The notes below the pieces were generated by a model. The model saw only the letters and a program-made list of their open reading frames with translations, had not been told where the DNA came from and made no database searches. A stretch of 32,000 nt of DNA, taken from assembly GCA_934647235.1 (NCBI GenBank), contig CAKUFG010000004.1, positions 9,580 to 41,579 on the forward strand. The letters run 5' to 3'. The DNA comes from an uncultured Clostridia bacterium. GTDB lineage: Bacteria > Bacillota > Clostridia > Christensenellales > Aristaeellaceae. Positions 1 through 32,000 of this stretch are shown in pieces; positions within the stretch are counted from its first letter, which is position 1, and each line of letters opens with the position of its first letter. The position numbers and the translations under genes are program-made.

Positions 1-60
1 CATATTCCAACGCGCATGCGCGGTGCGCTTATGCGCATACTGATGCGGGAGGTGAGGCAA

Positions 61-243
61 ATGAGCGAGCATTGGAAAAAATCCAGCCGTCCGATTGACG
101 ACGTGGAGACCGTGGCCTCGGCCAACGAATGGACGGGCATGCTGCCCGCCATGCCGGCGGATGAGGATACGCAGCCGGTCCGGCGCATGATGCACGTGCA
201 TCCCCAGCCCAAGCGCGAAGCACCCCGCCCCGCCGACCGCTGA
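61..243 (+). CDS. small hypothetical protein (60 aa from ATG 61). The frame is open back to position 1, so it could also be the 3' end of a longer gene starting outside the window.
   Basis: GGGAGGTGAGG (47-57) lies 3 nt upstream of ATG 61. Third codon positions are strongly G/C, like the neighbouring genes. I recognise no family motif. Confidence 0.3.
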   Translation: MSEHWKKSSRPIDDVETVASANEWTGMLPAMPADEDTQPVRRMMHVHPQPKREAPRPADR

Positions 244-245
244 CG

Positions 246-278
246 CAAAACGCCGCCCAGTGAGGCTGGCAAACGGCG
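246..278 (-). terminator. candidate intrinsic terminator downstream of pyk
   Basis: Interrupted stem: CGCCG (251-255) pairs with CGGCG (274-278), and CCAG (257-260) pairs with CTGG (66-69 of the 260s). On the minus strand it is followed by TTTT (247-250). It lies about 65 nt after the pyk stop. Confidence 0.4.
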
Positions 279-342
279 AAACACGTTTTCGCGCATGCTC
301 AGCCGCCCTGGGCGGCACTATGTGCTTTTCATTCAAATCAGA

Positions 343-1761
343 TCAGGCGTTCTGCACGCGCAGCAGCGTCGTGCCCTTGCTTACATCCTGCGGCTCGCCC
401 GCGGTGATGACCACCAGGTCGCCCTCGTCGATCACATCGGCGTTGCGCGCGCAGTCCACCACATGGCGGCACAGCTCCTCGGTGGAGTTCTGCCGCAGCG
501 AACGCACAGGATACACGCCCCAGGACAGGGACAGCTGCTGGAAGGTCTTTTCATCGGGGGTTGCGCCCACGATGGGCTCCTCCGGGCGGAACTTGGAAAT
601 CCCCCGCGCGCTGCGGCCCGTCATCGTCACCGTCAGGATGGCGCGCGCGCCCACATCCCGCGCCGTGGTGCACGCCGCGTCGCAGATGGCGTTGGTCGCG
701 TCGCTCGTGTCCATATCGTGATCAAAGCCCTTGTACACGCCCATATCGAAGGCGTCGCACTCCGCCTGCGCGGCAATGCGCGCCATGGCGGCCACGGCCT
801 CCACAGGATAGCGGCCGCTGGCGCTTTCGCCCGAAAGCATCACGGCTGATGTGCCGTCAAACACGGCGTTGGCCACATCGGTAATCTCGGCGCGGGTGGG
901 GCTGGGGCTGGCGATCATGGATTCCAGCATCTGCGTGGCGGTAATGGCCACCTTGCCCGCCTGATAGCACCGGCGGATAAAGCGCTTCTGCAGGCCGGGC
1001 AGACGCTCATAGGCAATCTCCACGCCCATATCGCCGCGCGCCACCATGATGCCGTCGCAGTGGGAGAGGATCTCGTCAAAGTTATCCACGCCCTCGCCGT
1101 TTTCAATTTTGGCGATCACGCGCACGCGATGGCCGCCGTGGTAGTTGAGGAAGCGGCGCATTTCGATCATATCCTGCGCGCTGCGGGCAAAGGACGCAGC
1201 CACAAAATCCACATCGTTTTCAATGCCGAAGATCAGGTCGGACTTGTCCGCCTCGCTCAGGTAAGGCATGTTCAGGTGCACGCCGGGCACGTTTACGCCC
1301 TTATGGGTGGCGATGCGTCCGCCATGCTCCACCAGGCAGCGGATATCGGTATCGCTGGTTTCCTGCACGCGCAGGGATACGCGGCCGTCGTCGATGAGGA
1401 TGCGGTCGCCCGCCTTCACCTCGCGCGGCAAATCGGCATAGGTGATGGATACCTGCGCGGCGTCGCCCTGCACATCGCGGGCGGTCAGGATAAACTCCGC
1501 CCCGTCTGCCAGCATGGCCTCGCCGCCCGCCATATCCTTCAGGCGGATTTCGGGGCCCTTGGTATCCAGCATCACAGCGGCGGCCACACCCAGACGATCG
1601 CGCACGGCGCGGAAGCGCTGCATCATTTCGCGGTGCGATTCATGGGTGCCATGAGAAAAGTTGAACCGGGCCACGTTCATGCCCGCGCGTAGCATGGCTT
1701 CCATCACTTTTTCATCCGCGCTGGCGGGGCCCAGGGTGCAGACAATCTTGGTCTTTCTCAT
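343..1761 (-). CDS. pyk: pyruvate kinase (472 aa)
   Basis: Motifs: MRKTKIVCTLGPAS, NFSHG, MVARGDMGVE, full-length PK architecture. I chose ATG 1761, preceded by GGAGGG (1767-1773 on the plus strand). The 22 codons upstream in the ORF track look like a non-coding extension. Confidence 0.95.
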   Translation of the reverse strand: MRKTKIVCTLGPASADEKVMEAMLRAGMNVARFNFSHGTHESHREMMQRFRAVRDRLGVAAAVMLDTKGPEIRLKDMAGGEAMLADGAEFILTARDVQGDAAQVSITYADLPREVKAGDRILIDDGRVSLRVQETSDTDIRCLVEHGGRIATHKGVNVPGVHLNMPYLSEADKSDLIFGIENDVDFVAASFARSAQDMIEMRRFLNYHGGHRVRVIAKIENGEGVDNFDEILSHCDGIMVARGDMGVEIAYERLPGLQKRFIRRCYQAGKVAITATQMLESMIASPSPTRAEITDVANAVFDGTSAVMLSGESASGRYPVEAVAAMARIAAQAECDAFDMGVYKGFDHDMDTSDATNAICDAACTTARDVGARAILTVTMTGRSARGISKFRPEEPIVGATPDEKTFQQLSLSWGVYPVRSLRQNSTEELCRHVVDCARNADVIDEGDLVVITAGEPQDVSKGTTLLRVQNA

Positions 1762-1808
1762 TGCAATCCCTCCAAAATTACTGATAAAGCAAAACTTTCC
1801 ACATATAC

Positions 1809-1837
1809 AATATATCACAAATTGCAAGCCGCCGCAA
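1809..1837 (-). promoter_or_regulatory. candidate sigma-A promoter for pyk
   Basis: Minus-strand reading: TTGCGG (1832-1837), 17-nt spacer, TGA-TATATT extended -10 (-10 at 1809-1814). Confidence 0.35.
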
Positions 1838-1863
1838 TATTTTTCGCTGCTGCGCGGCAGTTT

Positions 1864-3285
1864 TTATATTGTTTCCCGCGCCGCCTCATACGCGCCGAAA
1901 AAGCGCAGCGCCGGCGCAAGGCGGCTGTCCAGCACGCGCAGGCGCAGCCCCTGCACGCATTGCCCGTGCAGATTTACAATGCGCCGGCTGCCCACCACCG
2001 TGCCAGCCGCGGCCCTCTGCCATGCGCCGTCCACCCACGCCTCCAGCGCAAAGCGCTCGATCCGCTGGCTCAGGCGCAGCTGCTCGCGCAGCAGCACATA
2101 GCCGATGCGCTGCGGCGCGTCCCAGCGCACGGTGACCTGCCATTCTCCCGCATCGCCGCACGGCATGTAATAGGCCTCGTCCTGGCAAAGCACATGTTTG
2201 ATTTCACACCCTGGCCGGGCGGGAGAGGCTGTGATTTCGCATGCCTCGGGCAGCAGGTTATGGGCAAAACGCGCGCGCAGCGCATCCCCCAGCTCCTGCA
2301 GACGGCGCGCGTCCGCAGCGTGCACGCGGCCCTCGCGGTCGGGCGGCACGTTGAGCAGGAAGGCCGCGTTGCCGCCCACCGACTTTTCATAAATCTCCAG
2401 CAGCTTTTCCAGCGGCTTTACCTGGCCGTCCTCCGCCGGATGATAAAACCACCCCGGCCGGATGGAGGTGTTCACCTCCGCCGGATACCAGACCAGATCG
2501 GTTTCGTTTTTCAGGATTTCCCGGCTGCCCAGATCGCGGTCCTGCGCGCGGATGGTACGCAGGCGAAAATCCGCGCCGTCCGCCTGCTGGCTCATAGAGG
2601 CGATTTTTTCGGTATCCCGCGTGCGGCGGGGCACCACGCTCCATTCCGATTCGCGGGTATCCCCCGCCTCGTTGCCGCACCAGCGGATATCCGGCCCGCA
2701 CACATGGATGCACGCCTCGGGCTGCAGGGTACGGATGGTACGGTAATAGCGCTCCCAATCATAGCGCTGCCTGCGGCCGTTCGGGCCCTCGCCGCACGCG
2801 CCGTCCAGCCACACGCTGCATATCTCCCCATAGCCGGTCAGCAGCTCGGTCAGCTGGCGCACAAAGAAATCATCGTAGGGCCTGCCCGTGCCGTACAGGG
2901 GCTGATTGCGGTCCCAGGGCGACAGATATACGCCGAAGCGCAGGCCCTCCGCGCGGCAGGCTTCGGCGGCCTGGGCCACCACATCCTGCCGGTAAGGGCT
3001 GGCCGCGACGGTATAATCCGTCGCGCGGCTGGGCCACAGGCAAAAGCCGTCGTGGTGCTTGCAGGTCAGAATCATCCCCTTCATGCCGGCGCTGCGCAGG
3101 CACCGGGCCCACTGCCGCGCATCCAGGCGGGCAGGCGCAAACAGCGCAGGGCTGTCCGTGCCGTCGCCCCATTCCCGGTCGGTAAAGGTATTGATGGAAA
3201 AATGAATAAAGCCGTAAAACCCCATCTCCTGCAGCGCCAGCTGCCGGGGCGAGGGAACGATTGCGACCAGCTGCCGATCCTCCAT
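1864..3285 (-). CDS. alpha-L-fucosidase, GH29-like, with a C-terminal beta-sandwich-like extension (473 aa). No signal peptide.
   Basis: GFYGFIHFSINTF, KHHDGFCLWPS and WLDGACGEG are typical GH29 N-terminal catalytic-domain motifs. Start taken at MEDRQ (ATG 3285) after GGGAGAAGG. Confidence 0.85.
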   Translation of the reverse strand: MEDRQLVAIVPSPRQLALQEMGFYGFIHFSINTFTDREWGDGTDSPALFAPARLDARQWARCLRSAGMKGMILTCKHHDGFCLWPSRATDYTVAASPYRQDVVAQAAEACRAEGLRFGVYLSPWDRNQPLYGTGRPYDDFFVRQLTELLTGYGEICSVWLDGACGEGPNGRRQRYDWERYYRTIRTLQPEACIHVCGPDIRWCGNEAGDTRESEWSVVPRRTRDTEKIASMSQQADGADFRLRTIRAQDRDLGSREILKNETDLVWYPAEVNTSIRPGWFYHPAEDGQVKPLEKLLEIYEKSVGGNAAFLLNVPPDREGRVHAADARRLQELGDALRARFAHNLLPEACEITASPARPGCEIKHVLCQDEAYYMPCGDAGEWQVTVRWDAPQRIGYVLLREQLRLSQRIERFALEAWVDGAWQRAAAGTVVGSRRIVNLHGQCVQGLRLRVLDSRLAPALRFFGAYEAARETI

Positions 3286-3334
3286 AGCGCCTTCTCCCTG
3301 CCTTGAGCCTGTAGAATAATGAAATGATAAAACC

Positions 3335-3363
3335 ATTATACACAAAGATATGCTTCATCACAA
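3335..3363 (-). promoter_or_regulatory. sigma-A promoter for the fucosidase gene
   Basis: Minus-strand reading: TTGTGA (3358-3363), 17-nt spacer, TATAAT (3335-3340). Confidence 0.6.
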
Positions 3364-3365
3364 GA

Positions 3366-3394
3366 CAAAAGCGCCCCGGCAATCGCCGGGGCGC
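3366..3394 (-). terminator. intrinsic terminator of aspA
   Basis: Perfect 10-bp GC stem: GCGCCCCGGC (3371-3380) pairs with GCCGGGGCGC (3385-3394), loop AATC. On the minus strand it is followed by TTTTG. It lies 21 nt after the aspA stop. Confidence 0.8.
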
Positions 3395-3414
3395 ATAAAC
3401 GCTTTTGGTCGCTA

Positions 3415-4812
<1,398 letters not shown>

Positions 4813-4847
4813 GGTTGGCCGCCCCTTTCGCATATCGCAGATTGTTG

Positions 4848-4876
4848 TTGATATTATTATATGAAGCTGTTATACT
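4848..4876 (+). promoter_or_regulatory. sigma-A promoter of the LysR gene (extended -10)
   Basis: TTGATA (4848-4853), 17-nt spacer ending in TGt, TATACT (4871-4876). It physically overlaps the aspA promoter on the other strand. Confidence 0.65.
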
Positions 4877-4884
4877 ATCTGCAA
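4856..4884 (-). promoter_or_regulatory. sigma-A promoter of aspA
   Basis: Minus-strand reading: TTGCAG (4879-4884), 17-nt spacer, consensus TATAAT (4856-4861). Confidence 0.7.
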
Positions 4885-4948
4885 ATACTTATATTGTTAT
4901 CTCTCTTATTTATTTTTATCTATAAGAAGATGAGATCGGAGGTCGGCC

Positions 4949-5881
4949 ATGTTCCGAGAGATGCGCTATGTTTACGAGGTCTACCGCGAGCGCAGCTTTT
5001 CCCGCGCGGCGCAGAAGCTGTATATCTCCCAGCCTTCGCTGAGCCTGATGATCAAAAAGGCCGAGGAGCGCGTAGGCAGCCCGCTGTTTGACCGCAGCAC
5101 CATGCCCATCGGCCTGACCGAGACCGGGCGGCAGTATATCCGCGCGGCCGAGCAGATCATGGAAATCGAGGGCTCCTTTCAGCAATATATCAGCGATACC
5201 GAGGCGTGTCTTAGCGGCACGCTGGCGCTGGGCGGCACCACGCTGTTTACCTCCTATGTGCTGCCGCCGCTGATCAGCGCGTTTTCGGATCGCTTTCCCC
5301 GCGTGCAGGTGCGCATTCTGGAGGCGCACACCGCCGCGCTGGAGCGCGAGCTGCGCGAGGGCGAGCTGGACTTTGTGATGGAAAACTGCGCGTTCGACCC
5401 TGCGGTATACGACAGCATTGCCTATCGCGCCGAGCGGCTGCTGCTGGCCGTGCCCGCCGGCTTTGCAGTCAACGAGGCCGCCGCGGCCTATCGGCTGACG
5501 GCGGAGGAGCTGCAGGCAGGCAGGGACGCGCCGGGCGTGCCGCTGGCGCTGTTCAGGGACGAGCCGTTTCTATTGCTCAAGGAGGGCAATGATACCCGTC
5601 AGCGCGCCGACAGGCTGTGCGCCAAGGCGGGCTTCCGCCCCGGCGCGCGGCTGCTGCTGGATCAGCAGCTGACGGCCTACAACCTGGCCTGCTACGGGCT
5701 GGGCGTTACCTTTGTCAGCGACACGCTGGCCTGCAGCGTGCCGCCCGACGAAAGGCTGAATTTCTACCTGTTGGATAGTCCGCACGCGCGCCGCGCGGTG
5801 AGCCTGGTGTACAAGCGCAGCCGCTTTGTCACCCGGCCCATGCGGGAATTTCTGCAGCTGCTCTCCATTGACGGTAAATAG
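4949..5881 (+). CDS. LysR-family transcriptional regulator (310 aa)
   Basis: N-terminal wHTH FSRAAQKLYISQPSLSLMIKKAEERVGSPLFDR. Length is typical of LTTRs. GGAGG at 4939-4943. Divergent from aspA. Confidence 0.9.
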   Translation: MFREMRYVYEVYRERSFSRAAQKLYISQPSLSLMIKKAEERVGSPLFDRSTMPIGLTETGRQYIRAAEQIMEIEGSFQQYISDTEACLSGTLALGGTTLFTSYVLPPLISAFSDRFPRVQVRILEAHTAALERELREGELDFVMENCAFDPAVYDSIAYRAERLLLAVPAGFAVNEAAAAYRLTAEELQAGRDAPGVPLALFRDEPFLLLKEGNDTRQRADRLCAKAGFRPGARLLLDQQLTAYNLACYGLGVTFVSDTLACSVPPDERLNFYLLDSPHARRAVSLVYKRSRFVTRPMREFLQLLSIDGK

Positions 5882-5904
5882 TCAGTATTGTGTATTTTTA
5901 TACC

Positions 5905-5919
5905 ATGCAAACGGTTGCC
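5905..5919. promoter_or_regulatory. cre-like / LacI-family-type operator candidate
   Basis: ATGCAAACGGTTGCC matches WTGNAANCGNWNNCW at every position except the last. It lies 35 nt upstream of the -35 of the ABC-1 promoter. Confidence 0.3.
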
Positions 5920-5953
5920 ATTTTGTATTCTCCCAATTTTTTTGCTAAAAATA

Positions 5954-5982
5954 TTGACAAATAGCACAAAATCGTATATGAT
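5954..5982 (+). promoter_or_regulatory. sigma-A promoter of sugar ABC operon 1
   Basis: Consensus TTGACA (5954-5959), 17-nt spacer, TATGAT (5977-5982). Confidence 0.7.
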
Positions 5983-6079
5983 ACCGTTGCAGCAGGGAAG
6001 CGAGCGATAATCGAATATGGATAAGGCCCTTTCCCCAGCGCAAATTCGCGGTTTATCCGCAAAAAGGAGCGATACCTTT

Positions 6080-7357
6080 ATGAAAAAGTTCTTCGCACTG
6101 CTTCTGGCTCTGTGCCTGGCAATGACGATGGTCGCCTCCGTTGCCTCCGCCGAGGACGGCAAGGTGTACTACCTCAACTTCAAGCCTGAAGCCGACGCCG
6201 CCTGGCAGGAGCTGGCCAAGACCTATACCAAAAAGACCGGTGTGCAGGTGACTGTCGTGACCGCCGCTTCCGGCACCTACTCCCAGACCCTGACCGCTGA
6301 AATGGACAAGAGCAGCGCTGCCCCCACCCTGTTCCAGTGCGGCAACCTGTCCGGTCTCCAGACCTGGCGCGATTACATGCTGGATCTGAACGGCACTGAT
6401 TTCGCCAACGAAATGACCACCGCCGACTTCAACCTCTACGGCGAAAACGGCGAGCTGCTGGCCGCCGGTTACTGCTACGAGGCTTTCGGCATCATCGTCA
6501 ACAAGGCTCTGCTGGAAAAGGCCGGCCACAAGCTGGAGGAAATCAAGGATTTCGCCAGCCTGAAGGCTGTTGCCGAGGATATCCACGCCCGCGCTGCGGA
6601 GCTGGGCTTTGACGCCTTCACCTCCGCCGGCCTGGACGGCTCCTCCTCCTGGCGCTTCTCCGGCCATCTGGCCAACATGCCCCTGTACTACGAGTTCCGC
6701 GATGACAACGTAACCGAGAAGCCCGCCACCATCAAGGGCACCTACCTGGATAACTTCAAGAACATCTGGGATCTGTACATCAACAACTCCGCCACCAAGC
6801 CCGCCGATCTGGCCACCGCTACCGGCGATCAGGCTGAATCCGAGTTCGGCACCGGCAAGGCTGCCTTCTATCAGAACGGCACCTGGGAATACGCCAACCT
6901 GATTGGCGAAAAGTTCGGCATGAAGTCCGAAGACCTGGCCATGATCCCCATCTACTGCGGCGTTGAGGGCGAGGAAAAGGCCGGCCTGTGCTGCGGCACC
7001 GAGAACTGCTGGGCTGTCAACTCCAAGGCTTCCGAGGCCGATATCAAGGCGACCCTGGACTTCCTGTACTGGGTTGTCACCAGCGAAGAAGGCACCGCGA
7101 TGATGGCCGAGCAGTTTGGCCCCATCCCCTTCAAGGCTGCCAAGGCTTCCTCCAACGTATTCTTCAACGACGCCAACGCCTACATTGCCGAGGGCAACTA
7201 CGTGGTCACCTGGGCGTTCAACCATACCCCCAACGTTGACGCGTGGCGCGCGGGCGTTGTGGACGCCATGATGCAGTATTGCGCCGGCGGCAGCTGGGAC
7301 AACGTGGTTGATGCGTTCGTTCAGGGCTGGGCCGTGCAGTATGCCAGCGAAAACTAA
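6080..7357 (+). CDS. extracellular solute-binding protein of a CUT1-type carbohydrate ABC importer (425 aa)
   Basis: Signal peptide MKKFFALLLALCLAMTMVASVASA. Size and composition are typical of family-1 sugar binding proteins. AAGGAG at 6064-6069. Followed by two MalFG-type permease genes. Confidence 0.85.
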   Translation: MKKFFALLLALCLAMTMVASVASAEDGKVYYLNFKPEADAAWQELAKTYTKKTGVQVTVVTAASGTYSQTLTAEMDKSSAAPTLFQCGNLSGLQTWRDYMLDLNGTDFANEMTTADFNLYGENGELLAAGYCYEAFGIIVNKALLEKAGHKLEEIKDFASLKAVAEDIHARAAELGFDAFTSAGLDGSSSWRFSGHLANMPLYYEFRDDNVTEKPATIKGTYLDNFKNIWDLYINNSATKPADLATATGDQAESEFGTGKAAFYQNGTWEYANLIGEKFGMKSEDLAMIPIYCGVEGEEKAGLCCGTENCWAVNSKASEADIKATLDFLYWVVTSEEGTAMMAEQFGPIPFKAAKASSNVFFNDANAYIAEGNYVVTWAFNHTPNVDAWRAGVVDAMMQYCAGGSWDNVVDAFVQGWAVQYASEN

Positions 7358-7370
7358 GAAAACCTAAGCG

Positions 7371-7405
7371 CGGGGGAGCGGGATCATTCCCGCCCCCCGA
7401 TTTTT
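7371..7405 (+). terminator. strong intercistronic hairpin plus T5 (partial terminator / mRNA stabiliser) after the binding-protein gene
   Basis: 12 bp, almost all GC, with one bulge (7371-7383 pairs with 7388-7399), then A and TTTTT (7401-7405). It sits between the binding-protein stop (7357) and the permease start (7425). Confidence 0.55.
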
Positions 7406-7424
7406 CCGTACAGGGGGATTTACC

Positions 7425-8342
7425 ATGCAGCAAATAACGCAGCCCAAGCGTAAAAAAGAAACCGTCGCCGTCAATTCGCGCCTGATTCGCCGCCCGATTC
7501 AGCGCTGCTTCGCCATCTTTCTGCTGCCTACCTTCGCGGCGTTCTGCATCGGCTTTCTCTGGCCGTTTGTAAAGGGGCTTTATCTTTCCTTCTGCACCTT
7601 TACCACCACCAGCAACGCCAAATGGGTGGGGCTGCAAAACTATCAGAAGGCGCTGACGGACGCCAGCTTTCTGCATGCCTTCTGGTATACGGCGCTGGTA
7701 GCCATTGTATCGCTGATCCTGATTAACGTGCTGTCCTTCGCCGTGGCCTACGCCCTCACACGCAAGATTCCGGGGGCCAATATCTACCGCGGCGTGTTTT
7801 TCATGCCCAACCTGATCGGCGGCATCGTGCTGGGCTACATCTGGCAGCGCATCTTCAACGGCATCCTGCCCACGGCCATCGTGCTCAATACCCACTATGG
7901 CTTCTGGGGTCTGATTGTGCTGATGTGCTGGCAGCAGGTGGGCTATATGATGATTATCTATATCGCCGGCCTGCAATCGGTATCCGAGGATATGCTGGAA
8001 GCCGCGCGTATCGACGGCGCGAACAGCTGGCAGATCCTGTGGAAGATCACCATCCCCACCGTCATGCCCTCCATCACCATCTGCACCTTCCTGACGCTGA
8101 CCAACTCCTTTAAGCTGTTTGACCAGAACATGGTGCTCAACGAGGGCCGTCCCTACATCTTCCAGAACGGCGTGCAGATCAAAACCACCGAGATGCTGGC
8201 GCTGAACATCTACAACACCTTTTATATGAATGCAAAATCCCGCGGCGTAGGCCAGGCCAAGGCCGTGCTGTTCTTTATCCTGGTGGCCGCCATCGCGCTG
8301 ATTCAGCTGCGCGCGACCCATGAAAAGGAGGTGCAGCAGTGA
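7425..8342 (+). CDS. sugar ABC transporter permease (MalF/UgpA-like, 305 aa)
   Basis: Multi-pass membrane protein with the EAA loop EAARIDGANSWQILWKITIP. Confidence 0.9.
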   Translation: MQQITQPKRKKETVAVNSRLIRRPIQRCFAIFLLPTFAAFCIGFLWPFVKGLYLSFCTFTTTSNAKWVGLQNYQKALTDASFLHAFWYTALVAIVSLILINVLSFAVAYALTRKIPGANIYRGVFFMPNLIGGIVLGYIWQRIFNGILPTAIVLNTHYGFWGLIVLMCWQQVGYMMIIYIAGLQSVSEDMLEAARIDGANSWQILWKITIPTVMPSITICTFLTLTNSFKLFDQNMVLNEGRPYIFQNGVQIKTTEMLALNIYNTFYMNAKSRGVGQAKAVLFFILVAAIALIQLRATHEKEVQQ

Positions 8343-9184
8343 TGCGTACCAGCAAAAAATGGGGCGTTGCGCTGTCCGTGCTTTTCGCAATGATCAGCCT
8401 GTTTTATCTGATGCCCATCGCCGTGGTGCTGATCAACAGCTTTAAGGACAACATTGCCGTCAACTCGCAGGTGTTCGCCCTGCCCAACAAAGAAACCTTT
8501 GTGGGCTGGAGCAACTACGTAAACGGCCTCACCTCCGGCGCGTATCCCTTCCTGTATTCGGCAGGCTACAGCTTTGTAATTACCATCCTGTCGGCCCTGC
8601 TGATCCTGCTGTGCACCTCCATGGCGGCGTGGTATATCTCCCGCGTGGATGATATCGCCTCCAAGGTTGTATACTACCTGTGCGTGTTCTCCATGGTGGT
8701 GCCCTTCCAGATGGTCATGTTCACCCTGGCGCGCACGGCCTATACGCTCAACCTGAACACCCCCTGGACCATCCCCGTGGTGTACCTGGGCTTTGGCGCG
8801 GGCCTGGCGGTGTTTATGTTCAGCGGCTTTGTCAAGGGCATGCCCCTGGCCATGGAGGAAGCTGCGGCCATCGACGGCTGCGGGCCCATCCGCACGTTCT
8901 TCGGCGTGGTGCTGCCCATCATGAAGCCCATCTTCATTTCCGTGGGCGTGCTGGAAATCATGTGGGTATGGAACGACTATCTGCTGCCCTATCTGGTATT
9001 GGACAGCACCAAGTACAAGACCATCCCCATCCACATCCAGTATCTGCAGGGCAGCTACGGCCATGTAGACCTGGGCGCCATGATGGCGCTGATTATGCTG
9101 AGCATCCTGCCCATCATCATCTTCTACCTGTGCTGCCAGAAGTACATCATCGCGGGCGTAACCGCGGGCGCGGTAAAAGGCTAA
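8342..9184 (+). CDS. sugar ABC transporter permease (MalG/UgpE-like, about 280 aa)
   Basis: EAA loop EEAAAIDGCGPIRTFFGVVLP. The start ATG 8342 (or GTG 8339) overlaps the upstream TGA stop, which indicates translational coupling. Confidence 0.9.
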   Translation: MRTSKKWGVALSVLFAMISLFYLMPIAVVLINSFKDNIAVNSQVFALPNKETFVGWSNYVNGLTSGAYPFLYSAGYSFVITILSALLILLCTSMAAWYISRVDDIASKVVYYLCVFSMVVPFQMVMFTLARTAYTLNLNTPWTIPVVYLGFGAGLAVFMFSGFVKGMPLAMEEAAAIDGCGPIRTFFGVVLPIMKPIFISVGVLEIMWVWNDYLLPYLVLDSTKYKTIPIHIQYLQGSYGHVDLGAMMALIMLSILPIIIFYLCCQKYIIAGVTAGAVKG

Positions 9185-9216
9185 AAAAGGCCATCCCCTG
9201 AACCAGGCATTATCTT

Positions 9217-9244
9217 TGAAGGAGCTTCGTCTCCTTCATTTTTT
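9217..9244 (+). terminator. intrinsic terminator of ABC operon 1
   Basis: TGAAGGAG (9217-9224) pairs with CTCCTTCA (9231-9238), loop of 6 nt, followed by TTTTTT (9239-9244). Confidence 0.8.
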
Positions 9245-9257
9245 ACTTTTCATGCAA

Positions 9258-9286
9258 TTGACAGCCACCGCACAACAGGATACAAT
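9258..9286 (+). promoter_or_regulatory. sigma-A promoter of the comEB-led operon
   Basis: Consensus TTGACA (9258-9263), 17-nt spacer, TACAAT (9281-9286). Confidence 0.75.
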
Positions 9287-9333
9287 GATATGGTATTATG
9301 CGTATGTTATGCGCTGCGTTTGGAGGCGATTGC

Positions 9334-9807
9334 TTGCACAAGTGGGATGTTCGCTTTATGGATATGGCGCATCTGGTATCCACCTGGACCAGCTGCTATA
9401 CCCCCGGCCGGGCCATCGGCGCTGTGATTGTAAAGGACAAGCGCGTGATGACCACCGGCTACAACGGCGCGCCCTCCGGCCTGCCCACCTGCAAGGAGCG
9501 CGGCGAGTGCCTGCGCCGCAAGCTGGGAGTGGCAAGCGGCACGCACGCTGAAATCTGCTATGCCGTGCATGCCGAGCAAAACGCCATCATTCAGGCTGCC
9601 AGGCTGGGCGTGTCCATCGACGGCGCGACGCTTTACTGCACGCATCAGCCCTGCTCGCTGTGCACGCGCATGATCATCAACGCCGGGATCCGCCGCGTTG
9701 TGTACGAGCAGGGATACCCGGACGATTTCTCGCTGCAGCTGTTTCACGACGCGCAGATTCCCATTGAACAATACGACCCCGCTACGGGAGGTACTACGCC
9801 ATGCTGA
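9334..9807 (+). CDS. comEB: dCMP deaminase (ComEB / cytidine-deoxycytidylate deaminase family, about 157 aa)
   Basis: Zinc motifs HAEQNAI and PCSLCTRMI; WDVRFMDMA N-terminal region. I prefer TTG 9334, which is preceded by GGAGG (9322-9326), over ATG 9298. The ATG lies only about 5 nt downstream of the predicted transcription start and has no SD. Confidence 0.8.
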   Translation: MHKWDVRFMDMAHLVSTWTSCYTPGRAIGAVIVKDKRVMTTGYNGAPSGLPTCKERGECLRRKLGVASGTHAEICYAVHAEQNAIIQAARLGVSIDGATLYCTHQPCSLCTRMIINAGIRRVVYEQGYPDDFSLQLFHDAQIPIEQYDPATGGTTPC

Positions 9808-10772
9808 AGAAAATTCTTTCTATCGTACTGATTCTCTGCCTGTCCCTGCCTGCCTGCGCGCTGGCGCAGCAGGACCCCAAGCCCATCCCCACCTACGCGC
9901 CGGAGGAGATTCCCCAAACGCCCGAGGGCATACACCACTATCTGCTGCTGTGCGCCGACTCCTGGAACTGCGGCAGCGGCGACGCGATGGATCATTCCAC
10001 CGACGGCATCATGCTGGTAACGGTGGATACCGTGGCGCACCGCATCATGCTTACCTCCTTTATCCGCGATATGCTGGTGCTGCGCCCCGACGGCAGATAC
10101 GGCCGCATCAACGGGATTGCCGCACGCTTTGGCTTTGACGCGCTGCTCAACGTTTTCAAAACGCATTTCGGCATCGATGTGGATAAATATATCCTGGTGG
10201 ACTGGACGGACGTGGGCGAGATCATCGACGCGCTGGGCGGCGTGGATATCACCATCACCAACGGCGAAGCCACCCGCCTGCGCGACAAGCTGACCTATAA
10301 ATCCGACTGGACGGAGCCGGTGCTGTCGGGCGCGGGCACGTATCATTTCCGTGGGTACGCGGCGGTTATTTACATGCGCATCCGCTCAAGCGGCCGCGTG
10401 AACGGCGAAAGCTACGATTATCGCCGCACCACCCGCGCGCGCAACGTGGTATCCGCCCTGGCCGACAGCCTGCGCGATATCACCTGGCCCGAGGCCATCA
10501 AGCTGGCCACCGTGACCGTATGGAACAGCATTGTGGAAACCAACATGACCCTGGCCGATATGATGACCGCCGCAGGCTATGCCTTTGACCTGCGCAGCGC
10601 CGAGATTGAGCAGCTGCGTATCCCGGTGGGCAATACGGGGCATGAATTCTACTATTACGAAATGGCCACGCAGGAAATCGACTATGAGGTAAACCGCGAG
10701 GCCCTGCAGGCCTTCCTGCTGGAAAGCTATACGGTGCGCGGCGACGATACCGAGGATGACTGGGACTGGTAA
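9801..10772 (+). CDS. LytR-CpsA-Psr (LCP) family cell-envelope phosphotransferase (323 aa)
   Basis: DGIMLVTVD...LTSFIRD...GRINGIAARFG...FGIDVDKYILVDW..IIDALGGVDI is the LCP core pattern. N-terminal signal-like sequence. The start overlaps the comEB stop (ATGCTGA). Confidence 0.8.
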   Translation: MLKKILSIVLILCLSLPACALAQQDPKPIPTYAPEEIPQTPEGIHHYLLLCADSWNCGSGDAMDHSTDGIMLVTVDTVAHRIMLTSFIRDMLVLRPDGRYGRINGIAARFGFDALLNVFKTHFGIDVDKYILVDWTDVGEIIDALGGVDITITNGEATRLRDKLTYKSDWTEPVLSGAGTYHFRGYAAVIYMRIRSSGRVNGESYDYRRTTRARNVVSALADSLRDITWPEAIKLATVTVWNSIVETNMTLADMMTAAGYAFDLRSAEIEQLRIPVGNTGHEFYYYEMATQEIDYEVNREALQAFLLESYTVRGDDTEDDWDW

Positions 10773-10823
10773 ACGCACTTTTCGCTTGTTTTTGCTTTTT
10801 ATAAGATAAAGGGGGCCCTGCCT

Positions 10824-11459
10824 TTGCTGGATACTGTTTTGCACGCGATTCTTGATTTTGTCGGCGCGCATTCGGCGCTTTTGACGGTTTTGATTCTGAT
10901 TGCCCTGGCCGTTGGCATGGTGCTGTGCCTGGCCGTGCAGAAGCGCCGCTTCACCGTGCGCGAAATCGCAGTGATGGGCATGCTGGCCGCGCTGAACATC
11001 GTGCTGGCCGAGGTATGCAAAATCACCATCATCCCCAACGCCCTGGTGCTGTCCTTTGGCTTTTTGCCCATCGCCGTGTGCGGCATGCTCTTTGGCGTGG
11101 CTCCCACGGTGACGGTAGCGGTAGTGGCTGATATCCTGGGCGCGCTGCTGTTCAGCTCGGGCTCGTTCTACTTTGGCTATACGCTCACGGCCTTTTTGGT
11201 GGGGCTGTTCTACGCGCTGTTCCTTCACAAAAAGGATCTGTCCATCGCCCGCTGCGCGCTGTGCCAGCTGCTGGTATCCATCGTGTGCTACGCGCTGCTC
11301 AACTCCATCTGGGCGCTCAACTGGGTCACCAAGACCGCCGCAGCGGAATACATCGGCACGCGGCTGATCATGCAGCCCATCCTGTATCCCGTATACCTGC
11401 TTTTCCTGCTGCTGCTGCGTAAATACCGCAAACCGTTGGAGGGGGCGCTGCGCAAATGA
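10824..11459 (+). CDS. folT: ECF-transporter S component, folate (FolT)-like membrane protein (211 aa)
   Basis: FTVREIAVMGMLAALNIVL...SFGFLPIAVCGMLFG...FGYTLTAFLVGLFYALF resembles FolT-type S components. TTG start 7 nt after AAAGGGGG. There is an extra N-terminal hydrophobic helix. Confidence 0.5.
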   Translation: MLDTVLHAILDFVGAHSALLTVLILIALAVGMVLCLAVQKRRFTVREIAVMGMLAALNIVLAEVCKITIIPNALVLSFGFLPIAVCGMLFGVAPTVTVAVVADILGALLFSSGSFYFGYTLTAFLVGLFYALFLHKKDLSIARCALCQLLVSIVCYALLNSIWALNWVTKTAAAEYIGTRLIMQPILYPVYLLFLLLLRKYRKPLEGALRK

Positions 11460-12130
11460 CGGTAAACAAGCCCGAGATCCTGCGCGTACTGCAGGAAACC
11501 TACCCTGAAGCCAAGGCCGAGCTGCATTTTTCCAATCCCTATGAAATGCTGGTATCCACCATGCTGTCCGCCCAATGCACGGATAAGCAGGTGAACAAGG
11601 TCACGCCCGCCGTGTTCCGGGATTTTCCCAATCCCCGCGCCATGGCGGCTGCCACGGCCGAGGTGCTGTACCCTTATGTAAAGTCCTGCGGCTTTAAGAC
11701 CAAGGCCGCCAACATCGTGGCTGCCTGCCGGATCATCACCGAAAAATACAACGGCGAGGTGCCCGCCGATATGGACGCGCTGACCAGCCTGCCGGGCGTG
11801 GGGCGCAAAACGGCCAACGTGGTGCTGTCCAACGCCTTCAACATCCCCGCCATCGCGGTGGATACGCACGTTTTCCGCGTCAGCAACCGGCTGGGTCTTG
11901 CGGAGGCCAATAACGTGCTGGATACCGAAAAGCAGCTGCAGCGCGCCATCCCGCGCGAGGATTGGAGCGCCGCGCATCACTGGCTGATCTGGCATGGCCG
12001 CCGGGTATGCACCGCGCGCAGTCCGCACTGCGGCGCTTGCCCGTTATCCGCGCTGTGCCGCGATTATCAAACCCGTCAGGCGGAATCCGCCGCAAGGAGC
12101 GCTCATGAGTCAGATACCCTCGCCCTATGA
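11456..12130 (+). CDS. nth: endonuclease III (224 aa)
   Basis: HhH motif LPGVGRKTANVVL, AVDTHVFRV, and the 4Fe-4S motif C-X6-C-X2-C-X5-C (CTARSPHCGACPLSALC). The start overlaps the folT stop (ATGA). Confidence 0.92.
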   Translation: MTVNKPEILRVLQETYPEAKAELHFSNPYEMLVSTMLSAQCTDKQVNKVTPAVFRDFPNPRAMAAATAEVLYPYVKSCGFKTKAANIVAACRIITEKYNGEVPADMDALTSLPGVGRKTANVVLSNAFNIPAIAVDTHVFRVSNRLGLAEANNVLDTEKQLQRAIPREDWSAAHHWLIWHGRRVCTARSPHCGACPLSALCRDYQTRQAESAARSAHESDTLAL

Positions 12131-12905
12131 TCCCACGCACGGCCATCACCATCAGGAGCATATGCACAGCGAGCACTGCGGGCTGTGCCGGATCGAGCTG
12201 GAGCATGTTTCGGTATCCGCCGGCGGCGATACGCTGCTGAACGATGTGAACATGCACATCCACTGCGGCCAGCTCACCGCGCTGGTGGGCCCCAACGGCG
12301 CAGGCAAAACCACGCTGGTGCGGGCGCTGCTGTCGCAGATTCCCCATACGGGGCAGATCCGCCATATGGATAACCAGGAGCGGCCGCTGCGCTCGGTGCG
12401 CACGGGCTATGTGCCCCAACAGCTGCCCTTTGACAAGCAGATGCCCGTCACCGTGACGGACTTTCTGGCCGCATCGCTCACGCGCCGCCCGGTATGGACG
12501 GGCGTCGGCAAAAAAACGCGCGCGCAGGTACTGGAAGCGCTGGCTCTGGCCCGCGCCGAAAAGCTGGCCAACCGCCAGCTGGGACAGCTCAGCGGCGGCG
12601 AATTGCAGCGCGTGCTGCTGGCCATGGCCCTCACCCCCACCCCCGACCTGCTGGTGCTGGACGAGCCGGTATCGGGCGTGGACCAGAACGGCCTGTGCCT
12701 ATTTCTGGATACCGTATCAGCGCTGAAAAAGAGCCGCCACATGGCCATTCTGCTCATCTCCCACGATTGGTCGCTGGTGCGCCGCTACGCCGATACCATG
12801 GTGCTGCTTAACAAAACCGTGCTGTGCGAGGGCACGCCCGATACGGTGTTTGGCTGCGAAACCTTCCGCGAGGCCTTCCCCGCGGCGGCCGGCAAGGAGG
12901 CGTAA
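12105..12905 (+). CDS. metal (Zn/Mn-type, ABC-3 system) ABC transporter ATP-binding protein with a His/Cys-rich N-terminal extension (266 aa)
   Basis: Walker A GPNGAGKTT, signature LSGGELQRV, Walker B LLVLDEP. AAGGAG (12093-12098) precedes ATG 12105. The start lies 26 nt inside the nth 3' end. Confidence 0.85.
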   Translation: MSQIPSPYDPTHGHHHQEHMHSEHCGLCRIELEHVSVSAGGDTLLNDVNMHIHCGQLTALVGPNGAGKTTLVRALLSQIPHTGQIRHMDNQERPLRSVRTGYVPQQLPFDKQMPVTVTDFLAASLTRRPVWTGVGKKTRAQVLEALALARAEKLANRQLGQLSGGELQRVLLAMALTPTPDLLVLDEPVSGVDQNGLCLFLDTVSALKKSRHMAILLISHDWSLVRRYADTMVLLNKTVLCEGTPDTVFGCETFREAFPAAAGKEA

Positions 12906-12908
12906 GGC

Positions 12909-13763
12909 ATGGAAACCGTATATCGCGTGATGGATGCTCTGCTGCCCTTTGAGCTGTTCCGCTACGCCTTTATGAAAAACGCGCTGCTGGCGCTGCTGCT
13001 GCTGACCCCGCTGCTGGCGCTGCTGGGCACCATGGCGGTGAACAAGCGCATGGCCTTCTTCTCGGACGCGCTGGGTCACAGCGCGCTGGCCGGGCTGGGG
13101 CTGGGCGTGCTGCTGGGGCTCAGCAACGTAACGCTGATTCTGGTGCTGTTCGGCATCCTGTGGGCGGTGCTGATCACCCGCATCAACCGCACAGGCTCGG
13201 CCTCGTCGGATACCACCATCAGCGTGTTCTCCTCCGCCGGCATTGCGCTGGGATTATTGATCCTTTCCGGCAGCGGGCAATACAATAAATACTCCTCCAT
13301 CCTGGTAGGCGACGTGCTGGCCATCGCGCCCGCCGATATCCTGTGGCTGACCATCGCGCTGGCCGTGGGCGTGATCCTGTGGGCGGCGCTGTATAACCAG
13401 CTGCTGCTCACCGCCGTTAACCCGCAGCTGGCGCAGAGCCGCGGCATCGCCGTCAGATGGGTGGAATACGCCTTTGTCATCCTGGTGGCCGTGGCCGTCA
13501 TGCTCTCCATCCGCTGGGTGGGCGTGCTGCTGATCAACGCGCTGCTGATCCTGCCTGCCGCCGCTGCGCGCAACATTGCCCGCAGCGTTGCCCAGCATGC
13601 CCTGCTGAGCGTACTGATCTCGGTATTCAGCGGCGTGGCAGGGCTGTGCGTATCCGTGCCGCTTGGCTGCGGCGTGGGCGCGGCCGTGGTGCTGTGCGCC
13701 GCCGTGTGCTATGCCGTCAGCCTGCTGATTGGCCGCGCGCTGCGCGTGCATCTGCAAGCCTGA
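12909..13763 (+). CDS. metal ABC transporter permease (ZnuB/MntB-like ABC-3 family, 284 aa)
   Basis: FMKNALLA...LGTMAVNKRMAFFSDALGHSALAG is typical of ABC-3 permeases. The protein is hydrophobic throughout. Confidence 0.85.
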   Translation: METVYRVMDALLPFELFRYAFMKNALLALLLLTPLLALLGTMAVNKRMAFFSDALGHSALAGLGLGVLLGLSNVTLILVLFGILWAVLITRINRTGSASSDTTISVFSSAGIALGLLILSGSGQYNKYSSILVGDVLAIAPADILWLTIALAVGVILWAALYNQLLLTAVNPQLAQSRGIAVRWVEYAFVILVAVAVMLSIRWVGVLLINALLILPAAAARNIARSVAQHALLSVLISVFSGVAGLCVSVPLGCGVGAAVVLCAAVCYAVSLLIGRALRVHLQA

Positions 13764-13780
13764 ACAGCCGAGGTGCTTTG

Positions 13781-15550
13781 ATGAAGCTTTATCACGACTC
13801 CCGCTCGCTGGATTGCCGCGCACCCTTCGGCGCGGTTCGCTGCGGCGATATCGTCCGCCTGCGCGCCTATTGTCAGGGCGCGCCGCGCGCTGTCAACGCC
13901 GTCGTTACGGTCAATGGCCAGCCGCACACCATCCCCCTGCAGCCCGACGGCCGCGACGGCTACGAGCTGCGCTTTGCCGCGCCCGCCACACCATGCCTGC
14001 TGTGGTACTATTTTGCGGCGGTGATGGAGGATGGCCAGACCGAATACCTGGGCAACGCGCACGATGGCCTGGGCGGCGTGGGCGAGGTGTACGACTGCGT
14101 GCCCCCCGCCTTCCAGATCACCGTATACGCACGGGATTACGCGCCCCCTGCCTTCCTGCGCGAGGGCATTATGTATCAGATTTTCCCCGATCGCTTCTGC
14201 CGCAGCCGCGCGCCGTGGTATACGCGCGAGGATATCTATCTGCATGAAAACTGGGACGAGGCCCCGCTGGCGCTGTTTGATCCCCGCAACGGCGATACGC
14301 ACTCGCGGGATTTCTTCGGCGGCGATCTGCAGGGCATCATCTCCAAGCTCGATTACCTGCAATCGCTGCACGTTACCGTGCTTTATCTCAACCCCATCTT
14401 TCTGGCACGCAGCAATCACCGCTATGATACCGGCGATTATACCCGGATCGACCCCATGCTGGGCACGCAGGCGGATCTGACCCGCCTGTGCGAGGAAGCC
14501 GCCAAGCGCGGCATGCGCGTGCTGCTGGACGGCGTGTTCAGCCATACGGGCGACGACAGCCTGTATTTCAACCGCTATGGCCGCTATGACACCGTGGGCG
14601 CGTATCAGAGCCCCGATTCACCCTATGCAGGCTGGTTCACCTTTGAGCATTTTCCGGATAAGTACAAATGCTGGTGGGGCGTGGATACCCTGCCCGAGGT
14701 GAACAAGGAAAACGAGGATTATCGCCAGTTTATCCTGTCCGAGGATGGCGTGGCGCGCCGCTGGGTGCGCGCCGGCACATCGGGCTGGCGCCTGGATGTG
14801 GCGGACGAGCTGCCCATGCGCTTTCTGCGCGATCTGCGCACGGCCGTCCGGGCGCAGGATGCTCAGGCCGTCCTGCTGGGCGAGGTGTGGGAGGATGCGA
14901 GCAATAAGGTATCCTACGGCGCGCAGCGCTGCTACTGCCTGGGCGACACGCTGGACAGCGTGATGAATTATCCCCTGCGCGAAGCCGCCATCGGCTTTGT
15001 CACCGGCACGCTGGACGCCTATGCCTTCTGCCGCCGGGTAGAAAGCCTGCACGAAAACTATCCCCTGCCCTTCTTCTATTCGCTGATGAACCTGATGGGC
15101 AGTCATGACCGTGCGCGCCTGCTGAACGTGCTGGCCGGCGAAACCTGGGAGCAGGTGGATCCGCTGGAGCGCGGCGGCTGCCGCCTGAGCGATGCGCAGC
15201 GCGCGCTGGCCATCCGCCGCCTGGCCGAAATGTGGAAGCTTTACGCCGCCCTGCCCGGCATGCCCAGCGTCTATTACGGCGACGAGGCCGGCATGGAGGG
15301 CGCGGCCGATCCCTTCTGCCGCTTCCCCTATCCCTGGGGACACGAGGATGCGCAGATCATGGCCATCACCCGCGAGGCGCTGGCACTGCGCGCGTCCCGT
15401 CCCATCCTGCGGCGCGGCGCGCTGCAGCTGCACCCCATTGACCGCGATACCGTGCGCATCCGCCGCTTTGCCTATGCGGGCTGCGACGTATTCGGCGAGC
15501 CGCTGGACGACGCGGAATTTGAAATCAACGTGCACGCGATTCACGCCTAG
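13781..15550 (+). CDS. GH13 alpha-glycosidase, neopullulanase / cyclomaltodextrinase / maltogenic amylase-like (589 aa). No signal peptide.
   Basis: GH13 conserved regions DGVFSH, GWRLDVADE, GEVWE and MGSHD. The N-terminal beta domain begins MKLYHDS. Start ATG 13781 follows GAGGTG. The 108 codons upstream in the ORF track overlap the permease gene and are rejected. Confidence 0.9.
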   Translation: MKLYHDSRSLDCRAPFGAVRCGDIVRLRAYCQGAPRAVNAVVTVNGQPHTIPLQPDGRDGYELRFAAPATPCLLWYYFAAVMEDGQTEYLGNAHDGLGGVGEVYDCVPPAFQITVYARDYAPPAFLREGIMYQIFPDRFCRSRAPWYTREDIYLHENWDEAPLALFDPRNGDTHSRDFFGGDLQGIISKLDYLQSLHVTVLYLNPIFLARSNHRYDTGDYTRIDPMLGTQADLTRLCEEAAKRGMRVLLDGVFSHTGDDSLYFNRYGRYDTVGAYQSPDSPYAGWFTFEHFPDKYKCWWGVDTLPEVNKENEDYRQFILSEDGVARRWVRAGTSGWRLDVADELPMRFLRDLRTAVRAQDAQAVLLGEVWEDASNKVSYGAQRCYCLGDTLDSVMNYPLREAAIGFVTGTLDAYAFCRRVESLHENYPLPFFYSLMNLMGSHDRARLLNVLAGETWEQVDPLERGGCRLSDAQRALAIRRLAEMWKLYAALPGMPSVYYGDEAGMEGAADPFCRFPYPWGHEDAQIMAITREALALRASRPILRRGALQLHPIDRDTVRIRRFAYAGCDVFGEPLDDAEFEINVHAIHA

Positions 15551-15556
15551 TTTTAC

Positions 15557-15585
15557 TTGACATCCCTTTTTCTTTGCGCTAAGAT
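15557..15585 (+). promoter_or_regulatory. candidate sigma-A promoter upstream of the TIM-barrel gene
   Basis: Consensus TTGACA (15557-15562), 17-nt spacer, TAAGAT (15580-15585). Confidence 0.55.
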
Positions 15586-15607
15586 AACCTTATTGGAAAA
15601 CGGCAGG

Positions 15608-15650
15608 CTGCGCGGAGGGCTTCATCTCCCAGGCGCAGTTTCTGTTTTCT
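15608..15650 (+). terminator. terminator-like hairpin plus U-rich tract. It is either the GH13 operon terminator or a leader attenuator.
   Basis: CTGCGC (15608-15613) pairs with GCGCAG (15633-15638), with an inner GGAGG/TCTCC pairing. It is followed by TTTCTGTTTTCT (15639-15650). Confidence 0.45.
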
Positions 15651-15655
15651 GAAAA

Positions 15656-15671
15656 TTTGGAGCGGTCTAAA
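15656..15671. promoter_or_regulatory. operator O1 (palindrome copy) in front of the TIM-barrel gene
   Basis: TTTGGAGC|GGTCTAAA matches the TTTAGACC|GGTCTAAA consensus at 14 of 16 positions. It lies 19 nt upstream of the SD GGAGG (15691-15695). Confidence 0.55.
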
Positions 15672-15702
15672 TTACCCGTTTCACACTGAAGGAGGCATTT
15701 TG

Positions 15703-16524
15703 ATGCTGATTTCCACCAATTCCGGTCTTTACAGCGCCCGTCCCAACGATCTGCGCGTGCCCATGGCCGAGGCCATGGATTTCTTTGGCCGCATGGGCTT
15801 TGAGGCGGTGGACGTAAACTTTGCCGCCAGCATTTATGTGGAGCCTGAAAAGCATGAGCCCATCCTGGACGGCGATTGGCAGCAAAATCTGGATACCGTG
15901 CTGGCCGCCATCCGCCGCAATAACCTGGCGGTCTCCCACACCCACCTGCCCTTCTATAACTATGAGATGGAGGACAAGGAGCGCCTGGCCTTCTGCGATC
16001 AGATGACCTGCCGCGCCATCGACGCCTCGGCCTATATCGGCGCAAAGTACGCCGTCATCCACCCCCAGCGCGACGCCGAAAAGCACACGCTGGTTGACCG
16101 CACGGTGGCGCTGCTGACCCCCTTTAACGAGTACGCCAAGGCCCGCGGCGTAACCCTGTGCGTGGAAAACATGTATACCACCTATCCAGAGGAGCTGCGC
16201 GAGATTGTGGACCGCATGGCGTGCGGCGCATGCTGGGATGTGGGCCATGCCAATTTCGGCAAGCATCCGCAGTATGAAAGCATGACCCTGCTGGGCCAGC
16301 GCATCCGCGTGCTGCACCTGCATGATAACTACGGCACCCGCGACGACCACAGCATGCCCTACTTCGGCACCATCGATTGGGACGAAATCATGCGCGCGCT
16401 GCGCGATATCGGCTATGAGGGCACGTTCAACTATGAAGTCGCCGCCACGCACCTGCCCATGGCCCTGCGCGAGGATCACGCGCGCTATCTGGTGGACGCG
16501 GCCAAGCTGCTGCTTGGGCGCTGA
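15703..16524 (+). CDS. sugar phosphate isomerase/epimerase-type protein (xylose-isomerase-like TIM barrel, AP_endonuc_2 fold, 273 aa)
   Basis: Pattern AVIHP...CVENM...WDVGHAN...LHLHDN...GTIDWDEIMRALRDIGYEGTFNYE, which carries the metal ligands typical of this fold. GGAGG lies 7 nt before ATG 15703. Confidence 0.8.
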   Translation: MLISTNSGLYSARPNDLRVPMAEAMDFFGRMGFEAVDVNFAASIYVEPEKHEPILDGDWQQNLDTVLAAIRRNNLAVSHTHLPFYNYEMEDKERLAFCDQMTCRAIDASAYIGAKYAVIHPQRDAEKHTLVDRTVALLTPFNEYAKARGVTLCVENMYTTYPEELREIVDRMACGACWDVGHANFGKHPQYESMTLLGQRIRVLHLHDNYGTRDDHSMPYFGTIDWDEIMRALRDIGYEGTFNYEVAATHLPMALREDHARYLVDAAKLLLGR

Positions 16525-16551
16525 CGCCGCGCTGCATGTAGAAAAATTTCC

Positions 16552-16567
16552 TTTGTACCGGTTGAAA
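16552..16567. promoter_or_regulatory. operator O2 (degenerate palindrome copy) abutting the -35 of the lacI-family gene promoter
   Basis: TTTGTACC|GGTTGAAA matches the consensus at 12 of 16 positions. Its left half is the exact reverse complement of the right half of O4. Confidence 0.4.
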
Positions 16568-16573
16568 ATACAG

Positions 16574-16602
16574 TTGACAGCCGCGTCTTTCCGCGTTATA
16601 CT
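16574..16602 (+). promoter_or_regulatory. sigma-A promoter of the LacI-regulator / flavoprotein operon
   Basis: Consensus TTGACA (16574-16579), 17-nt spacer, TATACT (16597-16602). Confidence 0.7.
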
Positions 16603-16620
16603 GGCAATAGTTCAATCGTT

Positions 16621-16653
16621 ATTCCTTCCCAGTACAAGGGAATTTTATTTTCA
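16621..16653 (+). terminator. weak terminator-like hairpin plus T-tract inside the predicted leader
   Basis: ATTCCTT (16621-16627) pairs with AAGGGAAT, 5-7 bp depending on register. It is followed by TTTTATTTT (16643-16651). Confidence 0.3.
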
Positions 16654-16658
16654 GGCAA

Positions 16659-16674
16659 TTTAGATCGGTCTAAA
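16659..16674. promoter_or_regulatory. operator O3 (best palindrome copy) between the promoter and the SD of the LacI gene
   Basis: TTTAGATC|GGTCTAAA is one mismatch from a perfect 16-bp palindrome. Its centre is 107 bp from the centre of O2. Confidence 0.6.
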
Positions 16675-16697
16675 AGCTCAAGGGAGGCTGCGCGCAC

Positions 16698-17729
16698 ATG
16701 ATCACCATCCGCGAAATCGCCGCCATCGCAGGCGTTTCCCGCAGCACGGTGTCGCTGGTGCTCAACAACAGTCCCCTGGTCAAGGCCGAAACGCGCGAAA
16801 AGGTGCTGGCCGTCATTCAGGATACCGGCTATGTGCCCAACAGCAACGCCCGCAACCTCAGCTGGCGCGCCACCAAGTGCCTGGGCATCGTCATCCTTTC
16901 CGATCAGAAGCGCTCCGCCAGCTATGATTATTCGCAGTCGGTGGGTCTGTTTTCGCTCAACGTAATGCAGGGGCTGATTGACCGCCTGGCCGACAGCGAA
17001 TACAGCGTGATCATTGAGTATTTTCTGCCCAGCGCCGCTCCCGGCGCGCCGCAGCTGCCCAAGCTCCTGCGCGAGCGCAAGGTGGACGGCGTGTTCCTGC
17101 TGGGCGGCTTTCTGGACGGCCATCTGCTGCCGGACTGCCTGGCCACGGGCATCCCGCTGGTGGCGGTGGGCATCGACTCGCCCTCTACCCTGTGCGACTG
17201 CGTGATTTCCAACCTGGAGGGCGGCACCTATGACGCGCTGATGGCGCTTTATCAGCGCGGCCGCCGCCAGATCGGCCTGATGAACTGCCCGCACACCTTC
17301 CTGTCCGCGCAGCCGCGCCTGCGCGCCATGCAGCGCTTCTGCCGCGATACGGGCACGCCCTTCCAGCCGGATATGGTGCTCTACGGCCAGCACAACAACG
17401 GCGAAAGCGCCTGCCAGGCGCTGCGCGAAAGCTGGCAGGCGGGCCGCCGTTTCGATGGGCTGGTGGGTGCTAACCCCCAGGCCGCCTTGGGTGCGATGCG
17501 CTTTCTGTACGAGACGGGTCTGCGCGTGCCGCAGGACGTTTCCATCATCTCCTACGAGGATAATTCCCTGTGCGGCTACGCCACGCCGCCGCTGACGGCC
17601 GTTAACATCCGCCAGGACGCCATGGGCGCGCAGGCGGCGGAGATGATGCTTTCCCGCCTGGCCGATCCCAAGCAGCCCATGCGCTCCATCGTGGTGCCTT
17701 CCTATATGGTTGAGCGCGAAAGCGTTTAA
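16698..17729 (+). CDS. LacI-family transcriptional regulator (343 aa)
   Basis: N-terminal HTH ITIREIAAIAGVSRSTVSLVLNN...YVPNSNARNL, followed by a periplasmic-binding-protein-like sugar-sensor domain. AAGGGAGG at 16680-16687. Confidence 0.9.
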   Translation: MITIREIAAIAGVSRSTVSLVLNNSPLVKAETREKVLAVIQDTGYVPNSNARNLSWRATKCLGIVILSDQKRSASYDYSQSVGLFSLNVMQGLIDRLADSEYSVIIEYFLPSAAPGAPQLPKLLRERKVDGVFLLGGFLDGHLLPDCLATGIPLVAVGIDSPSTLCDCVISNLEGGTYDALMALYQRGRRQIGLMNCPHTFLSAQPRLRAMQRFCRDTGTPFQPDMVLYGQHNNGESACQALRESWQAGRRFDGLVGANPQAALGAMRFLYETGLRVPQDVSIISYEDNSLCGYATPPLTAVNIRQDAMGAQAAEMMLSRLADPKQPMRSIVVPSYMVERESV

Positions 17730-17763
17730 CATAAAAAACCCGATCTTTTTCTTATTTTTAATT

Positions 17764-17779
17764 TTTAGACCGGTACAAA
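17764..17779. promoter_or_regulatory. operator O4 (palindrome copy) in front of flavoprotein gene 1
   Basis: TTTAGACC|GGTACAAA matches the consensus at 14 of 16 positions. It sits in an AT-rich spacer 8 nt upstream of the SD AAAGGAG. Confidence 0.55.
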
Positions 17780-17804
17780 AATCAAAAAGGAGCCGAAAAC
17801 AGCC

Positions 17805-19118
17805 ATGATTTCCGCTACTGTTCCCTCTTTGCAGTTTGATGTGCTTGTGGTGGGCGGCGGCCCGGCGGGCGTTGGCGCGGCGGTTGCCGCAGCGCGCATG
17901 GGCGCACGCACCGTCCTTCTGGAGCGCGGCGGCCTGCTGGGCGGCATGCTCACCGCCGGACAGGTACAGCCCATCCTGGGCAATGTCGCCCCAGGCAGCT
18001 TTTATGATGAAATCGTCGCCCTGCTGGCCGAGGGCCATGAGGATGTGCCGCTGACCGCCACGCGCAACGGGCGCGAAATCCACGTGGATGTGGAAGAGGC
18101 CAAGGAGCGCCTGCTGCGCCTGACGCACGAAAGCGGCGTGGAGATCTTCCTGCACACCCCGGTGGTGGAGGTGCTCAAGGACGGCTCCCGCGTGACGGGC
18201 GTGCTGGCAGGCACGGCGCTGGGCCTGCAGGAGTTGCACGCCAGCGTGGTCATCGACGCGACGGGCGACGGCTTTGCCGCGATGCGCGCGGGCGCGCAGT
18301 ATCACATCGGCCGCGAGCAGGATGGCCGCTGCCAGCCTGTAACCATCGAGTTTCTGGTCGATCATCTGGATGAAAGCCGGGCGCTGTCCTGCTTTGGCGG
18401 CAGCGATCCCGTCACCCTGCCCGACGGCAAAAAATACAGCCGGCTGTGCCGCGAGTGCTGTGAGCGCGGCGAGCTGCCCCAGAACGTATCCATCGTGCGC
18501 CTGCACAAAACCTTCTATCCCGGCGAGCGCAATGTGAACGCCACCCAGGCAAACGGCCTGGATATCCTGACCCCCAGGGACGAGGTAACAGCCGAGCTGA
18601 CCCTGCGCGCGCAGATTGACAGGATCGTCGCTTTCCTGCGCAAGTATGTGCCCGGCTATGAAAACTGCCGCGTCAAGTCCTCCGCCGCCACGCTGGGCGT
18701 GCGCGAGACGCGCCGTATCGAGGGCCTGCGCCGCATCGAGGATATCGATGTGGAAACAGGCACGCGCTGTCCCGACGTGGTGGTGCACAAGGCATGGTTC
18801 CTGATCGATATCCACAATCCCGCGGGCGGCGGCCAGGCCGAGGGGCACTCCCAGCCCGCCATTCCCTATGATATCCCCTACGGCGCGCTGGTTCCGCGCG
18901 GCGTGGACGGCATGCTGACCGCCGGGCGCTGCATCAGCGGCACGCACCGCGCGCACGCATCCTACCGCGTGATGGCCATCTGCCTGGCTACGGGTCAGGC
19001 GGCGGGCACGGCAGCGGCGCTGTGCGCCAGGCGCGGGGAGCTGCCGCGCGAGCTGGATTATCATCTGGTGCAGGATGCGCTGCAAAAGGCGGGCTGCACG
19101 CTGTTTGACCAGGAATAA
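17805..19118 (+). CDS. FAD-dependent oxidoreductase, FAD_oxidored (PF12831)-like, paralogue 1 (437 aa)
   Basis: N-terminal dinucleotide fold DVLVVGGGPAGVGAAVAAARMGARTVLLERGGLLGG, IDATGDG, LGVRETRRIEG, and the C-terminal AGRCISGTH...YRVM...TGQAAGTAAA. No signal peptide. Confidence 0.8.
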   Translation: MISATVPSLQFDVLVVGGGPAGVGAAVAAARMGARTVLLERGGLLGGMLTAGQVQPILGNVAPGSFYDEIVALLAEGHEDVPLTATRNGREIHVDVEEAKERLLRLTHESGVEIFLHTPVVEVLKDGSRVTGVLAGTALGLQELHASVVIDATGDGFAAMRAGAQYHIGREQDGRCQPVTIEFLVDHLDESRALSCFGGSDPVTLPDGKKYSRLCRECCERGELPQNVSIVRLHKTFYPGERNVNATQANGLDILTPRDEVTAELTLRAQIDRIVAFLRKYVPGYENCRVKSSAATLGVRETRRIEGLRRIEDIDVETGTRCPDVVVHKAWFLIDIHNPAGGGQAEGHSQPAIPYDIPYGALVPRGVDGMLTAGRCISGTHRAHASYRVMAICLATGQAAGTAAALCARRGELPRELDYHLVQDALQKAGCTLFDQE

Positions 19119-19137
19119 ACAAGGGGAGGAACCGAGC

Positions 19138-20520
19138 ATGTACAATTTTTCCTGTGCGCTGGATGAAAGCTACGCCGCGCAGGTGACGGTAGTGGGCGGC
19201 GGCCCGGCAGGCGTATGCGCCGCCATTGCGGCCGCGCGCAGCGGCGCCAAAACCCTGCTGATTGAAAGCGGCAACTGCCTGGGCGGCATGGCGACGCTGG
19301 GGCAGGTCAATCCTTTTATGACCTGCTATGACAAGGATGGCGACAATATGATCATCCGCGGCCTGTTCAAGGAGATCGTCGATCGCCTGGTCGTCCGCGG
19401 CGCGGCCATCGACCCTGGCGAGGTGCCCGCAGGCTCGGCCTTTACCTCCTATATCATCGTCGGCCACAAGCATGTCACCCCCTTTGACGCAGAAACGCTC
19501 AAGGTGGTGCTGGATGAAATGTGCTGCGAGGCCGGGGTGCAGGTGCTGTTCCACAGCACGTTCGTATCCCCTGTGATGGAGGAAAACCGCCTGACCGGCC
19601 TGGTCATCATGACCAAGGGCGGGCTGAAGCTGGTAAAGAGCGATATCGTAATCGACTGCACGGGCGACGCGGACGTTGCCTATCGCAGCGGCGTGCCCTG
19701 CGAGATGGGCGATGAGGCCAGCGGCCGCATCCAGCCGGTGACGATGTTCTTCCGCATCGGCAATGTGGATTCCGCCAGGGTGGAGGCCGATATCGATGCG
19801 AACCGCAATAACTTTTACCGCAAGGACGGCGTAAACTACCGCTCCTTCCACTGGCGGGTGGCCCAGGCCCGCGCCAATGGCGACTGGGATTTGCAGCGCG
19901 TATCCATCGGCATGTTCCGCGGCGTGCGCGAGGATGAGTGGAACATCAACACCTCCCGCATCATGGGCGTGGACGCCACCGATCCCGATCAGCTGTCCCG
20001 CGCCGAAATGGAAGGCCGCGAGCAGGTGCAGCAGATTTTCCGCTTTCTCAAAAAATACGTGCCCGGCTGCGAAAACGCCGTGCTGATGAGCACGCCCGCG
20101 CACATCGGCGTGCGCGAAACGCGGCACATCAAGGGCGAATATATCCTGACCACCGACGATGTGCTGCACGGCGTGCTCTTTGACGACAGCATCCTGCTGG
20201 CCGCCAACTCCATCGATGTGCACGGGCGCTTCGGCCCGATGAGCAACGAATACGTCACGGTGGAAAACGGCGAGTACTACGGCGTGCCCTACCGCTGCCT
20301 TGTGCCCCTGAAGGTGGAAAACCTGCTGGTGGCCGGGCGCAGCGTATCGGCCACTTCCGAGGCCGCCGGGGCCATCCGCGTGATGCCCCCCTGCATGGCG
20401 CTGGGGCAGGCGGCGGGCACAGCCGCCGCGCAGGCTGTCGCCGCGCATATCTCCCCCCGGCAGATCGACGTACAGGCCCTGCGCCATACCCTGCGCGAGC
20501 AGGGCGCATTCCTGGGCTGA
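19138..20520 (+). CDS. FAD-dependent oxidoreductase, FAD_oxidored (PF12831)-like, paralogue 2 (460 aa)
   Basis: VTVVGGGPAGVCAAIAAARSGAKTLLIESGNCLGG, IDCTGDADV, IGVRETRHIKG, AGRSVSATS...IRVM...LGQAAGTAAA. Start ATG 19138 follows AAGGGGAGGA. Confidence 0.8.
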   Translation: MYNFSCALDESYAAQVTVVGGGPAGVCAAIAAARSGAKTLLIESGNCLGGMATLGQVNPFMTCYDKDGDNMIIRGLFKEIVDRLVVRGAAIDPGEVPAGSAFTSYIIVGHKHVTPFDAETLKVVLDEMCCEAGVQVLFHSTFVSPVMEENRLTGLVIMTKGGLKLVKSDIVIDCTGDADVAYRSGVPCEMGDEASGRIQPVTMFFRIGNVDSARVEADIDANRNNFYRKDGVNYRSFHWRVAQARANGDWDLQRVSIGMFRGVREDEWNINTSRIMGVDATDPDQLSRAEMEGREQVQQIFRFLKKYVPGCENAVLMSTPAHIGVRETRHIKGEYILTTDDVLHGVLFDDSILLAANSIDVHGRFGPMSNEYVTVENGEYYGVPYRCLVPLKVENLLVAGRSVSATSEAAGAIRVMPPCMALGQAAGTAAAQAVAAHISPRQIDVQALRHTLREQGAFLG

Positions 20521-20532
20521 CTGATGCAGAAT

Positions 20533-20553
20533 GGTAAACGCCACGGCGTTTCC
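20533..20553 (+). other. small intercistronic hairpin (no T-tract)
   Basis: AAACGC (20536-20541) pairs with GCGTTT (20546-20551), with flanking GG/CC pairs. It lies between flavoprotein 2 and the binding-protein gene. Confidence 0.3.
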
Positions 20554-20580
20554 AAAATATAAAAGAAAGAGGTACCCCAC

Positions 20581-21936
20581 ATGAAAAAGGCACTCGCTTT
20601 CCTGACCGCGCTGGTGCTGCTGCTGTGCGCCCTCCCCATGGCCATGGCCGATGAGCAGCCCGACATCACCTCCTGGATCCTGTCCAAGGATCCCGCCGCC
20701 GTCACCGGCACCGTGCGCTTCTGGATTCCCTTCAAGGGCTCCCAGGGCATGGACGACATGATCGCCGAGTTCAACCAGACCTACCCCAACGTCAAGATCG
20801 AGCTGACCACCTACAACAACAACTCTGACGGCAACCTGGCCGTCAACGCCGCCCTGATGAGCGGTGAAATCGACGTGCTGGCCTCCTTCGGCCTGGCCAA
20901 CGCCTATCAGCGCTGGGAAAACGGCCTGTACATGGAGCTGACCGACTACATCGAAAAGTACAACATCAACCTGGTAGACAACTGGGGCACCGATGTGTAC
21001 AAGTACGAGGATACCTACTACACCTTCCCCTGCGGCGGCCTGAGCTACTATGTTTCCATTAACATGAACGATTGGAACGAAGCGGGCCTGGGCGAGCTGC
21101 CCACCGAGTGGACGTGGGATGAGTATCTGGCTGCCAGCGCCGCCATGACCAAGAAGGACGAAGCGGGCAACACCGTGCTGTACGGCGGCTCCGACTACCA
21201 CAGCGTCAACTACTTCACCTATGTATGGTATCAGGTAAACGGCCACGACCAGTACTACGGCGCGGACGGCCTGTCCAACTTCACCGATCCCCTGATCGTC
21301 AACGCCCTCAAGCGCGAGATCAAGGCCGAAGTGGAGGACAAGATCTGGTATCCCCTCGAGGTGTACCGCAACGATAACATCCAGACCCAGGACGTGTTCA
21401 TGGGCCACACCGTAGCCTCCGCCATCAGCCCCAACATGGTGCGCTTCATCCGCGATACCGAAAAGTATCCCACCCAGTGGATCACCGGTTTCGCCCCCTG
21501 GCCGGTAGAGGAAAAGGGCCAGACCAACTATATGGCGGGCGTATCCAACTTCTCCCATGCCGGCATCGCCGCCAACTGCGCCGATGAAGAGGCTGCCTGG
21601 TACTGGCTGGCCTGGTATTCCACCTACGGCTCCCGCTACCTGATCTGCGCCGGCCATCAGTCCTCCTGGAAGGGCACCGATACCAACGCGCTGGTCGATC
21701 TGGTATTCGGCAGCGAAGAAAACGCCCAGAAGCTGGTGGACGTGGAATCCTTCAAGCGCGTGGTTGTCAACTATGACAATCCTCCCTACACCGACACCAT
21801 CCTGACCGCCTACTCCGATGTGAACAAGGCGATCAACGAGTACACCCGCTATGCGCACCAGGGCCTGATGACCGCCGAGGAAGCCATGGCCCAGGCCAAG
21901 CAGGTTGCCGACGAAGCCATCAAGAACGCTGACTGA
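20581..21936 (+). CDS. extracellular solute-binding protein of a CUT1-type carbohydrate ABC importer (451 aa)
   Basis: Signal peptide MKKALAFLTALVLLLCALPMAMA. Family-1 binding-protein size and composition (aromatic/acidic rich). Followed by two MalFG-type permeases. Confidence 0.85.
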   Translation: MKKALAFLTALVLLLCALPMAMADEQPDITSWILSKDPAAVTGTVRFWIPFKGSQGMDDMIAEFNQTYPNVKIELTTYNNNSDGNLAVNAALMSGEIDVLASFGLANAYQRWENGLYMELTDYIEKYNINLVDNWGTDVYKYEDTYYTFPCGGLSYYVSINMNDWNEAGLGELPTEWTWDEYLAASAAMTKKDEAGNTVLYGGSDYHSVNYFTYVWYQVNGHDQYYGADGLSNFTDPLIVNALKREIKAEVEDKIWYPLEVYRNDNIQTQDVFMGHTVASAISPNMVRFIRDTEKYPTQWITGFAPWPVEEKGQTNYMAGVSNFSHAGIAANCADEEAAWYWLAWYSTYGSRYLICAGHQSSWKGTDTNALVDLVFGSEENAQKLVDVESFKRVVVNYDNPPYTDTILTAYSDVNKAINEYTRYAHQGLMTAEEAMAQAKQVADEAIKNAD

Positions 21937-21937
21937 T

Positions 21938-22000
21938 TTCAATCCCTGGGCGGATTGAAGCAACACAGCGCCCTCCCGCCTCGCCAAGGGGCGGGAGGGC
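21938..22000 (+). other. two consecutive intercistronic stem-loops after the binding-protein gene
   Basis: Hairpin 1: TTCAATCC (21938-21945) pairs with GGATTGAA (21952-21959). Hairpin 2: GCCCTCCCGCC (21970-21980) pairs with GGCGGGAGGGC (21990-22000), a perfect 11-bp GC stem. No T-tract follows. Confidence 0.5.
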
Positions 22001-22021
22001 CATAGAAATGAGGAAAACACC

Positions 22022-22951
22022 ATGTCCAACCCTGATCTGGCAGCCCGCAAGCGGCTGACAAGGCGCACCAGCGCCCTGCAGCGGCAGGAAACCCTCATCG
22101 GATATGCCTTCATCCTGCCCGCGCTGATTGTATTTCTGGTCTTCGTGGCCTTCCCCTTCTTCGCCTCCATCGGCCTGTCCTTTACCAAGTGGAATTTCCT
22201 GGGCGGCTGGAAAAAGCTCAAGTGGGTCGGCCTGCAGAACTTTGCCAACCTGGCCAAGGATCGCCGCTTCGGCCAGGCCTTTGCCAACACGTTCATCTAT
22301 TCCATCGCCACCGTGCCCACCTCCATCCTGCTGGCGCTGGTGCTGGCCTATATTCTCAACAACAAGGTCTATTGCAGAAAGCTGCTGCGCATGGCCTTCT
22401 TCATCCCCTACATCTCCAGCGCTGTGGCGCTGGCCGCCGTGTTCAAGTTCATGTTCCGCGACGACGGCGTGATCAACTCCATCCTGCTGGCGCTGGGCGT
22501 AAAGAACCCGCCGCAATGGTTTGTAAGCCTGCAATTGAACAAAATTCCCATCATCGTGATGGTCATCTGGACGGCCGTGGGCTATGAGCTGGTCATCTAC
22601 ATGTCCGCGCTGCAAAGCGTGCCCACCAGCCTGTACGAGGCCGCCGATATCGACCAGGCCAACGGCGTGCAGAAGTTCTTCTACATCACGCTGCCTATGG
22701 TGTCCCCCACCACCTTCTATCTGGTCATCGTGCGTATGATCGCCGTGTTCAAAATCTTCTCCTCCGTCAACATCATGACCATGGGCTCCACCTCCTACGC
22801 CAACACCTCCATGGTGGTGGAAATCTACAGCAACGCCTTTGGCAGCTACAAGTTTGGCTATGCCGCGGCGCAGTCCATGGTGCTGTTCGTGCTTATTCTC
22901 GTCATTACCCTGCTCAACTTCTGGGGACAGAAGAAGTGGGTTCATTATTAA
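22022..22951 (+). CDS. sugar ABC transporter permease (MalF-like, 309 aa)
   Basis: EAA loop YEAADIDQANGVQKFFYITLP; six-helix hydrophobic profile. Confidence 0.9.
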   Translation: MSNPDLAARKRLTRRTSALQRQETLIGYAFILPALIVFLVFVAFPFFASIGLSFTKWNFLGGWKKLKWVGLQNFANLAKDRRFGQAFANTFIYSIATVPTSILLALVLAYILNNKVYCRKLLRMAFFIPYISSAVALAAVFKFMFRDDGVINSILLALGVKNPPQWFVSLQLNKIPIIVMVIWTAVGYELVIYMSALQSVPTSLYEAADIDQANGVQKFFYITLPMVSPTTFYLVIVRMIAVFKIFSSVNIMTMGSTSYANTSMVVEIYSNAFGSYKFGYAAAQSMVLFVLILVITLLNFWGQKKWVHY

Positions 22952-22968
22952 AGAAAGGAGAACGCCCC

Positions 22969-23802
22969 ATGAAAAAGAATGAAAGAGCGGCCGCCATCGT
23001 GCGCACTATCGTCGTATCGCTCATCGCCGTGTTGTTTGTCGTTCCGCTGGTATGGATGGTGCTCTCCTCGCTCAAAACCGCGCCGGAGGTATTCGCCCGG
23101 CCCTTCCACTGGCTGCCCGCCAAGGCCCAGTGGCAAAACTACGCCACCGTGTGGATGAACGAAGAGGCCTCCATGCTGCGCGCCTTTGCCAACACGCTGT
23201 ATATCGCGCTGTTCAGCATCGTCGGGCAGATGCTCATCTCCTCTCTGGCGGCCTATTCCTTTGCCAAGATCAATTTCAAGGGCAAGCAGATCGTATTCAT
23301 GCTGTTCCTGTCCTCCATGATGGTGCCCAGCCAGCTGACCATCATCCCCCGCTTTATGCTGTTCAAGACCATCGGCCTGTACAACAACCTGTGGGCCATC
23401 ATCCTGCCCGCCTTCTTTGGCGCCACGTCCATCTTCATGCTGCGGCAGTTCTATATGGGATTGCCCAACGATCTGATCGAAGCCGCCAAGATCGACGGCG
23501 CGGGACATCTGCGCATTTTCCTGCGCATCATGCTGCCGCTGACCAAGGCCGCGCTGATGTCGCTGATCATCCTCACCTTCATCAGCAGCTGGAACGAATA
23601 TATGGCTCCGTTGATTTTCCTGGTCAAGAAGGAATTGTACACCGTATCGCAGAATATCCAGTGGTACATGCTCGATGAATTCAAGGAGCATAACCTCACC
23701 ATGGCCGCCGCCACCAGCGCCATCGTGCCGGTCGTGATCCTGTTTATCGTTGGGCAAAAATACTTTGTTGAAGGTATCGCCACCTCCGGCGTAAAGGGCT
23801 AA
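22969..23802 (+). CDS. sugar ABC transporter permease (MalG-like, 277 aa)
   Basis: EAA loop IEAAKIDGAGHLRIFLRIMLP. Start ATG 22969 follows AAAGGAGAA. Confidence 0.9.
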   Translation: MKKNERAAAIVRTIVVSLIAVLFVVPLVWMVLSSLKTAPEVFARPFHWLPAKAQWQNYATVWMNEEASMLRAFANTLYIALFSIVGQMLISSLAAYSFAKINFKGKQIVFMLFLSSMMVPSQLTIIPRFMLFKTIGLYNNLWAIILPAFFGATSIFMLRQFYMGLPNDLIEAAKIDGAGHLRIFLRIMLPLTKAALMSLIILTFISSWNEYMAPLIFLVKKELYTVSQNIQWYMLDEFKEHNLTMAAATSAIVPVVILFIVGQKYFVEGIATSGVKG

Positions 23803-23811
23803 GCACTTTTT

Positions 23812-25479
23812 ATGAAACAAACCTATACCATCGGCGTTGATTTTGGCACCCAGTCCGCCCGCGCCGTGCTGTGCCGCGTATCCGACGGCGCGGTGCTGGC
23901 GCAATCCGAGCACCCCTATGCCCACGGCGTAATGTCCGATCGTCTGCCCTGCGGCACGCCCCTGCCCCCCGATTATGCCCTGCAGCACCCACAGGATTTT
24001 CTGGACGCCCTGCACGCTGCCGTGCACGGCATACTGGAGCAGTCCGATATCGACCGCGCGGATATCATCGGCATGGGCATGGATTTTACCTGCAGCACGC
24101 CCATGCCCATGGGCAAGGGCGGCGTGCCGTTGTGCTTTGATCCTAAATTCGAACGCAATCCGCACGCCTATATCAAGCTATGGAAGCACCATGCCGCGCA
24201 GTGGGAAGCCGCGCGGCTGACCGAGCTGATGCGCGAGCACGACCCGGACCTGCTCGCCCACGTGGGCGGCAGGCTGTCCGCCGAGGCGTTTTTCTCCAAG
24301 GTATGGCAGGTGCTGCGCGAAGCGCCCGATGTGTTTGACGCGGCCGACCGCTTTCTGGAGGTGGGCGACTGGCTGACCCAGCAGCTCACCGGCAATGAAA
24401 ACCTGGCCTGCTCGCTGGCCGCGCATAAGGCGCAGTACCGCGAGGGCATTGGCTATCCGCCGATGCTGCAATACGCCGATCCGCGCCTGGCCGGCATGAT
24501 CGGCGCCAAGGTGCGCGGCAAGCTCATCGATATCGGCGCGGTCAGCGGATATCTGACGCAGCAGCGGGCCGCCTGGCTGGGCCTGCCTGCGGGCATCATC
24601 GTCACCGCCCCGCATCCCGACGCCATGGCTTCCCTGCCCGCGCTGGGCATCGCAGGTCCCGGCCCCGCCGCGCTGGCAGCCGGCACGTCCTCCGCCATGA
24701 TCCTGTGCCACTCTAAATTCCTGCCTGTGGAGGGCACCACCAGCATCATGCCCAACAACACCCTGCCCGGCCTGTACGGCTATGCCTCCGGCCAGGCGGC
24801 CTTCGGCGACCTGCTGGGCTGGTTTGTCAACCGCTGCGCGCCCGAGGAGGTATTCCGCGCCGCGCAGGCTGCGCACATCTCCGCGCATGAGGAGCTTTCC
24901 CGCCGCGCCGCGCTGCTGCGTCCCGGCGAAAGCGGGCTGATCTGCCTGGACTGGTGGAACGGCAACCGTTCCTGCCTGGCTGATATGCGCCTGAGCGGCA
25001 TGCTGCTGGGCATGACGCTGCAAACCCGGCCCGAGGAGATTTACCGCGCGCTGATGGAGGGACTGGGCTTTGGCCTGCGCTGCATCATCGATTCGCACGA
25101 GCGCGCGGGCGTACCCGTCCCCGCCCTGCATGTCAGCGGCGGCATCTCCTATAAGAATCCCGTGTTCATGCAGCTGCTGAGCAATATTCTTCAGCGCCCG
25201 CTCTACATTTCCAAGCCCCTGCCTACCCCGGCCGTGGGCATGGCCATCCTGTCCGCCTGCGCGGCGGGCGCGCAGAAGGGCGGCTACGATCAATTGGCCG
25301 AGGCTGCCGCGCGCATGAGCTGCCTGAGCGATATCAGCTATCAGCCCGACGCCAGCCAGGCCGCTGCCTACGACGCGCTGTATCAGGAATATATGACCCT
25401 GCACGATTATTTTGGCCGGGGCGCCAACGATGTGATGAAACGGCTGCGCGAGCTCTCCGCCGCCGCGAAGGAACAATAA
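23812..25479 (+). CDS. araB: FGGY-family carbohydrate kinase, ribulokinase (AraB)-like (555 aa)
   Basis: The N-terminus YTIGVDFGTQSARAVL...LPPDYALQHPQDFLDAL...IIGMGMDFTCSTP follows the AraB pattern I know from Bacillus (YTIGVDFGTLSGRAVL...LPRDWALQHPADY...IGIDFTACT). The length is typical of ribulokinases. The physiological substrate is uncertain because araA and araD are absent. Confidence 0.75.
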   Translation: MKQTYTIGVDFGTQSARAVLCRVSDGAVLAQSEHPYAHGVMSDRLPCGTPLPPDYALQHPQDFLDALHAAVHGILEQSDIDRADIIGMGMDFTCSTPMPMGKGGVPLCFDPKFERNPHAYIKLWKHHAAQWEAARLTELMREHDPDLLAHVGGRLSAEAFFSKVWQVLREAPDVFDAADRFLEVGDWLTQQLTGNENLACSLAAHKAQYREGIGYPPMLQYADPRLAGMIGAKVRGKLIDIGAVSGYLTQQRAAWLGLPAGIIVTAPHPDAMASLPALGIAGPGPAALAAGTSSAMILCHSKFLPVEGTTSIMPNNTLPGLYGYASGQAAFGDLLGWFVNRCAPEEVFRAAQAAHISAHEELSRRAALLRPGESGLICLDWWNGNRSCLADMRLSGMLLGMTLQTRPEEIYRALMEGLGFGLRCIIDSHERAGVPVPALHVSGGISYKNPVFMQLLSNILQRPLYISKPLPTPAVGMAILSACAAGAQKGGYDQLAEAAARMSCLSDISYQPDASQAAAYDALYQEYMTLHDYFGRGANDVMKRLRELSAAAKEQ

Positions 25480-25480
25480 T

Positions 25481-27235
25481 ATGCTTAATTTGAATAACGC
25501 CATCCGCCATCAGGCCGATATCTGCGTGATCGGCGGCGGCATGTCCGGCATGATCGCCGCCATTTCCGCCGCGCGCCACGGGGCCAGGGTGGTGCTGATG
25601 CACGACCGTCCTGTGCTTGGCGGCAACGCCAGCAGCGAGATCCGCATGTGGATCCGCGGCGCGGCTGGCAAGGAAAACCGTGAGGCGGGGATCCTGCAGG
25701 AGCTCGAGCTGGAAAACATCTACCGCAACCCCACCATGAACTATTCCATCTGGGACAGCGTGCTGCTGCAGGCCGTGACGGCGGAAAAGAACATCACCCT
25801 GCTGCTCAACTGCTCCTGTCTGGATTGCCAGACCGCAGGCAGCCGCATCACGTCCGTCACCGGCTGGCAGCTGAATACCTACGCCTTCCACACTGTGGAA
25901 GCGCAGCTCTTTCTGGATTGCTCGGGCGACAGCATCCTGGCCCCGCTGTGCGGCGCTGCGTACCGCGTGGGCCGCGAGGGGCAAAGCGATCTGGGCGAAT
26001 CCGAGGCTCCCGCGCAGGCTGACCGCAAAACAATGGGCAATTCCTGCCTGATCGAGGCCCGGCAGACCGATCATCCCTGCCCGTTCATTCCGCCCAAGTG
26101 GGCGAACGTTTACCCCGATGACGCCAGCATGATGGACAAGAACCATGATTTCATCGGCACGGGCGTGAACTTCTGGTGGATTGAGCTGGGCGGCGAGCAG
26201 GATACCATTGCCGACACGCAAACGCTGAACATGGAGCTGCTCAAAATCGCCTTTGGCGTGTGGGATCATATCAAAAACCGCGGCGATCACGGCGCGGATA
26301 ACTGGGAGCTGGAATGGGTGGGCTTCCTGCCCGGCAAGCGCGAAAGCCGCCGCTACGAGGGCGACTATATGCTCACCCAGCAGGATCTGTCCACCGGCCG
26401 TCCCTTCCCCGATGTGGTGGCCTACGGCGGCTGGACGATGGACAATCACCTGCCTGCGGGCTTTTACGCGCCGGGCTACTCCTCGCACCATCTGCCCGTC
26501 AACGCGCCCTATCCTATCCCCTATCGCTGCCTGTACTCGCGCAATATCGATAACCTGATGTTCGCCGGGCGCAACATCAGCGCCTCGCACCTGGCCATGA
26601 GCTCCACGCGCGTGATGGCCACCTGCTCGCTGATGGGCCAGGCTGCCGGCACCGCCGCCGCGCTGGCCGTGGAAAAGGCGTGCGATCCGCGCGGCATTTA
26701 TCAGGATCATATGGCCGAGCTGCAGCGCCGCCTGATGGACGACGGCTGCTACCTGCCCGGCCTTACGCGCAGCCCCGTGCCGGTGCAGATCGATCTGCCG
26801 CCCGAGCAGCTGGCCATTCTGCAAAACGGCTGGGAGCGCCCGCATGCGGGCGTTGAAAACCGCATTCTGCTGCCCGCAGGCACGCGGCTGACCATCATCC
26901 TGCCCGCCCCCGCGCACCGTCAGGCGCTGCGGCTGGCGCTGGACCCTGATTTTTCGCGGGAGAGCATTTCCCCGCGTAAAAAGTATCAGGACTTTGCCAT
27001 GCGCACGCATGTGTTTGCGGACGATCCGCCGCTGCAGCTGCCCGCCCCGCTGCTGCGCGAGGCTGCCCTGATCTGCGAAATGCCGGACGGCCCCACGGTC
27101 ATAAAGCTCCGCCCCCACCAGGCGCTGCTGCATATTCCCCTGCCGGAGGGCGCATCCCGCCTTACCCTGTGCCTGGAATCCGCCTGGGGCGGCGGCGATA
27201 TCGGCCTGTATGGCTGCGAAATCACAGACGCTTAA
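25481..27235 (+). CDS. FAD-dependent oxidoreductase, long FAD_oxidored (PF12831)-like form with a C-terminal extension (584 aa)
   Basis: ADICVIGGGMSGMIAAISAARHGARVVLMHDRPVLGGNASSE, LDCSGDS, GKRESRRYEG, AGRNISASH...TRVM...MGQAAGTAAA, then about 150 further residues. The start is 1 nt after the kinase stop. Confidence 0.8.
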   Translation: MLNLNNAIRHQADICVIGGGMSGMIAAISAARHGARVVLMHDRPVLGGNASSEIRMWIRGAAGKENREAGILQELELENIYRNPTMNYSIWDSVLLQAVTAEKNITLLLNCSCLDCQTAGSRITSVTGWQLNTYAFHTVEAQLFLDCSGDSILAPLCGAAYRVGREGQSDLGESEAPAQADRKTMGNSCLIEARQTDHPCPFIPPKWANVYPDDASMMDKNHDFIGTGVNFWWIELGGEQDTIADTQTLNMELLKIAFGVWDHIKNRGDHGADNWELEWVGFLPGKRESRRYEGDYMLTQQDLSTGRPFPDVVAYGGWTMDNHLPAGFYAPGYSSHHLPVNAPYPIPYRCLYSRNIDNLMFAGRNISASHLAMSSTRVMATCSLMGQAAGTAAALAVEKACDPRGIYQDHMAELQRRLMDDGCYLPGLTRSPVPVQIDLPPEQLAILQNGWERPHAGVENRILLPAGTRLTIILPAPAHRQALRLALDPDFSRESISPRKKYQDFAMRTHVFADDPPLQLPAPLLREAALICEMPDGPTVIKLRPHQALLHIPLPEGASRLTLCLESAWGGGDIGLYGCEITDA

Positions 27236-27244
27236 ACTGCAAAC

Positions 27245-27285
27245 CAAAACGCCTGCAATCGGCATTCAGATTGCAGGCGTTTTTT
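27245..27285. terminator. bidirectional intrinsic terminator
   Basis: Perfect 12-bp stem: ACGCCTGCAATC (27249-27260) pairs with GATTGCAGGCGT (27269-27280). AAAA lies upstream and TTTTT downstream. It sits between two convergent genes. Confidence 0.85.
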
Positions 27286-28157
27286 CACGCTTTCTTTTTG
27301 CTGATCGCTTCAATCGCCATCGAGGCCAGCAGCCCTGCGGCGCAGATCACGCCGCCCCAGAAAAGGCCGCCGGAGATATTCTGCCCCAGCGCCAGATCAA
27401 TCGCAAGGCCGGTGAATATCTGCCCCAGGAAGGACAGCAGCGTCAGCCGGAAGGCAGCGATGCGCGGCACCGTGATATTGAGCAGCAGCACCACCGTTAC
27501 GCCCAGCATGCCGCCGCACAGCATCCACGGCGCAGGCGCGGCAGAGGGCTTCAGCGCCGTGCCGCCCGCCAGCAGCCACAGCAGCAGGCAGCAGGGAAGG
27601 CCTGTTAAATGGTTGAAAAACGAACCCGTCAGCGCGCTGGCCTTTTGCGACAGCCGTGCATTCACCGTGCGCGAAAACACATTGGTCACGCCGGCGGCAA
27701 TGGATACGAGCACCGCCAGCGCCGCATCCGCAATGGACGCATCCAGCATCACCGCCACGCCGATCAGAGAAATGCCCATGCCGATCCAGGTGGATTTGGC
27801 CACGCCGCGCCGGGGCATGCCCAGCAAGCCCAGCCCGTCCATCAGCGCGGCGGTCATGGTTTGCCCCAGCAGGCCCAGCGCCGTCAGGCTGGTTACGCTG
27901 ATGCGCCCAAAGGCGAAATTGTTAAAGAACGTGGTCAGCACGCCGATTACGCCGCCCAGATAGGCCCAGGCAGGGGCATACCGACGGGCGAATATCCTTT
28001 CCCGCCGGACCAGGCACAGTATCAGCGCAAAGGCCGTGCCCACCGCGTGGATGACCACCGCAGCGGTGTACTCGCCCACGCAGGCCGTCAGCCCGCCGTT
28101 GATGGACACCATGATGGAAATCACCGCGCCCGTCAGCAGCGCCAGCAGCATACTCAT
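27285..28157 (-). CDS. DMT-superfamily membrane protein with two fused DUF606 (YdcZ-like) repeats (about 290 aa)
   Basis: LLALLTGAVISIMVSINGGL...VIHAVGT in the first half, and AVLVSIAAGVTNVFSRTVNARL in the second half. About 10 predicted TM helices. The start is ambiguous among ATGs at 28166, 28163, 28157 and 28151, all after GGGAG. Confidence 0.7.
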   Translation of the reverse strand: MSMLLALLTGAVISIMVSINGGLTACVGEYTAAVVIHAVGTAFALILCLVRRERIFARRYAPAWAYLGGVIGVLTTFFNNFAFGRISVTSLTALGLLGQTMTAALMDGLGLLGMPRRGVAKSTWIGMGISLIGVAVMLDASIADAALAVLVSIAAGVTNVFSRTVNARLSQKASALTGSFFNHLTGLPCCLLLWLLAGGTALKPSAAPAPWMLCGGMLGVTVVLLLNITVPRIAAFRLTLLSFLGQIFTGLAIDLALGQNISGGLFWGGVICAAGLLASMAIEAISKKKA

Positions 28158-28179
28158 CGTCATCATCTCCCGTACATGC

Positions 28180-28253
28180 CTATTGTACGCCAGGCAGAGC
28201 CTGCTGCATATGACATTTGTCATGGTATTTGCGGACAAATTGGTGTACAATAG
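28180..28253. promoter_or_regulatory. inverted-repeat architecture in the divergent DUF606 / Crp-Fnr intergenic region
   Basis: CTATTGTAC (28180-28188) and GTACAATAG (28245-28253) are perfect 9-bp inverted repeats. Each supplies a TACAAT -10-like box facing its gene. Between them are the 14-bp palindrome ATGACATTTGTCAT (28210-28223) and ATTTG-CGGA-CAAAT (28227-28240). Confidence 0.35.
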
Positions 28254-28266
28254 CAGCAAAGGGGGC

Positions 28267-28941
28267 ATGCTGATGCAGTCAATCGCCTTAACCGCCGCCG
28301 CGCGCGCGGCCCTGAGCCGCTATGGTCTGGATGCGCGCACCCTGACCGGCTGCCGGGTGCAGCAGTATCAGCCGGGCGAAACCGTGCTGCGCCAGGGCGA
28401 CGACGCGGCGTATTTTCATATTGTGCTGGATGGCGCGGCCAAGGTGTGCGTCAACGCGCGCAACGGGCGGCATCTCATCCTGTGCTATTATGCCTCCAGC
28501 GGCGTGCTGGGCGATGTGGAATTGATGCTGCCCAGCCCAAAAACCACCAACACCGTCATCGCCGTCAGCGCCTTTTCCTGCGCGGCGGTGCCGCTGCGTG
28601 AAAACCGGGATGCGCTGCTGGGCAATCTGGCCTTTATCAGCCGCATTGGGCAGGAGCTGGCGCAAAAGCTGCTGCGCAGCAGCGATGCGCACATGATCTC
28701 CGCCCTCTATACCAGCCGTGAGCGCCTGTGCGCCTACATCCTCACCACCCAGCGGGGCGGGGTTTTCCGCGAATACCTGACCGACGCGGCGCAGTCCGTG
28801 GGCGTCAGCTACCGGCAGGCGCAGCGCATTATGCAGTCGCTCTGCGCCCTTGGCGTGCTGCAGAAGGTTGATTCCGGCTTTCAGATTCTGGATATGCCGC
28901 AGCTGCAGGCGCTGTCCTGTCAGGGCGAAGCCACTGCCTGA
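28267..28941 (+). CDS. Crp/Fnr-family transcriptional regulator (224 aa)
   Basis: cNMP-binding-type beta-roll (GETVLRQGDDAAYFHIVLDGAAKV) plus a C-terminal HTH (LTDAAQSVGVSYRQAQRIMQSL). Start ATG 28267 follows AAAGGGGG. The upstream part of the track ORF overlaps the divergent gene and is rejected. Confidence 0.8.
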   Translation: MLMQSIALTAAARAALSRYGLDARTLTGCRVQQYQPGETVLRQGDDAAYFHIVLDGAAKVCVNARNGRHLILCYYASSGVLGDVELMLPSPKTTNTVIAVSAFSCAAVPLRENRDALLGNLAFISRIGQELAQKLLRSSDAHMISALYTSRERLCAYILTTQRGGVFREYLTDAAQSVGVSYRQAQRIMQSLCALGVLQKVDSGFQILDMPQLQALSCQGEATA

Positions 28942-28961
28942 TTGTCGCCGCTTTCTCCATC

Positions 28962-28990
28962 TTGCGCTTTTCAAGCGGCTATGATATCAT
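28962..28990 (+). promoter_or_regulatory. weak candidate promoter for the metallophosphoesterase gene
   Basis: TTGCGC (28962-28967), 17-nt spacer, TATCAT (28985-28990). The -35 is a poor match. Confidence 0.25.
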
Positions 28991-29027
28991 ATGCCTGTCC
29001 AATGATAGGAAAGGAGCTGATTCGCCT

Positions 29028-29897
29028 GTGAAAACGCCCGCAAAACGGCCCCATACGCCCTCGCGGCTGGGCGTCCTGATGGCCTCGCTGCGTCCCCGGC
29101 GCTGGCTGTATCCAATCTACGCGGCGCGCCAGCTGCGGCTGGAACGGCACGAAATCAGCTCCGCCCACGTCCCAAGATCGCTGAGCGGGCTGAAGCTGGC
29201 CTACGCCTCGGATATTCATTACGGCGCGCTGCTGGATGCGGAGCGCGTAAACGATCTGGCGGCGCGTCTCAACGCCCTGGAAGCCGATATCATCCTGCTG
29301 GGCGGGGATTACGGCGAGGATGCGGCCCACAGCCTGGAATTCTGGCGCATCGTGCCCGCGCTGCACGCGCGCCTGGCCGTGTGCGCGGTCATCGGCAATC
29401 ATGACCGTGCGGATGGCGATATCGACGCGCTGTGCGCCGCCATGCAGGCCAAGAACGTCACCCCGCTGGTTAACAGCGCGCTCACGCTGCGCAGCGGGGA
29501 GGATACCATCGCCCTGTGCGCCACGGACGATTGCTATTGGGGCGATCCGGACTATCAGGACGTGGCCGCCCAGGTACGAGACGCGGATTATGTGATTTAC
29601 GCCCCCCATGCGCCCGACGCATTGGAGGACGCTTACAATGTACAAAAGGACCCGTTTTTTGATCTGGCCCTGTGCGGGCATACGCACGGCGGGCAGGTGA
29701 CGCTGCTGGGCTTTGCGCCCTACACCGCCAGCCAGCGCGGGCTGCGCTATGGCAACCATTACCGCTCGGGCGAAATTGAGGAGCACGGCGTCACCGTGCT
29801 GGTTTCCAACGGCGTGGGCACCACCTGGCTGCCGCTGCGGCTGGGCGCGCGGGCGCAGTATCACCTGATCACCCTCAGCCGCGCGCGGGCGCAATAA
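29028..29897 (+). CDS. calcineurin-like metallophosphoesterase (YkuE-like, about 289 aa)
   Basis: Motifs SDIHYG, LGGDYG, GNHD and CGHTHGGQV. GTG 29028 lies 11 nt after AAGGAG (29011-29016). The exact start is uncertain (TTG 28962 or a later ATG are possible). Confidence 0.8.
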   Translation: MKTPAKRPHTPSRLGVLMASLRPRRWLYPIYAARQLRLERHEISSAHVPRSLSGLKLAYASDIHYGALLDAERVNDLAARLNALEADIILLGGDYGEDAAHSLEFWRIVPALHARLAVCAVIGNHDRADGDIDALCAAMQAKNVTPLVNSALTLRSGEDTIALCATDDCYWGDPDYQDVAAQVRDADYVIYAPHAPDALEDAYNVQKDPFFDLALCGHTHGGQVTLLGFAPYTASQRGLRYGNHYRSGEIEEHGVTVLVSNGVGTTWLPLRLGARAQYHLITLSRARAQ

Positions 29898-29933
29898 ACG
29901 GGCCTTCATCAACAAAAGGAGAGGAATATTACC

Positions 29934-30842
29934 ATGTGGTTCTGGTTTTCCCTGGCTGCCCTGCTGTGCTGGAGCGGCTCGGATCTGTTTTCTAAAATTG
30001 GCTGCCGCGAAAGCAGCGATAAAACCGCCTACCTGAAAATGGTCATGGCCGTGGGCATTGTGATGGGCCTGCACGCCTGCTACGAAATCTTCGTAAACGG
30101 CGTTGAAATCAACATGAGCATCATCCTGACCTACCTGCCCGTATCGCTGCTCTACATCGTATCCATGGCCATTGGCTATATCGGCCTGCGCTATATTGAG
30201 CTGTCCATCTCCTCGCCCATCTGCAATTCCTCCGGCGCGCTGGTGGCCATCCTGACCCTCATCACGGCGGGCCTTGGCGATATGGGCGCGCTGCAGCTGC
30301 TTGCCATCGCGCTGGTAGCCGGGGGCGTAATCCTGCTGGGCGTGGTGGAAGCCACCGAGGACGACGAGCTGCGCGCCGCCCGTCAGGAAGCAGGCAACCG
30401 CAAATACGCCAAGTCCTTCCTGGCGCTGCTGCTGCCCATCCTTTACTGCGTAATCGATGCGGCGGGCACCTTTGCCGACAGCCTGGTGCTGGAAACCCTG
30501 GATGAAGGCTCCGCCAACGTGGCCTATGAGCTGACCTTCCTGGCCGCCGGTCTGATCGCGGGCGCGTATGTGCTGTTTGTCAAGCGCGAAAAGCTGACCC
30601 TGCGCAGCGAAGGCCCCAAGTATCTGGGCGCTGTGTGCGAGACCATCGGCCAGTTCTTCTATATCTATGCTCTGGCGGACAAGGCCCACGTGGCCATGAG
30701 CGCGCCCATCATCGCCTCCTACTGCGCGGTGTCAGTGCTGTGGAGCCGCCTGTTCCTCAAGGAAAAGCTGAGCTGGAAGCACTATGCGGCCATCGCCATC
30801 ACGGTGGCGGGCATTGCGATTATCGGCCTGTTGGATCCGTAA
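29934..30842 (+). CDS. EamA/DMT-family transporter (302 aa)
   Basis: About ten hydrophobic segments in two halves, with a WSGSDLFSKIG N-terminal motif. GGAGAGG precedes the start. Confidence 0.7.
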   Translation: MWFWFSLAALLCWSGSDLFSKIGCRESSDKTAYLKMVMAVGIVMGLHACYEIFVNGVEINMSIILTYLPVSLLYIVSMAIGYIGLRYIELSISSPICNSSGALVAILTLITAGLGDMGALQLLAIALVAGGVILLGVVEATEDDELRAARQEAGNRKYAKSFLALLLPILYCVIDAAGTFADSLVLETLDEGSANVAYELTFLAAGLIAGAYVLFVKREKLTLRSEGPKYLGAVCETIGQFFYIYALADKAHVAMSAPIIASYCAVSVLWSRLFLKEKLSWKHYAAIAITVAGIAIIGLLDP

Positions 30843-30884
30843 AGAAACCGATAAAAGTCAGCTAAACTGTGCTTTTCACCAAGC

Positions 30885-30913
30885 AAAAGCCCCGTCACAG
30901 ACGGGGCTTTTTT
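30885..30913. terminator. bidirectional intrinsic terminator
   Basis: GCCCCGTC (30889-30896) pairs with GACGGGGC (30900-30907). It is flanked by AAAA and TTTTTT, between convergent genes. Confidence 0.85.
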
Positions 30914-31533
30914 CATTTATTCTCCAACAAATCCTCCATGCCGTACAGCCCTGCCGGGCGGCCGATGATCCACCGAGCGGCGCGCAGTGCGCCATGGGCA
31001 AACACCGCGCGGCTTTCGGCGCAGTGTACGATGGTCAAATGCTCCTCGGGGCCGTAGAACCCCGCCTCATGCAGCCCGCGCACCGTGCCGCCGCGCACGG
31101 ACAGGATGCCCTCCCGCGGCAGCGCCATGGCCTGTGCCAGCACGATCGCCGTGCCGCTGGGCGCATCCACTTTGCCCGCGTGATGCCGCTCGATCAGCGC
31201 GCCGTCCCAGCCCGGCAGGCTGCCTGCCGCCTGCGCCAGCAGCCGCGCCATCACCGCCGCGCCCAGGCTGAAATTGGCCGAGCGCAGGATGGGCACGCGC
31301 TGCGCCGCCGCGTGAATTTGCTGCTGCTGGGCAAGCGAATAGCCCGTCGTGCCGCTCACCAGCGGAATGCCGCGCGCCAGCACGGCGTTAAGCACCGCGT
31401 CCAGCGCATCCGGATGCGAAAAATCAATCGCCGCCTCCGCCTTTTCCCCCAGCGTAAAGCCGTATTGTGCCGCCAGCGCCGCCACCTCGCGCCCCATGCG
31501 GCCCTCCGCGCCGAATAACAGCAGCCCCCTCAT
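30913..31533 (-). CDS. dapB: 4-hydroxy-tetrahydrodipicolinate reductase, short form (206 aa)
   Basis: FGAEGRMGREV dinucleotide motif and the catalytic motif ERHHAGKVDAPSGTA. The start ATG overlaps the dapA stop (ATGA). The 109 upstream codons in the track ORF are rejected. Confidence 0.85.
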   Translation of the reverse strand: MRGLLLFGAEGRMGREVAALAAQYGFTLGEKAEAAIDFSHPDALDAVLNAVLARGIPLVSGTTGYSLAQQQQIHAAAQRVPILRSANFSLGAAVMARLLAQAAGSLPGWDGALIERHHAGKVDAPSGTAIVLAQAMALPREGILSVRGGTVRGLHEAGFYGPEEHLTIVHCAESRAVFAHGALRAARWIIGRPAGLYGMEDLLENK

Positions 31534-32000
31534 GCGGGCAGCAGCCCATGCCGGGCCAGCAGGCTCTGCAATCTTTCGCGGCTGCCTGGCTGCAGGGGCA
31601 CCAGCGGCAGGCGCACCTCGGCACGGCAAAGCCCCAGCAGCGACAGCGCGTACTTGACCGGGCTTGGGCTGACCTCGCAGAACAGCGCGTCCGTCAGCGC
31701 AGCCAAGTGGCGCTGCTGCGCGGCGGCGGACTGCTCGCAGCCCTTCTGCTGGGATTGGCACAGGATACGCACGGCCTCGGGACACAGGTTGGACAGCACC
31801 GAAATCACCCCGCACGCGCCCAGCCGCAGGGCGGGAGCCATCCACTGATCGCTGCCGCAATACACAGGCAGCGGGGTCAGGGCAGTCAGGCGCGCAAGCT
31901 GCCCCAGATCGTCCGCCGCCTCCTTCACGCCGATCATCCCCGGATGGTGCGCCAGCCTTTCGCAGGTTTCGGGCAGCATGTTCAGCCCCGTGCGCGCAGG
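31530..32000 (-). CDS. dapA: 4-hydroxy-tetrahydrodipicolinate synthase, 3' portion (the 5' end lies beyond the window)
   Basis: PARTGLNMLPETCERLAHHPGMIGVKEA aligns with E. coli DapA [28 protein letters not shown]. The frame is open to position 32000. Confidence 0.85.
   Translation of the reverse strand, partial: PARTGLNMLPETCERLAHHPGMIGVKEAADDLGQLARLTALTPLPVYCGSDQWMAPALRLGACGVISVLSNLCPEAVRILCQSQQKGCEQSAAAQQRHLAALTDALFCEVSPSPVKYALSLLGLCRAEVRLPLVPLQPGSRERLQSLLARHGLLPA

Follow-up and report, generated by a model that had tools for sequence, protein, structure and literature searches.

The window (the whole 32 kb stretch of DNA analysed) contains an operon-like locus that is kept in many gut and rumen bacteria. 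We tentatively read it, with a confidence slightly short of even, as a catabolic regulon under LacI control, belonging to Clostridia of the gut and rumen, in which flavoproteins of the PF12831 family would handle a small soluble carbohydrate-type compound and not a polysaccharide. As uncharacterised flavin enzymes stand in place of sugar-splitting hydrolases, the locus probably encodes a pathway not yet described.

Gene content and regulation of the block

A Pfam search of the window placed nine co-oriented genes at 15703-27235 (Table 1), in the order and between the promoter and terminator given in a preliminary description of this DNA. The starts of the coding sequences were revised, and identical protein sequences are present in the public collection. 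Intergenic gaps of 1-85 nt had been reported, which is correct for seven of them (75, 19, 60, 85, 17, 9 and 1 nt), but the TIM barrel gene and lacI are separated by 173 nt containing a promoter-like site of its own. In agreement with the earlier statements that the block has no GH, PL, araA, araD or NAD-type dehydrogenase gene and that its sugar ABC importer lacks an ATPase, Pfam and NCBIfam searches detected no GH, PL, NAD-dehydrogenase or ABC ATPase domain in the nine-gene block, and no araA, araD or arabinofuranosidase gene was present within the window. Nor does the block encode a redox partner or electron acceptor (ETF, ferredoxin, cytochrome), or the window an esterase, PL8 or manA. The binding protein had no informative relative among solved structures. 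A GH13 gene (approximately 13778-15550) lies directly 5' of the block, outside it, and has no operator.

Table 1. Features of the locus and its borders (positions in the window)
Feature	Position	Strand	Basis
Promoter-like site TTGACA-17-TAAGAT, 5' of TIM barrel gene	15557..15585	+	10/12 matches, consensus scan alone
Candidate operator 1, TTTGGAGCGGTCTAAA, 32 nt 5' of TIM barrel start codon	15656..15671		match to TTTAGACCGGTCTAAA
TIM barrel, xylose-isomerase-like, PF01261, Endo IV/MJ1311-like branch	15703..16524	+	Pfam, 106 bits
Promoter-like site TTGACA-17-TATACT, 5' of lacI	16574..16602	+	11/12 matches, consensus scan
Candidate operator 2, TTTAGATCGGTCTAAA, 24 nt 5' of lacI start codon	16659..16674		match to TTTAGACCGGTCTAAA
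LacI-family repressor	16698..17729	+	PF00356 + PF13377
Candidate operator 3, TTTAGACCGGTACAAA, 26 nt 5' of F1 start codon	17764..17779		match to TTTAGACCGGTCTAAA
Flavoprotein F1, PF12831, 437 aa, predicted cytoplasmic	17805..19118	+	Pfam, 359 bits
Flavoprotein F2, PF12831, 460 aa	19138..20520	+	Pfam, 417 bits
Extracellular solute-binding protein (SBP) SBP_bac_1, N-terminal signal peptide	20581..21936	+	Pfam
ABC permease 1, BPD_transp_1, CUT1/UgpA-MalF type	22022..22951	+	profile matches
ABC permease 2, BPD_transp_1, UgpE-MalG type	22969..23802	+	profile matches
AraB-family FGGY kinase, altered sugar pocket	23812..25479	+	NCBIfam, 3QDK alignment
Flavoprotein F3, PF12831, 584 aa, C-terminal extension	25481..27235	+	Pfam, 307 bits, residues 13-418
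Bidirectional intrinsic terminator	27246..27283		perfect 15-nt inverted repeat AAAACGCCTGCAATC/GATTGCAGGCGTTTT, 8-nt loop
Convergent DMT/YdcZ gene sharing the terminator	27285-28268	-	

The 16-bp palindrome TTTAGACCGGTCTAAA had three matches in the 32 kb (up to two mismatches allowed), compared to 0.01 expected, and a degenerate fourth copy was found at 16551-16566. Among 80 related loci (see below) there were 59 matches, distributed over 27 loci, versus 3.55 in shuffled sequences. These sites precede LacI, F1, F2, SBP and F3 genes, those in front of lacI being found in many of the loci, and a site of this type also lies 5' of the TIM barrel orthologues in L006 and L007. The occurrence of the palindrome upstream of orthologous genes in 27 of the 80 related genomes indicates a conserved regulon. 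As judged from the positions of the sites, LacI is predicted to gate three units through TTTAGACCGGTCTAAA: the TIM barrel gene, lacI itself, and the genes from F1 through F2, SBP, permeases and kinase to F3. The last unit ends at a terminator whose inverted repeat is flanked by A and T runs. Conservation of the LacI operator and co-conservation of the genes across genera support the block as one regulatory and evolutionary unit.

The flavoproteins and their genomic context

F1 and F2 are 35% identical, and F3 is 26-29% identical to either. The motifs GxGxxG...LGG, D[AC][ST]GD, RE[TS]R..[EK]G and AGR..S....RVM....GQAAGTAAA are common to all three, which, together with their PF12831 scores, confirms the assignment to one family. 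Equally, they lack signal peptides as described, since GxGxxG starts at most about 20 residues from the N-terminus in each. The family is large, comprising approximately 2,100 clusters defined at 50% identity (E<=1e-30); PDB searches found no close relative with a solved structure and a literature search found no paper giving these flavoproteins a function. The AF2 model of F2 (pLDDT 84.8, pTM 0.89) was closest in the PDB to generic GR2-type flavoproteins (best TM approximately 0.45-0.54), suggesting a GR2-type fold. F3 carries a C-terminal extension of approximately 165 aa (about residues 430-584), which is conserved among the best-matching homologues listed (60-99% identical, mostly with full-length coverage) and, to judge from the beta strands modelled in this part (pLDDT 85-94), is probably a beta-sandwich.

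F2 is the core enzyme of the system. It was found, 56-96% identical, in 80 species-level genomes of Clostridia, Kiritimatiellae, Verrucomicrobiota and Bacteroidales. LacI orthologues (38-99% identity) adjoin it in 33 of the 80 loci, SBP accompanies it in 26, F1 (at least 55% identity) in 23, the kinase in 22 and F3 in 21; co-conservation in related genomes was thus observed for all these components. The TIM barrel is the least conserved member (8/80). Many F2 loci have no transporter or kinase inside 10 kb, partly because the contigs are short. No GH family was recurrent among 70 other neighbours in related loci. The recurrent partners were SGNH esterases, Zn-ADH, SDR, Fe-ADH_2, mannitol-DH, PfkB and PF01261 proteins.

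A role of the flavoproteins as oxidases is plausible, family membership being its whole basis. Homologues at 28-35% identity sit in TTT/IclR organic-acid loci and in one BCCT/enolase-superfamily locus, and such non-sugar contexts imply that the chemistry is broad at the family level. The BCCT transporter and enolase-superfamily neighbours suggest an amino-acid-derivative context for that homologue, and could be taken to favour oxidation of a C-N bond in a conjugate of sugar and amine (an Amadori, Heyns or opine-like compound), comparable to that by amadoriases and opine oxidases, with phosphorylation of the freed keto-sugar. Weak N-terminal resemblance to subunits of sarcosine oxidase, the second NCBIfam match of the TIM barrel (fructoselysine 3-epimerase, 39 bits, far under cut-off) and the fact that B. 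subtilis imports fructosamines by an ATPase-less CUT1 system point in the same direction. However, these similarities are all weak or confined to the Rossmann motif, and a deglycase (SIS), amino-acid catabolic gene or aminotransferase is neither present in the window nor recurrent in related loci, making this explanation very improbable.

Bond cleavage by the flavoprotein itself was also considered. An F2-type enzyme would split a glycosidic or ether bond through transient oxidation, elimination and re-reduction, doing with flavin what the GH4/GH109/GH188 enzymes do with NAD, and would need no external electron acceptor. This would fit the missing redox partner, the lack of recurrent GH families, and the many polar residues invariant in the F2 family (the RE[ST]R and D-x-H motifs, several His, Asn, Tyr and Trp). 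The diderm F2 orthologues bear predicted twin-arginine (Tat) signals, which would place them in the periplasm, free of NAD(P), of Kiritimatiellae and Verrucomicrobiota that live by fermentation in the rumen, and in minimal LacI-ABC-enzyme cassettes F2 takes the slot of the GH. On the other hand, no flavin-dependent glycosidase is known to us, and the NAD-type dehydrogenases of related loci are equally compatible with a net redox pathway; we regard redox-neutral cleavage as unlikely.

The kinase, the TIM barrel and the proposed pathway

The kinase scored 527 bits with NF003154 (cut-off 428) and 513 bits with TIGR01234, under the cut-off of 583, and aligned with the ribulokinase of B. halodurans (3QDK) at 44% identity (E=3e-155). 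Glu329 of 3QDK is among the side chains that ligate L-ribulose (ligand list, PMC4880283). The corresponding residue is Ala in the window kinase and Ala or Gly in 20 of 21 kinases of related loci, whereas the two validated AraBs (3QDK and E. coli AraB) have Glu. The suggestion that the kinase phosphorylates a ketopentose-like product therefore holds as regards the AraB family, but loss of this Glu means that the substrate is probably related, not identical, to L-ribulose.

An AraB-family kinase would also suit a simpler route without bond cleavage, in which an imported pentitol, hexitol or unusual monosaccharide is oxidised by the flavoproteins to a ketose or aldos-2-ulose and then phosphorylated. 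The absence of a hydrolase and the Zn-ADH (IolM-like), SDR, mannitol-DH-family, Fe-ADH_2 and PfkB genes of related loci are consistent with it. Still, SGNH esterases and three flavoproteins of ancient divergence exceed the needs of a simple polyol, and uptake of oligosaccharides or glycosides is the more typical task of a CUT1-type binding protein with a pair of permeases. A Tat-exported periplasmic polyol dehydrogenase would, moreover, operate in fermenters with no obvious electron acceptor. Oxidation of a free polyol or aldose appears rather unlikely.

For the TIM barrel, a lyase- or isomerase-like step on a keto intermediate had been proposed, and this was not upheld. The best PDB match was MJ1311 (3WQO, 4e-18), listed as the Endo IV homologue of M. 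jannaschii (PMC2770678), and no DgpBC, CarBC or OGE structure matched at E<1. Like the Endo IV/MJ1311/CbiR branch, the protein retains an equivalent of each of the nine metal ligands of Endo IV: the invariant H81, H120, E155, D179, H182, H205, D214, H216 and E245 align with them (weak profile match, hhalign E=0.0025). By alignment it is thus Endo IV/MJ1311-like, with a predicted full tri-metal ligand set. Its best NCBIfam match, phosphodiesterase CbiR, was under the cut-off (73 versus 105 bits), and, unlike that branch, it sits in a sugar regulon with the common operator, which makes a DNA-repair role unlikely. These comparisons rule out a DgpBC/CarBC/OGE-type lyase and leave a clear keto-sugar isomerase unsupported; a hydrolytic or phosphoesterase role seems more likely than keto-sugar isomerisation.

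The ligand set and the CbiR match would accord with a scavenging pathway for polymers of polyol phosphate or sugars linked by phosphodiesters, for example fragments of teichoic acid. The TIM barrel would cut the phosphodiester, the flavoproteins and glycerol-1-phosphate-dehydrogenase-like enzymes would oxidise the polyol or its phosphate, and the kinase would recycle ribitol- or ribulose-type products. Genes of the latter dehydrogenase type (Fe-ADH_2) are present in 7 related loci. In Bacteroidales, the PULs with F2 include several MBL-fold proteins as well as a 'sulfatase' of the alkaline phosphatase superfamily, and D-alanyl or acetyl esters could be taken off by the SGNH esterases. But these are weak family-level hints, most F2 loci have no TIM barrel, and a GlpQ-type phosphodiesterase or phosphatase was not recurrent, so that scavenging is the least probable of the explanations.

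According to the flavoprotein-based reading that we favour, the substrate, most likely a modified or acylated sugar, small glycoside or polyol conjugate, would enter through the CUT1-type ABC importer, which would borrow a shared ATPase. Cytoplasmic PF12831 flavoproteins would replace the glycoside hydrolases and isomerases of ordinary sugar loci, with F2 as the presumed key enzyme. In diderms F2, alone or with F3-like partners, would be Tat-exported folded and cofactor-loaded, which suggests that F2 works directly on the compound as it comes in. Flavin-dependent dehydrogenation of C-OH, or of C-H beside O or N, would be the likely chemistry and would prime the compound to be cleaved or rearranged; F1 and F3 would then attack further positions or linkages, or be responsible for re-reduction. 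A ketose or polyol product would be phosphorylated by the AraB-family kinase, and the TIM barrel may be an accessory, lineage-restricted multi-metal enzyme. Flavin-dependent, non-hydrolytic processing is plausible: with hydrolases absent and the flavoproteins in a large family without a solved relative, it is the most economical reading. The non-hydrolytic route first proposed thus persists, hydrolases being absent here and not recurrent in relatives, but without its TIM-barrel lyase step.

Comparison with known systems

Similarly to the L-arabinose operons (E. coli araBAD, B. subtilis araABDLMNPQ-abfA), the window locus has an AraB-family kinase (above the NF003154 cut-off) and an ATPase-less CUT1 importer like AraNPQ, and some related loci have AraM-like Fe-ADH_2 genes. 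It differs from them in lacking araA, araD and arabinofuranosidase, in the Ala/Gly of locus-linked kinases at the L-ribulose ligand, and in a LacI-type regulator with an operator of its own.

Regulator-ABC-'FAD-dependent oxidoreductase' cassettes are found in actinobacterial xanthan loci (PMC12772297; bioRxiv 10.64898/2026.04.20.719765). That of Paenarthrobacter ilicis comprises PL8, a sugar kinase, manA, LacI, two permeases, SBP and an FAD-dependent oxidoreductase (PMC12772297), and in Microbacterium the cassette is XutR3, XutM1-3 and XutN. The combination of LacI, two permeases, SBP and flavoprotein is shared with the window as a likeness of architecture; a minimal cassette on a Microvirga plasmid (LacI-permease-permease-SBP-FAD-oxidoreductase, with an F2 homologue 39% identical) matches the gene order. 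The xanthan loci hold PL8, GH3, GH38 and GH9 genes, which the window locus does not. Since they pair the cassette with a lyase freeing pyruvylated mannose, and SGNH/acetylesterases recur beside F2 homologues, flavoenzyme and esterase might strip a decoration (pyruvyl ketal, O-methyl, O-acyl) from a modified monosaccharide freed by the lyases or hydrolases of other bacteria, leaving the rest to ordinary kinases. This is quite unlikely, because the xanthan flavoproteins were matched by cassette and annotation and not by PF12831 membership, esterase, PL8 and manA genes are missing from the window, and a ketal carbon has no hydrogen to abstract.

Gut Bacteroidota have a pathway of Gfo/Idh/MocA and TIM-barrel proteins. 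With this pathway, and with the oxidation/beta-elimination systems for deglycosylation (DgpA + DgpBC, CarA + CarBC, G3Ox + OGE; PMC10628242, PMC10646112), the window locus would share the principle of not relying on hydrolysis. Common features are the pairing of an oxidoreductase with a TIM barrel of xylose-isomerase-like type in a GH-free sugar-uptake locus, and export of the oxidase to the periplasm by Tat in some diderms. In contrast to these systems, the oxidoreductases of the window belong to PF12831 and not to GMC or Gfo/Idh/MocA, the TIM barrel is of the Endo IV/MJ1311 type, with no match to DgpB, CarB or OGE structures at E<1, and is dispensable in most related loci, and the window possesses three flavoprotein paralogues and a kinase.

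Layout and regulation of the locus

The content and order of the nine genes, as proposed in the preliminary description, were borne out by Pfam and NCBIfam scans, which confirmed the families, and the gene starts were corrected (see the table). The absence of GH, PL, AraA, AraD and NAD-dependent dehydrogenase genes from the block was also confirmed by these scans, and an ABC ATPase was likewise absent. The block is bounded, as described before, by the promoter-like site ahead of the TIM barrel gene and by the hairpin terminator. Two features had to be revised. The gaps inside the block had been given as 1-85 nt; that between the TIM barrel gene and lacI is 173 nt long and has a promoter-like site of its own. 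Furthermore, the block had been described as lying between a promoter and a terminator; the palindrome TTTAGACCGGTCTAAA, a 16-bp putative LacI operator, precedes the TIM barrel gene, lacI and F1, and the block is therefore composed of three operator-bearing units rather than of a single promoter-to-terminator operon.

Features of the nine-gene block (window positions; the starts of the nine genes are as corrected with exact-sequence look-up; F1, F2 and F3 are the three flavoproteins)
Feature	Position	Strand	Match	Remark
Promoter-like site	15557-15585		sequence match only	before the TIM barrel gene
Putative operator	15656-15671			before the start codon of the TIM barrel gene
TIM barrel	15703-16524	+	PF01261	
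Promoter-like site	16574-16602		sequence match only	in the TIM-to-LacI gap; better than the 15557-15585 site
Putative operator	16659-16674			before the lacI start codon
LacI	16698-17729	+	HTH_LacI (PF00356) and periplasmic-binding-protein-like effector domain (PF13377)	
Putative operator	17764-17779			before the F1 start codon
F1	17805-19118	+	PF12831	
F2	19138-20520	+	PF12831	
Binding protein	20581-21936	+	SBP_bac_1	
Permease 1	22022-22951	+	BPD_transp_1	
Permease 2	22969-23802	+	BPD_transp_1	
FGGY kinase	23812-25479	+	Pfam/NCBIfam	
F3	25481-27235	+	PF12831	
Hairpin terminator	27246-27283			end of block; perfect 15-nt repeat

The palindrome was found by reading the three larger intergenic regions of the block. 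If up to 3 mismatches are allowed, it occurs exactly three times in the 32 kb (0.01 expected), each time 24-32 nt 5' of the start codon, and it has a central CG as do the palindromic operators of the LacI family. When the ±10 kb around F2 were scanned in 80 related loci (those of the best F2 relatives), 59 matches were obtained in 27 loci, compared to 3.55 in shuffled sequences, and they were located 5' of the orthologues of LacI, F1, F2, the binding protein and F3. The comparison shows a conserved regulon with a defined, predicted LacI operator. Judged by operator position, the TIM barrel gene is a predicted member of this regulon, and the GH13 gene lying directly 5' of the block is predicted to be outside it. 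The latter gene (13778-15550, + strand) codes for a cytoplasmic protein with an alpha-amylase catalytic domain and an N-terminal extension, and is probably neopullulanase- or cyclomaltodextrinase-like. It was considered as a member of the unit and rejected: it has no operator, and its synteny is limited to the five closest genomes.

The importer of the block consists of a binding protein and two permeases; the use of shared MsmX/MsiK-type ATPases is established for Firmicutes and Actinobacteria. Comparison of the binding protein with the PDB yielded no informative ligand. Its predicted signal peptide (20581-20660), MKKALAFLTALVLLLCALPMAMA followed by DEQ, ends in an AxA cleavage site, and the residues before the Cys (L-L-L-C) do not conform to a classical lipobox, an unusual feature in a monoderm binding protein. 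A second ATPase-less CUT1 sugar importer (binding protein 6017-7357, permeases 7425-8342 and 8339-9184) is located in the window, in the neighbourhood of genes for a LysR regulator (4949-5881), a fumarase-type lyase (3415-4833, - strand) and a GH29 alpha-L-fucosidase (1864-3345, - strand); no copy of the operator was found in this region (1864-9184). Two adjacent ORFs at 28288-30689 (- strand), coding for 228 and 572 amino acids and overlapping by 4 nt, had no Pfam match. The G+C content of the window is approximately 62%, and an Rfam scan of the whole window detected neither a riboswitch nor any other RNA family. Exact-sequence look-up returned near-identical proteins from MAGs of uncultured gut 'Clostridiales bacterium', some of them on several hundred to at least 1,000 contigs.

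Co-conservation in related genomes

A scan with the F2 alignment, using one genome per GTDB species, yielded 271 relatives, and the best 80 of these, which were full length and 56-96% identical, were analysed. They derive from Oscillospiraceae, Lachnospiraceae, Christensenellales and Acutalibacteraceae, and also from Kiritimatiellae, Verrucomicrobiota and Bacteroidales/Alistipes, and three of the 80 come from cultures. Two of these, Clostridium sp. MCC353 and chh4-2, are carriers of the orthologous cassette; in the third, Lawsonibacter faecis NSJ-52, the region covered holds only F2 and the transporter. Orthologues of the other block proteins were counted within ±10 kb of F2 in these best 80 of the 271 loci. 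LacI was found in 33 loci, the binding protein in 26, the permeases in 24-25, F1 in 23, the kinase in 22 and F3 in 21; the co-conservation check suggested in the preliminary description came out positive for these partners. An orthologue of the TIM barrel (at least 40% identity) was present in 8 of the 80 loci and any PF01261 protein in 15; within the regulon, the TIM barrel is accessory and restricted to certain lineages. F2 stands by itself or is accompanied by c6 (see below), F1, F3 or all three, and is, by this distribution, the predicted core enzyme of the system.

SGNH/GDSL esterases were located near F2 in 15 of the 80 loci. Other recurring neighbours were Zn-ADH (IolM-like), SDR, mannitol-dehydrogenase family and Fe-ADH_2 (glycerol-1-phosphate-dehydrogenase-like) proteins, PfkB, DUF624 and AKR with Fe-S domains. 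A recurrent GH was sought among 70 other F2-orthologue neighbours and none was found: these had no family in common, GH39, GH92 and GH172 occurred once each, and there was one glucuronyl esterase. It follows that the lack of a hydrolase characterises the system as a whole and is not peculiar to this one genome. An association with GH172 was considered and judged insufficient, as it was limited to two Verrucomicrobiota loci.

In 14 of the 80 genomes the immediate neighbour of the F2 orthologue is c6, a protein of approximately 300 aa (L062:16459-17406 and 13 further loci, e.g. L040, L053, L061, L064 and L065; L numbers denote related loci with their own coordinates), and in some genomes LacI, F2 and c6 make up the whole cassette. 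It had no Pfam, NCBIfam or PDB match and probably works together with F2. In Verrucomicrobiota a 274-aa protein without family match, c39 (L003:9180-10004, L017, L027), is encoded by a gene whose end overlaps by 4 nt the start of an F2 orthologue carrying a twin-arginine (Tat) signal, an arrangement that points to translational coupling. Just 5' of c39, L003 and L027 have a GH172 gene. A relationship between c6 and c39 (compared by hhalign), or between either of them and any protein of the window, was rejected.

In the Bacteroidales/Alistipes loci L060, L077, L082 and L085 the F2 orthologues lie inside SusC/SusD loci together with one to four paralogous proteins of about 410-570 aa, whose resemblance to metallo-beta-lactamases is no more than faint; present in addition in L082 and L085 are a sulfatase-family protein, a GH27-like protein and BACON proteins. 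In Kiritimatiellae, the gene directly 3' of a Tat-signal F2 orthologue codes for a protein of 984 aa (L005:11498-14452) in which PF12831 segments are duplicated and which has a weak HEAT-repeat match below the Pfam cut-off. Glycyl-radical enzymes (PFL-like plus Gly_radical) were observed in three F2 loci (L040:11867-13987, L035 and L084), in L040 directly after F2-c6.

Flavoproteins, kinase and TIM barrel

Each of the flavoproteins matches PF12831 over its whole length (F1 359 bits, F2 417 bits and F3 307 bits against a cut-off of 27; model positions 1-416 covered), and the motifs from which they had been assigned to one family, including the N-terminal GxGxxG dinucleotide-binding motif and the C-terminal flavin-binding helix motif, were found in each. 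F1 and F2 are 35% identical, F3 shares 26-29% identity with either. F3 has an extension of approximately 165 residues beyond the PF12831 part and forms a tight subfamily: among the best-matching homologues listed, which are 60-99% identical, nearly all keep the extension. The check by AlphaFold and Foldseek proposed in the preliminary description supported a flavoprotein fold for F2 and F3, but yielded only generic matches (TM ≤0.54). The F2 model (AF2; pLDDT 84.8, pTM 0.89) is predicted to have a two-domain GR2-type flavoprotein fold, and its best PDB matches, with TM values of only about 0.45-0.54, were GG reductase, PnpA, halogenases and flavocytochrome c3, with PHBH-type and fumarate-reductase-type flavoproteins among the types matched. 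The F3 model (pLDDT 73.6) has a confident C-terminal beta-sandwich, and its PDB matches were equally generic. When the PDB was searched by sequence and by profile, F1, F2, F3 and the F2 alignment gave only N-terminal Rossmann matches in the first approximately 50 residues.

A full HMMER scan with F2 of 1.84 billion representatives returned 2,148 clusters (50% identity) at E≤1e-30, a number that rises to 15,531 at E≤1e-3. PF12831 is thus a very large family, and its members turn up here and there in the carbohydrate loci of bacteria from gut, rumen, soil and marine habitats. Distant F2 homologues on plasmids (28-42% identity) occupy varied contexts: Microvirga has a minimal LacI-permease-permease-SBP-flavoprotein cassette, Paenibacillus a GH130/SGNH/acetylesterase locus, Variovorax has TTT/IclR organic-acid loci and Vibrio a GntR/enolase-superfamily/BCCT locus. 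These contexts indicate that the superfamily is chemically broad, and that a tie to sugar-type loci exists for the F1, F2 and F3 subfamilies only. The literature searched on PF12831/FAD_oxidored and on combinations of flavoprotein, TIM barrel and ribulokinase gave no function assignment; where the term 'FAD_oxidored' occurred, it stood for another Pfam clan (MTHFR, PRODH) or for sarcosine oxidase alpha. For the F1, F2 and F3 subfamilies neither a biochemical function in the literature nor a solved close relative in the PDB was found.

The kinase is 44% identical to the ribulokinase of Bacillus halodurans (3QDK, E=3e-155), and scored 527 bits with NF003154, above the cut-off of 428, and 513 bits with TIGR01234, below the cut-off of 583. 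L-ribulose is bound in 3QDK by Ala96, Lys208, Asp274 and Glu329 (PMC4880283). In the window kinase the Lys and Asp ligands are kept, as is Trp126, but the full ligand set is not conserved, the Glu329 position being occupied by Ala. Among the kinases of related loci this position is Ala or Gly in 20 of 21 and Glu in one, whereas Glu is present in the AraB proteins of both B. halodurans and E. coli, the latter only 33% identical to 3QDK. Neither araA nor araD was found in the 32-kb window or among the recurrent neighbours of the related loci. From these residues, the kinase appears to represent an AraB-derived subfamily of its own in which the sugar pocket has changed, and 'ribulokinase' is probably an over-annotation.

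The TIM barrel had been proposed to convert or cleave a keto intermediate as a lyase or isomerase. In a PDB profile search with eight TIM orthologues (E≤1), MJ1311, which is listed as the M. jannaschii homologue of Endo IV (PMC2770678), came first (4e-18), followed by ketose 3-epimerases, IolI and endonucleases IV, and no C- or O-glycoside deglycosidase/beta-eliminase (DgpB, CarB, OGE) was named. The best NCBIfam model was phosphodiesterase CbiR (73 bits, below the cut-off of 105), and the ketose 3-epimerase/isomerase equivalogs (D-psicose 3-epimerase, FrlC, IolO, UlaE/SgbU) reached only 15-39 bits against cut-offs of 200-305. Invariant in the eight orthologues are H79/H81, H120, E155, D179, H182, H205/H207/D208, D214/H216 and E245. 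The metal ligands of E. coli Nfo, an Endo IV-type tri-metal AP_endonuc_2 enzyme, we take to be H69, H109, E145, D179, H182, H216, D229, H231 and E261; in a weak hhalign alignment to this protein (E=0.0025), H81, H120, E155, D179, H182, H205, D214, H216 and E245 of the TIM barrel fall on Endo IV ligand motifs. Given the similarity to MJ1311, Endo IV and CbiR and the lack of a beta-eliminase match, the proposed role is unsupported, and a multi-metal hydrolytic or phosphoesterase role would be at least as likely.

Proposed pathway and comparison with known systems

The diderm orthologues of F2 carry clear twin-arginine signals (e.g. MNRREFMKG, NRRDFLKG), and would accordingly be exported in the folded state with the cofactor bound and work in the periplasm; the clostridial F2 would work in the cytoplasm, following ABC import. 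By analogy, this location pattern resembles that of glycosidases, and would be that of an enzyme working on the incoming compound. The analysis shows, together with the conserved regulon, a probable CUT1-type importer, three flavoprotein subfamilies replacing hydrolases, a re-tooled AraB-like kinase and a diderm F2 predicted to be periplasmic. The substrate would be a small carbohydrate-type compound, often acylated because esterases recur, and the products would be ketoses or polyols, since kinases and assorted polyol dehydrogenases are present in related loci. The flavoproteins would carry out the bond-activating step, either by net dehydrogenation or by redox-neutral transient oxidation; no electron partner is encoded in the block. 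Redox-neutral chemistry is mildly favoured by the periplasmic location of F2 in fermentative anaerobes, although we know of no precedent for such flavin chemistry. Its fullest form, in which F2-type PF12831 proteins would be a new class of flavin-dependent, redox-neutral glycosidases, lyases or ether-cleaving enzymes replacing GHs (in the cytoplasm in Clostridia, and via Tat in the periplasm in Kiritimatiellae, Verrucomicrobiota and Bacteroidales), with F1 and F3 as sister specificities and the kinase capturing an unusual ketose, is as a joint reading improbable. Rival readings of the locus are a route for free polyols, C-N cleavage of sugar-amine conjugates, the scavenging of polyol phosphates and the removal of sugar decorations, the last being hinted at by the xanthan loci discussed below.

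The locus is a compact, well-delimited test system, which makes a large orphan family experimentally tractable: the repressor and its predicted operator can be used for inducer screening and the dedicated binding protein for ligand fishing, and three soluble cytoplasmic flavoproteins and a kinase with a diagnostic pocket change are further handles. Identification of the substrate would annotate thousands of genes, and the locus could reveal non-hydrolytic carbohydrate breakdown in abundant uncultured gut Clostridia.

The locus belongs to the known kind of LacI-gated ABC-importer catabolic loci, with an uncharacterised catalytic core. It shares an AraB-type kinase with the arabinose operon, but it is not an arabinose operon. 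In outline it is like the systems for 3-keto-glycoside oxidation and beta-elimination (DgpA/DgpBC, CarA/CarBC, G3Ox/OGE). However, the GMC or Gfo/Idh/MocA domain of their oxidising enzyme was not found in the block by Pfam or NCBIfam, and the TIM barrel of the block gave no match to their lyase in the PDB profile search (E≤1), so the locus departs from these systems in both enzymes. An Arthrobacter plasmid F2 homologue was considered as a xanthan-type cassette and rejected, as no ABC genes are nearby. In the xanthan loci of Paenarthrobacter and Microbacterium, a cassette of regulator, ABC genes and 'FAD-dependent oxidoreductase', the last being GMCHHGAN_003843 in P. ilicis and XutN in Microbacterium, adjoins the PL8 lyase that frees pyruvylated mannose (PMC12772297; bioRxiv 10.64898/2026.04.20.719765); these oxidoreductases are candidate PF12831 members, and the likeness to the present locus is one of cassette make-up.

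Follow-up and report, generated by a model that had tools for sequence, protein, structure and literature searches.

CG-centred palindromes as predicted operators of a conserved local LacI-family regulon in uncultured gut and rumen Clostridia

Results

The locus and its regulator

The window, by which we mean the whole 32,000-nucleotide stretch of DNA analysed here, comes from an uncultured Clostridia bacterium of the human gut. It carries a LacI-family regulator gene (lacI) flanked by a TIM-barrel gene and by a predicted operon of flavoprotein, transporter and kinase genes, with four 16-bp palindromes, O1 to O4, lying upstream of these genes (Table 1).

Table 1. Features of the locus, in window coordinates
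Feature	Position	Strand	Sequence or elements	Remarks
Promoter-like site upstream of TIM leader	15557..15585	+	TTGACA, 17 nt spacer, TAAGAT	10/12 consensus positions
Terminator-like element	15597..15652	+	A-tract, hairpin, U-tract	Between TIM promoter and O1; fold z-score -3.1
O1	15656-15671	.	TTTGGAGCGGTCTAAA	Predicted strong operator; TIM 5' leader, 31 nt upstream of ATG
TIM-barrel gene	15703..16524	+		Xylose-isomerase-like fold (AP_endonuc_2, Pfam 2.4e-30); ATG start at 15703; predicted regulon member
O2	16552-16567	.	TTTGTACCGGTTGAAA	Predicted weak or auxiliary operator; upstream of lacI -35 hexamer
Promoter-like site of lacI	16574..16602	+	TTGACA, 17 nt spacer, TATACT	11/12 consensus positions
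O3	16659-16674	.	TTTAGATCGGTCTAAA	Predicted strong operator; lacI leader, 23 nt upstream of ATG
LacI-family regulator	16698..17729	+		343 aa; Pfam LacI helix-turn-helix and Peripla_BP_3
O4	17764-17779	.	TTTAGACCGGTACAAA	Predicted strong operator; 25 nt upstream of flavoprotein gene 1
Regulated operon (predicted)	17805..27235	+		Pfam, NCBIfam; gene order common to 22 species
Flavoprotein 1	17805-19118	+		Operon gene
Flavoprotein 2	19138-20520	+		Operon gene; start corrected
Sugar-binding protein	20581-21936	+		Operon gene
Two permeases	22022-23802	+		Operon genes
Ribulokinase-like FGGY kinase	23812-25479	+		Operon gene
Flavoprotein 3	25481-27235	+		Operon gene

The regulator aligns over its full length with the structures of PurR, CcpA and LacI, and end to end with PurR. 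Its N-terminus carries a LacI-type helix-turn-helix (PF00356, residues 3-48, 3.5e-17) and its C-terminus an effector domain of the periplasmic-binding-protein type (matches to PF13377 and PF00532), while the hinge leucine Leu54, within NARNLS, aligns with Leu54 of PurR and is invariant in 26 aligned orthologues, as is the recognition helix AGVSRSTVSLVLN in the orthologues. By its helix-turn-helix, effector domain and hinge leucine, the protein is a member of the LacI/GalR family.

The promoter-like site of lacI is kept in the related loci L001, from the closest species, and L004. O2 had been described in the earlier note as touching the -35 hexamer of this promoter; a gap of 6 bp separates the two, the hexamer occupying 16574-16579. 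O3 falls at about +50 to +65 relative to the inferred lacI transcription start. The interval between lacI and O4 yielded no convincing promoter, and an Rfam scan of the whole window returned no known RNA families. Second promoters overlapping O1, O3 or O4 (TTTTCW, 17 nt, TAAAWK) were considered and rejected as main promoters, because they match poorly and their -10 element is lost in L003.

Sequence searches against solved structures returned distant or uncharacterised relatives for the TIM-barrel protein and for the binding protein, none of them indicating a substrate. For flavoproteins 2 and 3 the matches were confined to the N-terminal, FAD-binding part of other flavoproteins, and a fold search with one confident model gave generic FAD-fold matches only. 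Our literature searches on PF12831 (FAD_oxidored) and on this gene combination found nothing functional.

Four palindromes upstream of the genes

All four 16-bp sites that the earlier note had placed here are present exactly at the positions in Table 1, and on re-measuring, the centres of O2 and O3 are again 107 bp apart. Each of the four is an even palindrome with a central CG, within the 16-22 bp expected of LacI-family operators. The CG centre proposed earlier therefore stands. Of the finer details, both CCGG at the centre and the half-site GGTACAAA turn out to be local variants only, CCGG not being fixed because position 7 is degenerate.

Could such sites have arisen by chance, or be left over from a dispersed repeat, and play no part in regulation? 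In favour of this, the DNA between the genes is rich in A+T compared with the genome (62% G+C), and the motif has T/A runs at either end. But at three or fewer mismatches TTTAGACCGGTCTAAA finds 3 matches in 32 kb where shuffled sequences lead us to expect 0.01, the position before orthologous genes is kept in more than 20 species, and the window holds no further copy. A scan of the 32-kb window with a symmetric matrix gives the four sites 21-25 bits and the best other position 11, leaving no fifth site, and in leave-one-out scans each left-out site ranks first of about 32,000 positions. When the matrix is built from other species' sites only, O1, O3 and O4 score 25.1, 25.5 and 21.3 bits; for these three, chance is excluded as the origin. 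O2, with 4 mismatches to the consensus, scores 12.9 bits, at about the 95th percentile of shuffle maxima, and under this cross-species matrix it is marginal, though it still ranks fourth best in the window. Overall, we consider it next to inconceivable that the set is a product of chance or of repeats.

Conservation across species

The lacI gene has orthologues in 22 species-level relatives, at 83-40% identity, in which the cluster is kept as well: LacI, PF12831 flavoproteins, ABC transporter and FGGY kinase. The cross-species consensus, drawn from 40 unique sites in the orthologous loci, is TTTRGAnCGnTCYAAA, with the dyad between the central C and G, both of which are 100% conserved. Sites of this kind occur in nearly all 22 relatives before lacI, flavoprotein, binding-protein or TIM genes, and nearly all of them are intergenic, 0-200 bp 5' of those genes; L021 had no strong site in the scan of orthologous loci. 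The conservation before orthologous genes that the earlier note had asked about is seen in more than 20 species, and the motif co-occurs with orthologues of the regulator in 22 other species.

With a cut-off of 17 bits, the orthologous loci (313 kb) contain 41 sites and the paralogue loci (736 kb) contain 6; had the density seen in the paralogue loci applied, 2.6 would be expected in the orthologous ones (Poisson p ~1e-34). The motif tracks the orthologues and is nearly missing from 58 paralogue loci, and 5 of the 6 sites that do occur there adjoin paralogues with an identical recognition helix. A motif-blind search for CG-centred palindromes recovered the same motif family in orthologous loci only, the paralogue loci yielding other LacI-type palindromes instead. 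These observations uphold the earlier assignment of the motif to the adjacent regulator. They also bear on the idea that the sites belong to a different regulator, for instance CcpA, which acts globally in catabolite control and whose cre sites are likewise CG-centred palindromes of LacI-family type. The motif follows the orthologues of this regulator and is nearly missing from related Clostridia sugar loci that have other LacI paralogues, and the 14-bp cores, set against the cre consensus TGWAANCGNTNWCA, are mismatched at 4 of its 10 specified positions (positions 2, 3, 4 and 13 of the 14-mer). We regard assignment to CcpA or another such regulator as very improbable.

Phylogenetic footprinting, which the earlier note had proposed, shows the sites as conserved islands in intergenic alignments of the orthologous loci. 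O1 lies in an 18-bp block, ATTTGGAGCGGTCTAAAT, that is invariant in three species, and its equivalent precedes TIM in L095-L097. L001 and 11 conspecific contigs carry an identical O2, and a positional analogue in L004 abuts the -35 there. O3 is lost in L001 and kept in L004, and in most distant orthologues it stands 0-35 bp before lacI. In a four-species alignment, O4 is the sole conserved island besides the ribosome-binding site. All four sites are kept in conspecific human-gut contigs, with changes at degenerate positions only, and the layout recurs, with a perfect TTTGGACCGGTCCAAA, in an abundant gut relative. Within the species, variable positions number 6/64 in the sites and 53/336 in other intergenic sequence, which is no significant difference (p = 0.25). 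Sites upstream of lacI are common among the relatives, and autoregulation by the repressor, as suggested earlier, is therefore indicated.

The TIM-barrel gene and its leader

TIM orthologues, 69-82% identical, are found in L001-L004 and L095-L097. Of the earlier proposal that TIM is co-regulated, the part that holds is a site before TIM in 5 of the 7 lineages that have the gene, four of which have TIM directly adjoining flavoprotein gene 1. The -35 and -10 hexamers of the TIM promoter-like site are kept in L001, L003, L095 and L097, and the terminator-like layout, with differing stem sequences, recurs in these same loci and in conspecific strains.

O1 lies downstream of the terminator-like hairpin, an arrangement that we counted against the operator model. 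The order of hairpin, then operator, is consistent in the TIM leader only, and a fixed hairpin-to-operator spacing was not found as a general feature: at many sites an upstream hairpin is missing, and U-rich tails are not seen. In a sub-variant of the tentative broader reading given in the Discussion, a repressor bound a few bp past the TIM-leader hairpin would cooperate with intrinsic termination.

A loop between O2 and O3

O2 and O3 flank the promoter-like site of lacI, and their 107-bp separation, or 10.2 turns, is unchanged in 11 conspecific contigs. In the loop model, repressor bound to O2 (about -49) and to O3 (about +58) faces the same side of the helix and closes a 107-bp loop around the lacI promoter, which would resemble O1-O3 of LacI or OE-OI of GalR. 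The geometry recalls that of gal, where 113 bp separate the operators, and GalR loops without a tetramerisation helix. The regulator here has no LacI-type C-terminal tetramerisation helix either: it ends at the equivalent of LacI residue 326 of 360 and PurR residue 330 of 340, with no C-terminal extension, though GalR-like, HU-dependent bridging may take place. Against a loop, O2 is weak, and O3 is missing in L001. The corresponding pair in L004 is 58 bp apart and, because this is 5.5 turns, on opposite faces. Across 16 site pairs in relatives, spacing ranges over 26-280 bp with no preference of phase (Rayleigh p ~0.18 for a 10.5-bp period), so that no conserved operator pair with conserved phase emerges. 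With spacing and phase variable, O3 lost in the closest species and the tetramerisation helix missing, the earlier claim of an O2-O3 loop and of its helical phasing is not supported, and we consider such a loop unlikely.

Discussion

Overall, we believe that the four palindromes are very probably operators of the adjacent LacI/GalR-family regulator, a prediction of binding drawn from sequence. As a local LacI-family regulon with autoregulation it is typical of its kind, and as a gene switch it is ordinary for bacteria. What is directly seen is a set of sites, with its statistics and its conservation, that occurs together with the regulator; from this we infer binding, repression and an effector, and a general pathway can be sketched on the model of the family. 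Every 16-bp site would be occupied by a dimer whose two recognition helices each contact one TTTRGA half-site, with the hinge helices, including the conserved Leu54, inserted at the central CG. Repressor bound at O3, O4 and O1 would block initiation or elongation, with O2, upstream of the -35, as a presumably weaker auxiliary site. An effector, probably derived from a sugar or polyol and either imported by the operon's ABC transporter or made from its cargo, would then release the repressor, inducing the TIM-barrel enzyme, the flavoprotein/transporter/kinase operon and the repressor itself, which would thus be under negative autoregulation.

A broader reading can be offered only tentatively: the operator set may delimit a conserved catabolic module, so far uncharacterised, that is found in gut and rumen Clostridia, with a new glycoside- or polyol-type substrate, identical with the repressor's effector, and with flavoenzyme chemistry outside the solved structures. 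The module comprises two to four PF12831 flavoenzymes, an ABC importer and a ribulokinase-like kinase, joined in a lineage-dependent manner by the TIM-barrel enzyme, SGNH esterases and polyol dehydrogenases.

The value of a textbook local repressor-operator system is practical. Together, the motif TTTRGAnCGnTCYAAA and the regulator provide a regulon definition with which the cluster can be annotated in many uncultured gut and rumen Clostridia, and the motif functionally links a TIM-barrel enzyme with an ABC importer, a ribulokinase-like kinase and a conserved flavoprotein family none of whose relatives has been characterised or structurally solved. For example, consider the purified repressor used as a biosensor: a compound that released it from O3 or O4 would point to the pathway substrate.

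Comparison with known systems

The OE/OI system of E. coli GalR resembles this one in having a LacI/GalR-family dimer without a tetramerisation helix and two operators flanking a promoter about 110 bp apart. Looping at gal requires HU and correct phasing, whereas here spacing and phase are not conserved and the partner site is absent in the closest species. With CcpA and its cre sites, too, a LacI-family dimer binds a pseudo-palindrome centred on CG, and roadblock repression by CcpA from sites inside leaders is known. They differ in their consensus, in the global rather than local reach of the regulator and in the requirement for the corepressor HPr-Ser-P.

CebR/CelR of Actinobacteria is a local LacI-family repressor that controls catabolic genes together with an ABC sugar importer and has the box TGGGAGCGCTCCCA (PMC5332605). 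Its inner core, GGAGCGCTCC, is also the core of variants here, such as TTTGGAGCGCTCCAAA-type sites, but the outer positions differ, being TTT/AAA here, as do the phylum and the targets. The recognition helix on the CebR/CelR side, judged by the best PDB match, a LacI-family protein, is VGRGTVSRVIN, against VSRSTVSLVLN here.

The locus is also like the local LacI-family sugar regulons of the RegPrecise type, which were reconstructed by comparative genomics (Ravcheev et al. 2014, PMC4052901). Our searches found no earlier description of the present group of orthologues, which come from uncultured Clostridia of gut and rumen, or of its motif TTTRGAnCGnTCYAAA. The targets differ, being here PF12831 flavoproteins without an assigned function. 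In that family survey, even palindromes with a central CG at -140 to -30 are the norm, and more than three quarters of local regulators are autoregulated (PMC4052901). This locus shares with those regulons the 16-bp even palindrome centred on CG, sites that lie mostly 30-140 bp before start codons, and an autoregulated regulator encoded beside its transporter and catabolic genes.

Candidate operators in the window

The four 16-mers (O1 to O4) that the earlier note had read as operators of the adjacent LacI-family regulator are confirmed exactly, in sequence and in position, and they are not chance occurrences. With up to three mismatches allowed, that note's consensus has 3 matches in the window versus 0.01 expected from dinucleotide-preserving shuffles; O2 carries four mismatches to it. 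In a symmetric matrix scan O1-O4 score 21-25 bits and the next best position in the window 11, and in leave-one-out scans every omitted site still takes the top rank. When the matrix is built from other species only, O3 scores 25.5, O1 25.1, O4 21.3 and O2 12.9 bits, and the next window position reaches 2.0; set against the 95th percentile of the shuffle maxima (12.8 bits), these scores indicate three strong sites and one marginal site, O2. The claim that O2 touches the -35 hexamer of the lacI promoter has to be amended, as the two are separated by a gap.

Features of the operator region and the genes around it
Feature	Position	Strand	Sequence	Remark
GH13 enzyme	13457-15550	+
TIM-leader promoter-like site	starts 15557		TTGACA, 17 nt, TAAGAT	right after GH13 stop codon; conserved
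O1	15656-15671		TTTGGAGCGGTCTAAA	31 nt before TIM start codon
Xylose-isomerase-like TIM-barrel protein (TIM)	15703 (ATG)-16524	+
O2	16552-16567		TTTGTACCGGTTGAAA	ends 6 bp upstream of lacI -35 hexamer
lacI promoter-like site	16574-16602		TTGACA, 17 nt, TATACT	strong
O3	16659-16674		TTTAGATCGGTCTAAA	lacI leader, ~+50 to +65, 23 nt before ATG
LacI-family regulator	16698-17729	+
O4	17764-17779		TTTAGACCGGTACAAA	25 nt before flavoprotein gene 1
Flavoprotein 1	17805-19118	+		PF12831 FAD protein
Flavoprotein 2	19138-20520	+		PF12831 FAD protein; start corrected
ABC sugar-binding protein and two permeases	20581-23802	+
FGGY kinase	23812-25479	+		above NCBIfam ribulokinase equivalog cut-off (527 bits vs 428)
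Flavoprotein 3	25481-27235	+		PF12831

As called mechanically, the ORF of flavoprotein 2 begins at 19075, which makes it overlap flavoprotein 1; because its homologues are ~460 aa long and begin MYNFSC, the real start is the downstream ATG. A convergent gene after flavoprotein 3 places the end of the operon there. No AraA- or AraD-type gene lies near the FGGY kinase, despite its ribulokinase equivalog score, and the flavoprotein/transporter operon includes no ABC ATPase gene.

Conservation of the sites with the regulator

We aligned the regulator with 25 homologues and used the alignment to scan one genome per species. Orthologues (83-40% identity) were found at loci L001-L022, all in uncultured Clostridia from the guts of human, rabbit, chicken and ruminants, and paralogues (at most 31% identity) at L023-L080. 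At the orthologous loci the regulator still stands in one cluster with flavoproteins, a binding protein, permeases, an FGGY kinase and the third flavoprotein; none of the paralogue loci has the PF12831-type flavoproteins of this cluster. A window-derived matrix detects 1-7 sites per locus in all but one of the 22 orthologous loci, and hardly any in the controls. At a threshold of 17 bits or more, 41 sites fall in the orthologous loci (313 kb) and 6 in the paralogue loci (736 kb), the former number standing against 2.6 expected at the paralogue rate (p ~1e-34); at 18 bits or more the counts are 34 and 1. Moreover, five of the six control sites adjoin paralogues, from Eisenbacteria and an unclassified MAG, with the same recognition helix, AGVSRSTVSLV[IL]N, which again ties the motif to the regulator's DNA-binding domain. 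Recognition helix and motif seem to stay paired from one phylum to another.

A search made blind to the motif, for 16-mers centred on CG and symmetric in at least 7 of 8 pairs, recovered the same site family at the orthologous loci, and different LacI-type palindromes, such as TGGAAACGTTTCCA, at the paralogue loci. In relatives the sites are intergenic and lie directly 5' of lacI, flavoprotein, binding-protein or divergent flavoprotein genes. The consensus from 40 unique sites is TTTRGAnC|GnTCYAAA, with a degenerate position 7 and flanks that are merely A/T-rich.

Phylogenetic footprinting, which the earlier note had suggested, supports the prediction, in that the O1 and O4 blocks form conserved islands in the intergenic alignments. 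Before TIM, an 18-bp block at O1 (ATTTGGAGCGGTCTAAAT) is invariant in three species, compared with a mean column identity of 69%; in the four-species alignment downstream of lacI, nothing but the O4 block and the ribosome-binding site stands out as conserved. O2 and the lacI promoter are conserved in L001, the closest species, and in L004; O3 is conserved in L004 but has lost its right half in L001. Searching metagenomes with the TIM protein as query gave more than 12 human-gut contigs of the window's own species (regulator 99-100%, TIM 96-97% identical), every one of which has all four sites at unchanged spacing. O3 varies between contigs (TTTAGATC or TTTGGAAC), as does the right half of O4 (GGTACAAA, GGTGCAAA or GGTATAAA), the changes being confined to degenerate positions; polymorphism in the sites is not significantly lower than at other intergenic positions (6/64 vs 53/336, p = 0.25). 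Overall, the reading of O1-O4 as putative operators of a small regulon is supported as far as computation goes.

Four loci (L024, L029, L038 and L050), from Eisenbacteria and an unclassified MAG, hold distant LacI paralogues of ~30% identity that have the recognition helix AGVSRSTVSLVIN in common, with TTTGGAGCGGTCCAAC-type sites beside the lacI match and without any flavoprotein genes. A small conserved hairpin, AAACGC/GCGTTT (~20536-20551), lies in the spacer that separates the genes for flavoprotein 2 and the binding protein (20521-20580) and is also present in L001; in relatives further removed, an operator takes its place, for example TTTGGACCGGTCCAAA in L104.

Looping between O2 and O3

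The centres of O2 and O3 are 107 bp apart, and it had been suggested that the repressor might bridge the two sites on the same face of the DNA; a GalR-like, HU-dependent form of this loop was also considered. Neither is supported. The regulator stops at the equivalent of LacI residue 326 of 360 and so, unlike LacI, has no tetramerisation helix; it aligns over its full length with PurR, which is dimeric. The closest species is without O3, the counterpart of the pair in L004 has a spacing of 58 bp, and the spacings of 16 site pairs in relatives range from 26 to 280 bp without favouring any phase. Nothing speaks in favour of the GalR-like form. Just 5' of O3, the lacI leader also holds a small hairpin with a T-run (16626-16652; TTCCCAGTACAAGGGAA TTTTATTTTC), whose fold is weak (z-score +0.6) and which neither L001 nor L004 conserves.

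The TIM gene and its leader

TIM orthologues are restricted to the nearest lineages, seven in number (the window species, L001-L004, L095/96 and L097), and in five of these a strong site lies ~40 bp before TIM. In L002 and L004, the ~35 bp that separate TIM from the GH13 gene ahead of it contain no site, and GH13 and TIM are probably on one transcript in two of the seven lineages. Flavoprotein gene 1 is directly 3' of TIM in L003, L096 and L097, and in L002 TIM is followed by an operator and promoter and then by flavoprotein gene 1. The sites and this adjacency support the functional tie between TIM and the flavoprotein operon drawn in the earlier note; regulon membership is lineage-specific.

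From 15557 to 15671 the TIM leader runs from the promoter-like site through an A-tract, hairpin and U-tract to O1, followed by the ribosome-binding site. The terminator-like element is strong (fold z-score -3.1), and O1 lies 5 bp after it. This layout is kept in five lineages, including L001, L003, L095 and L097, with differing stem sequences, and is present in conspecific strains too. The hairpin resembles a terminator belonging to the upstream GH13 gene, though it is downstream of a conserved promoter. A GH13 gene is always 5' of TIM in all seven lineages, and in none of them is it preceded by an operator; in the conspecific contig L086 the upstream region holds a different GH13 gene together with an additional LacI paralogue.

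The flavoproteins and a possible substrate

The PF12831 flavoproteins under this predicted control are uncharacterised, and PDB sequence searches with flavoproteins 2 and 3 match the FAD-binding N-terminus only. Flavoprotein 2 has at least 7,888 homologues at E <= 1e-20, the best 120 of which are 62-96% identical, and their names are only 'FAD-dependent oxidoreductase' or 'hypothetical protein'; some, in other phyla (Kiritimatiellae-like genomes), carry Tat signals. Flavoproteins 1-3 belong to a very large, highly conserved family without a functional name or a close solved structure. The model of flavoprotein 2 is confident (pLDDT 90.8, pTM 0.92), and Foldseek matches it to solved structures at TM 0.33-0.47 only (geranylgeranyl-reductase-like proteins, flavin halogenases and monooxygenases, fumarate reductases), which amounts to the generic fold. 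The gene content of related loci extends to SGNH esterases, a mannitol-dehydrogenase-family enzyme, an SDR, a Zn-ADH and a PfkB kinase, a set that hints at a substrate which is an acylated glycoside or yields a polyol.

Comparison with the LacI family

In the mechanism we propose, a dimeric repressor would bind each palindrome and, from sites in leaders and near promoters, would block transcription of its own gene, the TIM gene and the flavoprotein/transporter/kinase operon, until an effector related to the transported compound lifts repression. Such a mechanism fits the family norm, in which palindromes are even for 1251 of 1303 regulators and have a central CG for 1173 of 1303, over 75% of sites fall between -140 and -30, and autoregulation is seen in over three quarters of local regulators (PMC4052901). 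The type of system is well known, and any novelty would lie in the enzymes under its control.
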